Source: Gammaproteobacteria bacterium (lineage in GTDB: Bacteria; Pseudomonadota; Gammaproteobacteria; JAKDMP01). From it: a stretch of 64,000 nucleotides of DNA. Location of the stretch: contig JBOIBN010000002.1 of the NCBI GenBank assembly GCA_050739575.1, positions 2,404 to 66,403 on the forward strand, read 5' to 3'. Below are positions 1-64,000 of this stretch, piece after piece. The stretch's first letter is position 1. Each line of letters starts with the position of its first letter. A model generated the notes under the pieces. The model made no database searches, was not told the origin of the DNA, and saw only the letters and a list, made by a program, of their open reading frames with translations. Made by a program: the position numbers and the translations under genes.

Positions 1-1776
1 CACCCACCAATAACCGCGGCCCACGCCCTGGCAGCCGGCGATCGCATTGCCGATCAGGTTGGTGTTCGGATTCTGTATCCAGAAGCCGCTCGCCGGTTCG
101 ATGTAGATTGGGGTAGTCGGGCTGTCCTTCGGCGGACAGGCAGCCGTCGCTCCAGCCGCGGTGTTGACGTCGGGCGCCTGGCCTGCAAAACCGCCCCCGC
201 CCCCGGGGTCGAATGCCGTACACGAGCCGTGGGTCGGCTGAAGCCAGTTGTCGGTGTCCGGAATATTGAAGCCGTCATAGCCGATGTAATTGGGGGACGT
301 GGAATCGTTGGTCATGTAGTCGCCGGTCCACCAGTAATCGGCGATCAGTTGCTGGCGCGAGATGGTGGTGCCGTTTACCGTAACCGGGTTTATGTCGAAG
401 GAGTTGCTCATCGCGCCGAGGCCGAGATCGTTCTTGAAAGTAATGCCGCTGTCGTCGGCGGCGGTCGTGCTGTTGAGCTCCTCGTAAAAAATATGGCCGA
501 CGATGCGGGCGCAGACGAGGTTCGAGATTGTGACGTTCGCCGTATCATGAATGGTGACGCACTTGTTGTAACTGTGATCAACGCTGTCGGCGTTGACGAG
601 CGGTTTGTTGGCGGCATCGCCGACCATGTGAAAATGAATCGGATAGCTGCCGAGTTGGTCTTTGCCGAATTTTGATAGCCGCACGCCCTGAATCGCGACC
701 TGCTTGAATCCCGCATGGATCATGATCTCGCCGCCCCAATGCAAGTTGTCGGCTTCCGAGGTGTCCGCCGTCAGCTCGATGTCGCGGCTGATCAGCCCGA
801 CCTCGGCTCGCTCGTCCACCCCGTAGTTCTGGTCGGCGCCGTCGCACAGGAAGGCGGGCTGGGTTTTCTGCGAATCCAGAGGATCCTGACAGGTGGCGCT
901 CGCGGAGGAGGGCGCAAGACTGCCGAAGTGATAATGCTTGAGCGGTTGGAGCAGCGTTACCGTGCTACCGCCGTTCGGGTTCGAGAGCACGCTCGCGATC
1001 TGCACGAATTCGGTTTCAAACGGGCTGTAACTCGTGGTACCGACGACGATCCAGTCGCCGTATTGCCACGGCTCGGCACCCTTGGTTACGTCGGCGGTCA
1101 ATTGCAGTGTTTCCGTTCCTGTGCTCGCGACCTTGGCGCCCGCCACGTTGGTTCCGGCAGGTTGAGCGAGCGTGGTCCAACTGACGCCGCCCGTTCCCGG
1201 GACGCCCTTGGCACCATACATCAGCAGCGAGCCGCCCGAGGTCACGTCTATCCCTTTGGCGAAGCCTTTGCAAGCCGGGGTAGTCGAACCGTCGCCTGGC
1301 TTGCCAAGAAATTCGAGTACCACTTTATTGGCGCTCGTAATGGGCTTTGCCTCGGTGCCGTATTCGACCTTGCCGCCGTCCTCGATGCAGATGTCGTGGA
1401 CCGGAGTTTCGAGCGTCGCGAACGGGATCGAGTCGGCGGGCGCGGCGACGCCTTTTGCCATTACCTTGGTTGACTCGGCGGTAATGAGCAGGACGCCGCC
1501 ATTTTCGACCCTGATTTCGCCGAAGGCCGACGGATTCGCTGCCGAAGGTTCCATCTCCACGGTCGTGCAGCCCGGCGGCGCATCCGGCCCTCCGATCACG
1601 ACGTCTTTCTGCGCATCCACGACGCAACTGGCTATGGATGTATAGGAAGACGCGGACAGCTCGGTCGGAGACTGGTCGGACAGCGTGCCGTTGTTGCAGC
1701 CCGCGACGAGAAAAAGGATCAGGCCCGCAGGGATGCCGCAGAGAACGACGCGGGCGCCGGCAGATAGGGATGGCAT
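1..1776 (-). CDS. Large secreted beta-helix protein, paralog 1 (lipoprotein; 5' part only, runs off window start)
   Basis: Hand translation of the minus strand from ATG at 1776 (GGAGG 8 nt upstream) gives MPSLSAGARVVLCGIPAGLILFLVAGC... with a lipobox. About 60-70% identical to the N-terminal 600 aa of the 2485..6513 product (shared HWGGEIMIHAGFKQVAIQGVRLSKFGKD, PIHFHMVGDA, SNLVCARIVG). No stop before position 1. Confidence 0.6.
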   Translation of the reverse strand, partial: MPSLSAGARVVLCGIPAGLILFLVAGCNNGTLSDQSPTELSASSYTSIASCVVDAQKDVVIGGPDAPPGCTTVEMEPSAANPSAFGEIRVENGGVLLITAESTKVMAKGVAAPADSIPFATLETPVHDICIEDGGKVEYGTEAKPITSANKVVLEFLGKPGDGSTTPACKGFAKGIDVTSGGSLLMYGAKGVPGTGGVSWTTLAQPAGTNVAGAKVASTGTETLQLTADVTKGAEPWQYGDWIVVGTTSYSPFETEFVQIASVLSNPNGGSTVTLLQPLKHYHFGSLAPSSASATCQDPLDSQKTQPAFLCDGADQNYGVDERAEVGLISRDIELTADTSEADNLHWGGEIMIHAGFKQVAIQGVRLSKFGKDQLGSYPIHFHMVGDAANKPLVNADSVDHSYNKCVTIHDTANVTISNLVCARIVGHIFYEELNSTTAADDSGITFKNDLGLGAMSNSFDINPVTVNGTTISRQQLIADYWWTGDYMTNDSTSPNYIGYDGFNIPDTDNWLQPTHGSCTAFDPGGGGGFAGQAPDVNTAAGATAACPPKDSPTTPIYIEPASGFWIQNPNTNLIGNAIAGCQGVGRGYWWV

Positions 1777-1839
1777 GGAGAACCTCCGTTAGTATTAGAG
1801 GCGGGGTGTCTGGCGCGTATCATAGCGCGAACGGAACGC

Positions 1840-2129
1840 CGTTATCGGCCCTGATTGACGAGCGCGAGGCGAAGTTTCCAGCGAGCGGCGAGATCAACCG
1901 CAAGGTCGCCGACCAGCATGCCGCGATGGCGAAAGCGGAACGGTATTACGCGGATCAGGCACTGCGCGTAGATCGTCTCGACGGCCTGTCCATGGAGTTC
2001 GATAAATGGCGCTTCAACCTGCGCTCCTCCAATACCGAACCGCTGCTGAGACTCAATGTCGAGTCGCGCGGCGACCGCGGTCTGATGAAACTCAAGACCG
2101 AAGAGATCCTGAAACTCATCGGCGGGTGA
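1840..2129 (+). pseudogene. manB: 3' remnant of phosphomannomutase/phosphoglucomutase (ManB/CpsG C-terminal ~95 aa)
   Basis: C-terminal part of ORF 1638..2129 reads ...FPASGEINRKVADQ...VDRLDGLSMEFDKWRFNLRSSNTEPLLRLNVESRGDRGLMKLKTEEILKLI, a near-signature match to the extreme C-terminus of CpsG/ManB. The upstream ~370 aa of the enzyme are absent, replaced by the opposite-strand gene starting at 1776. Confidence 0.6.
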
Positions 2130-2436
2130 GCCGCACGATTGTTTTATGCCCTCCGGGCGGGGTGACTTTTGTTTCGCCAAAAAAGTCACCCAAAGCATCG
2201 TGCCGGGCGTTCGCGGCCGCAAGGCTGGGAAGCCTTGCGCCTGCCCTGCGATGCTCGCCCGCAACGGGCCGGGCGGCAACTCGGCCTGCGCGATATATCG
2301 CTCCGGCCTCAAACACTCCGCCCTTTCCCCCGTTGCGTTCTGTGCTTCTCGGCGCGCCCGACGGCACAAAACGGGAAGGGAGGTAAGAGCGGCGATCCCC
2401 GCCGCGATTTCGTTTCTTATTTGTTTTCACTGTCAC

Positions 2437-2471
2437 CTCCATCCCTCTCGCGTCGAGGGAGAGGGATGGAG
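2437..2471 (-). terminator. Perfect 13-bp stem hairpin 14 nt after the stop of the 2485..6513 gene (no U-tract)
   Basis: ctccatccctctc-gcgtcgagg-gagagggatggag. A-rich rather than T-rich follows on the coding strand, so this is not a canonical intrinsic terminator. Confidence 0.25.
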
Positions 2472-2484
2472 CGAATCAAGCCGA

Positions 2485-5400
2485 TTAAGGTTGCGGTTCG
2501 GTCGCCGTACACATGGGGCCGTTCGTCGCCGTGTAGTAGGGGTTGCCCTGCTTGTCCAGCGCGACCTGCCGTTGAATAACGGTATTAGTACCATAAACTA
2601 CAAGTTTGTTCTGGTTTGCCGGCGCCGGTTTCAGGTCCGCCACCGCCGGTGTGCAGTTGCTCGAAGGGCCCGGAACATAGTTGGGATCGGTCTCGGCGAT
2701 CGTGTAGATGGGGCAGCCTTCCTTGGGACAGGCGTAATAGCTCTCGCCCGCGGCGACATCCGGACACGACGGATCGTCGTTGCCGTTGGCGCAACTGCCC
2801 GTCGGTGACGGCGCAACCGGGTTAGGCTCGACCTGGGCGACGTTGAGGTACAACATGCCGGTGGTCGGGTTGTAGTAGAACTTCTTGAGATCCGGCGAGT
2901 GATTGGGGTTCGTGAGTTCACCGATGGCGGTGGCAGGATTCAGGGCGGTCGTCGGGGCAGACGGGCACGTTCCCTGGAAATCGTTGCCATGCCAGGGGAT
3001 GTTGGCCTTGTTGTTGGCGTCGAGATTGTTGCAGTCCAGCGGCGTCCAGTATTTTAGAAGTTCCGGGTCTTGCTGCCAAGTGTTGCCGCCGACGTAGGAT
3101 TTGTAGCCGCGGGTAATCACGAACTGGCTCGAATCCGCCGGGTGCGTCCCGTTGGCATTGGTGTAGCAAATCCCGAGCTGGATGAAGAACGGATGGCGTG
3201 CGCTGATGTTCGGGTCCACGACGTCGGCGAGTCCCACGTCGATCCACTTCCAGATTCCGGCTTTGCCGGAATTCTGCGACGGCGGAACGGAGGGCGACGT
3301 GGTCTTCGCCACGGTAACCGTATAACCGTAGCCGTTAGCCACCTTGGGTTCCCAAATGCCGAGCCCGTTGCGCCCGGTCTGCATCGTCATGTCCGGGTGG
3401 AACATGCCGCCCTTGCCGTCGGACGTCTGATCGTCACGAGTAAAGATCATGTCCTGCCAGTGCGAATTGGTGTCGCCCGGATAATCGTCGAGATTCGTCT
3501 GATTGGCGTAAAGGAATGGATAAAGGTCCGAAAATTCCAGCGTTCCCATGGACGCCGGCGACATCAGCGAGCTGTCGCGTCCCTCGAATTGCGCGTTCTG
3601 TCCGCCCCGCGAGAGGCATTCGTCCACCGAGTTCGAGGTCGCGTTGAAGGGAAGATTGTTGAGTGAAATTACGTGCACCGGACTGCTGCCGGCATTGGGC
3701 GCGAGCTGCACCCCGAGGCCGGCGAGCGTCCCGTCTTCGTCAATGATCGCCGTGTTCTTGTCGCCGTCGTTGAAGTTGGTGTTGACACTGACCAGATCGG
3801 TGTAGATCTGGTGGCGCAGGTTGCTATCCACCCAGATCAATTCCTTCGAGGCCGTACCGGTCGGATACGCGCTCTGGTTGGACTGGAACCAGCCGAAGGC
3901 GGCATCGCCTTCATACGGGGTCGGCGGCCCCTGGCCGGTCGGGGACTTCATGTGGGTTTCCCAATCCTTCAGGAAGGTACAGTCCGCAGTATCGAGTTCG
4001 CGGTAAAAAGCCCCGGCTCCAGCACCGGAGCAAGGCATGGCGCTGGTCCAGCCTGAGTTGTAGTTGAAATTGACGAAGCGGTCGTGAAAGACCCGCACCG
4101 GTCCGTCATAGAGCATGTAGCCGAAGTCGTTCCAGTTGGGTTCTTCGTAGCCCTGGCCCATTTCCGCCCCGCTGTGCGGGGTCTCGCCGATGGGCGGAGG
4201 CGTGTGATCCACGCAGCCCAGGAAACCGCCCGTGTTTCCTCCCAGCATGCCGCCCCGCGGACACGGCCCCCAGCGCCCCACGTTGTTCTGGCTGTAGCCG
4301 ACGACAACACTGTTTTCCAGAAGATCCCAGACGCCGGGGGCATTGCCGTCGAGGCCCCCGCTGGTGACCATAGACACATTCTCGCGGTTGGAGGCAAAGT
4401 GGCCATCCTTGATCGCGAACCAGACGGGCCGCAGCCATACACCGCGGAAGCGGTTGCGCGTCGCCGTCATGCCGTCGAGCGTGGCAATAATGGACGGACT
4501 GTTCACGATGCCTAACGCGTGGGGAAAGAGTTGGTCCGAATGTACGCTGTATTCGTTCTCCGCGTAGAAGCCCGAGTAGCAGGCGCTCGCCCGGTTGTCT
4601 CCGAATTTACCCAAGCGAAAGAACTTGGGTTCTTCGTTCACGCCGTTGACCATGATGGGAGGGCCCGGCATCACCCACCAGAAACCCCGGCCTACGCCCT
4701 GGCAACCGGCGATGGCATTGCCCTCCAGCACGGTCTTCGGATTCTGGATCCAGAAGCCGTTGGCCGGCTCGATGTAAACCGGATAGGCAATTTTATCCTT
4801 GACGAACTGGCTGCACGGCGTGTAAGTCGTTGTGCCATCCGCGTTGGTCACCAGGGGATTGAAATAGCCCCCCAACGAGCCGCTGTTGTTGGGATCGTAA
4901 CGGGTGCAGGAGCCGTTTACCAATTGCGCCTGATTGCCGGTATCGGGAATGTTGAAGCCGTCGTAGCCGATGCAGTTGGACCCGCATTCGCTATTGGTCA
5001 TGTAATCGCCCGTCCACCAGTACCTGTTGATCAGTTCCTGACGCGTGATCGGGTTTCCGCCGACGTTCACCGGGTAGATGTCGAAGGAGTTGCTCATCGC
5101 CCCGATGCCGAGATCGTTCTTGAAGACGATGCCACTGTCGTCGGCCACGTTGTCTTCGTCATACGACCCGAGTTCCTGGTAGAAGATCTGTCCCACGATG
5201 CGGGCACAAACCAGATTCGAAATCGTCAGGTTGGAGGTTTCGTGAATGGTCACGCAGTGGTTGTAGCTGTGGTCCACGCTGTCGGCGTTGATGATCGGCA
5301 TGTTTTCCGCATCGCCGACCATGTGAAAGTGGATCGGGTAGCTGCCGAGCTTATCCTTGCCGAACTTCGAGAGGCGCACGCCTTGGATCGCAACCTGCTT

Positions 5401-6513
5401 GAAGCCCGCGTGGATCATGATTTCGCCGCCCCAGTGCTCGCTGGTGGTGGCAGGCGGCGGGGGCGGGGTGATCGGCGCCGTATCCGCCGTCAGCGTAATG
5501 TCGCGGCTGATCAACCCGACCTCGGCACGCTCGTCCACGCCGTAGTTCCGGGCGGGGCCGTCGCACAGGAACGCAGGTTGCGTGCTGGTGGCGGAATGGG
5601 CCGGATACAGGGGGTCCGGGCAGGTGGCGGTGGCCGAGGAGGGCGCCAGGCTGCCGAAATGATAATGCTTGAGCGGCTGGAGCAGCGTCACCGTACTGCC
5701 GCCGTTGGGGCCGGAGGTTACGGTGTCCACCTGGACGAACTCGGTATCGAACGGCGTGTAGCTTGTCGTGGCGACTACGATCCAGTTGCCTGGCTGCCAC
5801 GGTTCGGCGCCTTTGGTTACGTCGGCGGTCAGTTGAAGCGTTTTCGTTCCCGTGCTCGCGACCTTGGCCCCCGCCACGTTGATTCCGGCGGGCGCGGCGA
5901 GCGTCGTCCAGCTCACGCCCCCCGTCTCCGGCACGCCCTTGGTGCCATACATCAGCAGCGAGCCGCCCGAGGTCACGTCGATCCCCTTGGCGAAGTCTTT
6001 GCACGCCGGTACGCGGGACATCACCGAACGATCGCCGACGAAGTCCAGCACCACGCCGTTGTTCACGTCGGTGACCGGCGCGTTCGGTCTGCCGATCGCC
6101 AGGATGCCGCCGTCTGTGATGCAGAAGTCCCGGATCTTCGCTACCGTCTTTGTTTCGGCATTCGCGGACTGACCCGGAATCACCAGCGTACCGCCGTTTG
6201 CGATCCAGATTTCACCGAACGATACCGTGGCAGAGGCGGGTGCCATCACAACAACACCGGGTGCGGTGCACCCTGGCTTTGCAAGCGGGCCACCGATTGC
6301 AACGTCTTTCTCAGCATTCAGGATGCAACTGGCTATGGGCGTAATTGATGTCGTAGAAGATGGGGACAGCGCCGAGGGAGACGGGTCAACCAGCCCGCTG
6401 TTGCTGCTGCCGGCGACGAGGAACGGCACCATTACCGGCACGATTACCAACGCTACCCATGGGGCGATGCGCCTGGTGGCGCGGAAGCGGACCGATCTAC
6501 GAGGCATGGCCAT
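2485..6513 (-). CDS. Giant secreted beta-helix protein, paralog 2 (1342 aa; G8/PbH1-like N-terminal half, Cys/Asn/Gly/Thr-rich C-terminal half)
   Basis: Intact 1342-aa ORF with signal peptide MAMPRRSVRF...VPFLVAGSS. The N-terminal ~640 aa are paralogous to the 1..1776 gene, with right-handed beta-helix-like repeats (HSYNHCVTIHETSNLTISNLVCARIVGQIFY). The C-terminal ~700 aa are a low-complexity, cysteine-rich extracellular region. The functional call (CEMIP/TMEM2-like glycan-active protein) is only a family-level guess. Confidence 0.7.
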   Translation of the reverse strand: MAMPRRSVRFRATRRIAPWVALVIVPVMVPFLVAGSSNSGLVDPSPSALSPSSTTSITPIASCILNAEKDVAIGGPLAKPGCTAPGVVVMAPASATVSFGEIWIANGGTLVIPGQSANAETKTVAKIRDFCITDGGILAIGRPNAPVTDVNNGVVLDFVGDRSVMSRVPACKDFAKGIDVTSGGSLLMYGTKGVPETGGVSWTTLAAPAGINVAGAKVASTGTKTLQLTADVTKGAEPWQPGNWIVVATTSYTPFDTEFVQVDTVTSGPNGGSTVTLLQPLKHYHFGSLAPSSATATCPDPLYPAHSATSTQPAFLCDGPARNYGVDERAEVGLISRDITLTADTAPITPPPPPATTSEHWGGEIMIHAGFKQVAIQGVRLSKFGKDKLGSYPIHFHMVGDAENMPIINADSVDHSYNHCVTIHETSNLTISNLVCARIVGQIFYQELGSYDEDNVADDSGIVFKNDLGIGAMSNSFDIYPVNVGGNPITRQELINRYWWTGDYMTNSECGSNCIGYDGFNIPDTGNQAQLVNGSCTRYDPNNSGSLGGYFNPLVTNADGTTTYTPCSQFVKDKIAYPVYIEPANGFWIQNPKTVLEGNAIAGCQGVGRGFWWVMPGPPIMVNGVNEEPKFFRLGKFGDNRASACYSGFYAENEYSVHSDQLFPHALGIVNSPSIIATLDGMTATRNRFRGVWLRPVWFAIKDGHFASNRENVSMVTSGGLDGNAPGVWDLLENSVVVGYSQNNVGRWGPCPRGGMLGGNTGGFLGCVDHTPPPIGETPHSGAEMGQGYEEPNWNDFGYMLYDGPVRVFHDRFVNFNYNSGWTSAMPCSGAGAGAFYRELDTADCTFLKDWETHMKSPTGQGPPTPYEGDAAFGWFQSNQSAYPTGTASKELIWVDSNLRHQIYTDLVSVNTNFNDGDKNTAIIDEDGTLAGLGVQLAPNAGSSPVHVISLNNLPFNATSNSVDECLSRGGQNAQFEGRDSSLMSPASMGTLEFSDLYPFLYANQTNLDDYPGDTNSHWQDMIFTRDDQTSDGKGGMFHPDMTMQTGRNGLGIWEPKVANGYGYTVTVAKTTSPSVPPSQNSGKAGIWKWIDVGLADVVDPNISARHPFFIQLGICYTNANGTHPADSSQFVITRGYKSYVGGNTWQQDPELLKYWTPLDCNNLDANNKANIPWHGNDFQGTCPSAPTTALNPATAIGELTNPNHSPDLKKFYYNPTTGMLYLNVAQVEPNPVAPSPTGSCANGNDDPSCPDVAAGESYYACPKEGCPIYTIAETDPNYVPGPSSNCTPAVADLKPAPANQNKLVVYGTNTVIQRQVALDKQGNPYYTATNGPMCTATEPQP

Positions 6514-6667
6514 CTACTCCTGCATTACTGCGTGGTAGTGAGTTTATAACGGGCAGAAGCATACGCTTTTTTTTTGCTTCTGTAGAGTCTGACGGAAGTG
6601 AAGACTCCAAGCCATAACTGAATTGGTATGCTATACTACCAACACACCATTAGGAAGGTCGTCGGTC

Positions 6668-7618
6668 ATGTTTCGAATCCTTCGTTTTCCCGCCGTGGTC
6701 GTCCTTGTTGCACTGCCCATGCTAGCGCTGGCGCGGCCGCCGCTTATTTATCATCAAACCGTCAATATGACTGCCAATCAAGGGGCAAACGTAAAGCTGA
6801 TGCTCGGCAGCCCGGACGTGCAGATCGCAGTCAAACCGGTCAAATCGGTCACAGTGACGGTGGACATCTGGGCCAACGCAAGTTCCAAGGACGACAAGGC
6901 GAAGATCGTCAACCGCCTGGCCCCGACGACGAGCATGCAGGGCGACGATGTGCTCGTCCGTTCCCCCGAAAATCATGGATCGCACTGGAGTTTCGGTTGG
7001 CACCAGTCGCCTGAGGTACTGGTCTCCGTGGTCATGCCGCCGAGCATGAACGTCAATTATCGTCTCGGCTCCGGAGATTTCCGGTTCGACAACGCCGGTG
7101 CGCCGACCGCCATCAATGGCGAATCGGGATCCGGCGATGTCATGGTCCATTCGGCCTCCAAACAGCTCGTAATCAAGGCCGGTTCCGGCGATCTCGACAT
7201 CGGCCAGAACGGCAATGCCGATCAGGCGAAGCTCACGGCCGGATCGGGAGACGTCCGGTTTGAAGGCACGGTGCAGACGCTCGATATCCATACCGGTTCC
7301 GGCGACATGAACATCAACGCGGGCATGCATTCCGCCCGGCTGAATGCGGGATCGGGCGACATCACCGCACATTGGCGCAACCTGTCGCAGGGTTCGTCGC
7401 TGAGTGCGGACGCGGGATCGGGCGACGTGATGTTTTATTTCCCTGACGGCACCGCGCTTACGGGCCGTTTGAGTACCGGCAGCGGAGACATGGAAAGCCA
7501 GTCTCCCGGCACGCTCAGCAGCGAGCACCATGTATTTACGCTTTCCGGCGGTAACGGGGCAGTGACCCTCGATGCCAGCACCGGCTCCGGTGACCTGATA
7601 TTGCGCAAGGGCGGTTGA
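6668..7618 (+). CDS. DUF4097 (putative adhesin / SGD-repeat beta-helix) secreted protein
   Basis: ATG at 6668 with AGGAAGG 8 nt upstream. Signal peptide MFRILRFPAVVVLVALPMLALA, followed by ~12 repeats of the (A/T)GSGD(V/M/I/L) motif. Divergent from the giant-protein gene. Confidence 0.75.
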   Translation: MFRILRFPAVVVLVALPMLALARPPLIYHQTVNMTANQGANVKLMLGSPDVQIAVKPVKSVTVTVDIWANASSKDDKAKIVNRLAPTTSMQGDDVLVRSPENHGSHWSFGWHQSPEVLVSVVMPPSMNVNYRLGSGDFRFDNAGAPTAINGESGSGDVMVHSASKQLVIKAGSGDLDIGQNGNADQAKLTAGSGDVRFEGTVQTLDIHTGSGDMNINAGMHSARLNAGSGDITAHWRNLSQGSSLSADAGSGDVMFYFPDGTALTGRLSTGSGDMESQSPGTLSSEHHVFTLSGGNGAVTLDASTGSGDLILRKGG

Positions 7619-7679
7619 GCCGGGTTCTTACAGGGTCGGCACGCAACGTAAACAACCCTTGCCTCCAGGCGAGGCTTGT

Positions 7680-8102
7680 TTACTCGTCGGCGGGTGATCG
7701 CCGAAGCTGTTTTCGTTTCCCTTGTCGCCGTTTGGCCTCGATCCGTTTCTTTTTGGCGGCGCGGCTGACGCGGGGTTTTTTGCGCGGCTTCGGCTTTTCC
7801 GCCGCGCGTCGGATCAACACGAGTAGCCGCTCGATTGCGTCTTCGCGGTTGCGTTCCTGTGTGCGGTAGCGCTTGGCCTGGATGACGATCACACCGTCCT
7901 TGGTTGCACGCCGGCCGGCCAGCTTCATGAGGCGCGTGCGAACGTCTTCGGGCAGGGAGGCTGCGTTCGCGGCGTCAAAGCGTAGTTGGGCCGCCGTCGC
8001 GACCTTGTTGACGTTCTGGCCGCCCGGTCCGGAGGCGCGGACGAAGTTGAGTTCGATTTCGCTATCGTCGATCGCAAGCGCAACGGTAACCGGAATCTTC
8101 AT
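7680..8102 (-). CDS. arfB: Alternative ribosome-rescue factor ArfB (peptidyl-tRNA hydrolase, GGQ motif)
   Basis: 140 aa. ...VRASGPGGQNVNKVATAAQLRF... followed by a basic C-terminal tail (KPKPRKKPRVSRAAKKKRIEAKRR), as in YaeJ/ArfB. Confidence 0.85.
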   Translation of the reverse strand: MKIPVTVALAIDDSEIELNFVRASGPGGQNVNKVATAAQLRFDAANAASLPEDVRTRLMKLAGRRATKDGVIVIQAKRYRTQERNREDAIERLLVLIRRAAEKPKPRKKPRVSRAAKKKRIEAKRRQGKRKQLRRSPADE

Positions 8103-8149
8103 CTTCTGATGAAGCGCCTAATTCCGGCGGCGTATTCCGCCGCGCCCAT

Positions 8150-8611
8150 CTACTTCCCGGTTTCCTTCATTCGCTTCTGTAACTCTTCCGGCGACACCTC
8201 TTCGACGTGGGTCCCGACGTGCCAGCGATGCCCGAAGGGATCGATGATGCTGCCCATTCGATCGCCGTAGAACTGGTCCGCCACCGGACGGTCGAGTTTG
8301 GCGCCGGCGGTGATGGCGCGTTTCACCACGGCGTCCACGTCTTTCACGTACAGCATGATGCTTACGCCGGGCGCGGCGCCGGATTGTGGGCCGAAGATCT
8401 TCATCTCGGGATGTTCGTCGGCGAGCATCACACGGGAATCGCCGATTGTGATCTCGGCATGGCCGACGCGTCCGCCCTCCTGCATGCGCAGCACTTCCAC
8501 CGCGCCGAATGCCTGCTTGTAGAAATCGAGCGCAGCGGCGGCGCCTTTCACCACCAGATAGGGCGTGACGCTGTGATAGCCCACGGGTATGGGGTTCACT
8601 TTTCCGGACAT
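8150..8611 (-). CDS. VOC-family (glyoxalase/bleomycin-resistance fold) protein
   Basis: Start taken at MSGKVNPIPVGYHSVTPYLVV (ATG 8611, GGGAG 7 nt upstream). PhnB-like VOC fold motifs are present. Confidence 0.7.
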   Translation of the reverse strand: MSGKVNPIPVGYHSVTPYLVVKGAAAALDFYKQAFGAVEVLRMQEGGRVGHAEITIGDSRVMLADEHPEMKIFGPQSGAAPGVSIMLYVKDVDAVVKRAITAGAKLDRPVADQFYGDRMGSIIDPFGHRWHVGTHVEEVSPEELQKRMKETGK

Positions 8612-8784
8612 GGCTGGGCTCCCGATTGCGGATTTATGGCCTCCCTTATGGTAATCCTGCAGGAAACGGCAGTGGGGCAGTGGCGGGCCGTGTAGAATCG
8701 GCAGGCCCGTCGGAGGGCTTCTTTTTTTATGCGGAGATCCCACCGTTGCTCGTTGAAGTGCTGGTGATCTTTCAGGTGACGGCC

Positions 8785-9528
8785 ATGGCGGCGCTGATCG
8801 TCATCGGCGGCCTGGTCGAGGGCTATGGCTACGGGCTTTCGCTCGGCACGAAATGGCCGTATCACGAAAAGATGGCGACGCGCGCCGCGTGGACCGATCC
8901 CGAAATCTGGCACCGGATACTTGCCACGATTCTGGGCTTGAATGCGATCGCGATCCTCGCGCTCGCACCCGGCGCGAACACGATCGCCGGACTCGTCCTC
9001 ATCGCGCTCACCGCGATTCTCGGCATGGCGACGTTGCACGTGCTCGCGGGCCGGGCGCCGGCATTTCTGCAAGGGCTGCACGGTCTGCTTGCCTATGCCA
9101 CCTTCATCACCTATCTCGTGGTATTGCACATCAACAGCCTGCCCGTGTGGACCTACATCAAGGTGATGCCGGTGCTGCATGCTTTCCTGTTGATGATCTT
9201 CCTCGGCGGCATGGTAACGGGGCAGCGCGGCTATCAACGGGCGATCGGCGCCTTTGTCGCGCCGCGCACGAAAGGACAATGGATCTTCGTGCTGCATGGC
9301 CTTGCGGGACTACTGTTCCTGCTCGTGCTCGCGTTGTATGCGCGCGTTTATTCGGCGGCGCTGATCCTCGCGCTGCTTCAGTTCATCATCGGTTTCGCGC
9401 TCTTCCACTCGGTGAACGGGAGGCCGGAGCGGCCCGGCATTCTCGTCGCCTTCCACCAGGGCATGGCGCTCCTGATCCTGTTTGCGATCGTCTATGTCTG
9501 GCAGGTGCCGCTGTACGGCTTCGGCTGA
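8785..9528 (+). CDS. Polytopic inner-membrane protein, function unknown
   Basis: About 7 predicted TM helices with many conserved His. Start uncertain: ATG 8785 has an AGGTGA RBS, and in-frame TTG/GTG candidates lie upstream. Confidence 0.45.
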   Translation: MAALIVIGGLVEGYGYGLSLGTKWPYHEKMATRAAWTDPEIWHRILATILGLNAIAILALAPGANTIAGLVLIALTAILGMATLHVLAGRAPAFLQGLHGLLAYATFITYLVVLHINSLPVWTYIKVMPVLHAFLLMIFLGGMVTGQRGYQRAIGAFVAPRTKGQWIFVLHGLAGLLFLLVLALYARVYSAALILALLQFIIGFALFHSVNGRPERPGILVAFHQGMALLILFAIVYVWQVPLYGFG

Positions 9529-9540
9529 TCCAGGGAAATT

Positions 9541-9583
9541 CTGAAAAACTCGTCGCGAGCTTTTCAGAGGCGGCAAGTCCGGC
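9541..9583 (+). repeat. Hairpin plus conserved 19-mer CAGAGGCGGCAAGTCCGGC, copy 1
   Basis: ctgaaaaactcg-tcg-cgagcttttcag hairpin directly followed by aggcggcaagtccggc. The identical 19-mer with a different hairpin recurs at 58014..58059. Confidence 0.4.
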
Positions 9584-9647
9584 GTGCCCGTGCGTGAGCG
9601 CATGCAGACAGGCGCATGCCTGCCCCGGATTGCGATTCGGATTTTTG

Positions 9648-10706
9648 CTAACCCTTGTTTATGCCCGGCGGCTGCGCGTTTCCCTCCCGGACCGGGCCGT
9701 CAGCCTTGCCCGATAAACGCACGAGTTCCGAGGGACGAACGCCATAGATCAGCAAGGCGGCGGCGCCGAATGTCGCGTAGGTAAGAAGGAAGACGCCCTC
9801 CATCATCACGGCCGCAAGAAGCGCCGATTCTTTCGCCACGCCCAGCAGGTTAAGTACGAAGGCCGAGGCAAGCAGCATCCCTCCCGGTAAGCGCACGAAG
9901 AAACCCGCTACCGTCACCGAACTCAGAAACACCATGATCAAAAGATAATCCGTAAACCGCAACAACATGCCGACTGCCAGAGTGGCCCACAGCATGTCGG
10001 AGATTACCAGCGCCTTGATCCCCATCGCGGCAATGCCGATTGCGAGCGCGCGCCCAGGCTCGGCGGGCCAGATCGTGCCTTCGGCGAAGGCACGGGAGAG
10101 ATTCTGTACGCGCTTGGCCAGGGATTGCGGCAAACGATGCATCCATGCGAACGGCAGCATCCTACCTAATGCGTGGCGTCGGTGCCAGATGACGAGCGTA
10201 ATCCCCAGCGCGATGAAGAGGGTGCTGATTCTGGCACCCGCGATGAGACCCGTTCGAAATTTCCCCGAATGGACGGGGATCGCAGCCACACCCAGGGTCA
10301 GGACAACCACAAGCAGAAAGGCCAGACCGTCAATCAGGCGATCGACTATAGCCGTCGCCAGCACCGCCGCGGTTTGCAGCGAACTTCGGCGCGCCACGAG
10401 CCAGGCGCGCGCCACGAGGGCGACACCCATGCCCATAACAAGCCCGGGGAGATAGCTCGCGAGCGTGGCGCCGAAAAGCCGCAGCGTCGGCACACTTCCG
10501 ACGGGCCGCATCGCCAGCCGCCATTTCCAGGCCCGCAGAAGTTGCTCCAGCAGGACGGCCGCCAGCAGGACCACGTCGAACGGCCAGTGGGTTGCCGCCA
10601 GTGCGGTGCGGAAACGTTGGTAATCGAACCCATGGAGCAGCCAGCCGAGTAGCCCCAGCACGATGAGCATACCGACGATCCACGCTATCCAGCGTCGTCG
10701 GCGCAT
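9648..10706 (-). CDS. UPF0104 / lysylphosphatidylglycerol-synthase-TM-region-like (flippase-like) membrane protein
   Basis: 352 aa, multi-TM, with N-terminal MRRRRWIAWIVGMLIVLGLLGW typical of the family. Confidence 0.65.
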   Translation of the reverse strand: MRRRRWIAWIVGMLIVLGLLGWLLHGFDYQRFRTALAATHWPFDVVLLAAVLLEQLLRAWKWRLAMRPVGSVPTLRLFGATLASYLPGLVMGMGVALVARAWLVARRSSLQTAAVLATAIVDRLIDGLAFLLVVVLTLGVAAIPVHSGKFRTGLIAGARISTLFIALGITLVIWHRRHALGRMLPFAWMHRLPQSLAKRVQNLSRAFAEGTIWPAEPGRALAIGIAAMGIKALVISDMLWATLAVGMLLRFTDYLLIMVFLSSVTVAGFFVRLPGGMLLASAFVLNLLGVAKESALLAAVMMEGVFLLTYATFGAAALLIYGVRPSELVRLSGKADGPVREGNAQPPGINKG

Positions 10707-10806
10707 CCGTTATCCTCCCGCGGGACTCGCGTTGTGAATTCCTGAAGAATACGCCGTATGTTCGATGTCCGAACGGGGGCGTGGGTTAACGGACGCGTGG
10801 ACTTGA

Positions 10807-12465
<1,659 letters not shown>

Positions 12466-12619
12466 GGCTAAAGGGTCCGGGCCGTGGGTGGAGAATCGAA
12501 AGCGGCTGACTGCGGAACGTCCCGGCTTTCTGTAGCTGCGCCGGATGGCTCGACAAAGCGCAAGGCAACTATTATACTTGCGCTCGTTGGCGCAAGCCAC
12601 CACCAACGGAGGGCTGGAA

Positions 12620-13327
12620 ATGAAGAAATTCGCGCCCGCTTTCACGATCCTGATCGGTGCCTTCCTGGCCGGCTGTGCGGCCACGCAGCAAGCGAAAACC
12701 GTACAGACGAACGGATTCCTCGCGCCTTATCAATCGCTCCTCCAGAAGGGGCAACGGGGCAAGGAAGCGCTCCTCGTCTACCGCAATCCCAAGGCTAACT
12801 GGGCCGGCTACCACACGATCCTGCTCGAACCGGTCACGCTATGGGACGACCCGGACTCGAAACTTTCGGTCGAGCAGGAGAAGGATTTGCAGGAGCTGGT
12901 GAACAGTTTCTACGTTACCCTCTACAACAAGCTCGCCAAGGACTACACGATGGTCTGGGCGCCCGGACCGGGGGTGATGGAGATCCAGATCGCGATCAGC
13001 CACGGCGAACCTTCGCACACGGCGCTTTCGCTCGCCTCCAAGGTGATTTTGCCGGTGAAGCTCGTCAATTCCATGTGGTCCTTCGCGAGCGGCAAACCCG
13101 TATTCACGGGCCAGGTCACCATCGAAGCGGTGGTGAAGGATGCAGGGAACGGCGAGGTGCTGGGCGTCGGCGCCGACCGGCGCGTAGGCGGCCTGAAGCT
13201 CTTCGACAAGAACGCGTTTAATTCCTGGGGCGATGTCAAGAACAGCCTCAACTTTTATGCCGAGGCCGCAGTGTGGCGCCTGTGCGTCCTGCGGGGTGGT
13301 ACCCATTGCGTCAAGCCCAAGGCGTGA
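12620..13327 (+). CDS. DUF3313 lipoprotein
   Basis: [19 protein letters not shown] lipobox. ATG 12620 with GGAGG 7 nt upstream. Confidence 0.6.
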
Positions 13328-13371
13328 GGGTTTAAGGCGGTCTGAAATCTGCGACTGTTAGGGGTCTGTTC

Positions 13372-14466
13372 ATGCCGATAAAGCGGAACATCCTGATCGT
13401 TGCGTTGTTATCCATTCTTGTCGTTGCCTGCGGCAAGAGCAATAACGCGGGCGAAGCGGTTATCCGTCCCGTGCAGACGATGACTATCGAACGGTTCCAG
13501 AGTACGATCGGCTCGACCTATTCCGGGCAGATCCAGGCGCAGCACGACAGCCAGCAGGGTTTTCAGGTCGGCGGCACGATCGCAAAGCGCATCGTGGAAG
13601 TGGGCGATCACGTCGTCGACGGTCAGCCGCTGCTCCAGCTCGATCTCAGCAATCTTGAATACCAGCTGCAGCAGGCCAAGGCGCAACTCGATGCTGCCAA
13701 GAACCAGACCGCGCAGGCCAAGGTAAATGTCGGCCGATCCAAGGCGCTGGTCCAGCAGAACTTCATCAGCCAGACGGAATACGATCAGAGCGAGCTCGAC
13801 TACCAGCAGGCGGTGGCTCAGCAGCAGGCGGCCCAGGCGCAATACGGCGAGGCCGAGAACGCACTCGGCTACGGCACTCTGCGCGCGGCGGTTCCCGGGG
13901 TTGTGACCTCCATTAACGTGAATATCGGCCAGGTCGTGCAGCCCAGCCAGGATGCCGTGGACATCGCCCAGGACGGCGACCGCGAAGTCGTGATCAGCGT
14001 CCCGGAATCCCGCGTGGAAGAGATCCGCAAGGCGCAAGACCTCAGCGTCACGCTGTGGGCGATTCCGGATGTGACGTACAAGGCGAAACTTCGTCTTCTT
14101 TATCCGGACACAAGCCAGACGACCCGCACGTACGAGGGCGACGTGATCCTTCTCAATCCCGATGCAGCGGTACGCCTTGGCATGACCGCCTACGTCCACG
14201 TGCCCGGGACGGTCGAGCACAAGGCTTACCTCGTGCCGCTCACCGCGCTTTACAACAAGAGCGGTTCGTCGTTGCTGTGGGTCGTCAACAAACGGGATTC
14301 CACCGTTTCCAGCCGGCCCGTGAAGATATTCTCGCTGGTGGGCGATAGCGCACTGATCGCCTCGGGCGTGGGACCGGGCGATGTCATCGTCACTGCCGGA
14401 GCGCAACTGCTCCACGAAGGACAGAAGGTAAAACCCGTCGGTACCTATTTTCCGCAGAGTAACTAG
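13372..14466 (+). CDS. RND efflux periplasmic adaptor (membrane fusion protein, HlyD family)
   Basis: Lipoprotein signal LLSILVVAC, coiled-coil region, beta-barrel/MP domains. Stop overlaps the start of the RND pump gene (TAGTG). Confidence 0.85.
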   Translation: MPIKRNILIVALLSILVVACGKSNNAGEAVIRPVQTMTIERFQSTIGSTYSGQIQAQHDSQQGFQVGGTIAKRIVEVGDHVVDGQPLLQLDLSNLEYQLQQAKAQLDAAKNQTAQAKVNVGRSKALVQQNFISQTEYDQSELDYQQAVAQQQAAQAQYGEAENALGYGTLRAAVPGVVTSINVNIGQVVQPSQDAVDIAQDGDREVVISVPESRVEEIRKAQDLSVTLWAIPDVTYKAKLRLLYPDTSQTTRTYEGDVILLNPDAAVRLGMTAYVHVPGTVEHKAYLVPLTALYNKSGSSLLWVVNKRDSTVSSRPVKIFSLVGDSALIASGVGPGDVIVTAGAQLLHEGQKVKPVGTYFPQSN

Positions 14467-17400
14467 TGAAGGGTTTCAACCTCTCGGAGTGGGCGCTCAA
14501 GCACCAGCAGATGATCGTATTCATGCTGGTTGTCTTCACCGTGGCCGGCCTGTTCGCTTACTTCCACCTCGGCCAGGAAGAGGATCCTACGTTCACGGTC
14601 CGCTCGATGACGCTCAAGGCCTATTGGCCGGGCGCCAACGTTTACGACATGGAGAATCAGGTCACCGACAAGTTCGAGCAGACGCTGCAAACGATTGACC
14701 AGATAGACCATGTTCAGAGCGAAGCGATGGCGGGCTACACAATGCTTACCATTACGGTGCGCGACGACGTGCCACCGTCGCAGGTGCCGGGTGTCTGGTA
14801 CGACGTGCGCAAGAAAATCGGCGACATGGAATACCAGTTGCCGCAGGACGTGCAGGGCCCGTTCTTCAACGATGACTACGGTCAGACGTTCGGCAACATC
14901 TACGCGCTCACCGGGGACGGTTTCAGCTACGCGCAGCTCAAGCAGTTCGCGAAAAGCCTGCGCCGCGACATCCTGCAGCTTCCCGCCGTCGACCAGGTGA
15001 ACTACGTGGCCGATCAGGATCAGGAAATCTATATCGAGATGTCGAATGCCAAGCTGGCGTCGCTCGGCATCGATCCCATACAGATATTGAAGGTTCTGGC
15101 CCAGACCAACAGCGTGGAGTCGGCTGGCACGATCGAAACCCGCTCCGATCAGGTGAGTCTGCGCGTCAGCGGCGAATTCGAATCGCTCGATACCATTCGC
15201 GACATCGGCATCCGTTCGGGCGATCAGGTTTTCAAGTTGGGCGATATTGCCACCGTCACGCGCGGCTATGTCGATCCTCCCGTTTACAAGATGTTTTTTG
15301 ACGGGAAACCTGCCGTCGGGCTTTCGATCAGCATGCGCACAGGCGGTAACGTGATCCAGCTTGGCAAGGAGCTGGACACAATCGTGGCGCGCACCCAGAA
15401 GGAGCTGCCCGTCGGCGTTCAGATCAATACGGTTTCCGATCAGCCGGTAATCGTCAAGCAATCGGTAAGCGAGTTCACGACCGCGTTGTTCGAAGCCGTC
15501 GGGATCGTGTTGATCGTGAGTTTCCTGTCGCTGGGACTGCGCACAGGCTTTGTCGTTGCCCTGTGCATCCCGTTCGTGCTGGCGATGACGTTCCTTGTGA
15601 TGTATTTCGCCGGCATAGACTTGCAGCAGATTTCGTTGGGTGCGCTCATCATTGCGCTGGGACTTCTCGTGGACGATGCCATCATTACGGTCGAGATGAT
15701 GTCGCTCAAGCTCGAAGAGGGCATGGACCACTTCCACGCCGCGATTTTTGCCTATACTTCGACCGCGTTTCCCATGCTCACGGGAACACTGGTGACGGCG
15801 GCGGGCTTTCTTCCCGTTGCGCTCGCGAAATCGGGCGCGAGCGAATATACAATTTCGATCTTCCAGGTCGTCACCATCGCGCTTCTTCTTTCCTGGATCA
15901 CGGCCGTCGTTTTCACGCCATATCTCGGCTACCATCTGTTGAAGCAGAAAAAACATGCCGGGCCGGTGGATGAGTATGCCGTTTACCAAAAGTCTTTCTA
16001 TCGCTGGTTCCGTGCGCGCGTTACCTGGTGCCTGGATCACCGTGGGACCGTGGTTGTCGCAACGGTACTGATCTTCGTCGTCGCCATCGCATTGTTCCGC
16101 TTCGTGCCCAAGCAATTTTTCCCGGCCTCCGATCGCAATGAGCTTATCGTGGACATGTGGTTGCCGCAGGCGGCGACGTTTGCCCAGAGCGAACGGCAGG
16201 CCATGCTGTTCGACGAGAAAATCAAGAGCGATCCCGATGTTCTGTCGTACACCACCTACGTCGGTGCCGGAAGTCCGCGCTTCTATCTGCCGCTCAACGT
16301 GCAGAGCCAGAACACGAATCTGGCTGAAATCGTGCTCCTGACGAAGAGCGAGGCGGCGCGCGAACGCGTCTTCAGCCACGTCCGCCAGATGTTCGACGAC
16401 GGTTTCCCGCTGGTGCGTGGACGGGTGACGCGGCTCGAAAACGGGCCGCCGGTCGGCTATCCGATTCAGTTCCGTATCTCCGGTCCGGACTGGGCGACCG
16501 TGGTGCCGGCGGCCGACAAGGTCATGGCGATCATGCGCGCCAATCCGAATCTGCGTGAAGTCAACAGCGACCACGGCGAGGCGGTCCAGGTGCTGCGCGT
16601 GAACGTCGCCGAAGACAAGGCGCGAGCGCTCGGTGTGACTTCGAAAGACGTTTCGGATGCACTGGCGGCCTCGCTCAGTGGAATCGTTACCACGCAGTAC
16701 CGCGAGGGCGATCAGAGTATCGACGTCGTGGGGCGGCTGATCACGAAGGAAAGGACGGATATCAGCAATGTCGGAGACCTGATGATTCACCTCGCGGACG
16801 GCAGTTTCGCGCCGCTCTCGCAACTCGCCACCATCACGGTGGGAACGGAGCCCAGCGTGTTGTGGAGATGGAACCGCGTTCCTACCGTGACCGCGCGTGC
16901 GGACATGCAAACGAACGCGCAGGCGAACGACGTTACGGCGGCGTTGTGGCCGAAGATCGAAGATGTTGCAAAGACTTTGCCGCCGGGCTACAGCATCGAG
17001 GTCGGCGGCTCCCAGGAATCGAGCCAGAAGTCACAGAAAGCGATTGCCGCGACGCTGCCGCTGGTGGGCGTCCTCGTCTTGTTTCTGTTGATGATGCAAC
17101 TCCAGGACATCCGCAAGATGATCCTGGTTCTTCTGACCGCGCCGCTCGGGATGATCGGGGTTACGGCCATCCTGCTCATCTTTCAGATTCCGTTCGGATT
17201 CGTTGCCATGCTTGGCATCGTCGCGCTGTTCGGCATGATCATCCGCAACTCCGTGATTCTCGTCACCCAGGTAGATAAGGCGCTCGCCGCCGGGATGGCC
17301 CTTCGAGAAGCGATCATCGAGTCCACCGTGCATCGATGCCGGCCGATCCTGCTGACGGCCGGCACCGCCGTGCTCGCCATGATACCGCTGACGCGTTCCA

Positions 17401-17537
17401 CGTTCTGGGCGCCCATGGCCTGGGCGATCATGGGCGGATTGATCGGCGCGACGATGTTGACCTTGCTTTACCTGCCTTCGCTCTATGCTTGGTGGTACAA
17501 GGCCGAAAGGAAGGCTGCCTCCCATGTGGGTGCGTGA
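14466..17537 (+). CDS. RND efflux transporter permease (AcrB/HAE1 family), GTG start
   Basis: 1023 aa with 12-TM architecture and large periplasmic loops. The GTG overlaps the adaptor-gene stop. Confidence 0.9.
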   Translation: MKGFNLSEWALKHQQMIVFMLVVFTVAGLFAYFHLGQEEDPTFTVRSMTLKAYWPGANVYDMENQVTDKFEQTLQTIDQIDHVQSEAMAGYTMLTITVRDDVPPSQVPGVWYDVRKKIGDMEYQLPQDVQGPFFNDDYGQTFGNIYALTGDGFSYAQLKQFAKSLRRDILQLPAVDQVNYVADQDQEIYIEMSNAKLASLGIDPIQILKVLAQTNSVESAGTIETRSDQVSLRVSGEFESLDTIRDIGIRSGDQVFKLGDIATVTRGYVDPPVYKMFFDGKPAVGLSISMRTGGNVIQLGKELDTIVARTQKELPVGVQINTVSDQPVIVKQSVSEFTTALFEAVGIVLIVSFLSLGLRTGFVVALCIPFVLAMTFLVMYFAGIDLQQISLGALIIALGLLVDDAIITVEMMSLKLEEGMDHFHAAIFAYTSTAFPMLTGTLVTAAGFLPVALAKSGASEYTISIFQVVTIALLLSWITAVVFTPYLGYHLLKQKKHAGPVDEYAVYQKSFYRWFRARVTWCLDHRGTVVVATVLIFVVAIALFRFVPKQFFPASDRNELIVDMWLPQAATFAQSERQAMLFDEKIKSDPDVLSYTTYVGAGSPRFYLPLNVQSQNTNLAEIVLLTKSEAARERVFSHVRQMFDDGFPLVRGRVTRLENGPPVGYPIQFRISGPDWATVVPAADKVMAIMRANPNLREVNSDHGEAVQVLRVNVAEDKARALGVTSKDVSDALAASLSGIVTTQYREGDQSIDVVGRLITKERTDISNVGDLMIHLADGSFAPLSQLATITVGTEPSVLWRWNRVPTVTARADMQTNAQANDVTAALWPKIEDVAKTLPPGYSIEVGGSQESSQKSQKAIAATLPLVGVLVLFLLMMQLQDIRKMILVLLTAPLGMIGVTAILLIFQIPFGFVAMLGIVALFGMIIRNSVILVTQVDKALAAGMALREAIIESTVHRCRPILLTAGTAVLAMIPLTRSTFWAPMAWAIMGGLIGATMLTLLYLPSLYAWWYKAERKAASHVGA

Positions 17538-18918
17538 GATGAGGCGATGGGGGTGGGCTGGGACGTTGACGCTCTCGGCGGCTCTGGTGGCAGGTGCTGC
17601 GTCGGCTACCGATCTCAGCGAATCGGTCGCCAGGGCGCAGCACTACGATCCTACGTTGCAAGCCTCGAATTACGCGAACAAGGCGGGGCAGGAGGGACGC
17701 AATCAGGCGACGGCACTGTATTTGCCGCAGATCTCGCTCACCGGAGAGTACGAGCGCGTATGGTCGCAAACCAACGTTACCGTGCCGCCGAACTTTCCTT
17801 TCCAGATTCTCGCGCCGCTCACCAGTGCCGGCAACGTCTACGGCTACGGTGTCACGCTTACCCAGCCGCTCTACAGCGCGGACGTTTCCGTGAAAGCGAC
17901 GCAGTTGCGGGATCAGGCCAAACTCGCCGAAGTGGATAACCAGCGCGCACAGCAGGACCTGATCGCGCGCGTGTCGGAAGCCTACTTCAACGTAATCGTG
18001 GGTGCCGATACGCTGCGCTATGTGCGCGCGGAGAAGGCGGCCGTGGCCCAGCAGCTAGCCTCCGCCAAGGCCCGTTTCCAGGCAGGCCGCGCCAACATCA
18101 CGGACGTGCAGGACGCCGAGGCACGCTACGATGGAATCATCGCCCAGGAAATTTCAGCCGAAAATAATCTCGCCGAATGGCAGGCACGCTACGAGCGTTC
18201 CGTGGGACAGGATCCGGAGAATCTGGTGCAGTTGCCCGAGCACTTCCAGCCGACTTTGCCCGATCCCGACGACATGAACGAGTGGATCAGGCGAGCCGTT
18301 GCCGGCAATCTGGATGTCCAATCCAAACTCATCCAGCAGAATATCGCGAATAAGGCCATTGATCTCTACACCCTGTCGAGCCGCCCTCAGCTCGGTCTCT
18401 TCGCAAGCTATTCCGACATGCGTCAGAGCGGAGACCTTTCGTTCATCATCGCGCCAGATCGGAAACAAGCCGCGGCGATCGGGCTGCAACTCAGCTTCCC
18501 GATCTTCACCGGCGGCGCGCTCGAATCCCAATTACGCGAAGCGCGGGCCACGAGCGAGCAGGTCAATTACGAAGTGCAGGCCGCGCGCGCGGACGTCACC
18601 GTGCAGGTGCGCGAGATCTTCCAGGACATCGCAGCCGGCGTGAAGGGCATCCAGGCGCTCGAACAAGCGGCCGTCACCGCCAAGACCTCGCTCGAAGCCA
18701 ACGAACTCGCGCTCAAGGTCGGAGTAAAGACCACGCAGGACGTGCTCAACGCCGAGCAGACCTACTATCAGACACTGGAAGAGCTGGAGCAGGCCCGTTA
18801 CCAGTACCTCATGGCCGTTATTTCCCTGCAACTTTTGACCGGCCAGCTCAACGGTGCCGCGGTCATGCAGGTCAACAATCAACTCCACGGCATGGCGCCC
18901 GAACCGGCGCATAAATAA
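17524..18918 (+). CDS. Outer-membrane efflux channel (TolC/OMF family)
   Basis: Signal peptide (MRRWGWAGTLTLSAALVAGAASA), then two repeats of OMF coiled-coil/beta-barrel signatures. ATG at 17524 or 17539. Confidence 0.85.
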   Translation: MWVREMRRWGWAGTLTLSAALVAGAASATDLSESVARAQHYDPTLQASNYANKAGQEGRNQATALYLPQISLTGEYERVWSQTNVTVPPNFPFQILAPLTSAGNVYGYGVTLTQPLYSADVSVKATQLRDQAKLAEVDNQRAQQDLIARVSEAYFNVIVGADTLRYVRAEKAAVAQQLASAKARFQAGRANITDVQDAEARYDGIIAQEISAENNLAEWQARYERSVGQDPENLVQLPEHFQPTLPDPDDMNEWIRRAVAGNLDVQSKLIQQNIANKAIDLYTLSSRPQLGLFASYSDMRQSGDLSFIIAPDRKQAAAIGLQLSFPIFTGGALESQLREARATSEQVNYEVQAARADVTVQVREIFQDIAAGVKGIQALEQAAVTAKTSLEANELALKVGVKTTQDVLNAEQTYYQTLEELEQARYQYLMAVISLQLLTGQLNGAAVMQVNNQLHGMAPEPAHK

Positions 18919-19095
18919 GCACCTTATTTCATCAGTACAAGCATTTGATTTCGTATAGTTTTTGCGCAGAATAATTCCGGAGCTGATAAAACAGATGCCG
19001 GGCTTGTTGCCACCAGGAACTAAAAGCCGATTTCTTCAGGATTTTCTTCCTATAATGCGCGTTGATAATGATCCTGGAGCCGGCGGGAGGCGGGC

Positions 19096-19950
19096 ATGGC
19101 CTACGATTCGGAGTTCGTCGAATTCTGGAACACCATCCTGGTGCCAAAGTTTTTGCGCTTCCAGGACATTCTCGTACAGGGTCTGGGCAAGCACAGTCGG
19201 GTCATCTTCGCACGTGACGCCGTTGCGAAGCCGGGTGAGCGCGTGCTCGATGTCGGTTGTGGCTTCGGCGATACCGCGATCGATCTCGCGCGTCAGGTGG
19301 GTCCGGCGGGCTGCGTAGTCGGGATCGACTGCTGTCGGGCTTTTCTCGACATTTGTCGAGTCGATGCGGAGCAGGCGGTGCTCGGCAACATCGAGTGGGT
19401 GGAGAGCGACGCGGAAACGCATGAATTCGACGTGCCCTTCGATCTGTGGTTCTCGCGTTTCGGGACAATGTTTTTTTCGCTGCCCGTTGCCGCGCTGCGC
19501 CACCTGCGCACCCAGTTGAAGCCCGGCGGCCGCATGATGATGATCGTATGGCACAAGCGCGATCTCAACCTGTGGGCGGCGCTGCCGCGCGACGTGGTGC
19601 TGCGCTTCCTGCCCGAACCCGAGTCTCCAGATACCTGCGGACCCGGCCCCTTTTCGATGGCGAGCGAGGAAATCGTCACGCAACAGCTGCATGCCGCGGG
19701 CTATACGGACATTGCATTCATGCCGGTGGATGCGCCCATCATGGTCGGGCGCAACCTGGACGACGCGATTGATTTCCAGCTTGCGATCGGCCCGGCAGGA
19801 GAAATCCATCGGGAAGCCGGCAAACTGGCCGAACGCAAGTCGGACGAAATCCGCACGGCGCTCGAACAAGCGTTGGCGCCTTATCTCACGGACGAGGGCG
19901 TCGTGCTGCCATCCACTTCGTGGTGCATCACGGCGCGCAATCCTTCCTGA
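19096..19950 (+). CDS. Class I SAM-dependent methyltransferase
   Basis: VLDVGCGFGDTAIDLA motif I plus ...LKPGGRMMMIVW post-I/II motifs. Confidence 0.8.
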   Translation: MAYDSEFVEFWNTILVPKFLRFQDILVQGLGKHSRVIFARDAVAKPGERVLDVGCGFGDTAIDLARQVGPAGCVVGIDCCRAFLDICRVDAEQAVLGNIEWVESDAETHEFDVPFDLWFSRFGTMFFSLPVAALRHLRTQLKPGGRMMMIVWHKRDLNLWAALPRDVVLRFLPEPESPDTCGPGPFSMASEEIVTQQLHAAGYTDIAFMPVDAPIMVGRNLDDAIDFQLAIGPAGEIHREAGKLAERKSDEIRTALEQALAPYLTDEGVVLPSTSWCITARNPS

Positions 19951-19964
19951 GCACTCACGCGGTG

Positions 19965-20160
19965 CCGTCCAATGGTTCGAGCGGATCGCGTACCTCACGA
20001 TCCAGCTAATTGATGAAGGTGCTCGCGGGCGTCGCGCGCATGCGGCAGGCATCCTCGGAGAAGTCCTGACGGTCGGACGTGCCGAGCAGCCTGATGATGT
20101 AATCTCAATGGGGAAACTGCATGACCGGACTCGCGGCCGAAACCCGCGGTCCGGGCGGAT
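19965..20160 (-). pseudogene. prfC: Decayed internal fragment of prfC (~190 bp, ~80% identical to prfC 11975..12050 and 12130..12235, with an ~85-bp internal deletion)
   Basis: Direct nucleotide comparison: cgagcggatcgcgtacctcacgatccag...gcgcgcatgcggcaggc and ...tcggagaagtcctgacggtcgg...gggaaactgcatgaccggactcgcggccga match the intact prfC. Start and stop are missing and frames are broken. Confidence 0.6.
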
Positions 20161-20221
20161 CCCGGAACCTGCGGAATTTTAACTTGTCTTATCAAATGTA
20201 TACACGTACAAGGAGATTAAC

Positions 20222-20665
20222 ATGAACAAACATATGCTTTTATTCCAGGCTTTGCTGTTGGCCGTTCCTGTCGTTGCCCTGGCGGCTGGTCAGACTGGTG
20301 CACCGCGTATAGTCACAAGTTCGGCGGCTGTCAAAGGAGGTGAGCCAGTCAAGCTTCCCGTACCTGCCTTCAGCAAGGTCGACACCAACAAAGACAATCA
20401 AATCGAATGGAAAGAGGCTCAGGCAGTAGGCGTACCCAAGTCGTTATTCGAACGTTTCGACTATCGTCACGATGGCAAGCTGACGTTAACCGAATGGAAA
20501 ATGGTCGAGGTTGCCATGATTCATACGCAATCGTTGCCCGCGACCAATACATCGTTGCCGCCGGTACCCGCCAGCATTGTAAAAAAGGTCATCCAGAATC
20601 AGCAGGCGCCACACCATGGCACGGCGGCCGGCACTACTGCCGCCCCGCAACCGTCCAGCGGCTGA
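20222..20665 (+). CDS. Secreted EF-hand calcium-binding protein
   Basis: Signal peptide, then two canonical 12-residue EF loops (DTNKDNQIEWKE, DYRHDGKLTLTE). Sits in a local AT-rich patch with an AAGGAG RBS. Confidence 0.6.
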   Translation: MNKHMLLFQALLLAVPVVALAAGQTGAPRIVTSSAAVKGGEPVKLPVPAFSKVDTNKDNQIEWKEAQAVGVPKSLFERFDYRHDGKLTLTEWKMVEVAMIHTQSLPATNTSLPPVPASIVKKVIQNQQAPHHGTAAGTTAAPQPSSG

Positions 20666-20740
20666 TTCCAACAAGATTCGGCCCGCAGGCAGGGCGAGGG
20701 AAGGGTCAGGACCGGGAGTTTCAGCCGAAGGACGGTCTAG

Positions 20741-21553
20741 TCAGTCCTCCGGGACGTAGGTCTTGATTATGTAGCCGCCGGATTTTTCGTCGTACTCCAT
20801 CGTCAGGAGTCCCTTATCCTGCGCTTCTTCCAGCAGCTCGCTAAAGCTGTTGAAACCATGATAGCTTTCGTTGAAACCGGGCTTCCGGCGCTTGATCGCC
20901 TGCTTGACCATCGAGCCCCAGACGCGGTCTTCCACGCCGCGTTCCTTGAACAGATCTTCGATGGTTTCGAGCACCAGATCCAGCGCTTCCTGGCGCTTGT
21001 CGTCCGCACGTTTGGGCGCGGTCACCTTTTCCGCGGCCTTGGTTGCGGATTTGCGTCGGCGCCGGCGAGGCTTCTCATCCTCGCGCACCAGATCGTCATA
21101 GAAGATGAACTCGTCGCAGTTCGCGACCAGCAAGTCCGAACTGGAGTTTTTGACGCCGCTGCCGATAACGAGTTTGTTGTTCTCGCGCAGCTTGCTCACC
21201 AGCGGCGAAAAGTCCGAGTCGCCACTGACGATCACGAAGGTGTCCACGTGTGGCTTGGTGTAACAAAGATCGAGCGCGTCCACGACCATGCGGATGTCGG
21301 CGGAGTTCTTGCCCGACATGCTCACGTGGGGAATCTCGATCAGCTCGAAGGAGGCCTCGTGCATCGCCGGCTTGAACTCCTTGTAGCGCTCCCAGTCGCA
21401 ATACGCTTTCTTGACGACGACGTTGCCCTTGAGCAGCAGGCGCTCCAGAACCTTGCGGATGTCGAAGGCGGAGAACTTGGCGTCGCGCACCCCGAGCGCG
21501 ACGTTCTCGAAGTCGCAGAATACTGCGAGACTGCGGGTAGTGGATTCGATCAT
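20741..21553 (-). CDS. NYN (LabA-like PIN-fold) domain protein with C-terminal OST-HTH/LOTUS domain
   Basis: LAVFCDFENV...VVKKAYCDW...FVIVSGDSDFSPLVSKLRENNKLVIGSG NYN core; C-terminal helical OST-HTH-like region. AGGAG RBS 7 nt upstream. Confidence 0.8.
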   Translation of the reverse strand: MIESTTRSLAVFCDFENVALGVRDAKFSAFDIRKVLERLLLKGNVVVKKAYCDWERYKEFKPAMHEASFELIEIPHVSMSGKNSADIRMVVDALDLCYTKPHVDTFVIVSGDSDFSPLVSKLRENNKLVIGSGVKNSSSDLLVANCDEFIFYDDLVREDEKPRRRRRKSATKAAEKVTAPKRADDKRQEALDLVLETIEDLFKERGVEDRVWGSMVKQAIKRRKPGFNESYHGFNSFSELLEEAQDKGLLTMEYDEKSGGYIIKTYVPED

Positions 21554-21622
21554 ATATGCTCCTGCGCCAAAGCGCGGGTAAGTTGAATAAAGCTTAAATC
21601 AATAACACTTCGATGGTGCGCA

Positions 21623-23944
21623 TCAACGAAATAGGTGGACCTGAACGGCGACAAACGCCTGGCGTATCTCGGGCACCGAGCCGAGCATGCGCTTGGCGTC
21701 GTTGGTGCCGCCATAGCGGATGCGCAGGAAATCGGGGAGTTTGTTCGGCGCCAGTTCGTCGATGCCATGCGTTTGGTAGGCTTCGAGCACATAGTCGAGA
21801 AACGAGCGCATTTCCCTTTCGTAACCGCCAAGGCCGGTGGCTCGGGCCGCTTTGACGCGGTCGGCCCGCGCGAGTGGCGCCAGCTTGAAGCGCACGTAGG
21901 CCAACACGTCGAAGATGTCGCTGTGGGGCGCGTCGATCAGGCGCCGCATGTCTTCCAACCGTTCGGCGTCGTAGCCTATCTCAGCAAGCCGTTGTATGAA
22001 GGCTATGCGGCGCTCGGGGTCGCTCCATACGGCGCGCAGTTCATCCTCGGAGGTCACCAGCGTGCCAAGGTCGCCGAACAGTTGCGCCATGAATTCCTGC
22101 GCAGTAATGAGTTGGCCGTCGTGCGACCAGTAGCTCGTGGCTGCGATATAGCGGATCTGTCGCTCCTTGCCGTCGGCCAGCTTGACGACAATCTTCTCGG
22201 GGAGCGGCGTCTGGTCTTCTTCGATGCCATGCGCTAAACTCGTTGGCTCGGTTGAGGGTTTGCGCGGCCCACGCGACTCATCCGGCGGTAGCGGCTCGCC
22301 ATCCCACTCCGGGTCACTGAAATGCTCGTAGGCGTGCACGAAATCGTAGATGGTGAAGAAGTGCTTGCCGTCAAACACCCGCGTGCCCCGGCCGATGATC
22401 TGCTTGAACTCGATCATGGACTTGATCGGGCGCATCAGCACGATATTGCGGATGTTGAGCGCGTCCACGCCGGTGGACAGCTTTTGCGAGGTGGTGAGGA
22501 TGGTCGGCAGCGTCTTTTCGTTGTCCTGAAACTCGCGCAAGTGCTGTTCGCCCAGCTTGCCGTCATCGGCGGTCACCCGCTCGCAGTAATGCGGGTCCGG
22601 GTTGATCTTGATCTGGTTGATGAAGTTGCGCACTCGCGCTGCATGGTCCTGGGTCGCGCAGAACACCAGCGTTTTCTGGCGCTGATCTATCTGGTCCATG
22701 AACTCCTGCACGCGGCTTTGCTCGCGTTCGTCAATGATGAGCTTGGTGTTGAAGTCGGCCTCGCTGTACTCGCGTTCCGGGTCTATTTCCCCGCTCACGA
22801 CTTCGTCGCCGTCGCTGTATTTGTAGGTATCGAGCGTGCTCGCCATCTGCCGCAGCTTGAACGGCGTCAGGAAGCCGTCGCCGATGCCTTCCTTCAATGC
22901 GTAGGTGTAAACGGGCTCACCGAAATAGGCATAGGTATCGGCGTTGGCGTCGCGCTTGGGCGTAGCGGTCATGCCGAGCTGCACTGCGGGCGAGAAATGT
23001 TCCAGGATGCCGCGCCAGGCGCTTTCGTCCTTCGCGCCGCCGCGGTGGCATTCGTCTATCACGATGAAGTCGAAGAAATCCGGTGGGTAACCTTCGAAGG
23101 TGAACTGCGGTTCTCCGCTTGCATCGGAGCCGGTCATGAAGGTCTGAAAGATGGTGAAGAACACGCTCGCGTTGGTGGGGATGCGGCCCTGCTTGCGAAT
23201 CTCGTCCGGGCTGATGCGGCAAAGCGCATCGCTCGGAAAAGCGCTGAAGGTGTTGTAGGCCTGATCGGCCAGGATGTTGCGGTCGGCCAGAAACAGGATG
23301 CGCGGGCGACGCGTCGGCTGGCGCGACAGGTTCCACTGCGCATGGAACAGCTTCCAGGCAATCTGGAAGGCGATGGAGGTTTTGCCCGTGCCGGTGGCCA
23401 GCGTCAACAGGATGCGGTCTTCGCCCTGGGCGATGGCTTCCAGCACCGCGGTGATCGCGTTGTGTATGTAGTAGCGCGGCTGCCACTTGCCGCCGTCGGT
23501 TTCGAAAGGCACCGCGCCGAATCGGTCGCGCCAGTCGTTGCCTTTTGGAAAGCAGCGGTCCCAAAGCTCTTGCGGCGTAGGGAAGGGCAGGGCATGATCG
23601 CCTTCGACACCGGACTGCATGTCGATGCCATACCAGCGCAGTCCGTTAGTCGAATAAGCGAAGCGAGCTTGCAGGCGGCTGGCGTAGTCCTTGGCTTGGC
23701 CAACACCGTCGGTATAGCCAAGACCCGCGCGCTTGGCTTCGATTACAGCGAGCTTGCGGTCGCGATAACTCAGCACATAGTCTGCCGACAGCGGATTCAC
23801 CCGCCCGCCGCCGGTAATCCGGCCGGGACAGATCATCTCGCGGCGAATCCGCGAGCCTTCCACCACGCCCCAGCCGGCCTCGCGGAGCACGGGGTCTATG
23901 CGGTTGGCACGGGTATCCGCTTCGGTTTCAGTCATCGCCGGCAT
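21623..23944 (-). CDS. hsdR: Type I restriction enzyme R subunit (HsdR, EcoAI/EcoEI-like short form)
   Basis: N-terminal HsdR_N nuclease region (ADYVLSYRDRKLAVIEAKR), SF2 helicase motifs (LATGTGKT, DECHR, MTATPKR, QIIGRGTR), and an EcoEI_R_C-like tail. Start set at MPAMTETEA. Confidence 0.85.
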   Translation of the reverse strand: MPAMTETEADTRANRIDPVLREAGWGVVEGSRIRREMICPGRITGGGRVNPLSADYVLSYRDRKLAVIEAKRAGLGYTDGVGQAKDYASRLQARFAYSTNGLRWYGIDMQSGVEGDHALPFPTPQELWDRCFPKGNDWRDRFGAVPFETDGGKWQPRYYIHNAITAVLEAIAQGEDRILLTLATGTGKTSIAFQIAWKLFHAQWNLSRQPTRRPRILFLADRNILADQAYNTFSAFPSDALCRISPDEIRKQGRIPTNASVFFTIFQTFMTGSDASGEPQFTFEGYPPDFFDFIVIDECHRGGAKDESAWRGILEHFSPAVQLGMTATPKRDANADTYAYFGEPVYTYALKEGIGDGFLTPFKLRQMASTLDTYKYSDGDEVVSGEIDPEREYSEADFNTKLIIDEREQSRVQEFMDQIDQRQKTLVFCATQDHAARVRNFINQIKINPDPHYCERVTADDGKLGEQHLREFQDNEKTLPTILTTSQKLSTGVDALNIRNIVLMRPIKSMIEFKQIIGRGTRVFDGKHFFTIYDFVHAYEHFSDPEWDGEPLPPDESRGPRKPSTEPTSLAHGIEEDQTPLPEKIVVKLADGKERQIRYIAATSYWSHDGQLITAQEFMAQLFGDLGTLVTSEDELRAVWSDPERRIAFIQRLAEIGYDAERLEDMRRLIDAPHSDIFDVLAYVRFKLAPLARADRVKAARATGLGGYEREMRSFLDYVLEAYQTHGIDELAPNKLPDFLRIRYGGTNDAKRMLGSVPEIRQAFVAVQVHLFR

Positions 23945-24389
23945 AACGTGCTGTGGCTTCCTGCACCGTCCCGTGGTGCCAGGGGTTGAGCAGCGCAACG
24001 CCGGTTGCTTCGAAATCGGCCGTATTGCGTGTGACCACGGTCATGCCATGGACCAGCGCGGTTGCGGCAATCAGGGCATCCCGGTCAGGACGTGGGTCGG
24101 GCACGTGCAACCCGGCGCAACGCCGCGCCACGGCCTCGTCCACCGGCAGCACCCGTCCATCGAATTCCGAAACCACCTGCTCGTCCAACCATTGACGTAG
24201 CTGCATCCCTTGCTTGGCATCGCGGCGCTCCATGCGCAGTACGCCAATTTCCAGCTCCATCAAGGTCACTGCCGACATAAAGCAGTTGGCTGTATCCACC
24301 CGGGACTGCCAGGCGGCAACGCGAGGATCCGCCTTCCCATCAGCTACTTTGCGGACTTCGGAAACGACATTGGTGTCCAGCAGATACAT
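23928..24389 (-). CDS. vapC: VapC-family PIN-domain toxin (ribonuclease)
   Basis: MYLLDTNVVSE... N-terminus with the PIN acidic quartet. Stop overlaps the hsdR start by ~17 nt. Confidence 0.8.
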   Translation of the reverse strand: MYLLDTNVVSEVRKVADGKADPRVAAWQSRVDTANCFMSAVTLMELEIGVLRMERRDAKQGMQLRQWLDEQVVSEFDGRVLPVDEAVARRCAGLHVPDPRPDRDALIAATALVHGMTVVTRNTADFEATGVALLNPWHHGTVQEATARYAGDD

Positions 24390-24403
24390 GCATCGCAACC
24401 GGA

Positions 24404-24658
24404 TCAGTCGAAATCGGGGATGCGAAGGTGGATATTCGCCTTTGGCGGATCGAAATCGATGTCTGCCATTCCGGGCATCGCCAGCGCTTCGGCCAGCGTG
24501 CGACGACCGCCGGTCAGGCGCTGGTACTCCGCGATGCTCAGCAGCACATGCGCGGGTTTGCCGCGATCGGTAATGATCACCGGCCCCTGCGCGGCGGCCC
24601 GCTTGGCCCGGCCGATGTCCTGATTCAGCTCCCGGCTGGATACCGTGGTGATGGTCAT
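24404..24658 (-). CDS. Phd/YefM-family antitoxin
   Basis: MTITTVSSRELNQDIGRAKRAAAQGPVIITDRGKPAHVLLSIAEYQRL; located 15 nt upstream of vapC. Confidence 0.75.
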   Translation of the reverse strand: MTITTVSSRELNQDIGRAKRAAAQGPVIITDRGKPAHVLLSIAEYQRLTGGRRTLAEALAMPGMADIDFDPPKANIHLRIPDFD

Positions 24659-24862
24659 GGGAACTTCCACTTGCGATGCAATATAGTTATGTTACTACAT
24701 TCATTTTGGCTGTGCGCCCGATTTGTACCAGTGGTCCGAAAAGGCCGTCTCTGCGGGGCTCGGCGGAGATCGGCTTCGGTTTCTTGTATGCGTCAGGTCA
24801 ACATCCAAGCCGGGTTTACCGTTCGCGAGACTGCCAGTAATCAGTGCGGCGGTGAAGGTGCG

Positions 24863-25078
24863 CTACCGGTACTTGGCAAACACGTCCTCAGCCGGGATAG
24901 ACTCAATTTCTCCTCGCTCATGGGCTTCGACGCGGGCATCTGCCTCTTGTGCCCACGCGGCATCAATTTCGGGGTTGGGAACGTCCAGACTCAGAAGAAT
25001 CTGCTCGGCAACCGCCGCTCGCTCGGATGCCTTGAGTTTTAGTGCCTGATTGATTACGGATGCGGTTGAGTCAGACAT
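24863..25078 (-). CDS. Putative addiction-module antitoxin component (Unstab_antitox-like), apparently orphan
   Basis: MSDSTASVINQALKLKASERAAVAEQILLSLDVPNPEIDAAWAQEADARVEAHERGEIESIPAEDVFAKYR. The ~190 bp downstream lacks an intact RelE/ParE-type partner. Confidence 0.55.
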   Translation of the reverse strand: MSDSTASVINQALKLKASERAAVAEQILLSLDVPNPEIDAAWAQEADARVEAHERGEIESIPAEDVFAKYR

Positions 25079-25151
25079 GAATATCACCTATATATCCAAC
25101 TATCAAGATCATAGCACGGTGGCCGCGGGGCGAACTCGGATTCCGTGCCAC

Positions 25152-26531
25152 TCAGGTCAGCTCACCGGCGAAGGCTTTTTGCAGGATGGATTGACGGAGG
25201 TCGGCGATGTCCGAGAGTTTCGTTTGATACCGGCTTTCTAGGTGACTTGATTCATTCCCAATCGCACTCAGTGTATTGCAAATCTCTTTTTGTCGATCCC
25301 GCGAAGGATGGCAGATATGGAATGCCTTTACCTCCGGGAAGTAAATAGTTTGATGCACCGAACCGCTTGCAAATTCGCGGATTTTATCCCCTTGGGCGAG
25401 CAAAAGAAACTTCAGAAAATCGGGTTCTAGATGATCACCGCATATCCAATTCACGAAATCCTGACTTGTTGCCATGTCGCGGCCCATTACTACGACATAA
25501 CCTACCGAGGCAGTGCGAGAAAGGCAGACGGTTCCCTTCGGCAGGATGCGAGCGCTGGAATTAGCGATACCTCGCTGATTCGTCTGCTCTCGGGTCGAGA
25601 AAATTTTGCCCCCATGATGATCGCCTGCATCGCGTATCCCGATCCATCCAATGTCGCCGCCCCAATATTCCGGATGCTTTCTGCTAGGAGTGTGTCCACT
25701 TTCAAGCCGTGCCATATCAGATAATGGCGACCAGACCCAGCCTGGCCGCGCCTCGACGTGTGGGCGGAGAACAGACAAGGAATAATTGCCTTCAATCGGA
25801 CGAGTTGTTGCGCCGCGTCCACCGGTTTGTGTTTGCGCTTTGGATCGCTTTGACTGGGCACGTTTTGTGGTGATCAACTGTACAAGAGGCGCTGTATCAG
25901 AAAGCCATTTACGAGAGTCGTTTGAGAAAACGTCACGAAGTGCGCTCAGAAAGAACCCCTGCGCGTCCGCCAGATTGGCCTCGGCATCGGCGCGGGCGCG
26001 GTCGAGGGCGGCGAAGATCTGATCGAGCACCGCAACAATCCGCTTTTGCTCCTCCAGTGGGGGGAGCGGGATGAATATGTTGCCAATGATTACCAAGGTC
26101 AGCGACGGATATTTGTGGTCTTGGATCAGGTCCTGCGCCTTTACAGTAGACAGGTAATAAAGCAGGTAGCGCGGTTCGGCCACATCTTGTCGCGCTGTTA
26201 TCGTAGCGAGATGACTTGAGACATATCCATCAACGGACATCTCGACTCGATGGTTGAGAAAAGTGGAAGCTCCGCTCTTCGGCATCAAGACAGTTCCGGC
26301 GGGGACCAGTCGGAGCTTGGAAATTCCATCGTCGTTGAGAAGATCGGAGGCTCCATCGATATTGCCGAACCTGACTCGACCAACGTCCGACGTGCGAATA
26401 AAAGGATATATACCGTTCTCGAAGAGCTCTTTTTTCTGAGGAGCTGAATTTCCTGCCCCAATATGCGCGGCATCTTTCAGCAAAACGGACTTCCATTCCC
26501 GTTGACTAGCGATGGCAGCGGTGCTGTTCAC
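25152..26531 (-). CDS. hsdS: Type I restriction-modification specificity subunit HsdS (two target-recognition domains)
   Basis: 459 aa with two TRDs separated by a central conserved helix. Strongly AT-shifted DNA relative to its surroundings. GTG start overlaps the hsdM stop (GTGA). Confidence 0.85.
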   Translation of the reverse strand: MNSTAAIASQREWKSVLLKDAAHIGAGNSAPQKKELFENGIYPFIRTSDVGRVRFGNIDGASDLLNDDGISKLRLVPAGTVLMPKSGASTFLNHRVEMSVDGYVSSHLATITARQDVAEPRYLLYYLSTVKAQDLIQDHKYPSLTLVIIGNIFIPLPPLEEQKRIVAVLDQIFAALDRARADAEANLADAQGFFLSALRDVFSNDSRKWLSDTAPLVQLITTKRAQSKRSKAQTQTGGRGATTRPIEGNYSLSVLRPHVEARPGWVWSPLSDMARLESGHTPSRKHPEYWGGDIGWIGIRDAGDHHGGKIFSTREQTNQRGIANSSARILPKGTVCLSRTASVGYVVVMGRDMATSQDFVNWICGDHLEPDFLKFLLLAQGDKIREFASGSVHQTIYFPEVKAFHICHPSRDRQKEICNTLSAIGNESSHLESRYQTKLSDIADLRQSILQKAFAGELT

Positions 26532-27888
26532 AACATATCCCGAATACCCTTAAGAATCTTCGCCGTCTCGGCATCGCGCGCCAGCATGTCCTTGATGATC
26601 TGCTCCGGTTCACGCGACGGCGTTGCCTCGGGGGCGTTGGGGTTTTTGACCGACAGGTTCCACGTCGTCTTGTCGATGTCGGCGGCCTGCACGGTCCAGC
26701 TTTGCGGGCTGTCGGCTTTCTTTGGTTGCAGCTTCACGAACTCGGCCAGGTCGTTGTCGTTGAGCGGGTTGGTTTTGCCCAGGCTGCGACCCGGATCGAG
26801 CTGGTAGTACCAGATCTTGCGCGTCTTCGATCCTTTCTCGAAGAACAGCACCACGGTCTTGACGCCCGCGCCCTGGAAGGTGCCGCCGGGGCAGTCGAGT
26901 ACGGTGTGCAGCTTGCAGGTGGTGAGCAGTTCCTTGCGCAGGGCGACGCTGGCGTTGTCGGTGTTGCTGAGGAAGGTGTTCTTGATGACCACGGCGCCAC
27001 GCCCGCCGGCCCTGAGCTTGCGCATGAAGTGCTGCAGAAACAGGTAGGCCGTCTCGCCGGACTTGATGGGGAAGTTGTGCTGCACCTCCTTGCGTTCGCC
27101 GCCGCCGAAGGGCGGATTGGCGAGAACAATGTCGTGGCGGCCGCGCTCGGCGATGTCTATGACGTTTTCGGTGAGCGTGTTGGTGTGGCGGATGGACGGC
27201 GCGTCGATGCCGTGCAGCACCATGTTCATCACGCCGATGACGTAAGCCAGGGATTTCTTTTCCTGGCCGTAGAAGGTGCGGCGCTGTAGCTGTTTCCACT
27301 GCGAGGCGGAAAGATCGCCGCGGCGCAGATATTCCCAGGCCTCGCAGAGAAACCCGGCGGAGCCGCAGGCGCCGTCGTAGATGGTCTCGCCGATTTGCGG
27401 GGCCGTGACTTTGACCATGGCGCGGATCAGCGGGCGCGGCGTGTAGTACTCGCCGCCATTGCGCCCGGCGTTGCCCATGCGCTTAATGCGGGTTTCGTAC
27501 AGGTCTGATTGATGACTTCGGAGAAGATTTCGCCGATCTTGTATTCGAGCGTATCCGCGTGCTCGGCGCTTTCGTGGAACTTCTTCAGGTAGGGGAACAG
27601 TTTGCCGTTGATGAACTCGATCAGATCTTCACCGGTCAGCGCGGCGTGGTGATCGAATTCGCCGTCCTTTTTGGGCGCTGCCCAGGTATGCCAGCGGTAG
27701 GGTATGTCGAGGATCGGCGTGTACTCGCGGCTTTCCAGTTGGGCGTTGTCCTCGCGCTCGGTTTCCAGATCGTCCAGGTACTTCAGAAACAGCAGCCACG
27801 AGGTCTGCTCAGCGTAATCGAGTTCCGAGGCGAGCCCCTCGTCGTTACGCATGACCTTGTCGATATTATTGAACGCGTTTTCAAACAT
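26528..27888 (-). pseudogene. hsdM: Type I RM N6-adenine methyltransferase HsdM, interrupted by a frameshift near 27430..27480
   Basis: ORF 27427..27888 is the HsdM_N domain (…IGEIFSEVINQT…). ORF 26528..27478 is the catalytic half (GGEYYTPRPLIRAMV, DGACGSAGFL, NPPFG). Both are needed for one protein but lie in different frames with a 52-nt overlap. Confidence 0.75.
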
Positions 27889-27971
27889 TTTGACGATTAC
27901 CTATCCACAACAACAGCGTTCGTTGGATCGAGTCTGTTGGAGGTTCGGTAGGCGGTCATTTCTTGTATCCT

Positions 27972-28006
27972 CCCATAAAGCGGCCCCGGCTTGAAACCGG
28001 GGCCGC
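27972..28006 (-). terminator. Rho-independent terminator of ssrA
   Basis: On the minus strand, GCGGCCCCGG-TTTCAAG-CCGGGGCCGC followed by TTTAT, immediately 3' of the tmRNA CCA end. Confidence 0.65.
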
Positions 28007-28010
28007 TGGT

Positions 28011-28631
28011 TGGTGGAGGCGGGGGGACAGCTGGTTCCATATCTTTCGATATGGGCCGGACTATTCCTTCACCTGTCGTGTCCCGACAGGGGAGGGCGTT
28101 TGTGGGCCTGCAGCCCACCCTAGTACTCCATGGAGCGTTGCTCTTCAGGAGCCTATGAGTCTCTAGCCGGCTTACTGGTTTCCCATTCACCGGACGGCGT
28201 TGGCATAGAACCCTTGCTCCTTAGCGTTCACCGTATGAGCCCTCTTTTCCAACGGGGATCGCTCCCCGTGGCGACCGTCTTCCAATCGAACCCCCGTCCG
28301 CGAGCCCTCCGCCGTCGGCTCTACATGCTTATCCCGGTCTATTTATCTTGTCGCGTGCTACCCGACGGGCAGGGAAAACACGTGACCAGTCCGACTTGGT
28401 TTTAGCGGCAGTAGTCCGGACCCCTGCCACCGCGATTCTGCGAGATGCGACCCCTGAGACGGACCCGAAGATCCTCCGGACGCGCAGACGCGGCTCCGGT
28501 CAAGGGCTGGCGGGGCTTAAGCCGCCAGTGCGTAGCTGTTGTTGTTCGCAGCTATTGCGTTTGCAGTCTGATTTACGAGGGGACTGCACCTCGGCATGCA
28601 CCTCGGGTTTCGCGACCCACGTCGAAACCTG
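28011..28631 (-). ncRNA. ssrA: tmRNA (ssrA), interrupted by an intron in the T-loop; mature length ~374 nt
   Basis: 5' end GGGGGCGACCAGGUUUCGACGUGGGUCGCGAAACCCGAGGUGCAUGCCGAGG... Tag reading frame ...GCAAACGCA...AACAACAACAGCUACGCACUGGCGGCUUAA (…NNNSYALAA*). T-arm GGACGGGGGUUCGAU | insertion | UCCCCCCGCCUCCACCA; the acceptor stem pairs with the 5' end. Confidence 0.85.
28028..28274 (-). other. Putative group I intron (IC3-like, ~247 nt) inside the ssrA T-loop
   Basis: The insert starts UGGAAGACGG and ends ...ACCAGCUG (omega G). The 5' exon ends in U. It contains UAUGCCAACGCCG (cf. the Azoarcus tRNA-Ile intron UAUGGCAACGCCG), GCUAGAGACUCA (R-like) and GAAGGAAUAGUCC (S-like) in canonical order. 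No ORF. Confidence 0.65.
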
Positions 28632-28644
28632 GTCGCCCCCATGG

Positions 28645-28673
28645 TCCTTTGTCATTATGCGGGCGCGGGCTGG
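28645..28673 (-). promoter_or_regulatory. Sigma70-type promoter of ssrA (TTGATA-17-CATAAT, +1 ~11 nt downstream)
   Basis: Minus strand: TTGATAagtccagcccgcgcccgCATAATgacaaaggaccatgGGGGCGACC. Confidence 0.5.
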
Positions 28674-28730
28674 ACTTATCAAGCCGCGGGAGCGCCGGCG
28701 AGGTCTGCACGATGAAGAATGGCCGGGCGT

Positions 28731-29171
28731 TCAGGCCGGCCAGTTGCCAGTCCGGATCATCTCCGCGAGTTCGCCGTAGCGTGCCGAAAGCTGGCGCGCG
28801 GCTTTCGAATCCAGCAATGCTTCTGCCGCCGCGTTCCAGTTGCGTGCGGCGAGCGCCGCGATGGTGTTGTGGAATCCGAGCAATTCCGCGATGCCCAGGT
28901 TATAGGCCGCATCCACGACGGCTGCCTGGCGGACGTTGTCGAGCGCGGCAAACCAGGGATATTGCATCAGCGTCGCGACGTAGCCGTCGGTGTCGGCGTG
29001 AAAGAGCGTTTCCAGCGCCGATCGTTGCAGGTTCTGGTCGAGACGGGTGCCGATGCCGATCGTCGGATGCCCTTCGACGGCGTAACCGGGCACGATGGCT
29101 TTGCCCGTCGCGTCGTCATAAACGTGGGCGACGTAGCCCTCGTGACTTTCGATCAGTTGGTAGATATCTAT
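28731..29171 (-). CDS. T4-type (GH24) lysozyme/endolysin lacking a canonical start codon (possible ATA start or pseudogene)
   Basis: Translation ...IDIYQLIESHEGYVAHVYDDATGKAIVPGYAVEGHPTIGIGTRL...AAVVDAAYNLG...RNWNAAAEALLDSKAARQ...MIRTGNW aligns with T4 lysozyme, including the catalytic Glu/Asp region. The frame opens directly after the bfr stop codon. Only ATA (GGAGGGAGG 5 nt upstream) is available before the first GTG at 29093, and that GTG would delete the catalytic residues. Confidence 0.55.
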   Translation of the reverse strand: MDIYQLIESHEGYVAHVYDDATGKAIVPGYAVEGHPTIGIGTRLDQNLQRSALETLFHADTDGYVATLMQYPWFAALDNVRQAAVVDAAYNLGIAELLGFHNTIAALAARNWNAAAEALLDSKAARQLSARYGELAEMIRTGNWPA

Positions 29172-29222
29172 CGCAGCCTCCCTCCAACTCCGTGCGCGAA
29201 GGGACGAATAATTCAGACTTTC

Positions 29223-29687
29223 CTATATCATTTTCTGGCTGTAGTTTTCAATACCGATGCGTTCGATCAGGTCGAGTTGGGTTTCCAGCCAGTCTATGTG
29301 TTCTTCCTCGCTTTCGAGGATGTCTTCCAGCAGATCGCGCGAGACGTAGTCGCTGACCTTTTCGCAATGGGCGATGGCTTCGCGGAGTGGCGGATGGGCA
29401 TCGCGTTCGAGCTTGAGATCGCACTCGATGATTTCCTTCACGTCCTCGCCGAGGTGTAACTTGCCGAGATCCTGGAGGTTGGGCAGGCCCTCCAGAAACA
29501 GGATGCGCTCGATCAGCCGGTCGGCATGCTTCATCTCGTCTATGGATTCGTTGTATTCGTGTTCGTCCAGTTGCTTGAGTCCCCAGTTCTTGTACATGCG
29601 CGCATGCACGAAGTACTGGTTGATCGCGGTGAGTTCGTTTTTGAGGATCTGGTTGAGGTGCTGGATGACGGTTTTATCGCCTTGCAT
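29223..29687 (-). CDS. bfr: Bacterioferritin
   Basis: [37 protein letters not shown]...[24 protein letters not shown]; near-identical in pattern to E. coli Bfr. Confidence 0.9.
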
Positions 29688-29806
29688 GATCGGCTCCCGG
29701 ACGCGAATGGATAACAACCTATGCTACAGCGTAGCGCAGACTTGTTATCGGGGCAATAAAATCGATCCGGGCGGAATCGCCGCCTGAACACAGTCGTGTA
29801 GCGTCG

Positions 29807-30028
29807 TCAGCCCGTCTTGGCCAAGTGATGAGAGGTGACGAGCTGCAGGCGGCGAGCCGGTTTGCTCTTGAGGCTTTCGACGAGAATCTCGCGAACCTCG
29901 GATTCGCAGCAGCCGCAGCAGGTGGAGACTTCCAGCGATTCCTGTAGTGCTTCGAAAGTCGTGTCTCCCTCAGTTACGGCCTCGCGGATGCGGTGGTCGG
30001 TCACGGCATTGCAGCAGCAGACATACAT
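29807..30028 (-). CDS. bfd: Bacterioferritin-associated ferredoxin (2Fe-2S)
   Basis: MYVCCCNAVTDHRIREAV...CCGCCESEV; Cys pattern as in Bfd. Confidence 0.8.
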   Translation of the reverse strand: MYVCCCNAVTDHRIREAVTEGDTTFEALQESLEVSTCCGCCESEVREILVESLKSKPARRLQLVTSHHLAKTG

Positions 30029-30100
30029 AGGCTAAGGCCATGGAATTGAACCGGCTACAGTCTAAATGCAAACGAGAATCATTGTCAACGCCGCCACGGC

Positions 30101-31246
30101 TCAAACAGTGAGCAAGCTCTCGAAAATGCCCGAATAAATGCGGGTGAGGCTATTCAAGTCGGTGAGGCTGACGTGTTCGTTTGCCTTGTGGATGGATTCG
30201 CGCACCGGGCCGAGTTCGACCACTTCGGCGCCGGTCGGGGCGATGAAGCGCCCGTCGGAGGTGCCGCCTCCGGTGGCGAGCGCGGGCGTCACGCCGGTTT
30301 CCGCTTCGATTGCCCCGACGGTTGCCCGGCGGAGTGCGCCGTCGAGCGAGAGGAAAGGTTGCCCGCCGTCGCGCCAGGCAATTTCGCTTCTCGGTGCGTG
30401 GCGGGTAAAAATTTCCGCTACGCGTCGTTGTAGGTCTTCGGGTTCGAAGGGTGGCGGGTAGCGGAAATTGAATTGCGCGCTCGCCCGACCGGGGATGACG
30501 TTGCTGACGCCAGTGCCGGCCGCAATATTAGCGATCTGGAACGAAAGCGGCGGGAAGGCCGGATCGCCCGGCGGCCATTCGACGGCCGCGAGTTCGGTGA
30601 GCGCGGCCAGCAGCCGGTGTGCGGCATTGTCGGCGTGATCGGGATAGGCGACATGACCCTGCACACCGTGCACGGTGACATGACCGGTGAGCGAGCCGCG
30701 GCGGCCGATGCGGATCTCATCTCCAGCCAGCGCGATGCTCGACGGTTCACCGACCAGGCAATGATCTATCCGCACGCCACGTTCGCCCAGCGCTTCCATC
30801 ACCCGCCGGGTGCCGTCGCACGCCGGGCCTTCCTCGTCGGACGTAATCAGGAAGGCGAGCGTGCCGCGATGCCGCGGATGTTGTCGCACGAAACCGGTTG
30901 CGGCCGTGACCAGGGTGGCGAGTCCGCCCTTCATGTCGGCGGCGCCGCGCCCGTAAAGCCGCCCGTCGCGCACGACGGGCTCAAACGGGTCGCTGACCCA
31001 GTCTTCGAGCGGACCTGTCGGAACGACGTCTGTGTGTCCGGCCAACGCGAGCAGGGGCGAGCCTTCGCCGTGGGTTGCCCACAGGTTGGATACTTCGCCG
31101 AAGGGCATCGCCTCAAGCGTAAAACCTGCTGCTTCGAGCCTTTCGCCGATGAGTGCCTGACAGCCGGCATCGCTTGGCGTCAACGATCGCCTGCGGATGA
31201 GCGCGCTTGCGAGTTCGAGTACGGCTTCAGGCGAAGCTGCGCTCAT
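30101..31246 (-). CDS. dapE: Succinyl-diaminopimelate desuccinylase
   Basis: M20 peptidase motifs [19 protein letters not shown]. Confidence 0.9.
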
Positions 31247-32079
31247 TCGTTCGGAAGATCGCGCAGCAGTTCGTTGATGCCGGTCTTGGCGCGCGTCTTT
31301 GCGTCCACCCGTTTGACGATGATGGCCGCGTTGAGGCTGTGCGAGCCGTCGGCCGCGGGAAGCGAACCGGCGACCACGACGCTGCCGGCGGGCACGCGAC
31401 CGTAGCTGGTTTCGCCGCTTGCGCGATCGTAGATGCGGGTGGACTGACCGAGAAATACGCCCATGCCGATCACGCTGCCCCGTTCGACAATGACGCCTTC
31501 AACGATTTCGGAACGCGCACCGATGAAGCAATCGTCCTCGATAATGGTCGGCGCGGCCTGCAGCGGTTCGAGCACGCCACCGATGCCGGCGCCGCCGGAT
31601 AGATGCACGCGCTCGCCGATCTGCGCGCAGGAGCCGACTGTGGCCCAAGTGTCCACCATGCTGCCTGCACCGATGTGCGCGCCGATGTTTACGTAGCTCG
31701 GCATGAGCACGGTATCGGGGCCGATCCAGGCGCCGCGACGCACGGTCGCCGGTGGCACCAAGCGCACGCGTTCGCGTGCAAAGTCATCGGCACCGTAACC
31801 GGCGTATTTGAGCGGTACTTTGTCGTAGCCGCGCAATGCGTCCAGTTCGATGGGTTGGCTTTCGGTGATGCGAAAATAAAGCAGTATCGCCTTCTTCAGC
31901 CACTCGTTTACACGCCACCCGTTCGGACCGGGCTCGGCGACACGGGCCTCGCCGCGGTCGAGCAAGCCGATAGCGGTTTCAATGCCTGCATGCAGTGCGT
32001 CTGACGTGCGTGCGCGGTCGAGCGTTGTGTGCACTTCGAATGCGGTTTCAATTTCGCTGCGTGCAGCTTCAGGCGTCAT
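31243..32079 (-). CDS. dapD: Tetrahydrodipicolinate N-succinyltransferase
   Basis: Hexapeptide-repeat LbetaH region and typical DapD N-terminus; 4-nt overlap with dapE. Confidence 0.9.
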
Positions 32080-33283
32080 AGCGCGTTACAAAACGGGCGA
32101 GACGATGGAGTGCTTCTTCGCAGACCGCCTCTTCGGGCACCAGCGAGACGCGCAGATAACTGGCGCCGGGATCGCCGTCCGGCGTCGGGCGCGAAATATA
32201 TCGGCCGGGCAAGGTAATCAATCCTTCAGTGCCGTACAACTCGCGCGCGAAGCGTTCGTCGTCTCCGCCCGGCACCGCAAGCCATAAATAAAACGCACCG
32301 GGCGGAATCTCTACCGGCAACACCGGACCGAGAATTCTCTGCGCAGCGGCAAACTTTGCCTGGTAGCGCCTGCGGTTCGCTGCGACGTGCTCGATGTCGG
32401 ACCAGGCGGCGATGCTCGCCTTCTGCGTGGCGATCGGCATGGCGCAGCCGTGATAGGTTCGATAGGCCGCGAGTGGTCCGATGACGGCGGCATCACCGGC
32501 GACCAGACCGGAGCGCAGCCCGGGAACGCTCGAACGCTTGGAGAGGCTGTGAAAGACAACGAGATTACGAAAATCGTCGCGGCCGATGGCTGCGGCCGCC
32601 TCGAGCGCGCCGGGCGGCGGAGCGGATTCGTCCGTGTAGATGTCGGCATAGCATTCGTCGGCGGCGATGACGAAGTCGTAGCGGTCGGCGAGCGCGAAGG
32701 CGAGCTTCCAGTCTTCGGGGTCAAGTACCGCACCGCTCGGGTTGCCCGGCGAGCACAGGAAAAGCACCTGGCAACGCTTCCACACTTCGTCCGGCACCGC
32801 TGCAAGTTCGGGCTTGTGGTTCGTCGCCGCATCAGTGTTCATGAACCAGGGTCGGACACCGGCGAGCAGCGCCGCACCTTCGTAAATCTGATAGAAGGGA
32901 TTGGGCATCACCACGAGCGGATCACGCGTACGATCGACGACCGCTTGCACGAAGGCGAACAGCCCCTCGCGCGTGCCGTTGACCGGCAGCACCTGGCGAT
33001 CGGGATCGAGCGCGCCGGGCGCGAGCCGGTAGCGGCGCATCAAGGCATCTGCCATCGCCGCGCGCAACTCCGGCAAACCCCGCGCAGTGGGATAACTCGC
33101 AAGTTCGCCGGCGTGCCGCTTCAGTGCTTCGACGATAAAGTCCGGCGGCGCATGCCGCGGCTCGCCAATCGAAAGTGCGATGGGCGTGCGATCCGCCGGA
33201 GGGGTCGCGTCGGCGAGGAGCGTTGCAAGCCGCTCGAAGGGGTACGGTTTCAGAAGCCGGATATCAGGGTTCATGGCGCGCAT
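32069..33283 (-). CDS. dapC: Succinyldiaminopimelate aminotransferase (class I PLP aminotransferase)
   Basis: [16 protein letters not shown]... N-terminus and PLP-lysine region. An alternative ATG at 33274 is possible. Confidence 0.8.
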
Positions 33284-33402
33284 GCGAAAGGGGATCGGAA
33301 GATATTATGGTGCGTAATTTTCTCACAATGCGTCGAACCGCCCGTCGCATCCTTGTCGTGCGCGGGATTTCGAACCGAAACTGTCCCTGCTTTGCGATCG
33401 GT

Positions 33403-35976
33403 TCAGACTTCATCGGCGATTTCGGTGTGGAGGGCGCTTTCAAGCGCGGTGCGTGTGGTGGCATCGAGTGACCGGCCGTCGGCATCGGTGATGTGGAAAA
33501 CATCTTCGGCCCGCTCGCCGATCGTCATGACCCGGGCCGCGCGCAGTTGAATCTTGCCGTGCTTGAAGGCGCGTGCCACCGCGGCGAGAAGACCGGGATG
33601 GTCGCCGGCATGGAGCTCCAGCACGTCGTAGCGGCTCTCGGGATCCTTCGAGAAGGAAATTCGGGTCGGGGTCCGGAACAAGCGGACCTGACGCGGTGTG
33701 GGTCGGATAACGCGGTGCGGCGTTGCGGAGTCGCGTTCGAGTTCTTCCATCAGCGAGGTTTCGGTGCGTTCGATGCGTCGCGGATCTTCAATCGGGCTGC
33801 CGTCGGCTTCGAACACCAGATAGGTATCGAGCGTTGCTTCATCGCCGATCGGTACGCAGCGCGCAGCCGCAATGGTGAGCCCCAGTTGTGCAAGTACGGC
33901 GGTGACGCGGGCGAAGGCAAAACTCTCGCGGGTGCAGTAGATGGCGATTGCCGTGCCCGTACCCAGGGGCGCCGCGCGCAGAAAAACGGCCGGCGGCCCG
34001 GCGGCGGCGAGCAGCGCACGGGTATGCCAGGAGATTTCTTCCGGCGTGTACCGCAAAAAGTAGTCGTCGCCGAACCTGTGCCAAAGCCGTGTTACGGCGG
34101 AGTTGCCGCCGCCCAGCAGTGCGCGTGCCTCGCGTTTACGCACGGCGATTTCGTTCGCTGCATCTGTCGGATGTTCGAGCCCGCGCCACAGAGCGCGGCT
34201 GCACCGCTGATAGAGTTCGCCGAAAAGCGCTTCGCGCCAGGCATTCCATAGCGCGGGGTTGGTGGCGTGCACGTCCGCCGCGGTAAGCACGTAAAGGTAA
34301 TCGAGGCGACGCTGATCGCCCACGAGACGCGCGAAAGCGGCGGTGACCTCGGGGTCGGAAAGATCCGATTTCTGAGCCGTCACCGAAAGTGCCAGATGAT
34401 GTTGCACCAGCCAACCGACAAGTTCAGCGTCGCTGCGTGCGAGGCCGTGGTCGAGCGCAAAACTCCGGGCCTCGCGGGCGCCGAGTTGCGAATGATCGCC
34501 GCCGCGCCCCTTGGCGATGTCGTGAAACAGTGCCGCGAGAAAAATTACCTCCGGACGGTCGAGCCGCGCGGCGGCCGCACGCAGATCCGGGCGAGCCGGT
34601 TCAAAGCGGCCGTGGCACAGGCTTTCGACGTTGGCGAGCACGCGCAGAATGTGTTCATCCACCGTATAGACGTGGAAGAGGTCGTATTGCATGCGTCCGG
34701 CGACGCGAGCGAAGGCCGGCAGATAACGGCCGAGCACGCCGGTTTCGTGCATCGCCGCCATAGCTGCGGCGACCCGATTCGGAGCCGAAAACAGGGCCAG
34801 GAAAGCGGCGCGGTTGTCGGCATCACGACGAAAGGACGCGTCTATCAGAGGCAGCGCAGTGGCGATGGAGCGGTGGGCTCCAGGAGCGAGTCCGCGCAGG
34901 TGTGGATCGCGTTGCCAGTGAAGAAAAATCCCGAGCAGGAGCCGCGGGTTTTCGTGGGGCAGGTCAGGATGGTCGAAATCCAGCGCGGTGCCGCGGGCGA
35001 GGAATTCCGGCGTAAGCGTTCGCGCCTCGTCGCGCTCGTCGGCAAGACTCGCGAAGAGGAGATCGTTAAGATGGGCAATGTCGGCTGCGCTGCGGTAATA
35101 GTCCTGCATCATCACCTCGACCGCCAGCGCACCGGAGCGGGGACGGTAGCCGAGCAGTTCCGCGGCGCGCGGCTGCAGGTCAAAAAGCAGACGATCTTCG
35201 CTCCGACCGGCAAGAGAATGCAGGGCAAGACGGATACGGGCGAGTACGCGGGCGGCGTGCGCGAGAGCCCGACGTTCTTCGACAAGGATCAGGCCCGCGC
35301 GTTCCAAGTCTGTGAGCGTGGGGCGGCGTCGGCCGAGATGGCGGGCGCCCAGCCAGTGCAGCGTGTTGAGATCGCGCAGTCCGCCCGGGCCCTCCTTGAC
35401 GCTGGGTTCCAGTTTCTGAGTGGTGCCGTCGTAGCGGGCATAGCGCTCGGCTCGCTCGCGGCGTTTGGCCTTGAGGTAGGTGGTCTCGGGCCAGAGATCC
35501 GGAGACGTGAGTAGCGTATCGAGTGCGCGTGCAAGCCGTCGCTCGCCCGCGAGGAGACGGGCTTCCGTCAGGGCGGTAAAAATGGTGGCATCGGCGGCGG
35601 CCTGGTGGGTTTCGCCCAGAGTGCGCACGCCGGATCCGACCTTGAGTCCGAGATCCCATAGACGGCGCACGAAGCGCTCCACGCCTTGGCTCGTTGCGGA
35701 TGGGGTGGGCTCGGCCAGGATTACGGCAAGGTCGATGTCCGAGCCGGGATACAGCTCGCGCCGACCGTAGCCGCCGGTCGCGAACAGCGCCGCGCCATTT
35801 CCGGACATGCTCTCGCTCCAAGCGGAGCGGATGACCGCGTCCACTGCCTGGGCGTGGCCGGCAAGAAGCTGAGCGGGAGACTTTCGCGCCGCGATGCCGG
35901 CGGCGAGGCTCGCGCGAGCCTGGTTCAGCGCCTCGAGGAGGGGATCGTCGCTGGCCTTAGTGGCTAAAGGTCTCAT
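33403..35976 (-). CDS. glnD: Bifunctional [protein-PII] uridylyltransferase/uridylyl-removing enzyme
   Basis: 857 aa with nucleotidyltransferase, HD and two ACT domains in the conserved position next to map. Confidence 0.9.
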   Translation of the reverse strand: MRPLATKASDDPLLEALNQARASLAAGIAARKSPAQLLAGHAQAVDAVIRSAWSESMSGNGAALFATGGYGRRELYPGSDIDLAVILAEPTPSATSQGVERFVRRLWDLGLKVGSGVRTLGETHQAAADATIFTALTEARLLAGERRLARALDTLLTSPDLWPETTYLKAKRRERAERYARYDGTTQKLEPSVKEGPGGLRDLNTLHWLGARHLGRRRPTLTDLERAGLILVEERRALAHAARVLARIRLALHSLAGRSEDRLLFDLQPRAAELLGYRPRSGALAVEVMMQDYYRSAADIAHLNDLLFASLADERDEARTLTPEFLARGTALDFDHPDLPHENPRLLLGIFLHWQRDPHLRGLAPGAHRSIATALPLIDASFRRDADNRAAFLALFSAPNRVAAAMAAMHETGVLGRYLPAFARVAGRMQYDLFHVYTVDEHILRVLANVESLCHGRFEPARPDLRAAAARLDRPEVIFLAALFHDIAKGRGGDHSQLGAREARSFALDHGLARSDAELVGWLVQHHLALSVTAQKSDLSDPEVTAAFARLVGDQRRLDYLYVLTAADVHATNPALWNAWREALFGELYQRCSRALWRGLEHPTDAANEIAVRKREARALLGGGNSAVTRLWHRFGDDYFLRYTPEEISWHTRALLAAAGPPAVFLRAAPLGTGTAIAIYCTRESFAFARVTAVLAQLGLTIAAARCVPIGDEATLDTYLVFEADGSPIEDPRRIERTETSLMEELERDSATPHRVIRPTPRQVRLFRTPTRISFSKDPESRYDVLELHAGDHPGLLAAVARAFKHGKIQLRAARVMTIGERAEDVFHITDADGRSLDATTRTALESALHTEIADEV

Positions 35977-36730
35977 CCGCGCGCGCGGTCAGCACGTCAA
36001 AGCCGTTGTGGGTTACAAGCACGGTATGTTCCCATTGGGCGGACAGCGAATGGTCCTTGGTGACGACGGTCCAGCCGTCCGGGAGGAGTTTCGTGTGGCG
36101 TTTGCCGGCGTTTACCATGGGCTCGATGGTGAAGGTCATGCCCGGTTCGAGCGCAAGGCCCGTATCCGGCTCGCCGTAGTGCAGCACTTGCGGATCCTCG
36201 TGGTAGCCTCGGCCGATGCCATGCCCGCAGTATTCGCGCACGATCGAATAGCCGCGCGACTCGGCGTGGCGCTGGATGGCATAACCGATGTCGCCCAGGC
36301 GTGTGCCTGGACGTACCATCTCGAGCCCGATTTTCATCGCCTCGTAAGTCGTTTCCACCAAGCGACGGGCCTGCACTGAGGGTTCGCCCACAAAGTACAT
36401 GCGGCTGGTGTCGCCGTAAAAACCGTCCATGATCACCGCGGTGTCGATGTTGATGATGTCACCGTCCCTGAGTCGTTTGTCGCCCGGGATGCCATGACAG
36501 ACCACATGGTTGACCGAGGCACAGATGGTTTTCGGAAAGCCGCGATAACCGACGTTGGCGGGAATGACCTTCTGCACGTTTACAATGTGTTCGTGGCAGA
36601 TTGCATCGAGTTCGTCGGTGCTGATGCCGGAGCGGACGTGCGGCGCCACCACGTCGAGTACCTCGGCTGTCAGGTGTGCGGCTTGGCGCATTTTTTCGAT
36701 TTCTTCCGGCGTTTTGACGGTGATGGCCAT
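35957..36730 (-). CDS. map: Methionine aminopeptidase type I
   Basis: MAITVKTPEEIEKMRQAAHL... with metal ligands D/D/H/E/E. Start set at ATG 36730. Confidence 0.9.
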   Translation of the reverse strand: MAITVKTPEEIEKMRQAAHLTAEVLDVVAPHVRSGISTDELDAICHEHIVNVQKVIPANVGYRGFPKTICASVNHVVCHGIPGDKRLRDGDIINIDTAVIMDGFYGDTSRMYFVGEPSVQARRLVETTYEAMKIGLEMVRPGTRLGDIGYAIQRHAESRGYSIVREYCGHGIGRGYHEDPQVLHYGEPDTGLALEPGMTFTIEPMVNAGKRHTKLLPDGWTVVTKDHSLSAQWEHTVLVTHNGFDVLTARADETFSH

Positions 36731-36929
36731 GCGGCCCTCCGGGCGGATCGCAATAGTTATTGTATCGTCGAAAGCGCTCAGGTTAGAATAAGCCAATTAA
36801 TTCCACACACGCGCCGACACATGCGGCCGGGTGCCCCGCCTCCGATCCCTTCATGACTGATGATGAAGGATCAGAGAGCGGGGTTGTCGCATGGGACGCG
36901 TGGAGGCTCAACCCGGACGGAGATTGACT

Positions 36930-37964
36930 ATGGCAACCGTATCCATGCGCAGCATGCTCGAGGCGGGCGTGCATTTCGGCCATCAGACCCGATTCTGGAA
37001 TCCGAAGATGGCGCCCTACATCTTCGGGCACCGCAGTCGAATCCACATCATCAACCTCGAAGCGACGGTGCCGTTGCTCGAGGAGGCCGGCAATTATCTC
37101 TCCAAACTGGCAGCTCAGGGCGGACAAGTGCTGTTCGTCGGCACCAAGCGGGCGGCGCACGACGTCATTCCACGCGAGGCGGCCCGTTGCAACATGCCGT
37201 ACGTGAACCAGCGCTGGCTGGGCGGTACGCTTACCAACTTTGCAACCATCCGTCGCTCGGTCAAGCGCCTGCTCGAACTCGAAGCCATGATCGAGGACGG
37301 GACACTGGAGCGCCTGATCAAGAAGGAGGCGGTCGGCTTGCGCCGCGAGCAGGGGAAGCTCGAAAACAGCCTCGGCGGCATCCGCGGCATGGAATCCCTG
37401 CCGGATGCCTTGTTCGTGGTAGACGTCGGTTACGAAAAAATCGCGGTTGCAGAGGCCAACAAGCTCGGTATTCCAGTGATCGGAATTGTGGATACCAACA
37501 ACAGCCCTGACGGTGTGGATTACGTCATTCCCGGCAACGACGACGCCATTTCAGCGATCGAGTTGTTCGTAAGCGCCGCCGCGGATGCCCTGATTGCCGG
37601 GCGCGAAACACTGCCGGTGATCGAAGGCGATGCCGAGGACTTCGTCGAAGAAGAAGAGGTCCAGAAAATTACGCACCGCCAGCGGCCACGCACGGCCCGC
37701 GCCAGGACTGGGGAGGACGCATCAGCTTCCAAACCGGCTCCGCGCAAGCGCACGTCAAAGCCCCCCAAGGGGTCGCCCGATCAGCCGGTTGCCGATGAGC
37801 CCGCCGCGGAGGACTCCGCCGAGTCTGGACCCAGACCGCAGCCGAAATCCAGGATCCGCGCGAAGCCAAAGGCTAAGGCAACAGCGAAAGCAGAGGGTGT
37901 GGTCGAGTCGAATGCGGCCGAGTTCGTTGGCGAACCCGAAACTGACGAATCTGAAGATGAGTAA
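36930..37964 (+). CDS. rpsB: 30S ribosomal protein S2 with a ~100-aa charged, low-complexity C-terminal extension
   Basis: [27 protein letters not shown]...; the body ends ~aa 245, followed by [26 protein letters not shown]...[12 protein letters not shown]...ETDESEDE. Confidence 0.9.
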
Positions 37965-37988
37965 GAACGGGATTGAATGGAGGAACGG

Positions 37989-38864
37989 ATGAGCATCAGC
38001 GCTGCACAAGTCAAGGCGCTGCGCGAGCGCACCGGTGCCGGCATGATGGAATGCAAGAAAGCCTTGACCGAAACTGGAGGTGATCTCGAAGCTGCGGTCG
38101 AGTTCATGCGCAAGGCCGGACTCGCCAAGGCCGACAAACGATCCGCCCGCACCGCGGCCGAGGGCCGGATTGCGCTGGCGGCAAACAACAGAGCCGCGGC
38201 CATGGTCGAGATCAACAGCGAGACCGATTTTGTCGCCGGGGGTCAGGATCTGGCAATCTTTGCAGACGCGGTCGCGGCACTCGTGCTCGCGGCGGCGCCG
38301 ACGGATGTGGAGGAGTTGTCCGCGCTGCATCTGCCCATGGGCGGAACGGTAGACGCGCTCCGGCGTGAACTGGTCGCGAAACTCGGCGAAAACATTGCCG
38401 TGCGCCGTATCGCCCGCCTGGCGACTGAGACGGGGGTAATCGGCCGCTATCTGCACGGTATCCGAATCGGGGTGCTGGTCGAACTCGAAGGCGGTGACGA
38501 AGACCTGGCCAAGGATGTCGCCATGCATATCGCTGCGAGCCGGCCGATCTGCGTGACGCCCGAACATCTGCCCGAGGATCTTCTTGCGCGGGAACGCGAG
38601 ATTCATCGCGCCCAGGCCGAGGCGAGCGGCAAGCCCCCCGCAATCGTTGCGAAGATGGTCGAAGGGCGTGTGGCGAAATATGCCAATGAAATGGCGCTCA
38701 CAGGGCAGCCTTTCGTGAAAAACCCTGATCACACGGTTGGTACGCTGTTGGAGTCGAATGGCGCACGCGTACACGGTTTCGCGCGTTTCGAGGTGGGCGA
38801 GGGCATCGAGAAGGAAGAAACGGACTTCGCAGCAGAAGTCATGGCCCAGGCGCGAGGCCGTTAG
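37989..38864 (+). CDS. tsf: Elongation factor Ts
   Basis: [26 protein letters not shown]; GGAGG RBS. Confidence 0.9.
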
Positions 38865-38880
38865 GCCCGGCGGGCTCGAA

Positions 38881-39660
38881 ATGGACACGCCGGCGAAAAG
38901 CGGGAGAAAGGCAGGGCGCCCCGCTGCCTGTCGCCGCGTGGTTCTCAAGCTTTCCGGCGAAGCACTGATGGGCGATGCCGAATACGGCATAGACCCGCAG
39001 ATGCTCTCGCGGCTCGCCGCCGAAATCGGCGAGGCACACAAGCTGGATGTGCAGCTTGCGATCGTGATCGGTGGAGGCAATCTCTTTCGCGGGGCGGGAC
39101 TCGCTCAACACGGCATGGATCGCGTGACCGGCGACCACATGGGCATGCTCGCGACGGTGATGAACGCACTCGCCCTGCAAGGCGCACTCGAACGCAGCGG
39201 GCTCGAGGTTCGGGTCATGTCGGCAATCCGCATCAATGAGGTCTGCGAAGACTTCATCCGCCGCCGAGCGATCCGTCATCTCGAAAAGGGGCGGGTGATC
39301 GTTCTCGCCGCCGGCACCGGCAATCCCTATTTCACGACCGACACCGCGGCGAGCCTGCGCGCTGCGGAAATCGGCGCCGATCTGCTCGCCAAGGGCACCA
39401 AGGTGGACGGCGTGTACGATGCAGACCCCGTAAAGCATCCCGAGGCGCGCCGTTACTCCCGGCTCGGTTTCGATCGGGCGATAGACGAACGGCTCGCGGT
39501 GATGGATACGACGGCACTGGTGATGTGCCGCGAACGTGCGCTGCCGCTCAGGGTTTTTCCCATTTACACTCCCGGCGCTTTTGTGCGCATCCTGGAGGGG
39601 GACGACGTCGGCACGCTGGTTACCAACGGAGACGAATATGATTACGTTGTTCCAGGTTGA
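38881..39660 (+). CDS. pyrH: UMP kinase
   Basis: [12 protein letters not shown]...[11 protein letters not shown] motifs. Confidence 0.9.
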
Positions 39661-39689
39661 TCGGTCTGCAGCAGGCAGGAAGTGTTGAG

Positions 39690-40250
39690 ATGACGGCCGA
39701 CGCCATACATCGCGACGCCGATGAGCGCATGGACAAGAGCCTTGTGGCGCTGCGCGAAGCCTTTGCCAAGATTCGTACCGGACGTGCGCACACCAGTCTG
39801 CTCGACCATCTGCGCGTCGAGTATTACGGCGCCGAAGTGCCCTTGAGCCAGGTGGCGAACGTGACGGTGCTGGATGCCCGCACGCTTTCCATCGCGCCAT
39901 GGGACAAGCAGATGGTGCCGGTAATCGAGAAGGCCGTCATGAATGCCGATCTCGGCCTCAATCCTGTTGCTGCCGGTACCGTCATGCGCGTGCCGCTGCC
40001 CTCGCTCACCGAAGAGCGCCGTCGTGAACTGGTGCGGGTGGTGCGTCAGGAAGCGGAGGGCGCCCGCGTCGCGGTACGCAATGTACGCCGCGACGCACTC
40101 GGCGGGCTGAAGGAACTCGTACGCAAAAAGGAAATCACGGAGGATGACGAACGCCGGAATGCCGAGGCCATGCAGAAAATCACCGATCGCCACGTCGCAC
40201 GGATCGAGGAACTTTTGCAGGCCAAGGAAGCCGAACTGATGGAGGTCTAA
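39690..40250 (+). CDS. frr: Ribosome recycling factor
   Basis: [29 protein letters not shown]...[10 protein letters not shown]. Confidence 0.9.
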
Positions 40251-40422
40251 AGGTTGTTGCCAACCTTGCTTCACCTATGCCGATGGAATTCTGCGGACCT
40301 TCTTTTGGAAGTCGGCCGGTGGTTGCCTAGTGGTGCATGTCGAGCAGAGAAAATCCAACCTCGTTCTTTCACACGTCGTCTGATGATTCCTTGCGTGACG
40401 TCATGATCGCCGCCCCGACCGG

Positions 40423-41208
40423 ATGAACCGCGTGTCTCGATCGGTTTCGGTTCGAGCGCTCGAACAAGCCGAGGAGCCCGTCGCTGTCGTGCCCCGGCAT
40501 CTTGCCGTCATCATGGACGGCAATGGCCGCTGGGCGGAACGTCGCGGACTGCCGCGCCGTTCCGGACATCAGGCGGGGCAAAAGGCCGTGCGCGCGCTCG
40601 TGCGCAGCGCCGGCGAGCGTAGTATTCGTCATCTCACGCTGTTTGCATTCTCCAGCGAAAACTGGCGCCGCCCGAATACCGAAGTGGATGCGCTGATGGC
40701 GCTTTTTCTGCAGGCGTTGCGGCGCGAGGTTGCCGAACTCAACGACAACAATGTACGGCTGGACTTCATCGGTGCGCGTGAACAGCTTTCGCTGCGCCTG
40801 CAAACCGCCATGCGCGAGGCCGAGATCACGACCGCGGGCAATGACGGTCTGGAAGTGCATGTCGCCGTAAGCTACGGCGGGCGCTGGGACATCGTGGCAG
40901 CGGCAAGAAAACTGGCCGCGGAGGCCGCCGCGGGACGTCTTGCGCCGGAGGCGATAGATGAGGAAATCCTGCGCGAAAACATGGCGCTCGCAACGGTGCC
41001 CGACCCGGACCTGTTCATCCGCACCGGCGGGGAGTATCGGATCAGCAACTTCCTGCTCTGGAATCTGGCCTATACCGAGTTTTATTTCACTGAAACGCTC
41101 TGGCCCGACTTCGACGCAGCGACGCTGGATGAGGCGCTGGCCGACTATGCTCGTCGTCAGCGACGTTTTGGGCGGGTGGCGGCCGTGGGACGCAGTCGTC
41201 ATGCTTAG
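40423..41208 (+). CDS. uppS: Undecaprenyl-diphosphate synthase
   Basis: HLAVIMDGNGRWA...LTLFAFSSENWRRP. Confidence 0.9.
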   Translation: MNRVSRSVSVRALEQAEEPVAVVPRHLAVIMDGNGRWAERRGLPRRSGHQAGQKAVRALVRSAGERSIRHLTLFAFSSENWRRPNTEVDALMALFLQALRREVAELNDNNVRLDFIGAREQLSLRLQTAMREAEITTAGNDGLEVHVAVSYGGRWDIVAAARKLAAEAAAGRLAPEAIDEEILRENMALATVPDPDLFIRTGGEYRISNFLLWNLAYTEFYFTETLWPDFDAATLDEALADYARRQRRFGRVAAVGRSRHA

Positions 41209-42001
41209 GACCCGCCTGCTCGCAGCGGCCGTGCTGTTGCCGGCTGCCATTGCCTGGGCCCTGTGGGCCCCGCTCATGGTCTATGCCGGCGTTGCCGCCT
41301 TGTTCGTACTGATAGGAGCCTGGGAATGGTCTGGCCTTGCGGGTTTGCGCCTCCCGGTCGTCCGGATTATCTATCTGCTGCTTGCGTTGGTGCTGATGGC
41401 GCTCGGCTGGTTGGCCTTGAGCGATAACGTCATAGCGGGAGATCTGCTGTGGGCATTTCTTCTTTTCTGGCTGCTGGCAGCGCTGGAGCTTGCCCGTGGA
41501 CCGCTCTCGGCATCGCGCAGAGGTCTTGCCGCGCAGGGATTTCTGGTGCTGGTTCCGGCCTGGTTCGCGATGGTTGCGATTCGTCTCCGCCCCGAGGGGG
41601 CGGAATTGGTTTTGGCGCTGTTGCTTATTGTCTGGGCGGCCGATGCCGGCGCCTATTTCGCGGGAAAGGCGTGGGGCTTGCGCCGCATCGCGCCGGCGCT
41701 TTCGCCCGGCAAGACATGGGAAGGGTTCGCCGGCGGTCTTGCGGCGGCCGCTCTGGCCGGTGCCGTGACGAGTTTGTGGTGCCCCGTTTCTCCCGTTGTT
41801 TTGATCCCGCTCGCCCTGACCGTGACAGTCTTTTCTCTGATCGGCGACCTTGCGGAAAGCCGGCTCAAGCGGAGCGCCGGGGCCAAGGACAGCGGTCGGC
41901 TGATTCCCGGCCATGGCGGGCTCCTCGACCGGATAGACAGCCTGACGGCTGCGGCGCCCGTGTTCGCCCTGGGGCTCGGTCTCGTGGGAGCCGCGCGATG
42001 A
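41201..42001 (+). CDS. cdsA: Phosphatidate cytidylyltransferase
   Basis: Multi-TM CTP-transferase; position conserved between uppS and dxr. Overlaps uppS by 8 nt. Confidence 0.8.
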   Translation: MLRTRLLAAAVLLPAAIAWALWAPLMVYAGVAALFVLIGAWEWSGLAGLRLPVVRIIYLLLALVLMALGWLALSDNVIAGDLLWAFLLFWLLAALELARGPLSASRRGLAAQGFLVLVPAWFAMVAIRLRPEGAELVLALLLIVWAADAGAYFAGKAWGLRRIAPALSPGKTWEGFAGGLAAAALAGAVTSLWCPVSPVVLIPLALTVTVFSLIGDLAESRLKRSAGAKDSGRLIPGHGGLLDRIDSLTAAAPVFALGLGLVGAAR

Positions 42002-43185
42002 AGAACGTGGCAGTGCTCGGCGCAAGCGGGAGCATCGGGCGCAGCACGGCCGATGTGGTCGCGCGCAATCCTGAGCGCTACCGATTATTCGCGCTCGCGG
42101 CCAATCGCAATGTCGAGGCCCTGTTGGAACAATGCCGTAAATATCGTCCCGTCTATGCGGCGCTTGCGGATGCCGACGCAGCGCGGACGCTCGCGGCGAG
42201 ACTGCGCGAGGATGACATTCCGACCGAGGTTCTGGCCGGGACCGAAGCCCTGATCGAACTGGCCGCTCATCCGCAGACCGACCTCGTAATGGCCGGCATC
42301 GTAGGCGCGGCAGGATTGGCACCAACGCTGGCTGCGGCGCGTGCGGGTAAGCGGGTACTCCTGGCCAACAAGGAATCGTTGGTCATGACCGGACCGCTTT
42401 TTCTCGGCGAACTCGCTAAAAGCGGCGGCGAGCTGATCCCGATCGACAGCGAGCACAATGCCTTGTTTCAGTGCATGCCGGGCGGTTATCGGGCGGGTGC
42501 ACGTGCGCCCGGGGTGAACCGCTTGTGGTTGACCTGTTCGGGCGGACCGTTTCGGGAACGCCGGATCGAGGAACTTCATGCGGTTACGCCGGACGAAGCC
42601 TGTGCGCATCCGAAGTGGAAAATGGGGCGCAAGATTTCCGTAGACTCGGCCACGCTCATGAACAAGGGGCTGGAGATCATCGAAGCGAGTTATCTGTTTG
42701 GTCTCGGGCTCGAGGAGGTACGGGTCGTCGTGCACCCGCAGAGCACCGTCCACAGCCTGGTGGAATACGCGGATGGCTCCTTCATCGCCCAGCTCGGCCG
42801 TCCCGACATGCGTACGCCGATCGCCTGCGGCCTGGCCTGGCCGGAGCGCGTGAGTTCCGGCGTGGAACCGCTCGACCTCGCGACGCTCGGCAGCCTCGAT
42901 TTTGAATCGCCCGATGAGACGAATTTTCCCTGTTTGCGCCTCGCGCGCGAGGCGCTCGCCGCGGGTGGTACGGCGCCGGCCGTGCTCAACGCGGCGAACG
43001 AGGTCGCAGTGGCGGCCTTTCTCATCGGAGATTTACGTTTTACGGATATCCCGACCGTCGTCGAGGCCGTGCTGGCACAGACGGATGCGCCACCGGCCGT
43101 GGACCTCGATGCCGTGCTCGCCGTGGACGCCGAAGCCCGGGCGCAGGCAAAGCGGATTGCAACCGAAACTGCCGTGTCCGCATGA
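41998..43185 (+). CDS. dxr: 1-deoxy-D-xylulose 5-phosphate reductoisomerase
   Basis: MKNVAVLGASGSIGRSTADVV... NADPH-binding N-terminus. ATGA overlap with cdsA. Confidence 0.9.
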   Translation: MKNVAVLGASGSIGRSTADVVARNPERYRLFALAANRNVEALLEQCRKYRPVYAALADADAARTLAARLREDDIPTEVLAGTEALIELAAHPQTDLVMAGIVGAAGLAPTLAAARAGKRVLLANKESLVMTGPLFLGELAKSGGELIPIDSEHNALFQCMPGGYRAGARAPGVNRLWLTCSGGPFRERRIEELHAVTPDEACAHPKWKMGRKISVDSATLMNKGLEIIEASYLFGLGLEEVRVVVHPQSTVHSLVEYADGSFIAQLGRPDMRTPIACGLAWPERVSSGVEPLDLATLGSLDFESPDETNFPCLRLAREALAAGGTAPAVLNAANEVAVAAFLIGDLRFTDIPTVVEAVLAQTDAPPAVDLDAVLAVDAEARAQAKRIATETAVSA

Positions 43186-44543
43186 GCGCACTTATCGCCA
43201 TCGTTGCCTTTCTTGTCGCCGTAGCCGTTCTGATCACGTTTCACGAATTCGGACACTTCATCATGGCCCGCCTGCTCGGGGTCAAGGTGCTCCGATTTTC
43301 GCTAGGTTTCGGACGCCCGTTGCTGCGCTGGCAACGAGGGGAGGGCACGGAATACATGATCTCAGCGCTGCCCTTCGGCGGCTATGTGAAACTGCTCGAT
43401 GAAAGGGAAGGGCCGGTACCGGAGCCGGAGAGTGGCCACGCTTTCAATCGCCAGCCGATCTGGGCACGCGCCGTCATTCTCGTTGCCGGGCCGGCGTTCA
43501 ATCTCTTGTTTGCCGTACTCGCTTACTGGGTTGTCTTCATGGCGGGGATTCCCGGGCTCAAGCCCGTGATCGGCCCGGTCGGACCCGACACGCCGGCTGC
43601 CCGCGCGGGGCTTGTCGAGCGCGATACGATCCTCGCGGTGAACGGCAAACAGACTCCAACCTGGGAGGCAGCACAGCTTGCTTTGCTCGAGGCCGTGGTG
43701 GCCGAGCGACCGCTCGTGCTCAGGGTCGAAACGCCGACCGGCGCAGAGCGCAGCTCCACCCTGCGTTATGGTGACGTCAAGGCCTTGACCCAGCCCGGTG
43801 CCTTGCTTTCGGGATTGGGCATCAGCGCCTGGCTGCCGCCGCTCGTGCCGGTGATCGGCAAGATCGAGCCGCAGGATTCGGCGGCGCGCGCCGGGTTGCT
43901 CGCGGGCGATCACATTCTCGCCATCAACGATAAAAAGGCTGCGGACTGGGACGCGGTAGTCAAGGTGGTGCGCGCGCAACCCAATCGGCGCCTGATGTTC
44001 GAGATCGAGCGCAACGGTCGTGAACTCACGCTGCCGGTCATTGCCGGCAGCCGCAACGAGAACGGCACAACAGTGGGATATATCGGGGCCGCGCCGAAGG
44101 TGCCGGCCGATTATGGCGCCGATCTGCGCGCGGACTACCGTTTACCGCCGCTTGCGGCATTCTCCGCAGGGGTGGCGCGCACCGGGCAGCTGACTACCGT
44201 GACCTCAATCATGCTCTATCGCATGGCCGTCGGCCAAGCCTCTCTCAAAAACCTCAGCGGTCCGATCTCCATAGCGCAGTATGCGGGCGCATGGGCGCAG
44301 GCGGGCATTGTCCCGTTTCTGTTTTTCCTCGCCATCATCAGCATCAGCCTCGGAATACTCAACGCCTTGCCGATCCCTCTTCTGGACGGTGGGCAGCTGC
44401 TTTTCCTCGGTTTCGAGCTCGTGCGGGGCCGTCCGTTGTCGGCCAACGCCGAGGCCGTCGGGCAGCGCGTGGGTTTGAGTTTGCTCGCGGTGCTGGTAGG
44501 CTTTGCACTCTTCAGCGATCTCAGTCGCCTGTTTAATTCGTAG
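43182..44543 (+). CDS. rseP: Regulator of sigma-E protease (S2P zinc metalloprotease)
   Basis: HEFGHF zinc motif, two PDZ domains, and the C-terminal LDGG motif. Confidence 0.9.
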   Translation: MSALIAIVAFLVAVAVLITFHEFGHFIMARLLGVKVLRFSLGFGRPLLRWQRGEGTEYMISALPFGGYVKLLDEREGPVPEPESGHAFNRQPIWARAVILVAGPAFNLLFAVLAYWVVFMAGIPGLKPVIGPVGPDTPAARAGLVERDTILAVNGKQTPTWEAAQLALLEAVVAERPLVLRVETPTGAERSSTLRYGDVKALTQPGALLSGLGISAWLPPLVPVIGKIEPQDSAARAGLLAGDHILAINDKKAADWDAVVKVVRAQPNRRLMFEIERNGRELTLPVIAGSRNENGTTVGYIGAAPKVPADYGADLRADYRLPPLAAFSAGVARTGQLTTVTSIMLYRMAVGQASLKNLSGPISIAQYAGAWAQAGIVPFLFFLAIISISLGILNALPIPLLDGGQLLFLGFELVRGRPLSANAEAVGQRVGLSLLAVLVGFALFSDLSRLFNS

Positions 44544-44559
44544 CCCAGGAGGGTCACCC

Positions 44560-46953
44560 TTGCCCGGACGCCAACTCGTTGCCCGAGTCCTTTTTTCCCT
44601 AACCCTGTTTGCAGGCCTGTGGACGCCCGTGGGACATGCCGCAGGTAGCGGTTCTTTCATCGTGCAGAATATTCAGGTCATCGGGCTTGAACGTATCTCG
44701 AAAACTACCGTGCTCACTTACATGCCTGGCATCGACGTCGGGCAGACGGTGGGATCAGCCGATATCTCCAAGGCCATTCGCAGCCTGTATCAGACCGGGT
44801 TTTTTACCCAAGTTCAGTTCAGACGCGAACGCTCCACGCTTATTATCCTTGTTCACGAGCGCCCCACGATCGCGGAGGTCGTTCTGAGCGGCAACAAGGC
44901 GATCAAGACCGATGCATTGCAAAAGGGCCTGGAGCAGGCGGGCCTGACGAAAGGGAGTTTTTTCAACCGCTCGGCGCTCAACGGCATCGAGGGTTCGCTT
45001 ATCCAGACATATTTCGATCATGGCCGTTATGGCGTTCAGATCCATTCAACCATCAAACCGTTGCCCAACAACCGCGTTCTGATCGCGATCAAGATCAAGG
45101 AAGGTGCGGCCGCCAAAGTGCTTTCCATCAATTTCACCGGCAACAAGGCGTTTGATTCCGGCACCCTTCGCGGCCAATTCAAGCTCACCACGCCGGGCTG
45201 GTTCACTTGGCTGAGCGACAAGGACAAATACGAGGAGGAAAAGCTGAGCGGCAGCCTGGAGAATCTGCGTTCCTTCTACATGGATCGCGGGTACGCAGAT
45301 TTCCGCATTGATTCCGTACAGGTTCAGATTTCGCCGAATAAATCTGGAATCTACATCAACGTCAATCTGCATGAGGGCGACAAATACAAGGTCGGTTCGG
45401 TGAAACTGCTCGGCGAATTTCCGATCGGCGAGAAAAAACTGGAGGATTTGTTGTTTCTCAAACCGGGCGACACGTTTTCCATGAAGCTTGCCAATGCGCA
45501 GGCCGAGCTTTTGACCAATGAACTGGGGAACTATGGTTACGGCTTCGCCGAAGTCAACCCGCTGCCGCAACCGGATCAGAAGACGCACACGGTGGAGATG
45601 GTTTTCTACGTGAAGCCGGGCCAACGTGTTTATGTGCGCCACGTCGTTTTCAGTGGAGCGCCGGGCACGGATGATTCCGTATTTCGCCGCGAGATGCGTC
45701 AATCGGAAGGCAGTTGGCTCAACAATGTGAATCTCAAGCGTTCACGTATTCGCATTCAACGCCTTCCGTTCGTGGATACCGTCGATCTCAAACCGGTGAA
45801 GGTCCCGGGTTCGCCCGATCAGGTAGATCTCAACGTAAACGTCAACGAGCGCCAATCTGGAACCGCCAATGTGTCTCTCTCCTATTCCGGGTACTACGGG
45901 TTCGGTGTAGGAGCCGACGTGGCGTTATCCAACCTGTTTGGCGAAGGCAAGCAACTTCATTTCGATGTCAACAAGAACAGTGTCTTGACCAGTGCCACGG
46001 CTTCCTACACGAATCCTTACGTGACAAGCAGCGGAATCAGTCGCACGTTTTCTCTGACTTATACCAAGGGCACCAGTGTAAATTTGAATTCGTCCCAGTT
46101 CATATCCAAGAATTACGGAGCAGGCGTGACGTATGGATTCCCGCTTTCCGAATTCGATTCCTACAGTTTGGGTGCGAGCTTTCTCAGTGGAACATTGACA
46201 CCCTACTGCACTTCATCGACACAGTTCACGAATTTTGTAAGCAATCCCGCAAATGGCAGTGTAGCGTATCAACAGAGCTATTGTCCCGGACTCGATTCCA
46301 GCGTCCCCATCAATTTTCCGATACCGACTCTGACCTACAACAATTTCATCGCTATGGCAGGATACAGCCACGATACCCGCGATCGCACCGTGCTTCCGAC
46401 CAGAGGTACGCTGCAGCAATTTAATTTGAATGTGGCGCTTCCGTTGGGCGACGAAACCTTTTACACCGCCACCTGGAATCAGACGTCTTTCTTCCCGATC
46501 AGATCGGGCTTCATCTACGGCATCAACAGTCTTGTCGGCCTCGGCGATGCCTATGGGAAAACCACCGATCTGCCGCCCTACCAACGTTTCTTTGCCGGCG
46601 GCGCGGATTCCGTAGCGGGCTATGAAGATGCTACCTTGGGACCGTTGGATTCCAACGGATTGCCGTATGGCGGGGATCTCGTCACCTGGGTACAAAATGA
46701 ACTGATCCTGCCCAATTTCCTTGGCGGTCCCAGCGCCCAAAACTCTTATCGCATGGCCTTTTTTGTCGACGCAGGAAACGTTTTTAATCGTCCTGGCGAT
46801 TTCAGTTTCAAATATATTCGAGCCTCGTACGGACTTGGGTTAACCTGGCTCACGCCGATCGGTGCGTTGCATTTCAGCTATGCGATCCCGTTTCATTATT
46901 ATGTGGGCGATAATCTGGCGCGTTTCCAATTTACCCTCGGCGCTTATTTCTGA
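44560..46953 (+). CDS. bamA: Outer membrane protein assembly factor BamA (TTG start)
   Basis: POTRA repeats and a C-terminal Omp85 barrel (ends ...FTLGAYF). AGGAGGG 7 nt upstream of TTG 44560. Confidence 0.9.
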   Translation: MPGRQLVARVLFSLTLFAGLWTPVGHAAGSGSFIVQNIQVIGLERISKTTVLTYMPGIDVGQTVGSADISKAIRSLYQTGFFTQVQFRRERSTLIILVHERPTIAEVVLSGNKAIKTDALQKGLEQAGLTKGSFFNRSALNGIEGSLIQTYFDHGRYGVQIHSTIKPLPNNRVLIAIKIKEGAAAKVLSINFTGNKAFDSGTLRGQFKLTTPGWFTWLSDKDKYEEEKLSGSLENLRSFYMDRGYADFRIDSVQVQISPNKSGIYINVNLHEGDKYKVGSVKLLGEFPIGEKKLEDLLFLKPGDTFSMKLANAQAELLTNELGNYGYGFAEVNPLPQPDQKTHTVEMVFYVKPGQRVYVRHVVFSGAPGTDDSVFRREMRQSEGSWLNNVNLKRSRIRIQRLPFVDTVDLKPVKVPGSPDQVDLNVNVNERQSGTANVSLSYSGYYGFGVGADVALSNLFGEGKQLHFDVNKNSVLTSATASYTNPYVTSSGISRTFSLTYTKGTSVNLNSSQFISKNYGAGVTYGFPLSEFDSYSLGASFLSGTLTPYCTSSTQFTNFVSNPANGSVAYQQSYCPGLDSSVPINFPIPTLTYNNFIAMAGYSHDTRDRTVLPTRGTLQQFNLNVALPLGDETFYTATWNQTSFFPIRSGFIYGINSLVGLGDAYGKTTDLPPYQRFFAGGADSVAGYEDATLGPLDSNGLPYGGDLVTWVQNELILPNFLGGPSAQNSYRMAFFVDAGNVFNRPGDFSFKYIRASYGLGLTWLTPIGALHFSYAIPFHYYVGDNLARFQFTLGAYF

Positions 46954-47489
46954 TGCGCTGGAGGGGGGGCATTGTGCTCTGTGTCGGACTGATCGGCTTT
47001 GCGTCATTCGCAGATGCTGCCGATGGCGTAGCTTATGTAAATTATCCGGAACTGTTGAACAAGGCTCCTCAGAGCCAGGCTTCGCGTGAGCTTTTGAAGC
47101 GCGAGTTTGCAGCCCAACAAATAAGAATAAAGAATGAACGTGTGACGGTGAAGAAACTCAGCGTGACTCTTCAGTTGCTCGACCCGGATGCGAACCAATT
47201 TGAACGTGCGAGCGCGATTGAAAAGTTGAAATCTGCCCAAGCCACGTTAAAAAGCGATGAGCAAAGCTACGATACTGCCATGCTTTTAAGGCAGCAGCAG
47301 CTTATCGCCGACCTCAAGAACTTGATACTTAAGGAAATCAAGGCCAGCTCCCGGCTGAACCACTTTACGGTCGTGCTGGAACAAGGGGTGCTCTACGCCG
47401 CTCCCGACATGGATATCACGCAGGAGGTTCTCGCCCGGCTGAAGCAGGACTACGCCGCGACGCAGGCGGAACTTCGGAAGCGACCTTGA
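46953..47489 (+). CDS. skp: Periplasmic chaperone Skp (OmpH)
   Basis: Signal peptide plus coiled-coil protein, in the conserved bamA-skp-lpxD position. Confidence 0.8.
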
Positions 47490-48517
47490 ACGCACCCGGC
47501 GTCAGTCTGGGAGAGATCGTGGCCGCACTGGGCGGAGAGCTCAGGGGCGATCCGGAGCGACGCGTACATACAGTCGGATCGCTTGCGACAGCGGGTTCGG
47601 CGGCTCTTGGGTTTCTCGCCAATTCCCGTTATCGGAGCTTGTTGAGCACGACACGGGCCGGCTGCGTGATTCTGCGCGAGAAGGATGCGTCCGGGTGCCA
47701 AACCGCGGCCATAGTGACCGCAGATCCCTATGTGTACTATGCGCGGGCCGCCGAGTTGGTTCTGCCGCCCACGTTGGTCAAACCCGGTATTCATCCCGGC
47801 GCAAGCATTGAGCCGGATGCCGAGATTGCCGCCGACGCCTGGGTCGGGCCACGCGTGGTGGTCGGGGCCGGGGCGTGTATCGGTCCGCGCGTCTATCTGG
47901 GTCCCGGTTGTGTGGTGGGCGACGGCGTTGAAATCGGAGCGCGAACCCGTCTGAGTGCCAACGTTACGATTCTCGCACGTGCCCATATCGGTCAGGATTG
48001 CGTTTTGCATCCAGGAGTCGTAATCGGTGCCGACGGCTTTGGAATTGCCCTGGATGGCAAACAGTGGTTGAAGGTTCCCCAGCTCGGCAGCGTCGTGATC
48101 GGCGATCGGGTGGAAATTGGCGCCAACACTACAATTGATCGGGGCACGATCGAAGACACGGTAATCGCCGACGGAGTCAAACTGGACAATCTGATTCAGA
48201 TCGGTCACAACGTACGGATCGGCACCGACACCGTGATTGCAGCCTGCACCGGTATCTCGGGCACGACGACGGTTGGCGCCCGTTGCATGATCGCCGGGCA
48301 GGTCGGAATTGCCGGTCATCTAGAAATTGCCGATGGTAGTATTATCACCGGCAAGACCTTCGTCAACCACTCCATTCACTCCGCAGGCCGCTACTCGGGC
48401 GGACTTCCGATGGACGAAAGCGGGCGTTGGCGGCGTAACAGCGCGCGATTCAAATCGCTTGACGAGCTTGCCCGCCGGATTGCCCGGCTTGAGCGTGAAG
48501 ACAAGGACACTAAATGA
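47486..48517 (+). CDS. lpxD: UDP-3-O-(3-hydroxyacyl)glucosamine N-acyltransferase (TTG start)
   Basis: Extended hexapeptide LbetaH region and conserved N-terminal domain. Confidence 0.9.
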
Positions 48518-48969
48518 CGGATCAAACGAGCGGCTTCGACATCCACCGGATTTTGGAAATACTCCCGCATCGCTATCCGTTTCTGATGGTGGATCGTGTG
48601 CTTGAGTGCACTCCCGGCGAGCGGCTTGTCGCGATCAAGAACGTGACCATAGACGAGCCGTTCTTCGTCGGGCATTTCCCCGTGCGTCCCGTGATGCCGG
48701 GGGCGCTGGTGCTGGAAGCGATGGCTCAGACAAGCAGTTTGTTGATCTATATGACTCACGTGGTTTCGCCCCGCACAATTTACTATCTGGTTCGCGTGGA
48801 CAAGGCGAAGTTCCGGCGACCGGTAGAACCCGGGGACCAGCTGTTGCTCACCGCCTCGCCACGACGCAGCATCCGTAATATGTCCTGTTTCGATGCCCGT
48901 GCGGAAGTGGATGGACATTTGGCCGCCGAGGCGCAAATCTGGTGTGCTCCCAAGAACGCCGGTGATTAG
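48514..48969 (+). CDS. fabZ: 3-hydroxyacyl-ACP dehydratase FabZ (copy 1)
   Basis: [17 protein letters not shown]...FFVGHFP...[11 protein letters not shown]. Confidence 0.9.
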
Positions 48970-49012
48970 GCCGCAGATTTAGCTCTCTTTATCGCGTCTT
49001 GAGATTTCCGCC

Positions 49013-49468
49013 ATGGAACATGCGTATATGAACGAAAAAGAAATTGTTGACATTCATCAGATTCTCGGGCGCCTCCCTCATCGCTACCCGTTTCTGTTGG
49101 TGGATCGTGTGATCGAGTACGTTTCCGGCGAGCGGCTGATCGCGGTCAAGAACGTGACCATAGGCGAACCATTTTTCGTCGGACATTTCCCCATTTGTCC
49201 CGTAATGCCGGGCGTACTGGTTCTGGAGGCCATGGTTCAGGCGACCAGCCTTCTTGCAGCGGAAATTTATCATGGCTCTGAAAACGAGCTGCATTATCTG
49301 GTCGGTGTCGATAAGGCAAGTTTTCGGCGTCCGGTCGAACCCGGAGATCAATTGATTCTCACCACTTCGTTGCAGCGAGTGGTCCGCAAGATTGGTCGCT
49401 TCCATGCCAGCGCCGAGGTTGGAAATAAGCTGGTCGCTTCGGCCGAGCTTTTGTGTACATCGAGGTAA
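49013..49468 (+). CDS. fabZ: 3-hydroxyacyl-ACP dehydratase FabZ (tandem copy 2, ~65% identical to copy 1)
   Basis: [17 protein letters not shown]...FFVGHFP...PGVLVLEAMVQ. Confidence 0.8.
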   Translation: MEHAYMNEKEIVDIHQILGRLPHRYPFLLVDRVIEYVSGERLIAVKNVTIGEPFFVGHFPICPVMPGVLVLEAMVQATSLLAAEIYHGSENELHYLVGVDKASFRRPVEPGDQLILTTSLQRVVRKIGRFHASAEVGNKLVASAELLCTSR

Positions 49469-50247
49469 TGCGCAACGTGATTGATCCGCGCGCCATCGTT
49501 CATCCAGGGGTCAAACTTGCAGAAGGCGTACGAGTGGGGCCTTTCGCCATCATCGGGGAAAATGTTGTAATCGGTGCGGATACCGAAATCGGCGCCCATA
49601 CCGTTATCGAGGGACCTTGCGAAATCGGTGCCGGGAATCGCATCTTCCCGTATGTGTCGCTCGGGCTCGCGCCACAGGACAAGAAATACGGTGGCGAGGC
49701 GACTTCACTCAGAATCGGAGACGGCAACACTATCCGCGAGTTTTGCACCATCAACCGCGGTACCGCGCAGGATCGCGGAGAGACCGAAATCGGTTCCGAC
49801 AACTGGATCATGGCCTACGTGCATATCGCCCACGATTGCGTCATCGGAGATCATACGATTCTCGCCAACAACGTGACCCTGGCCGGTCATGTGAAAATTG
49901 ACGATTGGGCGGTACTCGGAGGATTCGCCAAGGTGCATCAATTCTGCTGGCTGGGAGCGCACTGCTTCGCACAGATGGACGCCGGCATATCGAAAGACGT
50001 ACCGCCTTACCTGATGGCGGCCGGCATGCCTGCCCGGCCACGCGGAATCAATCGGGAAGGGCTACGCAGGCGTGGATATTCGGCTGCTACCATACGCGCG
50101 ATTACCGAGGCGTACCGTCTCATCTATCGTTCCGGCCGCCTGCTTGCCGATGCGCGCAAGGAACTCGCCGTGCGGGCCGGGCATGAACCGGCACTCGCGC
50201 GACTGGTCGAGTTTCTCGACGCCAGCGAGCGCAGCATCATTCGCTGA
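49468..50247 (+). CDS. lpxA: Acyl-ACP--UDP-GlcNAc O-acyltransferase
   Basis: Hexapeptide repeats plus the LpxA C-terminal helical domain. TAATG overlap with fabZ copy 2. Confidence 0.9.
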   Translation: MRNVIDPRAIVHPGVKLAEGVRVGPFAIIGENVVIGADTEIGAHTVIEGPCEIGAGNRIFPYVSLGLAPQDKKYGGEATSLRIGDGNTIREFCTINRGTAQDRGETEIGSDNWIMAYVHIAHDCVIGDHTILANNVTLAGHVKIDDWAVLGGFAKVHQFCWLGAHCFAQMDAGISKDVPPYLMAAGMPARPRGINREGLRRRGYSAATIRAITEAYRLIYRSGRLLADARKELAVRAGHEPALARLVEFLDASERSIIR

Positions 50248-50307
50248 TGAGGTCGCCGACTGGGGAGAACCTGCCCGCATCCGCATACTCCCCATCTCTC
50301 GATCGTC

Positions 50308-51459
50308 ATGTCGCTTAAAATCGCACTCATCGCCGGCGAAGCTTCCGGCGATCAACTCGGCGCTCATCTGATCGAGGCCTTGCGTGCCCGCTGTCCCGGT
50401 ATCGAGATAATCGGCGTTGCGGGCACAGCCATGCGTGCCGCCGGTTGCCGTCCTCTTGCCGACGTGGATGACATGTCGGTCATGGGATTTGCCGAGCTTG
50501 CCGTCCATCTGCCGCGACTGCTTGCGCTGCGTCGGCAACTCATTCGCGCGTTGCTCGCGATGCAGCCTGATCTCGTGGTCGGGATAGACGTGCCCGATTT
50601 CAATCTGGGACTGGAGCGGCGTCTGCGCAAACAGGGCCTTGCGACCGCGCATTATGTAAGTCCTTCCGTGTGGGCGTGGCGGGCAGGGCGGGTGCATGCA
50701 GTAGCGGCTGCCGCCAAATGCGTGCTCTGTCTGTTGCCGTTTGAACCTGAGTGCTACCGGGAACTGCCGATCAAGGCGGTGTTCGTCGGTCATCCGCTTG
50801 CGGATATGTTGGTTCCGCTGGCGCGTGAGGAAGCGCGGCGCCGGCTCTGTTTGGAGCACGCGGGACGCCTGCTTGCCGTGCTCCCCGGTTCGCGGACGAC
50901 CGAGGTGAAGCGTCTTGCCCCGGTTTTTGTCGCCGCCGCAGCCGAGCTTGCGCGTACGCGGGACGATCTGAAGATCGTGATCCCGCTTGCCCGGCCGACA
51001 CTTAAACCCTTGGTCGAGGCTGCGTTAAGGCCCTATCCGCGGCTCGTTTGTTCGCTGGTCGAGGGTTCCGCTCATGCGGCGATCGGTGCAGCCGACGCAG
51101 TGCTAACGGCCTCGGGCACGGCTACGCTCGAGACGATGCTGCTCGAGCGGCCGATGGTAGTCGCCTACCGCCTGCAACCGGTTTCGGCATGGCTGCTGCG
51201 GCGTTCTGGTTTGCTGCAAACCCGGCATTTCGCCTTGCCGAATCTTATTGCCGGGCGCGGCATTGTTCCTGAGTTGCTCCAGGAGGACGCGAGCGTTGCT
51301 AAAATCATCGCTGCCGTGGGTTCATTGCTTGATGATGCGGGTGCCCGTGATGCCCAGCTTGCGGCATTTGCAGCCCTGCGCGGGACGCTTGGAGGCGGTG
51401 CTGCCGCGCGTGCCGCCGATGTATTGCTCCGACAACTCGCCATCCGTGGAACGGCTTGA
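50308..51459 (+). CDS. lpxB: Lipid-A-disaccharide synthase
   Basis: [22 protein letters not shown]... Confidence 0.9.
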
Positions 51460-51463
51460 GCGA

Positions 51464-52042
51464 ATGACTACGACGAAACTCATTGCCGGGGTGGACGAGG
51501 CGGGACGCGGACCGCTTGCAGGTCCGGTAGTAGCCGCAGCTGTCATACTGCCGTGCGATCATGGCCTGATGGTGGCTGATTCGAAGCGGCTCACAGCGAA
51601 GCAACGCGAACGGCTCGCGCCGGCGATTCGGGAGCGGGCCTTGGCGCATGCGGTGGCACTCGCCACGCGCGCCGAAATCGAGACACTGGGCATTCATCGG
51701 GCGACCCTGCTCGCGATGGCGCTCGCATTGGAAGCTCTCAGACCGGCGCCGGCGGCGGCCCTCGTAGACGGGCGTTTCGTGCCCGCCGTGGCATTGCCTT
51801 GCACGGCGGTGATCCGGGGTGATGCGAGTGTGCCTGTCATCAGCGCCGCGTCGATTCTCGCCAAGGTCGCACGCGATGCGATGATGCTCGAACTGGATTC
51901 CCGCTACCCCGTCTATGGATTTGCCCGACACAAGGGCTATCCCACCGTGATGCATCTGGCCGCACTGCGCCGACATGGACCGTGCCCCGAGCATAGGCGC
52001 AACTACGCGCCGGTAAGGGCGCTAATCGCGGCGTCGTCATGA
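51464..52042 (+). CDS. rnhB: Ribonuclease HII
   Basis: [23 protein letters not shown]. Confidence 0.9.
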
Positions 52043-55000
52043 ACCCGCCGTTCGTGCACCTGAGACTGCACAGTGAGTATTCGCTGGTGGACAGTGTAGT
52101 CCGTATCCCCGAGCTTATGGATCGGGTGTCTGCGCTCGGGATGCCCGCCGTCGGCCTCACCGACGCCGGCAATTTATTTGCACTGGTCAAGTTTTATCGG
52201 GCTGCAGAAGCACGCGGCATCAAACCGATCATCGGCGCCGATCTTGCTCTCGTTCTCGAAGGCGAAGAGCACGCAAGCATGGTCACCGTTTTCGTTTGCG
52301 GGCGACACGGATATCGTACCCTTTGCAAACTCATTACCCGTAGCTACACCGAAGGCCAACGCGCCGGCCGACCGGAGGTACACGCGGCCTGGTTTGGTGC
52401 CGGAGCTCCTGAACTGATTGCACTTGCCGGGCGCGAGAGTGCGGTGGGTCGGGCGTTTGCAGCGGGCCAGGCGAAACGGGCTGGGCAACGGCTCGAAGCG
52501 TTGAAGGTGCTCTTTCCGCATGGTGTTTATCTGGAGTTGACACGTCTTGATCTGGTCGGCGAACAAGCCTTCAATCAGGCGGCGATTATGCTGGCACTCG
52601 AGACCGCCACACCCGCAGTGGCGACCAACAATGTCCGTTTTCTCAAGCCGGAGGATTACGAGGCACACGAGGCGCGGGTTGCAATCCATCAGGGTTATCG
52701 TCTGAACGAATCCGGACGTCCACACTTCTATGGTCCCGAACAATATCTGAAGAGTCCGGCGGAAATGGCGGAGCGCTTTGCAGATCTTCCCGAGACGCTA
52801 GCGGCGAGCGTGGCGATTGCCGAACGCGCAACCCTCGAACTCGATTTAGGGCGAATCGTTCTTCCTGCTTTTCCATTGCCGGCCGGAGAGGATGAGGGCG
52901 CCAGGCTCAAAAGCAATGCTGAAGCAGGGCTTGCCGGACGGCTTGCCGAAGCCGACTTTGTCGCGGCTGCTCCGGTAAGCGCCTATCAGGAGCGGCTGGT
53001 TGGAGAACTCGAGGTGATCGTCGAGATGGGCTTCGCCGGTTACTTCCTGATCGTCGCCGACTTCATCAACTGGGCGCGGGATCACGAGGTGCCTGTCGGG
53101 CCGGGCCGCGGCTCGGGGGCTGGCTCGCTGGTTGCCTATGCGCTTGGCATTACCGACCTGGATCCAATCGCTTACGATCTTATTTTCGAGCGGTTTATGA
53201 ATCCGGAACGGGTGTCCATGCCCGATTTCGACGTGGATTTCTGTATCGAGGGCCGAGATCGGGTCATAGATTACGTGGCCGAGCGCTACGGTCGCGACCG
53301 CGTTGCACAGATCATCACCTACGGGAGCATGGCGGCGCGGGCGGTGGTACGCGACGTCGGGCGCGTGCTCGGTCATCCCTACGGGTACGTGGACAAAATC
53401 GCCAAGCTCGTGCCTTTTGAAATCGGCATGACGCTTGCGCGCGCGCTTAAAGAATCCGGGGAATTGCGGGCGCTGTACGAATCGCAGGAGGATGCGCGCA
53501 GCCTGCTCGATCTCGCACAGAAACTGGAGGGTCTGTCGCGCAATGCCGGCAAACATGCCGGAGGCGTGGTCATCGCTCCCACTCCGCTCACCGAGTTCAC
53601 CCCGCTTTATGCCGAGGCGAACGAGGCGAGCCCGGTTACCCAGTTCGACAAGGATGATATCGAAGCGACGGGACTGGTCAAGTTCGACTTTCTCGGCCTG
53701 CGCACGCTGACCATTATTGACAAGGCGGTACGCGCAATCAATGCGGAACGCTCGGCGGCGGGCGAAACGCCAATCTCGGTGCGCGGACTCCCGCTCGATG
53801 ACGAAGCCACGTTTCGCCTTCTCAAGTCCGGTGAAACGACGGCCGTCTTTCAGCTCGAATCCCGCGGGATGAAGGAACTCATCGGCAGGCTCAAGCCGGA
53901 CAGCATTGAAGACATTATCGCCATCAATGCTCTGTTTCGTCCGGGTCCATTGCAATCGGGCATGGTGGACGATTTCATAGCACGCAAGCATGGCGCACAG
54001 AAGGTTGTCTATCCGCACCCGGCCCTGGAAGCCATTCTCAAGCTCACCTACGGCGTGATTCTGTATCAGGAGCAGGTCATGCAGATAGCGCAAGTGCTGG
54101 CTGGATATAGTTTGGGCAGCGCCGATCTTCTGCGCCGCGCCATGGGCAAAAAGAAGCCGGAGGAAATGGCTCGTCAGCGCGAGGTCTTCACCGACGGCGC
54201 ACGGATCCGCGGGGTCAACGCGAAAACGGCGACGCACATATTCGATCTGATGGAAAAGTTTGCCGGCTACGGCTTCAACAAGTCGCACTCGGCCGCCTAT
54301 GCCCTGATTGCCTATCAGACAGCTTGGCTCAAGGCTCATTACCCGGCCGCCTACATGGCGGCGGTGCTTTCCTCCGACATGGATCATACTGACAAGACCG
54401 TCCGCATGATTGACGAATGCCGGCGCATGGGACTCAAAATCCTTCCTCCAGACGTCAATCGCTCCACTCATTTTTTTGCAGTCGAGGGCACTGACGCCAT
54501 TCGTTACGGTCTGGGTGCGATCAAAGGCTTGGGGCGTGCAGTCACCGAGGCTCTGGTGTCCGAGCGCGAGCGCGGTGGATCCTACAAAGATCTGACCGGG
54601 CTATGTGTGCGAACCGATTTTCTCAGACTCAGCCGACGCGCGTTCGAAGCGTTGATCGAGGCCGGTGCACTTGATGAACTGGGAGCCGGGCGCGCCACAA
54701 TGATGGGCGAGTTGCCGCGGGCGCTCGCGACGGCCGAGCAGCGTCATCGCGCAGGCGACGCGGGCCAGAGTGATTTGTTCGGGCTTGCGCGCGCACCAAC
54801 ACTGCCGGACGTCGTGCCATTGGTATGGGACGAACGCGAGCGCCTGGCGCGCGAAAAACGCACCCTCGGGTTTTATCTGAGTGGTCATCCGATGCAGCGT
54901 TACGCAACGCTTCTCCCGCGGCTCGGCGTCGAGCGCATCGGTGATCTGGCCGACGATGCGCCGGGCAACGGAGGATCGCCCCCCCGTAATGTACGGATCG

Positions 55001-55500
55001 CCGGTCTCATCGCCGATCTGCGCCGTTTCGGCCGCCGCACGGCGATCACCCTAGACGATTCAAGTGGGCGAATCGAGGGAATATTCTTCGACGAACTGGC
55101 CGAACGCTCACGCCTGATACTGGTGCCGGACCGAATCGTTATTCTGGAAGGCCGGCTCGCCTACGACGACTACTTCAATCGTTGGCGGATCATCGCAGCG
55201 GACATTGCGGACATCGAAACGGTTGCCGAATGCAGGGCCGGGTCCGTTTGGATAGATTGGCGACCGAACGGCGGATCGCAGCAGGAATGCATCGTTGGCC
55301 TTAAAGGCGCGCTCGCAACGCACCTGGGTGGCAATGCAGTCGTCAATATTCGCTATCGTGGAACGGGGGTAAGTGCCTGCTTGCGGCTGAGTACGGATTG
55401 GCATGTCGTCGTGAAGGAAGGTCTCGTCGCGGAGCTGGAAACATTGAAGGGAGTAGAGCGTGTGGAGGTCGTTTACCGACATGACATTCCTCTGCATTGA
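52039..55500 (+). CDS. dnaE: DNA polymerase III alpha subunit
   Basis: 1153 aa: PHP domain ([15 protein letters not shown]), polymerase core, OB fold. Confidence 0.95.
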
Positions 55501-55509
55501 GTCCTGTGC

Positions 55510-55640
55510 GGCGGAGAAATTTTTCCATTCTTGAATTTAAAATCAACCATTATTTACAATTAATTAAATATTAATGTTATTCTTATTTGTGAGATACATT
55601 CTGATGCGAGAGACGAAGAAAATAAGATCTAACTGGATGT
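55510..55640 (+). promoter_or_regulatory. Strongly AT-rich ~130-bp island between dnaE and accA (probable accA promoter/UP region)
   Basis: ttcttgaatttaaaatcaaccattatttacaattaattaaatattaatgttattcttatttgtgagatacat, within a ~65% GC genome. Confidence 0.3.
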
Positions 55641-55707
55641 TTGCGAAGACCGGATTTCGGATGCGGACCGGTTGCGGCTAAGATGAAGGCGGAGGATACT
55701 CGTACAC

Positions 55708-56661
55708 ATGAACCTTAATTTTCTCGATTTTGAACAACCGATCGCCGAACTCGAAGTGAAAATCGAAGAGTTGCGGCATGTTGCCGATCCCGCCCTTGAT
55801 CTTAACGAGGAAATCACGCGGCTGCAGGAAAAGAGCGTTCAATTGACCCAATCCATTTTCGCCTCATTGACCCAATGGCAAATTACTCAACTTGCCCGCC
55901 ACTCGCAGCGGCCCTATACGCTGGATTATATCCCGCGTATTTTCGAAGACTTCGAGGAATTGCACGGCGATCGCCACTATGGCGACGATCCGGCGATCGT
56001 CGGCGGACTGGCGCGTCTGGACGGCCGCCCGGTTGTCTTGGTCGGCCAACAAAAGGGGCGCGCTACCAAAGAAAAAATACAACGCAATTTTGGCATGCCA
56101 CGCCCCGAGGGTTATCGCAAGGCACTCCGACTCATGCAACTTGCGGAACGTTTTCGTTTGCCGTTGTTGACTTTCATCGACACACCCGGCGCCTATCCCG
56201 GCGTCGGTGCGGAGGAACGGGGTCAGAGCGAAGCCATCGCCCGCAACCTGATCGAGATGTCCGAACTTGCGACTCCGATCATTTGCACGGTGATCGGCGA
56301 GGGTGGCTCGGGTGGTGCGCTTGCGATCGGGATCGGCGATTGGGTGCAGATGCTTGAGTACAGCATCTATTCAGTGATATCCCCCGAGGGTTGTGCTTCG
56401 ATCCTGTGGAAGGATGCGGCGCAGGCGGAGACCGCCGCCGAGGCCTTGGGCGTCGGCGCAAACCGGCTGCTCAAACTCGGCTTGGTGGATGCGTTGTTGT
56501 CCGAGCCGCTCGGCGGCGCCCACCGCGATCCCGACGCCATGGCGCAAACGCTCAAGGAGGCGCTTATTCGCGAGCTCAATCGTCTGAGCGGACTATCCGT
56601 CGAGGAACTTCTGGCGGCACGTGCACGCAAACTGCGCGGCTACGGACAGTTCCGAAACTGA
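55708..56661 (+). CDS. accA: Acetyl-CoA carboxylase carboxyltransferase alpha subunit
   Basis: 317 aa; …[10 protein letters not shown]…[13 protein letters not shown]…. Confidence 0.9.
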
Positions 56662-56681
56662 GCGCAACGCCGCGACGTTTG

Positions 56682-57995
56682 GATTTTTCCCCCGAAGCGC
56701 TCGTTGGGATTCTGGCCGACTGGCCGCATCCGCACCGTTATGTGACGCTCGTGAGCGGCGGGCTCGACTCTACCGTGCTGCTGCACGCGTTGGCCGAGGT
56801 TCGGCGGCGATTGGTGGCGCCGCTCGTCGTGCTTCATTTCGACCACGAGATTGCCGCTGATTCACCGCTCTGGGCCCGGCAGGTTGAACGCATGGCGGAA
56901 ACACTGGGGTTGCCGTTTTTCCTCGAACGTCTTGCCATCGCGTCGTCCGATGCAGCGCTGGAAACACGCGCGCGCAGCGCACGCTACGCGCGACTGTCGG
57001 CATGGATGACGCCGAATGACTGCTGTCTCACCGCTCATCACGCCGATGACCAAGCCGAGACTTTCCTCCTTCAGGCACTACGCGGCGCCGGTTCGGTCGG
57101 CCTCGCGGCCATGCCCCAGTTGCGCCGCTTCGGTTCCGGCTGGCTCGGCAGGCCGTTGCTGGCCTGGACGCGCAGGCAACTTGAAAACCGGGCGCGAACG
57201 CAGAATCTCGAGTGGATTGAGGATCCCGGCAATCTCGATCCGGCAGCGGCCCGCAACTGGCTGCGTCAGCGGGTTTGGCCATCTCTTACCGATCGTTGGC
57301 CGGCGGCCTCGATCACACTGGCCCGAAGCGCCTCACAGGCGGCTGAAGCGGCCGCACTCGCCGCCGAATGGGCCGATGAGGATCTGGCCCGTCATGCCAG
57401 CGCCTCCCCCGACCGCCTGCCGATCGGGGCACTGCTTGGATTGGGCCCCGCGCGCCGACGTAATTTGCTGCGTCACTGGATACGGAAGCGAGGGCTGTCC
57501 GTGCCGACGGCCGCGAAACTTGCGGAACTGGAGCGCGAGTTCATCGAGCGCGATCCCGGTGCACGGGCGACGTTGATGTGGCCGGGTGCCGAGGCGCACC
57601 GTTTCCGCGACATGCTCCATGTCCTGGCGCCGCTGCCACGTCCTTCGCCCGCAGCGATTACGCTTACGTTGGGCGAATGGTCGGATCTGGGACCGCTGGG
57701 GCGAGTCGCGCTTTTCGCTGATCCACGAGGGCAAATGCGCCCCGTCGTAACGCAGGGAGCACTGACGCTTCGTTTCCGCGTCGGCGGCGAGACGCTGCGG
57801 CCGGCGGGTAATGCGCATCACCGCCCGCTCAAGAAACTGTTGCAGGAATCCGCGGTGCTGCCCTGGATGCGGCCGCGGGTACCGTTACTTTATGTGGGCG
57901 ATGAGCTGGCCGCCGTCGCCGGCCTGGATGTTGCGGCCGAGTATGCGGGGCGGGGCTGGTCGCTTCTCTGGGAAAATGCTCCGCCTCTGCGCTAG
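56682..57995 (+). CDS. tilS: tRNA(Ile)-lysidine synthetase (TTG start inferred)
   Basis: PP-loop YVTLVSGGLDSTVLLHAL. No ATG between the accA stop and this motif; the in-frame TTG at 56682 is the candidate start. Confidence 0.75.
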   Translation, partial: DFSPEALVGILADWPHPHRYVTLVSGGLDSTVLLHALAEVRRRLVAPLVVLHFDHEIAADSPLWARQVERMAETLGLPFFLERLAIASSDAALETRARSARYARLSAWMTPNDCCLTAHHADDQAETFLLQALRGAGSVGLAAMPQLRRFGSGWLGRPLLAWTRRQLENRARTQNLEWIEDPGNLDPAAARNWLRQRVWPSLTDRWPAASITLARSASQAAEAAALAAEWADEDLARHASASPDRLPIGALLGLGPARRRNLLRHWIRKRGLSVPTAAKLAELEREFIERDPGARATLMWPGAEAHRFRDMLHVLAPLPRPSPAAITLTLGEWSDLGPLGRVALFADPRGQMRPVVTQGALTLRFRVGGETLRPAGNAHHRPLKKLLQESAVLPWMRPRVPLLYVGDELAAVAGLDVAAEYAGRGWSLLWENAPPLR

Positions 57996-58013
57996 TCTTG
58001 AGAGCTAGCTGAA

Positions 58014-58059
58014 CTCTGATCAATTCGTCCGTGAATTGATCAGAGGCGGCAAGTCCGGC
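58014..58059 (+). repeat. Hairpin plus conserved 19-mer CAGAGGCGGCAAGTCCGGC, copy 2 (just after tilS)
   Basis: ctctgatcaattc-gtccgt-gaattgatcagag, then gcggcaagtccggc. Confidence 0.4.
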
Positions 58060-58183
58060 ACATGTCCGAACCGCCTTACGCCGAATCAAGCACTTGCGTT
58101 TTTGATTCACGGTGGTGCATCCTTGCACCACACGGAAGCTCTGAATAAATCAGAGCTCCCTTAAAGCCGCAGGGAATCGGAAC

Positions 58184-60211
<2,028 letters not shown>

Positions 60212-60246
60212 CGGGCTGTCTGTATCAAGGTGTCGTGGGGCATAAA

Positions 60247-61002
60247 TTAACGGATGCGCCGGACGAAGACTTCTTTAGAGCCGTAACCGCTCACCACCAG
60301 CACATAACCGATCAACAGTTTCTTGATGACGATTTCGGGGTTCCGGAGATCAATCTGGAAATAGCCGGGGCCGGCCTGCTTCCAGATTTGGCCGTTCTCC
60401 AGACGAAAAATGGTATCACCCGACCAACCGTGGAAGTCCCCGTCGATCCGGCTTTCGATGCGTTTGGGTTCCTGTGTTCTGACGGGCGGGGCACCAAAAG
60501 CCTCGACGGCCGTGCTCGTGCTGCCCGGGGTGGACAACGCGCCCGGAGAAGGCTGGAGGGGGAGGGCTACTGGAGGCGTCGTTGGCGCCGAGGCGGCACA
60601 AAGATCGCGCACATTGCCTCGCAACCATGCGTTGAGCGCCGCTAGCTGATCCGGGTCAAGCTTGCTCAGACCGGACTGGTCGAAAACCGAAACGGTCATG
60701 AAGTCGCGCAGATCAATCGGCTGCGGACAGGCCCGTAAAGCGCCTGTACTCGAATCCGTCGCCGGGGTGGGGCACAAGCTCCAAGCGTTGTGGTCGAGCC
60801 AGTCATTCAGGCTTGCAAGTTGGTCGTGATCGAGCTGATTCAGTCCCGCCTGATTGAAGGTCGCCACGGTCATGAGGTCACGCAAGTCAACCACTTGCGC
60901 ACAGTTTTGTTGCGCCGCCGCCGCGGCAAAGCCGGGCATGACCACGCCGACGAACATACAGAACGTCAGGCCGGCACCCGCAGTGAGGCAGCGAATCCTC
61001 AT
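60247..61002 (-). CDS. Secreted hypothetical protein with two ~45-aa Cys-bounded tandem repeats
   Basis: Signal peptide MRIRCLTAGAGLTFCMFVGVVMPGFAAAAA. Repeats C..Q.[VI]DLRD[LF]MTV..F[ND]Q[AS]GL..LD.DQLA[AS]LN.WL. Downstream of prc. Confidence 0.5.
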   Translation of the reverse strand: MRIRCLTAGAGLTFCMFVGVVMPGFAAAAAQQNCAQVVDLRDLMTVATFNQAGLNQLDHDQLASLNDWLDHNAWSLCPTPATDSSTGALRACPQPIDLRDFMTVSVFDQSGLSKLDPDQLAALNAWLRGNVRDLCAASAPTTPPVALPLQPSPGALSTPGSTSTAVEAFGAPPVRTQEPKRIESRIDGDFHGWSGDTIFRLENGQIWKQAGPGYFQIDLRNPEIVIKKLLIGYVLVVSGYGSKEVFVRRIR

Positions 61003-61198
61003 TATTTCAGTATTCCCATTGTGCTTGTATCCTACCGAGGGCAAGCATAGCATTCCCGGGCGCCGGCCGAAAGTCGAAAAATAGCATCTGCTGTGACTCC
61101 GGATGGCCCAAAATTTTACCGGATTCGGGGCCGACGGCCTGTCCGGAGCGGCAGCCCCGGGTTTGCGCACCTGATGCCGTTCATTGCCAAACTGCCCC

Positions 61199-63445
61199 CT
61201 ACCCGCGGCTTGCCGGCGGCGGCGGATGCAAAATCTTGGGTGCCGGGCTGGGTGGCGGCGGACATTCGCTCATGACCGGGGTCGGCGTGAGGGTGCCGCT
61301 ATAGCTCGCAGTCGCCCAGTCCAGGCACATGTTGTGTTGTTCGGTCGTCGTTTGAAGGATTATGGGCGTGAACGTGAACTTGGCAACCACTGGCGGAAGG
61401 AGCGCCAAGTACTCACCCAGAATATCCGTGCTAGCTTCAAGTTCCATGTCGGGCGGAGAGAAATTTCCGTCATCGGCTTCTTTCAAATCCTTGAAGGCGG
61501 AATTTCCGTTAAGTTTGCGCCAGGCGTTGTCAAGTGCAAGGTTTGCGGCGCGCTCTTTCTCGCGATCGTTCTTGCGCGTTGCGAGATTCAACGATAGCGT
61601 GGTGCGCGCGGCCATCGCGCGTTCGGCGGCGACTTCGCGTTCGTAAAGCGCGAAGCGCGGATTACTCTTTACGGTCGTGGCGTAATAGTGTTCGAGGCGG
61701 GGCAGCGTCGCGTCTATGCCGTCCTTGAGGGGCGTGTAATCGGCCGGGGCAATCTGTTTCCACGGCAGGGCATTCGGGTAGGTTCCTTCGCCGAACTGCC
61801 TATCGTCAATGGCGGAAGGCAGGGCGATATCGGGCAGCACCCCCCTGAGCTGGGTGCTCGAGCCATTTACACGGAAAAACTGCGCCGTGGTCAACTTGAG
61901 TTCTCCAGCCTTGAATCCCGGCAGGTAATTGTCGAGGTCCAGCAACTGTTGCACCGTGCCCTTGCCCCAAGTGGGCGACCCGATCACAAGGGCCCGCTGG
62001 TAGTCCTTTAGTGCACCGACAAAAATCTCGGTGGCAGAGGCGCTGAAACGATTGATGAGCACGGCAAGCGGCCCGTCCCATACGATTTTCTCGTCACGCG
62101 GCGTATCAAGCACTTGGGGACTGCCGCTGCGATCTTCCACCTGCACGACCGGACCATGCGGAATGAAGAGTCCCGTGAGCGCTGCCGCTTCTTCCAGCGA
62201 ACCGCCGCCGTTATTGCGCAAATCGAGCAAAATGCCGGAGACATCCTGCTTTTTAAGTTCACTTATCAGGGCTGCGACATCGTGGGAAACGCTGGTGTAG
62301 TTTTTCTCGTCGTCGTTTGCAGCCTGGAAATTCAAGTAGAACGATGGAATGGTGATGATGCCGATACGGTAGCCCGTGGCGCCTCGCTTGACGAGCATCG
62401 TTCTGGCAGTGGCCCGTTCGGCTTCGAGTTCGATGGTGTTGCGCACGAAAGTCAGCATCTTTTCCAAGCCGCCTGGAAGTACGCCGGCGGGAAGAATTTC
62501 GAGCCGCACTGTGGAGTCCTTCGGGCCACGAATCTTCTTTACCACGTCGTCCAAGCGCCAGCCGACGACATCGGTCATTTTCCCGTCTTTGCCTTCGGCG
62601 ACGCCGACAATCCGGTCGCCGGGCTTCAGTTCGCCGCCCTTCGCCGCGGGACCGCCGGGCAGGATCCGAACCACTGTTACATAGCCGTCGTTGTCGGAGA
62701 GCTGTGCGCCAACGCCTTCGAGCTGCAGGCTCATCGCAATCTGAAACTGCTGTGCCTCGAAGGGAGAGAAGTAGGAACTGTGAGGGTCTTCCGTCTCCGC
62801 GTAAGCGTTCATGAAGGCGTCGAACACATCGTTCGAGTTCGTGCGGGCCGCGACATTCAACACGTAGCGATAGCGCTTGAGAAGCACCTTCTGGGTCTCG
62901 CCCCAGTTTTTGCCGGCAAGCAGCAGAGTAAGCACATCGTTGGTGGTGCGTTTTTGCCACAGTTGATCCAGCGCGTTCTGATCCTTGGGCCAAGGCGTTT
63001 TGAGTTGGCTGAAACGAAAAATCTCGTCACTGTCGAGTTTGGGCTCTTTATCAAGAAGGCTCAATGCGTAATTAATCTGTTTGTTGACCCTCTTCATGTA
63101 TGTCTGGTAGATATCGAAGGCAGGCTCGAGATCTCCGTGCTTAAGGTCGGCGGCGAGTTCACCGTCGTAACGGTGAAAGCGGTCGATATCGGCTTGGGTA
63201 AAATATGAACGACCGGGATCCAGATCGTCGAAGTACTGGTCGAGAATCGCATGTGCGAGTTTCGAATCCAAGAGCTTGTCGGGGTAGTGTTTGCTTTGCA
63301 TCACGTCCACTACCGTGCGCGCTATCAATACCTGGCGCGGTTGAGGGGAGAGCGCACTCGCCGGCGCGGGCGCCGCCGTATCGGCGATGGCGGTCGTCGC
63401 CGCAAACAGCAGACAGAGCAGAATCGGGACTCGACGCATAATCAT
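61199..63445 (-). CDS. prc: Tail-specific (C-terminal processing) protease, S41 family
   Basis: 748 aa with signal peptide, PDZ domain and S41 catalytic region (GGGSLEEA...). Confidence 0.9.
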   Translation of the reverse strand: MIMRRVPILLCLLFAATTAIADTAAPAPASALSPQPRQVLIARTVVDVMQSKHYPDKLLDSKLAHAILDQYFDDLDPGRSYFTQADIDRFHRYDGELAADLKHGDLEPAFDIYQTYMKRVNKQINYALSLLDKEPKLDSDEIFRFSQLKTPWPKDQNALDQLWQKRTTNDVLTLLLAGKNWGETQKVLLKRYRYVLNVAARTNSNDVFDAFMNAYAETEDPHSSYFSPFEAQQFQIAMSLQLEGVGAQLSDNDGYVTVVRILPGGPAAKGGELKPGDRIVGVAEGKDGKMTDVVGWRLDDVVKKIRGPKDSTVRLEILPAGVLPGGLEKMLTFVRNTIELEAERATARTMLVKRGATGYRIGIITIPSFYLNFQAANDDEKNYTSVSHDVAALISELKKQDVSGILLDLRNNGGGSLEEAAALTGLFIPHGPVVQVEDRSGSPQVLDTPRDEKIVWDGPLAVLINRFSASATEIFVGALKDYQRALVIGSPTWGKGTVQQLLDLDNYLPGFKAGELKLTTAQFFRVNGSSTQLRGVLPDIALPSAIDDRQFGEGTYPNALPWKQIAPADYTPLKDGIDATLPRLEHYYATTVKSNPRFALYEREVAAERAMAARTTLSLNLATRKNDREKERAANLALDNAWRKLNGNSAFKDLKEADDGNFSPPDMELEASTDILGEYLALLPPVVAKFTFTPIILQTTTEQHNMCLDWATASYSGTLTPTPVMSECPPPPSPAPKILHPPPPASRG

Positions 63446-63516
63446 CCTTGTAAGCAGACGGTCGGCACGTTAACACAGAGCCCGGTGCCGTTTGGTCCTA
63501 AAAAGTTGAATTTGAA

Positions 63517-64000
63517 TCAGGCGCGTGCGCCGCGTGCGGCCGGCTCTTCCAATGTTTTGCTCACGCGCCGATGCTCGCTGCGCAGGCGATCCGGCAGTCG
63601 CTTGCCGTAAGTGTCGAGATAGTCACCGATCGCGGCATATTCTTCACACCATTGTCCGGCATCTACCGCCAGAAGCGCCTTCATGGTCGCACCGTCCACG
63701 GCGAGGCCTTGGGTATCGATGGCCCGGGGAGTGGGAACGAAGCCGATGGGGGTTTCCACCGCATCACCCTTGCCCTCGCAACGATCGAGTACCCAGCGCA
63801 GGACGCGCAGATTCTCACCGAAGCCCGGCCACAGGAACTTCCCGTCCTTGCCCTTGCGAAACCAGTTGACATGGAAAATACGTGGCGGATTTTTCGAGCG
63901 TTCGGCGAAGGTCAGCCAGTAAGCCCAATAATCCGCAAAATTGTAGCCGCAAAACGGCTTCATGGCCATCGGGTCGCGGCGCACGGCGCCAACCTTGCCG
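63517..64000 (-). CDS. pckG: Phosphoenolpyruvate carboxykinase (GTP), C-terminal part (gene continues beyond window end)
   Basis: ...FHVNWFRKGKDGKFLWPGFGENLRVLRWVLDRCEG... matches the GTP-PEPCK C-terminus. Confidence 0.8.
   Translation of the reverse strand, partial: GKVGAVRRDPMAMKPFCGYNFADYWAYWLTFAERSKNPPRIFHVNWFRKGKDGKFLWPGFGENLRVLRWVLDRCEGKGDAVETPIGFVPTPRAIDTQGLAVDGATMKALLAVDAGQWCEEYAAIGDYLDTYGKRLPDRLRSEHRRVSKTLEEPAARGARA

Follow-up and report, generated by a model that had tools for sequence, protein, structure and literature searches.

The DNA analysed here, a window of 64,000 nucleotides from an uncultured gammaproteobacterium, encodes two tandem paralogues of a bacterial protein family that is homologous, over nearly the full length, to CEMIP (KIAA1199/HYBID) and TMEM2 (CEMIP2). 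Both genes specify exported proteins of ~1,300 residues each. The pair is a lineage-specific tandem duplication, whose unit comprises the G8 gene together with the 3' end of a convergent phosphomannomutase (PMM) gene, and both copies are under purifying selection. The fuller reading, in which copy 1 is lipid-anchored, copy 2 has altered properties and these duplicated homologues bind and cleave glycans, is one that we favour with reasonable, though not high, confidence. What the analysis shows is the homology, the domain architecture, the duplication, the purifying selection and the spread of the family; where the proteins reside, whether they are enzymes, whether they bind metal and what class of substrate they act on are inferred.

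Domain architecture and relation to TMEM2 and CEMIP

Both copies match the Pfam families G8 (PF10162; 25.4 bits for copy 2 and 29.6 bits for copy 1, cut-off 22.9) and CEMIP_beta-hel (PF24606; 116.7 and 114.1 bits for the two copies, cut-off 27.3), which are found in 33 and in all of 34 diverse family members, respectively. The AlphaFold model of copy 2 (pLDDT 88.5, pTM 0.92) has one global match among solved structures in Foldseek, the TMEM2 ectodomain 8C6I (E 2.6e-39; TM 0.56 for the query and 0.53 for the target), and the next matches (capsule lyases with a beta-helix, tailspikes and GH110 enzymes) reach E 6e-9 or worse with TM below 0.15. The match to 8C6I takes in 'domain X', a beta-sandwich behind the helix that is otherwise unique to TMEM2. 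A family profile searched against PDB sequences retrieved only 8C6I (E 3.3e-68), in a collinear alignment from G8 through the end of domain X. The G8 domain of copy 2 aligns with residues 61-163 of the 8C6I chain; in TMEM2, G8 is part of the helix and forms its first turns (PMC10206443). For residues 800-1342 (model pLDDT 87.2), 8C6I is again the sole significant PDB match (E 3.6e-12, 442 columns), and the profile matches to TMEM2 in the C-terminal region are DGDKN..D.DG and YYYD..TG.LFLYV. The initial annotation had guessed at a G8/CEMIP-like beta-helix and proposed fold searches of the N- and C-terminal parts; the searches bear the guess out, returning a beta-helix plus domain X with 8C6I as the best match.

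Table 1. Features at the left end of the window (positions counted from its first nucleotide).
Feature	Position	Strand	Description	Basis
Copy 1	1..1776	-	first 592 codons of a 1308-aa paralogue; predicted lipoprotein	translation
Copy 1 lipobox, residues 23-27	1696..1710	-	L-V-A-G-C	sequence
Phosphomannomutase remnant	1833..2129	+	last 96 codons and stop	Pfam PGM_PMM_IV
Segment repeated downstream of both copies	2078..2268	.		blastn and alignment
Hairpin, 13-bp stem	2437..2471	-	without U tract; begins 14 nt past the copy 2 stop	
Copy 2	2485..6513	-	complete gene, 1342 aa, G8/CEMIP-type beta-helix protein	ORF, Pfam
C-terminal region of copy 2, residues 857-1342	2488..3945	-	'domain X' counterpart and small Cys-rich module; in both copies	
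Motif F-x-D-G-D-K-N-T-x-x-x-D-x-D-G	3724..3780	-	invariant D916, D918, N920, T921, D925, D927	
Most conserved beta-helix part, residues 323-448	5170..5547	-		invariant columns
G8 domain of copy 2, residues 95-193	5935..6231	-		Pfam PF10162
Copy 2 predicted signal peptide, residues 1-35	6409..6513	-	ends L-V-A-G before Ser36	
Intergenic region, copy 2/DUF4097 gene	6514..6667	.	154 bp, lower G+C	
DUF4097 gene, divergent	6668..7618	+	exported 316-aa protein, 'toastrack', LiaG-like	Pfam PF13349, E 4e-23

The bacterial proteins and TMEM2 have in common a collinear series of G8 turns, small sandwich, long beta-helix and domain X, and both are Cys-rich and extracytoplasmic. The shared motifs are VD.RAEVG, GG.I, YP.HFH..GD, H....C.T.H, GH.F..E, FWI..P.N.L..N, YDGP, DGDKN....D.DG and Y.D..TG.LFLY, at an overall identity of only ~15%. 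Unlike TMEM2, the bacterial proteins have a lipobox or signal peptide instead of a transmembrane anchor, and they lack the lectin-like GG domains (PANDER/POMGnT1-type): Pfam found none in either copy at E ≤0.1 and none in the 34 members at E ≤0.01. The profile alignment, which ends near residue 1055, skips 8C6I residues 163 to 326 within ~15 bacterial residues, so that ~15 residues replace ~160. The C-terminus carries a different small Cys-rich module, and the stretch from the end of the beta-helix to YYYD..TG.LFLYV takes up ~400 positions in the bacterial proteins versus ~250 in TMEM2 (profile/chain positions). In each protein the parts run from the export signal to the counterpart of TMEM2 'domain X' and the small Cys-rich C-terminal module, with the GG domains missing.

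CEMIP belongs to the same Pfam families, is secreted via an N-terminal signal peptide and, at ~1,360 aa, is similar in length to the bacterial proteins. Its hyaluronan depolymerisation needs GG-1 residues (R187) and living cells, whereas the bacterial proteins are without GG-1 and, as in the comparison with TMEM2, without both GG domains. Fibrocystin (PKHD1) and PKHD1L1, both multi-domain receptors, are much larger and contain IPT/TIG repeats. They too have a G8 domain followed by parallel beta-helix repeats (PMC11275217). The right-handed beta-helix polysaccharide depolymerases (Klebsiella K1 capsule lyase 7W1C, phage LKA1 gp49, GH110, GH87, PL6, AlgE4) share the general helix fold and provide the next-best matches, but TM is at most 0.15-0.2, identity is 6-11%, and they contain neither G8 nor domain X. 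No Pfam lyase or hydrolase family was detected in either copy at E ≤0.1. The CAZy-type beta-helix families (PL1/3/6/9, GH28/49/55/87/110) gave no Pfam match, G8 and CEMIP_beta-hel being the only ones, and the generic Pfam Beta_helix matches 8 of the 34 members.

Candidate active site and possible function

The best conserved part of the beta-helix holds the motifs NYGVDERAEVG, HWGGE, YPIHFHMVGD, DHSYN(K/H)CVTIH and ARIVG(H/Q)IFYxE. Nine of its residues do not vary across the bacterial alignments (D327, E328, R329, H395, H397, H415, H424, R438 and E447). Human TMEM2 likewise has D327, R329, E331, R337, H395, H397, H415, H424 and E447, so that seven of the nine recur there. On the strength of this conservation we regard residues 323-448 as a candidate active-site stack. 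In the C-terminal region, TMEM2 reads DGDKNSIFHDIDG at the place aligned with the DGDKN motif. By its likeness to DxDxDG-type loops, DGDKN..D.DG is possibly a Ca2+-binding loop, and Ca2+ may sit there.

Extracytoplasmic glycan cleavage appears the most likely function. The proteins would bind and cleave an extracellular or envelope polysaccharide along the groove of the beta-helix; hyaluronan is an unlikely substrate in soil bacteria. A literature search found no papers on bacterial family members, their activity or their substrate. For the animal proteins themselves, it is unsettled whether CEMIP and TMEM2 cleave hyaluronan and where the active site lies (PMC10206443, PMC10474455, PMC12423501); Ca2+-dependent hyaluronan depolymerisation, counted among the traits of the CEMIP/TMEM2 family, is disputed even for TMEM2. 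Mutations that abolish the activity of TMEM2 or CEMIP map to GG domain 1, which is missing from the bacterial proteins.

One alternative, which we find rather doubtful, is that the proteins are not enzymes but glycan-binding, adhesive or structural surface proteins, with the beta-helix as a rigid scaffold. In one careful study the purified TMEM2 ectodomain showed neither hyaluronidase activity nor an active site that could be assigned (PMC10206443), yet another study reported intrinsic TMEM2 activity (PMC10474455). Many bacterial beta-helix proteins are adhesins, antigen 43 being among the weak fold matches, and no catabolic neighbours are conserved; however, the nearest folds after TMEM2 are polysaccharide lyases and hydrolases, and nine invariant polar helix residues, seven of them present in human TMEM2, fit a catalytic or metal site better than a scaffold.

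Returning to the enzymatic reading, it is tempting to speculate that the bacterial family represents a stripped-down catalytic core of CEMIP/TMEM2, with the beta-helix and domain X retained and the lectin domains absent. The residues kept from bacteria to human (D327, R329, E331, H395, H397, H415, H424 and E447), together with the DGDKN..D.DG loop, might then form a previously unassigned, possibly metal-dependent active site. We advance this only tentatively. If it is true, the bacterial proteins would be a new carbohydrate-active enzyme family. Studied in cultured Variovorax or as recombinant protein, they would also be a tractable model for deciding if CEMIP and TMEM2 are themselves enzymes.

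Although widespread, the family is unstudied; it could be of use in finding the active site of the animal proteins. Its members retain the beta-helix and domain X and lack the lectin domains, and human TMEM2 has the residues that are most conserved among them, which shortens the list of candidate residues for a catalytic or metal site. The bacterial proteins could be made without glycosylation, and their genes could be knocked out in cultured strains. More broadly, the sequences point to an uncharacterised, probably glycan-active class of envelope proteins in bacteria.

Tandem duplication and divergence of the two copies

The two genes are clearly homologous at the DNA level, as first reported: 1..1278 aligns with 4672..6009 at 74.6% identity and 1565..1713 with 6266..6423 at 70%, the overall DNA identity being ~75%, and the part of copy 1 inside the window shares 66% protein identity with copy 2 over 596 aa. 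The mirrored wrong-frame ORFs pointed out at 1016..1273 and 5351..6004 do exist, as a trivial consequence of this homology. The ~700 aa that copy 2 had seemed to add are only apparent, because copy 1 runs off the left edge of the window. The complete gene, found on the comparison contig L001 (P0002, 9735..13661), has a product of 1308 aa that is collinear with copy 2 to the end, the alignment covering 99% of copy 2 at 68% identity. Copy 1 starts at ATG 1776, which is preceded by GGAGG 6 nt upstream, and not at 1780 as originally placed. The start of copy 2 is ATG 6513 or, alternatively, 6507, two codons on.

Two traces delimit the duplicated unit: the PMM remnant, which the duplication left behind between the two genes, and the DNA repeated downstream of both. 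The remnant, annotated as a 107-aa gene in L001 and by NCBI, is 72% identical to the intact PMM of locus L002 (tblastn, E 6e-45), and in relatives with one copy or two the last G8 gene is followed by an intact PMM of 457 aa. The segment at 2078..2268 is 93.8% identical to the DNA that follows copy 1, with the first 129 nt identical; L001 ends within this repeat. Synteny with one-copy and two-copy relatives agrees with such a unit, and a neighbour-joining tree pairs the two copies as sisters.

Between the copies dN/dS is 0.23 at a dS of ~1.0, and it lies at 0.12-0.39 in every 150-codon block. Both ORFs, of 1342 and 1308 aa, are intact. Among 263 columns conserved at 90% or more, copy 1 deviates at none and copy 2 at seven, two of which fall in the conserved helix motifs. 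Only copy 2, among the members compared, has D243N, K419H, H442Q, D526G and N896D all together.

This combination of five substitutions and the loss of the lipobox Cys could suggest that copy 2 is decaying or inactive, either a pseudo-enzyme or a gene being lost, and that copy 1 alone is functional; in a related MAG the second copy is indeed broken into ORFs of 761 and 558 aa. We consider this unlikely. The 1342-codon ORF of copy 2 is intact and has a Shine-Dalgarno sequence (AGGAG) upstream, dN/dS is low overall and in each block, all strictly invariant family residues are retained, and every one of the positions at which copy 2 deviates is also changed, singly, in other intact members. Copy 2 is the derived paralogue and probably has altered properties.

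The copies differ in the export signal. The N-terminus of copy 1, MPSLSAGARVVLCGIPAGLILFLVAG-C27, ends its signal peptide with the lipobox pattern [LVI][ASTVI][GAS]C, which occurs at the same place in most close relatives. In copy 2, 20 hydrophobic residues follow a positively charged n-region and lead up to LVAGS, which does not fit the pattern; the Ser codon AGC of copy 2 differs by one base from the Cys codon TGC of copy 1. The lipobox of copy 1 and the plain signal sequence of copy 2 described in the initial annotation are both confirmed, and export is supported. As copy 1 keeps all the family-conserved residues and has the lipobox, a lipid probably tethers it to a membrane, on the periplasmic or the cell-surface side. 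The residue after the lipobox Cys is Asn, not Asp, and if E. coli rules apply copy 1, once modified and cleaved by Lgt/LspA, would be sorted by Lol to the outer membrane. Judged by eye, the signal peptide of copy 2 would be cleaved by signal peptidase I, and with Ser instead of the lipid-carrying Cys the protein is probably a soluble (or signal-anchored) variant. The pair is a clear case of duplicates diverging by a one-base change in a membrane-anchoring signal.

The ~30 cysteines formerly ascribed to the tail of copy 2 are spread over the whole protein: it has 28, with 13 in residues 1-642 and 15 in residues 643-1342 (2.1% in both), and thus no extra Cys-rich tail. Nor is this content unusual, since all 120 relatives listed have 23-52 Cys. 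Nineteen alignment columns keep Cys in 80% or more of the members, and disulfides probably stabilise the exported protein. As for a C-terminal half rich in Asn, Gly, Thr, Pro and Tyr, modest differences stand for Asn (8.3% vs 6.1%) and Tyr (4.4% vs 3.0%), but Gly, Thr and Pro are about equal.

Distribution and gene neighbourhood

Among species-representative genomes, 437 loci from several bacterial phyla of soil and groundwater, cultured Variovorax included, encode relatives with 33-66% identity; this answers the question of taxonomic spread raised at the outset. The family is common in soil Binataceae, Acidobacteriota, Methylomirabilota and Burkholderiales. Close relatives share the gene order RF-1, DUF4097, G8, PMM, ThiF, Lnt, CorC, YbeY. 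The divergent DUF4097 gene, correctly noted in the initial annotation, adjoins the G8 gene here and in three MAGs of related Gammaproteobacteria.

On the basis of this adjacency the DUF4097 gene could be taken to work with the G8 genes in a single functional surface system, which is, in our judgement, improbable. Those loci share the whole gene order from RF-1 to YbeY, and the adjacency is therefore what common descent alone would give. No DUF4097 gene was seen among the called genes of the distant loci L005 and L007 or among the ORFs scanned at the Variovorax locus, and clustering of 80 further loci gave no neighbour family in more than 15. The same material (L005, L007, the 80-locus clustering and the scanned Variovorax locus) showed no conserved polysaccharide-utilisation or transport neighbours. 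Because no gene neighbour is conserved across the family, the DUF4097 adjacency is lineage synteny only.

The 'eukaryote-like features' proposed earlier hold for the homology to CEMIP/TMEM2, but its distribution is broadly bacterial. Recent transfer of the genes from a eukaryote would account for such a cysteine-rich secreted protein and would fit the fact that the sole characterised homologues are animal proteins. It is very improbable given the 437 loci across phyla, a G+C content uniform with the flanks, the position in a core-gene region with conserved synteny, and the missing animal GG domains.

Between copy 2 and the DUF4097 gene, G+C falls to 0.536 (6501..7000) against ~0.61 around. Divergent promoters are presumed in 6514..6667, where a consensus scan gave no strong sigma-70 match. 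At the other end of copy 2, the minus strand of 2400..2490, which includes the hairpin, folds at -30.3 kcal/mol (z -2.7).

Homology of the tandem G8 proteins to CEMIP and TMEM2

Within the window, the proteins encoded by the two tandem G8 genes share 66% identity over 596 residues. At the DNA level, 1..1278 is 74.6% identical to 4672..6009 and 1565..1713 is 70% identical to 6266..6423, which confirms the homology proposed in the initial annotation; the mirrored out-of-frame ORFs it described are present in both copies because the copies are homologous in their DNA. Reverse-complemented, a 13.9-kb contig of another assembly (L001) matches the first 11,510 bases of the window without a difference; it supplies the remainder of copy 1 and stops 254 bp beyond it. 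The full copy 1 protein (P0002) is 1308 aa long, is collinear with copy 2 and shares 68% identity with it over 99% of the copy 2 length. Thus, the additional 700 aa attributed to copy 2 are an artefact of the window edge. The proposed Cys-rich tail of copy 2 does not hold either, as its 28 cysteines are divided between the first 642 residues (13) and the remainder (15).

Positions of the main features in the window
Feature	Position	Strand	Remark
Copy 1 ORF	Starts at ATG 1776, continues past the left window end	minus	
PMM (phosphomannomutase) remnant, last 96 codons (PGM_PMM_IV)	1833..2129	plus	72% identity to the intact PMM of the related locus L002, E 6e-45
Hairpin, 13-bp stem	2437..2471	minus	Begins 14 nt past the copy 2 stop; z -2.7 vs shuffles
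Copy 2 ORF	6513 to 2485	minus	1342 codons
RND efflux operon	13372..18918	plus	Membrane-fusion protein, AcrB-type pump, outer-membrane factor
Type I restriction-modification locus	hsdR 21623..23998, hsdS 25152..26531		

Both copies match the Pfam families G8 (25-30 bits, cut-off 22.9) and CEMIP_beta-hel (114-117 bits, cut-off 27.3) and no other Pfam family, and no NCBIfam model was found for them. The only match among PDB sequences is 8C6I, the TMEM2 (CEMIP2) ectodomain, with an E-value of 2.9e-21 for the single sequence and 3.3e-68 for the 58-member family profile. The profile matches are collinear along the 8C6I chain and cover G8 (residues 61-163), the small sandwich (326-391), the beta-helix (396-541 and 581-806) and two motifs of domain X, DGDKN....D.DG (861-881) and Y.D..TG.LFLY (about 1040-1055). 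In contrast, the profile has only about 15 positions in place of the first lectin-like domain of TMEM2 (chain residues about 163-326), and the second has no match anywhere in the profile. Of 34 diverse members scanned with Pfam, all 34 contain CEMIP_beta-hel, 33 contain G8 and none contains a GG/PANDER-type domain. Together, the bacterial proteins share G8, the beta-helix and domain X with CEMIP/TMEM2, whereas the two animal GG domains are missing. Copies 1 and 2 are therefore homologues of CEMIP/TMEM2; lacking the defining GG domains, they are classed as a bacterial variant outside the animal family itself. The bacterial proteins carry the database label “G8 domain-containing protein”, and the searchable literature, including a 2026 review of microbial hyaluronidases, contains no paper on bacterial G8/CEMIP homologues.

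The AlphaFold2 model of copy 2 residues 58-1257, built from an alignment of 58 sequences, has a mean pLDDT of 88.5 and a pTM of 0.92. Its best Foldseek match in the PDB is again 8C6I (E 2.6e-39, TM 0.56/0.53), in agreement with the beta-helix and CEMIP/TMEM2-like fold suspected from the sequence. The remaining PDB matches are generic right-handed beta-helix enzymes with E-values no better than 6e-9 and TM <=0.15, namely the Klebsiella K1 capsule lyase, phage tailspikes, GH110, GH87, PL6 and AlgE4. A second model of residues 800-1342 (pLDDT 87.2, pTM 0.90) has 8C6I as its sole significant match (E 3.6e-12, 442 columns). Judged by this predicted structure, the bacterial C-terminal half is the counterpart of TMEM2 domain X, followed by a small Cys-rich module that is specific to the bacterial proteins and not seen in TMEM2.

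Export signals and history of the duplication

The predicted lipobox of copy 1 is evident in its N-terminus, MPSLSAGARVVLCGIPAGLILFLVAG-C, which is of the standard form with Asn following the Cys; a lipobox is found at this position in most of the closest relatives too. Copy 2 reads LVAG-S there, with the codon AGC instead of the TGC of copy 1, preceded by a positively charged n-region and a 20-residue hydrophobic stretch. From these sequence features, copy 2 is predicted to be an exported protein that has lost its lipid anchor, and we read its signal peptide as cut after Gly35. The NCBI call of copy 2 (P0001, 1253 aa) begins at Met90 and leaves out 6246..6513 (-), the part encoding the signal peptide as well as Cys63 and Cys82, which are conserved in 97% of members. 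Thus, the long form is correct, and the longer ORF with its Shine-Dalgarno sequence is the better call.

Related gammaproteobacterial MAGs share a gene order comprising an RF-1 domain gene, a divergent DUF4097 gene, one or two G8 genes, a convergent intact PMM (457 aa), ThiF-rhodanese, Lnt, CorC and YbeY. In the window, 708 bp separate the two copies, and this interval contains the PMM remnant, which NCBI annotates as a 107-aa hypothetical protein and which is a duplication remnant rather than a gene. The DNA behind copy 1 repeats that behind copy 2 (2078..2268, 93.8% identity); the repeated segment, 2078..2206 (up to 2268) in the window and 13730..13915 in L001, spans the last part of the PMM ORF with the stop codon, and a hairpin that resembles a terminator. 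Remnant and repeat together show that the duplicated unit comprised a G8 gene and, from the convergent PMM, the 3' end; a tandem duplication that broke once inside PMM would produce precisely this arrangement. Copies 1 and 2 are sisters in a neighbour-joining tree built from 33 members. The copies at the related two-copy locus L004 fall into two older clades, one in each; tandem duplication has thus occurred more than once in the family. The second tandem copy of another related MAG (L003 14110..18100) is split into ORFs of 761 and 558 aa, reflecting either gene decay or an error in the assembly.

Both copies are old and constrained, with a dS of about 1.0 and a dN/dS of 0.23 (0.12 to 0.39 in 150-codon blocks). 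At 263 columns that are >=90% conserved among 116 other members, copy 1 has no deviation and copy 2 has seven (I130F, D243N, I262V, K419H, H442Q, D526G and N896D), two of them inside conserved helix motifs. Each of the seven is also found singly in other intact members; copy 2 is thus the derived paralogue and not an obvious pseudogene. However, one simple, old event does not account for the repeated downstream segment: at least its first 129 nt show 100% identity, whereas synonymous sites in the two genes, at a dS of about 1, are near saturation. This identity would be explained by gene conversion with an intact PMM end or by a second event of later date, in a comparison bounded by the end of L001 within the repeat. 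When the remnant was used as a protein query for the intact PMM of this genome, the only matches were the remnant itself and unrelated fragments of <=69% identity.

Candidate site and proposed function

Alignments of 58 and 34 members show conservation over the whole protein length. Invariant columns include D327, E328, R329, H395, H397, H415, H424, R438, E447, D503, Q605, R690, W693, R695, D803, E868, D870, H901 and many cysteines, as well as D916, D918, N920, T921, D925 and D927 in the DGDKN..D.DG region. The aligned TMEM2 sequence keeps D327, R329, E331, R337, H395, H397, H415, H424, E447 and the DGDKN..D.DG loop, but not E328 and R438. The shared residues mark a candidate functional site in the helix, and the loop in domain X is possibly a Ca2+ loop.

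We propose a model in which both proteins would be exported by Sec, copy 1 being lipid-anchored and copy 2 released or held by its signal peptide. The conserved cysteines would form disulfides, by analogy with TMEM2, in which 20 of 24 cysteines do so. The long groove of the helix would bind and cleave a polysaccharide chain, as suggested by the fold class, by the nearest neighbours other than TMEM2 (capsule lyases, GH110, GH87 and PL6) and by the invariant polar stack; hyaluronan is an unlikely substrate in these habitats. The main alternative is that the proteins are non-catalytic and have a glycan-binding or scaffold role. In favour of this alternative, the human TMEM2 ectodomain gave a negative activity result, and all known inactivating TMEM2/CEMIP mutations fall in the GG-1 domain, which the bacterial proteins lack; the polar stack and the enzymes nearest in fold speak for cleavage. 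A phage-depolymerase origin is rejected, as predicted viral structures give only generic beta-helix matches with TM 0.2 or less and the neighbours are core chromosomal genes. The locus is not a new kind of system, yet the bacterial family offers a concrete, testable handle on the open question of CEMIP/TMEM2 catalysis, and the tandem pair is a tidy example of paralogue divergence through a lost lipid anchor.

Distribution and genomic neighbourhood

A scan of one genome per species identified 437 loci encoding relatives, showing that homologues occur in several bacterial groups. The best 80 of the 437 come from Gammaproteobacteria MAGs, Binataceae, Methylomirabilota, Acidobacteriota (Bryobacteraceae and Solibacteraceae), Alphaproteobacteria and Burkholderiales, the last including the cultured Variovorax jilinensis, V. 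ginsengisoli and Xenophilus sp. L33. Among 1.84 billion cluster representatives, 580 match with an E-value of 1e-10 or below, 135 of them with 1e-30 or below.

The initial annotation had also suggested a functional system with the adjacent DUF4097 gene. Clustering all ORFs of the 80 loci revealed no widely shared neighbour; the second-largest cluster, from 75 loci, is made up of antisense ORFs within the G8 gene, and a 15-locus cluster likewise overlaps it. DUF4097 and PMM are not beside the G8 gene at two distant loci with called genes (L005 and L007) or among the scanned Variovorax ORFs, and Pfam found only citrate synthase and an M23 peptidase around the V. jilinensis gene. The DUF4097 adjacency is therefore lineage synteny and not evidence for a system. 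In 12 of the 80 loci, from Binataceae-type MAGs (L019 9645..11264, L021, L030, L034, L048, L050, L052, L055, L058, L059, L068 and L080), a predicted lipoprotein of ~440 aa adjoins the G8 gene on the same strand. The one copy with precomputed Pfam data (in L007, same contig as L019) has no match; this lipoprotein may be a lineage-specific partner.

The hairpin behind copy 2 lacks a U tract, promoter and terminator scans stayed at chance level, and window 1..8000 has no Rfam match. The remaining window is core chromosome (rpsB, dxr, rseP, bamA, lpxB, dnaE, tilS, glnD, map and dapD), with a DUF3313 gene preceding the complete RND efflux operon. In the restriction-modification locus, the hsdM methylase (26528..27888 (-)) appears split into overlapping ORFs of 153 and 316 aa, which may reflect a frameshift or a sequencing error.

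What the first reader, a model, noticed from the sequence alone, without database searches (positions are those of the whole stretch)
21623..27888. Type I RM locus with toxin-antitoxin genes nested between hsdS and hsdR (PrrC-like architecture with a VapC PIN RNase)
The minus-strand gene order is hsdM - hsdS - orphan antitoxin - Phd/YefM antitoxin - VapC toxin - hsdR. The vapC stop overlaps the hsdR start by ~17 nt, implying co-transcription or translational coupling. hsdS overlaps hsdM by 4 nt. The classical precedent for a gene embedded between hsdS and hsdR is the latent anticodon nuclease PrrC (and RloC), held in check by the RM complex. Here the embedded effector is a PIN-domain VapC, whose known relatives cleave tRNA or rRNA, together with its own antitoxin. 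This suggests a composite RM-plus-abortive-infection module. As far as I can judge, this has not been described for VapBC.
Basis: partly seen in the sequence, partly recalled or inferred. Interest (0 to 1): 0.75.

Follow-up and report, generated by a model that had tools for sequence, protein, structure and literature searches.

The report
Phd-VapC toxin-antitoxin inside decayed restriction operon
A common plasmid-type toxin-antitoxin pair (Phd-VapC) sits in the known cargo slot between the hsdS and hsdR genes of a type I restriction operon; this link is conserved in a small group of related bacteria, but here the restriction system is probably dead because its methylase gene is broken.

Summary
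The gene order and overlaps are real: hsdM, hsdS, orphan Unstab_antitox antitoxin, phd, vapC, hsdR, all on the minus strand. The vapC stop overlaps the hsdR start by 17 nt, or 8 nt from a second ATG.

The type IB (EcoAI-family) restriction-modification (RM) system is therefore most likely inactive in this genome.

Phd-VapC is a FitB-like module of a family that is abundant on plasmids. It carries its own conserved TGTAG-N8-CTACA inverted repeat, found in RM-embedded and free-standing copies alike.

- **Distant VapC relatives (53-71% identity):** only 1 of 80 lies next to hsdR.
- **The 153-aa VapC group:** eight of nine sampled lineages besides the window place vapC directly upstream of hsdR or an hsdR scrap. 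The RM genes have decayed at least four separate times around intact phd-vapC genes that are under purifying selection.
- **Related RM operons:** the same hsdS-hsdR slot holds other cargo (Fic/Doc, Zeta toxin, DUF4411, another PIN module and more).

Toxin-antitoxin (TA) cargo in this slot is already described (DarTG2, PrrC, PIN-like TA). This is a new member of a known kind. A PrrC-like dependence on the RM complex is not supported.

The parts
27518..27888 (-). hsdM 5' part (HsdM_N domain). The ORF continues out of frame to a stop at 27427.
   Evidence: Pfam HsdM_N E 7.5e-10. blastn homology to intact hsdM of L094, L100, L102 and L095 ends at 27518.
27509..27517 (-). Junction of the 88-nt internal deletion and frameshift in hsdM.
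   Evidence: Alignment to L094 hsdM. Gap of 24-38 residues against PDB 5ybb and 3ufb. The same roughly 97-nt segment is present in L095, L100 and L102.
26528..27508 (-). hsdM 3' part (N6_Mtase catalytic domain). The longest ORF starts at ATG 27478.
   Evidence: Pfam N6_Mtase E 1.7e-57. PADLOC MTase_I 365 bits.
25152..26531 (-). hsdS specificity subunit, two target-recognition domains, intact ORF. Overlaps the hsdM stop by 4 nt.
   Evidence: Pfam Methylase_S, 2 stretches. PADLOC Specificity_I 324 bits. Only the central conserved region matches relatives at DNA level.
24863..25078 (-). Orphan antitoxin gene (Unstab_antitox / TIGR02574) with no partner toxin.
   Evidence: Pfam E 4.9e-15. NCBIfam TIGR02574. 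The downstream stretch 24659-24862 has stops in all frames and no toxin remnant.
24682..24699 (-). Putative phd-vapC operator/promoter: TGTAG-N8-CTATA, one mismatch from the family consensus TGTAG-N8-CTACA.
   Evidence: The motif is conserved about 25-35 nt upstream of phd in RM-embedded and free-standing relatives. DNA homology to every relative begins at about 24699-24701.
24404..24658 (-). phd, a Phd/YefM-family antitoxin of 84 aa.
   Evidence: Pfam PhdYeFM_antitox E 4.3e-12. Paired with VapC homologues in 78 of 80 genome loci. dN/dS 0.11-0.29.
23928..24389 (-). vapC, a FitB-like PIN-domain toxin of 153 aa with a 15-aa C-terminal tail beyond the FitB core.
   Evidence: Pfam PIN E 3.7e-14. 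PDB FitB 2H1C/2H1O/2BSQ E 2e-19 over residues 1-138. D5, E47, D104 and D125 are invariant in 26 homologues. dN/dS 0.07-0.20.
21623..23944 (-). hsdR, a type IB (EcoAI/FtnUII family) restriction subunit with an intact ORF. The start overlaps the vapC 3' end by 17 nt, or 8 nt from the alternative ATG at 23935.
   Evidence: NF046051 776 bits, model 2-767 of 768. Pfam ResIII, EcoEI_R_C and Helicase_C. Junction alignment.

Best explanation
This is an autonomous, self-regulated type II toxin-antitoxin cassette. A Phd/YefM antitoxin neutralises a FitB-like VapC PIN ribonuclease.

**Origin (inferred from comparison).** An ancestor of a narrow, mostly Xanthomonadales/Lysobacterales-like group captured the cassette in the hsdS-hsdR slot of a type IB hsdM-hsdS-hsdR operon. 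That slot is a known insertion hot spot. The 3' end of vapC became fused to the hsdR translation start, so hsdR is probably read from the same transcript. The transcript could come from the TA promoter, from read-through from hsdM, or from both.

**Function (inferred by analogy with FitAB and Phd-type systems).** The Phd-VapC complex would repress its own promoter at the TGTAG-N8-CTACA inverted repeat. Loss of the cassette would free the stable toxin. The pair therefore persists as an addiction or stability element and travels with the RM genes. It may also give independent abortive-infection defence.

**State in this genome.** The RM part is most likely dead because hsdM has an 88-nt deletion and frameshift. 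HsdM is needed for both methylation and restriction. HsdS and HsdR still have intact ORFs. What remains functional is the TA pair plus an orphan antitoxin from a second, decayed TA module.

**Shown:** gene identities, the hsdM lesion, the conserved junction, repeated RM decay around intact TA genes, purifying selection on phd and vapC, the variable slot, and the conserved inverted repeat.

**Inferred:** operator function, co-transcription, and an addiction or defence role.
For: - **Domains:**
- **hsdM lesion:**
- **The TA pair is a unit:** a Phd gene sits next to the VapC homologue in 78 of 80 genome loci.
- **Same inverted repeat upstream of phd** in embedded and free copies.
- **Plasmid family:** 1408 plasmid records carry it. 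One is an E. coli IncF plasmid with no RM genes nearby.
- **Junction conserved in the 153-aa group:**
  - RM operon intact in L094, L095, L100/L101 and L102. L023 shows the vapC-hsdR junction on a short contig.
  - RM decayed in the window (hsdM), L083-087 (hsdR truncated), L088-093 (129-nt hsdR scrap) and L097-099 (only an hsdR start scrap). phd and vapC remain intact in all of them.
- **Selection:** dN/dS is 0.07-0.29 for vapC and phd, including lineages with decayed RM.
- **The slot is variable:** of 61 related type IB loci with both hsdS and hsdR, 27 have the two genes abutting and about 23 have inserts of at least 1 kb. Cargo includes PIN plus partner, DUF6932, SLFN/AlbA_2, RhuM-Fic/Doc, DUF3800, Zeta toxin, Fic and DUF4411. 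None carries this Phd-VapC.
- **Moves as a unit:** DNA homology to relatives covers only hsdM start to hsdR stop, in different flanking contexts.
- **Literature precedents:** PMC12255303, PMC5499597, PMC6265443, bioRxiv 10.1101/2024.01.29.577857.
Against: - The long-term conservation of an exact vapC/hsdR overlap, at VapC identities down to about 64-71%, suggests selection for the linkage itself. Simple hitch-hiking does not require that.
- No promoter or terminator was detectable by consensus scanning, so the transcript structure is unproven.
- No experiment shows toxicity, neutralisation or addiction.
- The pairwise dN/dS values average over the whole divergence time, not only the period after RM decay.
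- The hsdM deletion rests on a single MAG assembly.
- The related pneumococcal phd-doc pair in a type I locus did not behave as an addiction system when tested (PMC6265443).
Confidence: 0.55

Rival explanations
1. Layered defence. Phd-VapC is itself an anti-phage abortive-infection module. It would be triggered by phage-induced shut-off and antitoxin decay. It sits inside the RM operon so that the two defences are co-transferred and co-expressed, without any physical dependence on the RM complex.
For: - The hsdS-hsdR slot in relatives is filled with known or candidate defence and TA cargo.
- DarTG2 in the same slot gives phage defence (PMC12255303).
- Guilt-by-embedding has a high success rate (bioRxiv 10.1101/2024.01.29.577857).
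- The linkage is conserved in the 153-aa group.
Against: - No PADLOC model matches VapC or Phd.
- The family is mainly a plasmid and chromosomal TA with no RM link: 79 of 80 genome loci and 1408 plasmid records.
- There are no phage data.
- The RM partner is broken in this genome.
Confidence: 0.2
2. Expression controller. The auto-repressed TA promoter, together with translational coupling, sets the level and timing of HsdR synthesis. This would be analogous to C-proteins of type II RM systems, and the linkage would be selected for safe establishment of restriction.
For: - hsdR starts inside the vapC 3' end in the window and 5 of the other 6 relatives that retain the hsdR start. Relatives use either of two ATGs, and the overlap is kept in both cases.
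- A conserved inverted repeat lies upstream of phd.
- In cargo-free relatives hsdR abuts hsdS, so this family has no obvious separate hsdR promoter.
Against: - L095 has a 19-nt spacer instead of an overlap.
- The TA pair survives without hsdR in three lineages.
- An empty host would de-repress the TA promoter and make HsdR early, the opposite of what safe establishment needs.
- No transcript data exist.
Confidence: 0.1
3. PrrC-like guardian. VapC is held latent by, or senses, the type I RM complex. It would be unleashed when a phage anti-restriction protein inhibits the enzyme, and would then cleave tRNA or rRNA to abort infection.
For: - Same position as prrC, between hsdS and hsdR.
- Conserved tight junction with hsdR.
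- A 15-aa C-terminal tail beyond the FitB core is found throughout the 153-aa group.
Against: - VapC has a dedicated Phd antitoxin and lacks any ABC-ATPase or HEPN sensor domain.
- It stays intact and under purifying selection where hsdM or hsdR are destroyed, including this window.
- L003 (Luteimonas) has the tailed 153-aa VapC with no RM genes within 10 kb.
- VapC falls well below the cutoff for the tRNA-fMet VapC equivalog, 37.9 bits against 140.
Confidence: 0.07

Closest known systems
DarTG2 toxin-antitoxin embedded between hsdS and hsdR of a type I RM in enteropathogenic E. coli (RptR/RRDM island; PMC12255303)
   Same: A complete TA pair occupies the hsdS-hsdR slot of a type I operon in the same orientation. 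The authors interpret the slot as a recombination hot spot for defence cargo.
   Different: The toxin there is a DNA ADP-ribosyltransferase, not a PIN RNase. The island is controlled by a dedicated upstream repressor, RptR. Here there is no RptR, the TA carries its own operator-like repeat, vapC overlaps hsdR, and hsdM is broken.
PrrC / EcoprrI, and RloC (RM-linked anticodon nucleases)
   Same: The gene lies between hsdS and hsdR, and the predicted effector is an RNase.
   Different: From established knowledge, PrrC is a single ABC-ATPase plus anticodon-nuclease protein with no antitoxin. It is silenced by the RM complex and triggered by T4 Stp. VapC here is a bare PIN domain with a Phd antitoxin, and it outlives the RM genes.
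PIN-like TA modules transcriptionally coupled to type I RM subunits (Matelska, Steczkiewicz & Ginalski 2017, PMC5499597, section 17)
   Same: The same class of observation: PIN/VapC-type toxins in operons with HsdM, HsdS and HsdR.
   Different: That survey found such arrangements usually not conserved between close species. Here a specific phd-vapC-hsdR junction is conserved across a group of genera.
FitAB of Neisseria gonorrhoeae and plasmid Phd/YefM-VapC stability modules
   Same: FitB is the closest solved structure (E 2e-19). Homologues at 60-71% identity occur on 277 plasmid records, of 1408 with any match. The gene pair has an upstream inverted repeat.
   Different: FitA is a ribbon-helix-helix antitoxin, whereas the antitoxin here is Phd/YefM-type. 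The VapC here has a 15-aa C-terminal tail and is fused to the hsdR start.
Pneumococcal tvr (SpnIV) type I locus with phd-doc (tvrAT) between hsdM and hsdR (PMC6265443)
   Same: A Phd-family TA pair lies inside a type I RM locus.
   Different: The toxin is Doc, not VapC. The locus has a recombinase and shuffling hsdS fragments. TvrAT behaved as a regulator of shuffling rather than as an addiction system.

Membership tests
Type I restriction-modification system (type IB, EcoAI/FtnUII-like) | HsdR with a nuclease N-domain, an SF2 helicase motor and an EcoEI_R_C tail, full length | tested here: met
   NF046051 776 bits (cutoff 550), covering model positions 2-767 of 768. Pfam ResIII, Helicase_C and EcoEI_R_C.
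Type I restriction-modification system (type IB, EcoAI/FtnUII-like) | HsdS with two target-recognition domains | tested here: met
   Methylase_S, two stretches. PADLOC Specificity_I 324 bits.
Type I restriction-modification system (type IB, EcoAI/FtnUII-like) | Intact HsdM (HsdM_N plus N6_Mtase in one reading frame) | tested here: not met
   Two ORFs in different frames. An 88-nt deletion is seen against L094, L095, L100 and L102.
Type I restriction-modification system (type IB, EcoAI/FtnUII-like) | Methylation and restriction activity | not testable with these tools
   Needs a methylome or a restriction assay.
Type II toxin-antitoxin, VapBC class (Phd/YefM antitoxin with FitB-like PIN toxin) | PIN domain with conserved acidic active-site residues | tested here: met
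   PIN E 3.7e-14. D5, E47, D104 and D125 are invariant in 26 homologues. FitB match.
Type II toxin-antitoxin, VapBC class (Phd/YefM antitoxin with FitB-like PIN toxin) | Small antitoxin gene immediately upstream on the same strand, with the pairing conserved | tested here: met
   phd ends 14 nt before vapC. A Phd gene is adjacent in 78 of 80 homologous loci.
Type II toxin-antitoxin, VapBC class (Phd/YefM antitoxin with FitB-like PIN toxin) | Autoregulatory palindromic operator upstream of the antitoxin gene | tested here: inconclusive
   A conserved TGTAG-N8-CTACA inverted repeat is found across the family. Binding and repression were not tested. The consensus promoter scan found nothing.
Type II toxin-antitoxin, VapBC class (Phd/YefM antitoxin with FitB-like PIN toxin) | Toxin toxicity and neutralisation by the antitoxin | not testable with these tools
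   Needs expression experiments.
tRNA(fMet)-specific VapC (NCBIfam NF047863 equivalog) | Score above the curated cutoff | tested here: not met
   37.9 bits against a cutoff of 140. The RNA target is unknown.
PrrC/RloC RM-guardian anticodon nucleases | Gene located between hsdS and hsdR | tested here: met
   Gene order.
PrrC/RloC RM-guardian anticodon nucleases | ABC-ATPase N-domain fused to an anticodon-nuclease C-domain, with no separate antitoxin | tested here: not met
   Only a PIN domain. No PADLOC match. A dedicated Phd antitoxin is present.
PrrC/RloC RM-guardian anticodon nucleases | Latency that depends on the RM complex | tested here: not met
   Indirect test: phd-vapC stays intact and under purifying selection in four lineages with destroyed hsdM or hsdR. 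A direct test needs experiments.
Defence/TA cargo embedded in type I RM operons (guilt-by-embedding) | Cargo between hsd genes in a slot whose content varies among related RM operons | tested here: met
   27 of 61 related loci have hsdS abutting hsdR. About 23 carry inserts of at least 1 kb with diverse cargo.
Defence/TA cargo embedded in type I RM operons (guilt-by-embedding) | Anti-phage activity of the cargo | not testable with these tools
   Needs phage challenge.

The most novel reading that the evidence does not exclude
In the 153-aa VapC group the TA pair may have become a working part of the restriction operon rather than a passenger. Two routes are open:
- The Phd-VapC-repressed promoter and the vapC/hsdR translational overlap set HsdR dosage.
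- The tailed VapC senses loss or inhibition of the restriction complex.

Either would make it a PIN-based RM-coupled module that has been selected as a unit across genera.
Probability: 0.12. Interest if true: 0.6.

Novelty: new member of a known kind. Interest (0 to 1): 0.3.

Why it matters
- It adds a clear, group-wide example of Phd-VapC to the growing list of TA and defence cargo embedded between hsdS and hsdR.
- It shows how such composites age. The restriction genes decay repeatedly while the addictive TA pair persists.
- The intact relatives (L094, L095, L100, L102 types, including Pseudoxanthomonas-like genomes) offer a tractable cassette. It could test whether embedded TA pairs stabilise, regulate or back up a type I enzyme.
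- For annotating this genome, the practical point is that the RM system should be called a pseudogene-containing remnant.

Tried and rejected
- **Island at the tmRNA gene.** I asked whether the cassette is a genomic island integrated at the adjacent tmRNA gene. There is no second copy of the tmRNA 3' end in the window. The displaced 3' end is explained by a group I intron instead.
- **Remnant toxin after the orphan antitoxin.** All three frames of 24641-24900 contain stops.
- **Promoter and terminator scan of 21400-28300.** It found nothing on the minus strand above shuffled expectation, so it is uninformative.
- **PADLOC.** No model matches VapC, Phd or the orphan antitoxin.
- **Reciprocal search from HsdR in metagenome contigs.** None of the 80 loci kept, at 56-82% identity, carries this Phd-VapC. 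The embedded group is therefore narrow or poorly sampled in that collection.
- **The VapC tail as an RM-specific adaptation.** L003 has the 153-aa tailed form with no RM genes nearby.
- **Shared flanks.** blastn of relatives against the window shows homology only from the hsdM start to the hsdR stop.

Full report
**Observation**

- HMM searches identify hsdR at 21623-23944. It has ResIII, Helicase_C and EcoEI_R_C domains and matches NCBIfam EcoAI/FtnUII type IB at 776 bits against a cutoff of 550, full length.
- vapC is at 23928-24389 (PIN, E 3.7e-14) and phd at 24404-24658 (PhdYeFM_antitox).
- An Unstab_antitox/TIGR02574 antitoxin is at 24863-25078.
- hsdS is at 25152-26531 with two Methylase_S domains, followed by hsdM.
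- The vapC stop overlaps the hsdR start by 17 nt from ATG 23944, or 8 nt from a second ATG at 23935.
- hsdS overlaps the hsdM stop by 4 nt.
- The antitoxin at 24863-25078 is a true orphan. The roughly 200 nt after it have stops in every frame and no detectable toxin remnant.

hsdM is split into two ORFs in different frames, 27427-27888 and 26528-27478.
- Against solved HsdM structures the conceptual protein lacks 24-38 residues between the N-terminal and catalytic domains.
- Against the intact 483-aa hsdM of the closest relative, L094, the window lacks 88 nt. That is about 29 codons (ANRFRSGYSLRDALEIIDQLNFGSQQAKHEL) plus a frameshift.
- Three further intact relatives (L095, L100, L102) also carry the segment.
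- HsdM is required for both methylation and restriction in type I enzymes (established knowledge). The RM system is therefore most likely inactive here, although hsdS and hsdR remain intact ORFs.
- Caveat: only this one MAG assembly covers the lesion.

**What the TA pair is**

- VapC is closest to FitB of Neisseria among solved structures (E 2e-19, residues 1-138) and has a 15-residue C-terminal tail.
- The acidic PIN residues are invariant in homologues.
- It falls far below the cutoff for the tRNA-fMet VapC equivalog, so its target is unknown.
- The family is very large, with at least 8000 database hits, and is common on plasmids, with 1408 records. One is an E. coli IncF plasmid with no RM genes nearby.
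- In 80 genome loci with VapC homologues at 53-71% identity, a Phd gene is adjacent in 78. An HsdR gene is adjacent in only one, L023.
- A TGTAG-N8-CTACA inverted repeat lies about 25-35 nt upstream of phd across the family, in RM-embedded and free copies alike. In the window it reads TGTAG-N8-CTATA at 24682-24699.
- DNA homology between the window and every relative starts at about 24699-24701, just upstream of this repeat.
- These features mark phd-vapC as an autonomous, probably self-regulated module.

**Is the linkage conserved?**

Yes, within a narrow group. I sampled nine further lineages carrying the 153-aa (tailed) VapC at 67-85% identity.

| Lineage | State of the RM genes |
|---|---|
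| L094, L095, L100/L101, L102 | Full hsdM-hsdS-X-phd-vapC-hsdR |
| L023 | vapC-hsdR junction on a short contig |
| L083-087 | hsdS fragment kept, hsdR truncated after about 315 nt |
| L088-093 | Only a 129-nt hsdR scrap |
| L097-099 | Only the first hsdR codons, plus an hsdS fragment in L099 |
| L003 (Luteimonas) | No RM trace |

- At the junction, relatives use either or both of two ATGs, giving an 8- or 17-nt overlap. L095 has a 19-nt spacer.
- phd and vapC are intact everywhere. Their dN/dS against the window is 0.07-0.29, including in the lineages with decayed RM.
- Homology to the window covers only hsdM start to hsdR stop. The flanks differ, so the cassette moves or is retained as a unit.

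**The slot**

Among 80 metagenomic relatives of HsdR (56-82% identity), 61 have both hsdS and hsdR on the fragment.
- In 27 the two genes abut.
- About 23 have inserts of at least 1 kb.
- None contains this Phd-VapC.
- Pfam on representative cargo gives another PIN with a partner gene, DUF6932, SLFN/AlbA_2-HATPase, RhuM-Fic/Doc, Doc, DUF3800, Zeta toxin, Fic and DUF4411.
- Position X within the VapC group also varies. It holds Unstab_antitox here, a ribbon-helix-helix antitoxin in L094, a 135-143-aa protein in L100 and L102, and a reverse PIN pair in L095.
- The hsdS-hsdR junction of this RM family is therefore an insertion hot spot for TA-like and defence cargo.

**Comparison with what is known**

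- TA and defence genes embedded in type I RM operons are established. PrrC in EcoprrI is the classic case.
- DarTG2 lies between hsdS and hsdR in enteropathogenic E. coli, and that slot was described there as a likely recombination hot spot (PMC12255303).
- phd-doc lies in the pneumococcal tvr locus (PMC6265443).
- A systematic guilt-by-embedding survey exists (bioRxiv 10.1101/2024.01.29.577857).
- PIN-like TA modules presumably co-transcribed with type I subunits were reported in 2017 (PMC5499597, section 17).
- What is added here is a specific Phd-VapC(FitB-like)-hsdR junction conserved across genera, and a clear picture of RM decay around a persistent TA pair.

**Mechanism**

The best-supported reading (confidence about 0.55) is a captured, autonomous addiction-type TA. 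It travels with a type IB operon, and may stabilise it, with hsdR read from the same transcript. In this genome only the TA part is still functional.

Alternatives:
- Independent abortive-infection defence co-located for co-transfer, about 0.2.
- The TA promoter acting as an hsdR expression controller, about 0.1.
- A PrrC-like guardian, about 0.07.

The guardian model is weakened in three ways. A dedicated antitoxin is present. No sensor domain is present. The TA genes also persist after the RM genes are lost.

**Verdict**

This is a real and neatly organised locus, but a new member of a known kind. The RM component is a probable pseudogene-bearing remnant in this genome. Interest is modest (0.3). 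The residual novel reading, functional integration of VapBC with HsdR in this group, has a probability of about 0.12.

Noticed in passing
window 28001-28641 (-); insert about 28027-28283: The tmRNA gene just upstream of hsdM is an intron-form gene. The T-loop is interrupted after ...GGGGGTTCGAT by about 257 nt, then TCCCCCCGCCTCCACCA and a terminator hairpin follow. ARAGORN misses it, and Rfam tmRNA matches only up to the T-loop. The insert matches Rfam Intron_gpI full-length, but only at 25.3 bits (E 1.2e-4 in a narrow search, below the gathering score of 50). It has a P1 helix with a U.G pair at position -1, ends in G, and folds with z = -4.3. The site fits the main T-loop position 7 described for intron-form tmRNAs (PMC11915505).
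   Followed up: partly
window about 25220 and upstream, against L001 1-212: A second MAG (GCA_974167825.1, L001) is 99.8% identical to the window from 19000 to 25220. Upstream of that it diverges inside the hsdS 3' target-recognition domain, where HsdS identity is only 43%, and its contig ends there. This suggests strain-level swapping of hsdS specificity domains.
   Followed up: partly
window 20741-21553 (-): A NYN-domain plus OST-HTH/LOTUS protein of 270 aa lies 70 nt downstream of hsdR on the same strand. It has a weak PADLOC match to a LabA-like NYN nuclease (E 3e-6). It is absent downstream of hsdR in the relatives' cassettes, so it is probably not part of the unit.
   Followed up: partly
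L083 3897-5279 and 10446-10901; also L084-L087: In the P0011 lineage the truncated hsdR start reads on into a 151-aa ORF with a weak SDH_alpha hit, and a serine dehydratase gene lies upstream of the island. The decayed RM/TA island may therefore sit inside or beside a disrupted serine dehydratase gene.
   Followed up: no
L100 7095-7526, L102 6905-7312, L097 6366-6797, L099 1648-2079: A 135-143-aa protein with no Pfam hit recurs between hsdS and phd in several relatives of the cassette. It is absent from the window. Its function is unknown and it could be another cargo gene.
   Followed up: no
window 28731-29093 (-): A short 120-aa ORF with a weak Phage_lysozyme match (E 6e-5) lies just upstream of the tmRNA 5' end. 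It may be a lysozyme fragment.
   Followed up: no
window 36786-36912 (+): Rfam t44 RNA matches above the gathering score (68 bits). It is unrelated to this finding.
   Followed up: no

Follow-up and report, generated by a model that had tools for sequence, protein, structure and literature searches.

The intron form of ssrA, the tmRNA gene, has been known since 2002. A tmRNA database published in 2025 holds 883 unique intron-form tmRNAs from 21 phyla, all of them interrupted in the T-loop and most at its position 7; Pseudomonadota contribute 159 instances at T-loop position 7, the introns are described with a 'P7.1 region', and the published criteria for the form are 150 bits or more with the tmRNA_intron covariance model and a length of at least 500 nt (PMC11915505). 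Among the complete genomes surveyed in 2026, tmRNA introns were nearly confined to Bacillota (PMC13011429), so that proteobacterial cases, although documented, are infrequent, at about 0.1% of genomes. The tmRNA intron of Clostridium botulinum is cited in one study as having earlier been shown to self-splice, and the construct described there comprises a 287-nt intron with a 5' exon of 338 nt and a 3' exon of 24 nt (PMC2729099). Many bacterial introns of tRNA and tmRNA genes reportedly escape the Rfam model RF00028, Intron_gpI (bioRxiv 10.1101/2020.01.27.920355; PMC13011429).

Here we describe an ssrA gene on a contig from a gammaproteobacterial metagenome-assembled genome (MAG); the whole stretch of DNA analysed, 64 kb long, is called the window throughout. 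It is very probable that the gene belongs to the intron form, with a 257-nt, ORF-less group I intron at T-loop position 7 of a gammaproteobacterial tmRNA, an intron whose removal by splicing we infer from its structure. No categorical difference separates the locus from the catalogued intron-form tmRNAs: host gene, insertion point between T-loop bases 6 and 7, the rule of a U at -1 with a terminal omega G, and the P7.1 region are all alike, most catalogued examples also have no homing endonuclease gene, and the phylum Pseudomonadota is already represented, although most published examples come from Bacillota and this copy from a gammaproteobacterial MAG. The C. botulinum intron resembles it, by description rather than by sequence, in being a group I intron of similar size in the tmRNA T-loop without an ORF, but differs in host phylum and base composition. 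Hundreds of bacteria are already on record with this arrangement, to which the window ssrA adds one more. A first-pass annotation of this DNA had called such introns extremely rare, and their occurrence in a proteobacterium notable; set against the catalogue just cited, that view is outdated and the claim to novelty fails.

The tmRNA gene and its two exons

The ssrA gene occupies 28011..28640 on the minus strand, and its unspliced length of 630 nt lies above the 500-nt minimum of the intron form. The Rfam tmRNA model RF00023 matches 28632..28283(-) with 154.6 bits and stops within the T-loop at ...GGGGGUUCGAUU; its alignment is normal over the tag region and the pseudoknots, ends in the T-loop at ...GGACGGGGGUUCGAUU, and leaves the last ~15 model positions unmatched. 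The 5' exon (28285..28640(-)), delimited by RF00023 and by ARAGORN on the spliced sequence, comprises the acceptor 5' strand GGGGGCG, the tag region, the pseudoknots, the T-stem 5' strand and the first six T-loop bases, UUCGAU. Within it the tag reading frame (28517..28549(-), tmRNA positions 92-124) reads GCG AAC AAC AAC AGC UAC GCA CUG GCG GCU UAA, encoding ANNNSYALAA*. The 17-nt 3' exon, UCCCCCCGCCUCCACCA (28027..28011(-)), reads U-CCCCC-CGCCUCC-A-CCA and supplies the base that completes the T-loop, the 3' strands of T-stem and acceptor stem, the discriminator A and an encoded CCA; its CGCCUCC complements the GGGGGCG of the 5' end, with the G3.U70 pair present. The parts by which a tmRNA is recognised were thus all found, namely a tRNA-like domain (G3.U70 acceptor stem, T-arm and CCA) and a tag frame with a resume codon and a stop.

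ARAGORN reported no tmRNA in the unspliced DNA or in the whole window. When 28285 was joined to 28027 in silico, the resulting 373-nt tmRNA was accepted by the same program with the tag ANNNSYALAA*. Only one pair of boundaries restores a seven-base T-loop, that with U28285 before the 5' splice site and G28028 at the 3' end of the intron. The intron accordingly spans 28028..28284(-), starts UGGAAG, ends CAGCUG with G28028 as omega G, and interrupts the T-loop between bases 6 and 7 (UUCGAU, intron, U-CCCCC), which is T-loop position 7 in the nomenclature of Williams. ORFs overlapping it gave no Pfam match, hence no LAGLIDADG, GIY-YIG or HNH endonuclease ORF, and at 257 nt the intron is too short for a homing endonuclease gene. 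Since such a gene is absent, the window intron has probably been inherited vertically or moves only rarely.

Upstream lies a sigma70-like promoter, TTGATA-17-CATAAT (28654..28682(-)), which agrees with the consensus at 10 of 12 positions (one site found against 0.4 expected); its -10 element ends 14 nt before G28640, the 5' nucleotide of the mature tmRNA. Downstream of the CCA (27975..28006(-)), a terminator-like 10-bp GC hairpin, GCGGCCCCGG-UUUCAAG-CCGGGGCCGC (28006..27980), followed by UUUAU, can be read from the sequence; the terminator scan did not call it, because its U tract is short.

Much of the first-pass description of the gene holds. It had recognised an ssrA with the expected parts, which RF00023, the 3' piece at 28027..28011(-) and ARAGORN after splicing bear out; a tag ending ...YALAA*, now complete; a 5' exon ending in U and an insert ending in G, as at U28285 and G28028; and an insert without an ORF, in keeping with the Pfam result. 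Its promoter stands, whereas its intrinsic terminator does not in that form. Two lengths needed correction: the insert, given as 247 nt, measures 257 nt (28284..28028), and the spliced tmRNA, given as 374 nt, is reconstructed at 373 nt.

Covariation and the fold of the intron

The window intron was aligned with 101 distinct homologues among the matches listed in a metagenome scan (see below), retaining 10 nt of exon on the 5' side and 6 nt on the 3' side, using MAFFT (497 columns). Without guidance, RNAalifold recovered the T-stem, P1, P2, P3, P4, P5 (base), P6, P7.1, P7.2, P8 and P9. P7 was added by hand as a pseudoknot before pairs were counted, and the controls were folds in which partners were slid by 1-3 columns, and 500 shuffles. 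The proposed fold has standard pairs in 98.8% of cells (slid controls, 35-43%), pairs changed on both sides at 38 of 65 positions (slid controls, 15-21) and a covariation score of 0.48 (slid controls, 0.04-0.11); none of the 500 shuffles matched the observed pair-count values. The covariation-supported fold is beyond chance. The core helices P3, P4, P5, P6 and P8 all covary, by which the group I core is found comparatively, and the T-stem pairs covary across the intron, 68 of the 102 sequences having CG and 34 having GC. The single-sequence minimum free energy (MFE) fold of the window intron reproduces most helices (z = -3.7).

In the predicted structure, P1 (28272..28288(-)) joins exon CGAU and intron U1 to the internal guide GGUCG (28276..28272), with a splice-site wobble U28285.G28275 that is kept in 102/102 aligned sequences. 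The P2 hairpin ACGGGGA-GCGA-UCCCCGU (28252..28269(-)), closed by a GNRA loop, has compensatory changes at 7/7 pairs. P3 pairs GAGGGC (28239..28244(-)) with GCCCUC (28092..28097(-)), compensatory at 3/6 pairs and paired in 100% of cells. Three approaches, the alignment fold, the MFE fold and the RF00028 alignment, give the P4-P5-P6 domain (28167..28234(-)): P4 joins 28234-28229 to 28199-28194, P5 joins 28225-28224 to 28204-28203 and continues in a distal GAGC/GUUC stem, and P6 joins 28193-28189 to 28171-28167 (compensatory at 4/5 pairs) and carries P6a, UGG-GAAA-CCA, all on the minus strand.

The R element CUAGAGACUCA (28156..28165(-)) would provide the 5' strand of P7, from G28161 A C U28158 with A28156, leaving C28157 bulged; it is invariant in 102/102 sequences, paired and without covariation. 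Its partner lies in J8/7 and the S element, GUGAAGGAAUAGUCC (28057..28071(-)), where U28063..C28059 form the P7 3' strand. The P7 pairing GACU(C)A/UAGUC is possible in 102/102 sequences, with all positions invariant and hence no covariation, and a rival ACUA that follows P7.1 could pair with S. Between P7 and P3' stand a P7.1-type hairpin (28121..28155(-); compensatory at 4/7 pairs, 100% of cells paired) and a P7.2-type hairpin, GUGGGC-UGCAG-GCCCAC (28102..28118(-); 7/7 pairs). P8, CCUGUCG-GGACA-CGACAGG (28072..28090(-)), is compensatory at 3/4 base pairs and also appears in the MFE fold, and P9, CCAUAUC-GAAA-GAUAUGG (28037..28054(-)), at 5/7 pairs; 101 of the 102 P9 loops read GAAA, and that of L226 reads GUAA.

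Three further sequence features of this region were observed. A duplicated-looking R element flanks P7.1 (28121-28165(-)), with AGAGACUCAUAGG before it and GGAGUACUAGGG after it, both invariant in the family; the second copy, which follows P7.1 and includes an ACUAGG motif, offers an ACUA that might take the place of the first in pairing with S, and because both copies are invariant, covariation is silent on which of them forms P7. The 8-mer GAGGGCUC occurs on the minus strand both in the tmRNA 5' exon (28302-28318) and as the P3 5' strand of the intron (28237-28244). Finally, a 15-nt exon stretch is 87% complementary to the P3'/P8 region of the intron (28083-28097, minus strand). Such an alternative exon-intron pairing could compete with P3, or the complementarity could be due to chance.

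Two hallmarks of group I introns were found, a U at -1 in a U.G wobble with the internal guide and a terminal omega G (G28028). Applied to the intron alone, RF00028 aligned end to end over 28280..28037(-) with 25.3 bits (E=1.2e-4), below its 50-bit gathering score; it gave no match at the gathering threshold, none at E<=10 on 751 nt and none over the whole window. Relatives of the window intron score 27-30 bits, and a weak score is to be expected, because the model is reported to miss such bacterial introns. Taken with the helices above, this indicates that the insert is a group I intron with P1 to P9, including the P3/P7 pseudoknot. The first-pass annotation is upheld in this identification, on the strength of the rebuilt exons, the U-1.G pair with its terminal G, the covarying helices among P1-P9 and the sub-threshold match, and in pairings it proposed to look for, P1 with exon UUCGAU, P3-P6 and P9; its P7 can pair in every sequence but is invariant and shows no covariation. 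The Rfam models it named agree in part, RF00023 with a clear match of 154.6 bits and RF00028 below threshold on the intron alone and silent in the larger searches. Its R-like AGAGACU and S-like AUAGUCC are both present in the order claimed, but the motif UAUGCCAACGCCG, which it had placed in J6/7-P7, is in fact the 3' side of P5, J5/4 and the 3' strand of P4, both in the covariation-supported fold and in the RF00028 alignment.

The steps expected of such an intron follow established group I intron chemistry. Transcription from the sigma70-type promoter would give a precursor of ~630 nt, in which the intron would fold into a group I core of P1-P2, P3-P8, the P4-P6 domain, P7 with its G-binding G-C pair, P7.1/P7.2 and P9. 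Exogenous guanosine bound at the P7 G-C pair would attack the phosphate after U28285, which forms the U.G wobble with G28275 of the guide GGUCG, and the freed 3'-OH of the 5' exon would then attack after the terminal G28028. Ligation of the exons would yield the T-arm GGGGG-UUCGAUU-CCCCC and a 373-nt tmRNA with its G3.U70 acceptor stem, encoded CCA and tag ANNNSYALAA, after which normal tmRNA maturation, alanylation and SmpB binding would follow. The gene is presumably functional after splicing; for this copy we infer splicing, which may be autocatalytic.

Of the other readings, the one that survives best supposes that the intron is a decayed, splicing-dead relic and this ssrA copy a pseudogene, with rescue left to another ssrA or to ArfA/ArfB-type systems. 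It could appeal to the RF00028 score under the gathering threshold, to the frameshifted hsdM that adjoins ssrA and to the fact that the view covers one 64-kb window of the genome. We nevertheless consider it very unlikely, for the sequence bears no sign of decay: in the window copy 65/65 consensus pairs are standard and all family-invariant bases are retained, the exons rebuild a complete tmRNA with tag frame, acceptor stem and CCA intact, the promoter is present, and no second tmRNA was found in the 64-kb window by ARAGORN or RF00023. Still less credible is the view that a transposable element (of the IS, MITE or IStron-like kind) or some other non-intron DNA has disrupted the T-loop, a view to which the discreteness of the 257-nt insertion and the standing of ssrA as a hotspot of mobile DNA might lend some colour. 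The first-pass annotation had named an IS or MITE as the alternative, but the terminal inverted repeats and flanking direct repeats sought at 28028/28284 were not found, target duplication is nil beyond an ambiguous single U, transposase and TnpB ORFs are absent, and the insert has a group I fold supported by covariation.

Relatives of the intron and its subgroup

Metagenomes were scanned with an intron-internal pattern, CAACGCCG-N15-45-TAGAGACTCATAG, which matched at least 120 loci. Among the 121 pattern matches listed, 104 had the layout ...GGGTTCGAT, intron, TCCC...CCA, with the two halves of the T-arm and a U at -1. The intron ended in ...CUG at 90 of the 97 loci delimited in a first pass among the matches listed, where the terminal G is no independent count, as the delimiting script demanded a G before the 3' exon. 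Most introns among the matches listed measured ~250-340 nt; a single one had 204 nt, the two longest reached 350 and 413 nt, and RF00023 hits ended at the T-loop in 20/20 loci tested among them. That the window locus is a metagenome assembly chimera, a tmRNA fragment joined to an unrelated group I intron, has almost nothing to recommend it: the source is a MAG, and a second assembly with the same proteins has a contig ending just before ssrA, but over 100 independent contigs, drawn from many samples, repeat the same exon-intron-exon layout and the T-stem bases covary across the intron.

Genomes were scanned with the 15-mer S element GTGAAGGNATAGTCC, which proved too unspecific, with several thousand chance matches estimated. 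The only tmRNA intron it returned was that of L117, a gammaproteobacterial MAG with the same exon-intron-exon layout and an intron of ~350 nt; seven other loci turned out to be genuine group I introns of the tRNA type. Family variants (L154:1196-1624, L117:4907-5272, L173, L220, L225 and L234; L130, L141 and others) were observed to differ by large insertions, located in P5, P7.2 and P8, and their introns reach 413 nt. In many family members P1 is minimal, its loop being 3 nt long (CGAUC-GAG-GGUCG), and there is no space for a conventional P10.

The window intron is 85-94% identical to its closest relatives among the matches listed (L200, L197 and L224), while the adjoining 356-nt exon is 78-82% identical; the most similar exons among the matches listed (L191 and L208; 81-83%) bear another intron sub-type. 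The greater conservation of the intron may reflect strong constraint or some horizontal spread or intron transfer, and it is because the intron is closer to these relatives than the exon is that there is room for horizontal spread.

The seven RF00028-certified tRNA introns, which score 52-72 bits, lie in the anticodon loops of tRNA genes. With the window intron they share the U at -1 and the omega G, a P2 hairpin whose loop is GNRA in the window intron and GAAA in the three tRNA introns that were aligned, the motif GCCAA 3' in the P4-P5 domain, a related R element that contains AGAGACU, and the S element GGUGAAGGNAUAGUCC, which is identical. A P9 hairpin is also shared; the two cyanobacterial introns close it with a GAAA loop, while in L097 it is not apparent. 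In the tRNA introns, however, P7 runs directly into P3', whereas the tmRNA intron of the window, with its 25 bits, has two extra covarying hairpins there.

Hairpins of the P7.1/P7.2 kind between P7 and P3' are typical of subgroup IA; IC3 introns are said, after Michel and Westhof in 1990, to have no extra helices at this place, and the clostridial tmRNA intron was reportedly assigned to IA3 by Williams in 2002. The IA-type trait is present in the window intron as the two covarying hairpins, P7.1 and P7.2. These same hairpins led us to reject the IC3 label and contradict the IC3 kinship proposed in the first-pass annotation; judged by helix layout, the intron is of IA type and not IC3. The core motifs of the GC-rich clade of introns to which it belongs resemble those of tRNA-type IC3 introns, yet P7.1/P7.2 are present, and the RF00028 gathering threshold misses the clade. 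The clade is abundant in metagenomes, where it yielded at least 120 contigs. A more speculative proposal, which we think rather unlikely, is that this clade is a lineage separate from the classic tmRNA introns of Bacillota, one that could stem from an independent invasion of the same T-loop site and could be much commoner in uncultured bacteria than complete-genome surveys suggest.

Genomic setting and significance

Directly downstream of ssrA (19036-27888(-)) lie hsdM, hsdS (25152-26531) and hsdR (21623-23998), followed by an NYN-domain protein (20741-21553), a 338-aa ORF without a Pfam match and then housekeeping RND efflux genes. The hsd block looks island-like. A genomic-island att duplication was considered and rejected: no second copy of the tmRNA 3' end was found in the window, and no integrase was found among the Pfam-scanned ORFs at 9.6-27.9 kb, downstream of ssrA. 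The gene for the type I restriction-modification methylase, hsdM (26528-27888(-)), is divided between two ORFs that overlap in different reading frames, an HsdM_N fragment of 153 aa (27427-27888) and an N6_Mtase fragment of 316 aa (26528-27478), and is either a frameshift pseudogene or the product of a sequence error in the MAG. Local sequence errors are possible, since the source is a MAG and the adjoining hsdM is frameshifted.

Proteins neighbouring ssrA stand alone or nearly so in 90%-identity clusters. Identical GlnD, DapD and DapE are encoded on a 6.7-kb contig of another assembly (L121; GCA_974167825.1, contig CDBNZP010000056.1), which stops inside bfr, a few hundred bases before ssrA. 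A t44 RNA (RF00127; 36786-36912(+), 68 bits) contains an insertion of 38 nt at a point for which the model allows 6 nt; its position beside glnD and the dap genes fits the leader region of a gammaproteobacterial rpsB.

The window tmRNA intron opens no new question, and its value lies in annotation. ARAGORN reports no tmRNA, the Rfam tmRNA match is cut off in the T-loop and RF00028 is silent at threshold; because all three fall short, a pipeline would call ssrA broken or missing in this MAG. Recognition of the intron form restores an essential ribosome-rescue gene, and adds a gammaproteobacterial example, with an alignment of ~100 environmental relatives, to a known, though unevenly sampled, class of bacterial ribozymes.

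Follow-up and report, generated by a model that had tools for sequence, protein, structure and literature searches.

Between the bacterioferritin gene bfr and the tmRNA gene ssrA of a gammaproteobacterium lies a reading frame for a phage-type lysozyme that offers no ATG, GTG or TTG ahead of its catalytic residues. The locus raises the question of whether such a gene can still be translated, and from which codon, or whether it has died. The window referred to throughout is the whole stretch of DNA analysed, 64,000 nucleotides in length, and all coordinates are given in it. A first-pass annotation of this DNA had described the frame, the TAG that ends bfr, an ATA as the only candidate start before the catalytic residues, the sequence GGAGGGAGG in front of it and the adjacency to ssrA; all of these were found where it had placed them, and the strand, which it had not given, is the minus strand (Table 1). 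The 3′ end of bfr reads ATG ATA TAG, after which the frame stays open through 17 sense codons to the ATA at 29171-29169, and 145 lysozyme codons follow the ATA up to TGA 28733-28731. Among in-frame ATG, GTG and TTG codons the first is GTG 29093-29091, which lies 3′ of the codons for the catalytic Glu and Asp, in agreement with the earlier remark that a start at this GTG deletes the active site. The presence of ssrA beside the lysozyme gene is confirmed by an Rfam tmRNA match of 154.6 bits. The continuity of frame from bfr into the lysozyme gene is unremarkable, given that a 1-in-3 coincidence of frame combined with 17 stop-free codons in DNA of about 60% GC leads to a chance estimate of roughly 0.2.

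Table 1. Coordinates of the features of the bfr-lysozyme-ssrA locus in the window.
Feature	Position	Strand	Remark
bfr (bacterioferritin)	29223..29687	-	154 codons from ATG 29687; stop TAG 29225-29223
bfr-lysozyme spacer, 51 nt	29172..29222	-	no stop in the bfr frame
In-frame CTG, NCBI start of MGH8426467.1 (161 aa)	29214..29216	-	
Shine-Dalgarno sequence GGAGGGAGG	29177..29185	-	5-nt spacer CTGCG, then ATA
Lysozyme frame, GH24/T4-type	28731..29171	-	146 codons, ATA to TGA (28733-28731)
ATA at the ancestral start position	29169..29171	-	by alignment with L001 DNA, which has ATG there
Predicted N-terminal peptide if the ATA start is used			(M)DIYQLIESHEGYVAHVYDDATGK
Catalytic Glu11 codon GAG	29139..29141	-	
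Asp20 codon GAC	29112..29114	-	
GTG, first canonical in-frame start	29091..29093	-	120-aa product without Glu11 and Asp20
Thr37 codon (equivalent of T4 Thr26)	29061..29063	-	after the 11-12-residue insertion
ssrA promoter-like site TTGATA-17-CATAAT	28654..28682	-	just 3′ of the lysozyme stop; conserved in L001
tmRNA gene, putative intron form	28011..28640	-	5′ exon 28640-28285, insert 28284-28028, 3′ exon 28027-28011

The identity of the encoded protein is the least contentious part of the locus. Taken from the ATA onwards, the product of 146 aa can be aligned over its full length with residues 1-160 of T4 lysozyme (E 4e-11), with the ATA falling on T4 Met1 and Glu11 on T4 Glu11, and its PF00959 score of 26.7 bits exceeds the Pfam gathering cut-off of 22.3. 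Glu11, Asp20 and Thr37 occupy invariant columns in the family alignments, and the 11-12-residue insertion that follows Asp20 (VYDDATGKAIVPG...GHPTIGIG) is typical of a subfamily that numbers 16,963 cluster representatives at E <= 0.001. The PHROG 7 ‘endolysin’ family also matches the protein, while a search of NCBIfam returned no named family. An AlphaFold2 model has a pLDDT of 83 overall (55-62 in the N-terminal lobe), and the best 50 Foldseek matches are T4 lysozyme structures or T4-lysozyme fusion constructs, at a TM-score of about 0.76. No signal or membrane segment can be read from the N-terminal sequence. The first-pass claim of a complete T4-type lysozyme holds, as the PF00959 match, the T4 alignment, the catalytic triad and the predicted fold all agree; judged from sequence and model, the window gene is a complete GH24/T4-type lysozyme in every membership feature open to test, and the protein itself is an ordinary GH24/PF00959 member, a minor variant of a very common family. 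Its putative origin as a phage endolysin is well supported by its relatives on viral contigs (122 in number, with identities of up to 46%) and by the setting of the closest of these, the gene of L083, among virion genes.

Close relatives in a collection of 5.8 billion proteins form one cluster at 90% identity, with three members. One (P0001, 146 aa) comes from the ENA metagenome contig L001, another (P0009, 120 aa) is a GTG-started gene call on the NCBI MAG contig L163, and the third (P0010, 161 aa) is MGH8426467.1, entered as ‘MAG: glycoside hydrolase family protein [Gammaproteobacteria bacterium]’ from a 79,370-nt contig and corresponding exactly to the window frame read from CTG 29216-29214. 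Hence, the gene is already in public annotation, as a glycoside hydrolase with an automated non-canonical start. When the GTDB species genomes were scanned with the lysozyme no match was obtained, a metagenome scan gave a single partial and unrelated match (L082), and in the 80 genomes with the most similar Bfr neither a lysozyme nor a tmRNA gene adjoins bfr.

The L001 locus shares the gene order bfr-lysozyme-ssrA (with the 5′ part of ssrA), and its lysozyme is 92% identical to that of the window at the amino-acid level. In the DNA alignment L001 reads ...GAGGCTGCA ATG GAC ATC TAC... where the window reads ...GAGGCTGCG ATA GAT ATC TAC.... The remaining members of the family have a Met start 10-33 residues N-terminal of the catalytic Glu. 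Given an ATG at the homologous codon of L001 and Met starts in all other family members, ATG is, on this alignment, the ancestral codon, and the ATA of the window is a derived G-to-A change at the third base of codon 1 (29169). The first-pass annotation had proposed a comparison with orthologous loci to see whether the ATA was once an ATG, and the comparison bore the suspicion out. Both the polarity of the ATA and the comparison of Shine-Dalgarno sequences described below draw on one diverged orthologue (n = 1, L001), and a single comparison can neither date the ATA mutation nor polarise the Shine-Dalgarno changes.

A second copy of the ATA allele is present in L163 (GCA_974167825.1, 5,885 nt), in which the ATA and its leader are the same as in the window and the lysozyme gene is identical throughout. 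The two differ by 16% in dapE, 12% in bfd and 6% in the first half of bfr, and L163 is therefore an assembly separate from the window. The block of about 4.4 kb that begins midway through bfr (29445) and takes in the lysozyme gene, ssrA, hsdM and hsdS shows two differences only. A sequencing error at the ATA was considered and rejected, given that the same base stands in L163, whose upstream genes differ by 12-16%. This abrupt change in identity points to one of two causes: the block passed recently between two species-level lineages, by recombination or transfer, or the MAG contig is chimeric. As the L163 copy is identical, it adds no independent evolutionary sampling of the lysozyme gene.

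Compared with L001, the lysozyme gene of the window has a dS of 0.35 and a dN of 0.037 (dN/dS 0.106), compared with a dS of 0.38 and a dN/dS of 0.05 for bfr. The lysozyme ratio shows that purifying selection has maintained the gene through almost the whole period since the window and L001 diverged, and at a dN/dS of 0.11 the gene is not a decaying prophage fragment. Its frame in the window contains no frameshifts or stops. Against a family profile built from 132 relatives the window protein scores 171.2 bits and the L001 protein 174.6 bits. At five of the 11 sites where the two proteins differ, the window carries a residue that is rare in the family and L001 a common one, with the reverse at three; this asymmetry is a faint, non-significant hint of relaxed constraint and too small to interpret.

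The sequence in front of the ATA is of a kind rarely encountered in the window. The computed energy of the duplex with the anti-Shine-Dalgarno sequence is -11.4 kcal/mol for the ATA, compared with -5.8 kcal/mol for the ATG of L001, -6.6 kcal/mol for bfr and -2.6 kcal/mol for GTG 29093. Only 0.3% of 20-nt windows in the 64-kb sequence reach -11 kcal/mol, and of 70 long ORFs, each taken with its most favourable candidate start, just one has a comparable Shine-Dalgarno sequence. GGAGGGAGG is strong and well placed, and it belongs to the ATA; CTG 29216, as read from the sequence, has a weak AGGA only, 4 nt upstream. The spacer between bfr and the lysozyme gene contains no promoter-like or terminator-like site, and the two genes are probably co-transcribed. 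L001 has about 99 nt more between the two genes, and its spacer folds into strong hairpins. This additional L001 sequence does not recur as a repeat in the window or in the loci compared, and the difference in length may stem from loss in the window or from gain in L001. Reporter assays in E. coli put initiation at AUA, AUC, AUU and CUG at 1-2% of that at AUG (bioRxiv 10.1101/063800), and in comparative work genes with a weakened start codon tend to have a stronger Shine-Dalgarno sequence (PMC5622118).

Our preferred reading, to which we give a probability of about 0.5, has the gene transcribed together with bfr and weakly translated from AUA. An orphan phage-derived GH24 endolysin gene became fixed between bfr and ssrA in this gammaproteobacterial lineage and was then kept by purifying selection. 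On the branch leading to the window its start changed from ATG to ATA (29169), with frame, catalytic residues and ribosome-binding site intact. The lysozyme mRNA would be made together with that of bfr, the AUA would be read at a low level by initiator tRNA, and the protein, far less abundant than in the relative, would still be the same cytoplasmic muramidase of 146 aa. The strong Shine-Dalgarno sequence, the shorter spacer and the lack of a terminator-like site between the genes argue for low-level translation of this kind; that AUA initiation actually occurs, and that the change in the Shine-Dalgarno sequence is compensatory, we infer from them. On the other side of the balance, the ATA is kept only in the identical copy of L163, an efficiency of 1-2% of AUG may be effectively zero, and neither a holin nor an export signal was found that would bring a cytoplasmic lysozyme to the cell wall.

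The main rival, to which we assign a substantial minority share of the probability, is a recent pseudogene in which the change from ATG to ATA abolished translation and the frame is intact for want of time. In most bacteria ATA does not count as a start codon, and here it replaces an ancestral ATG, while the only other ATA copy, being sequence-identical, gives no sign of ATA persisting through divergence. The slightly lower score of the window protein against the family profile and its rarer residues at five of 11 differing sites point the same way, as does the neighbouring hsdM, which is also split, into two ORFs. A loss of function would nevertheless have to be very young, for the overall dN/dS of 0.11 leaves room for a short neutral period only; the frame is free of frameshifts and stops, and the ribosome-binding site is stronger, not weaker, than that of the ATG orthologue. 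The first-pass annotation had proposed a prophage remnant with a mutated start or a lysozyme with a non-canonical start; the change from ATG to ATA is supported, the prophage remnant is not. A further possibility, which we hold only tentatively and consider rather unlikely, is that the ATA is a selected state and not damage, a domesticated endolysin having been turned into a very weakly translated, bfr-co-transcribed gene. Three changes, namely the loss of 99 nt of spacer, the stronger Shine-Dalgarno sequence and the ATG-to-ATA substitution, would then belong together, a combination that we doubt to the same degree, and translation would proceed, just as tentatively, either from the AUA or by ribosomes arriving from bfr.

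Other ways of expressing the frame fare less well. A start at the upstream CTG (29216-29214), giving a 161-aa lysozyme with a 15-residue N-terminal extension, is improbable. It is exactly the product entered as MGH8426467.1, but that annotated start is an automated choice and carries no evidence of use. CUG is a near-cognate codon with 1-2% of the activity of AUG (bioRxiv 10.1101/063800), and the 25 residues that it would place before the Glu are tolerated within the family range of 10-33; yet the strong Shine-Dalgarno sequence is placed for the ATA and not for the CTG with its weak AGGA, and the extension has no counterpart in L001, where the region is different DNA with an in-frame TGA. That TGA also bears on the idea, raised in the first-pass annotation, that ribosomes read through the bfr TAG to make a Bfr-lysozyme fusion. 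The L001 lysozyme is likewise in the bfr frame, but the TGA intervenes between the two genes, and a stop-free linker is thus not conserved. Read-through, or re-initiation after termination of bfr, would profit from the coinciding frames, the stop-free 51-nt linker and the lack of a terminator-like site between bfr and the lysozyme gene, although the coincidence of frame and stop-free linker carries a chance estimate of about 0.2. We know of no read-through signal in UAG-GAA, and a 163-residue tail would probably disturb the assembly of the 24-subunit Bfr shell; we judge read-through and re-initiation together to be very improbable, and the fusion by itself more so. Expression from GTG 29093, which would yield a 120-aa non-catalytic, cell-wall-binding fragment without Glu11 and Asp20, merits as little credence as read-through and re-initiation taken together. 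This GTG is the first canonical start and the one chosen in the L163 gene call, but it has no Shine-Dalgarno sequence (-2.6 kcal/mol), codons 1-26, which lie upstream of it, are no less conserved against L001 than the remainder of the gene (one replacement), and the predicted fold would lose its first helix and strand.

Weak translation from AUA, the reading that we prefer, concerns a gene whose surroundings are not those of a prophage. On the 3′ side of ssrA (coordinates 13-28 kb) lies a type I restriction-modification system consisting of hsdM (two ORFs), hsdS, a PIN-domain gene and hsdR, and beyond hsdR follow NYN-domain, EF-hand and RND efflux genes. The other side (30-47 kb) is made up of a conserved block of housekeeping genes, including bfd, dapE, dapD, an aminotransferase gene, glnD, map, rpsB, tsf, uppS, dxr, rseP and bamA. 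No integrase, holin, spanin or other phage gene was found near the lysozyme gene in the neighbourhood examined, a second copy of the tmRNA 3′ end was not found, and neither in the window nor in L001 do meaningful direct or inverted repeats flank the lysozyme gene. The first-pass annotation had suggested a prophage remnant at ssrA, a hotspot for integration of prophages and islands, and the lack of any phage gene, integrase, holin or att repeat nearby speaks against it. An island integrated at ssrA fits no better. The 3′ end of the tmRNA gene is where islands of this kind insert, and here it is the restriction-modification island that lies on the 3′ side, the lysozyme gene being upstream (5′) of the ssrA promoter. 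Frequent use of the tmRNA gene by islands is noted in PMC11915505.

Comparison of the bfr junction in related loci suggests a different history. In L164 and L166, whose Bfr is 91-92% identical to that of the window, bfr is followed after 63 nt by the same tmRNA gene, with no lysozyme between them. In L165, L167 and L002 different genes follow bfr, and in L002 (Bfr 89% identical) synteny with the window ends at bfr. From the lysozyme-free junctions of L164 and L166 and the other genes after bfr in L165, L167 and L002, a lineage-specific acquisition of a single gene at a variable junction is more likely, and loss in the L164 clade less so.

The tmRNA gene next to the lysozyme gene has a peculiarity of its own. 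ARAGORN finds no tmRNA in the window, as the gene is interrupted. The Rfam tmRNA match ends in the T-loop at 28283, and the missing 3′ end, TCCCCCCGCCTCCACCA, is found at 28027-28011. The insert of 257 nt (28284-28028) lies between T-loop nucleotides 6 and 7, is preceded by U and ends in G; the 5′ exon ends in ...GGGGGTTCGAT (28285), the insert in ...GCTG (28028), and the 3′ exon is TCCCCCCGCCTCCACCA. With the insert removed, a 5-bp T stem and a 7-bp acceptor stem with a G3-U pair are restored, and the mature RNA would be 373 nt in length. L164 and L166 have the same tmRNA insert at about 89% identity, and their T stem, GCGGG/CCCGC, differs from the GGGGG/CCCCC of the window. A consensus fold of the insert comprises long-range pairing and hairpins, with three fully compensatory pairs in one hairpin. 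Moreover, the two differences that separate the window from L163 over 4.4 kb are both sides of one pair in a GAAA-capped hairpin of the insert, which is U-A in one and C-G in the other (from U-A to C-G between window and L163) and U-G in L164 and L166. In L164 a LAGLIDADG-type ORF begins 42 nt past the tmRNA gene. No group I match to the insert was obtained with Rfam, even at E <= 10, and Rfam contains no tmRNA_intron model. The features described here suggest that the window gene belongs to a form of tmRNA gene already described, the intron form, whose T-loop is interrupted by a group I intron, usually at loop position 7; 883 unique sequences of it from 21 phyla have been reported (PMC11915505).

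The finding is of limited weight. It illustrates what a start-codon mutation does to gene callers, one of which retreats to the GTG and loses the active site while the NCBI annotation extends to the CTG, where the orthologue points to the ATA. It also shows, through the substitution pattern, that selection can retain a solitary phage lysozyme in a free-living gammaproteobacterium with no holin to accompany it. If AUA initiation were demonstrated, a natural AUA start would join the very few non-canonical starts that have been confirmed in bacteria; should the ATA also be a selected state, the locus would provide a natural AUA-initiated bacterial gene.

Among known systems, T4 lysozyme (gp e) resembles the window protein in its Glu11/Asp20/Thr26-equivalent triad, its predicted fold and its lack of a signal peptide, at an identity of about 25%. 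Unlike T4 lysozyme, the window protein carries the insertion GKAIVPGYAVEG between Asp20 and Thr and is shorter in a stretch of the N-terminal lobe, and its gene, unlike gp e, is chromosomal and solitary and has ATA as codon 1. Closer counterparts are the ‘VYDDATG’ phage endolysins of IMG/VR contigs (for example L083, 46% identity), which have the same length, insertion and motifs. The L083 gene is preceded by a small hydrophobic ORF, followed by a weak Rz-like spanin match and surrounded by virion genes, none of which accompanies the window copy; a PHROGs search with the holin-like ORF beside the L083 endolysin gave no match. RrrD and RrrQ of E. coli are cryptic-prophage lysozymes that lie in recognisable defective prophages with neighbouring lysis genes. 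They are likewise phage-type lysozymes kept in a bacterial chromosome, whereas the window lysozyme is accompanied by no other phage gene and shows purifying selection relative to its orthologue. With respect to the start, the nearest parallels are infC and pcnB of E. coli, which begin with AUU. In infC the AUU is shared between species and has been shown to serve autoregulation, unlike the window ATA, in place of which L001, the sole diverged orthologue, has ATG, and conservation of a non-AUG codon among diverged orthologues, as at infC, was not seen. What the window gene has in common with infC and pcnB is an AUN codon at the start behind a good Shine-Dalgarno sequence, and the effect to be expected of such a start is low, throttled translation.

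A near-identical block of ~4.4 kb, at 25048-29445 of the window, matches a MAG contig that carries the same lysozyme gene (L163; GCA_974167825.1, contig CDBNZP010000012.1) apart from 2 bases. The block runs from the 3′ half of bfr through the lysozyme gene and ssrA to hsdM and hsdS. Just upstream of it the two loci diverge by 6% in the 5′ half of bfr, 12% in bfd and 16% in dapE. This sharp switch between identity and divergence means either that two lineages have recently exchanged the ssrA-linked segment, by transfer or recombination, or that the MAG contig is chimeric.

At the 3′ end of bfr, the final codon (29226-29228, minus strand) is ATA (Ile) in the window and ATG (Met) in L001, a metagenome contig with a diverged lysozyme orthologue. 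This is a second ATG/ATA difference between these loci, located 54 nt before the start codon of the lysozyme gene, and is probably a coincidence. The bfr-lysozyme spacer is 51 nt in the window (29172-29222) vs. 150 nt in L001 (582-731). The additional ~99 nt folds into strong hairpins, e.g., CCCGGCC-TGT-GGCCGGG, and no repeat copy of it was found in the window or any fetched locus.

The window also carries a type I restriction-modification cluster, in which hsdS and hsdR are separated by a PIN-domain gene. Its hsdM is broken into two overlapping ORFs, a split common to L163 and the window, with no obvious homopolymer tract at the ORF junction in the window; the gene could be a frameshifted pseudogene, or the split an uncorrected error.

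Features of the window in and around the tmRNA gene and the restriction-modification cluster
Feature	Position	Strand	Remark
tmRNA gene, intron form	28011-28640	minus	insert 28028-28284
hsdM (type I methylase)	26528-27888	minus	two overlapping ORFs
HsdM_N ORF	27888-27427	minus	153 aa
N6_Mtase ORF	27478-26528	minus	316 aa
PIN-domain gene	23928-24398	minus	

The position of hsdM in the window is occupied in L164, a relative with ssrA directly after bfr, by a LAGLIDADG-type ORF (7208-7452, at the contig end) that starts 42 nt past an intron-containing tmRNA gene. This ORF has the motif LIDGEG and a weak match to Pfam LAGLIDADG_3. It is located outside the tmRNA intron and therefore may be a free-standing homing endonuclease adjoining its intron target.

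In the window, a structured 257-nt insert separates T-loop nucleotides 6 and 7 of the tmRNA gene, with U at position -1 and G as its 3′ end. The gene was missed by ARAGORN, its match to the Rfam tmRNA model ends at the T-loop, and the insert alone had no group I match in Rfam. Both the split T stem and the insert hairpins show compensatory changes relative to L163, L164, and L166 (another relative lacking the lysozyme gene). The sole two differences from L163 across the shared block, at 28040 and 28051, are the two partners of one base pair in the insert hairpin CCAUAUC-GAAA-GAUAUGG (U-A to C-G); at this pair, the intermediate U-G occurs in L164 and L166. The intron form of the tmRNA gene is already known (PMC11915505).
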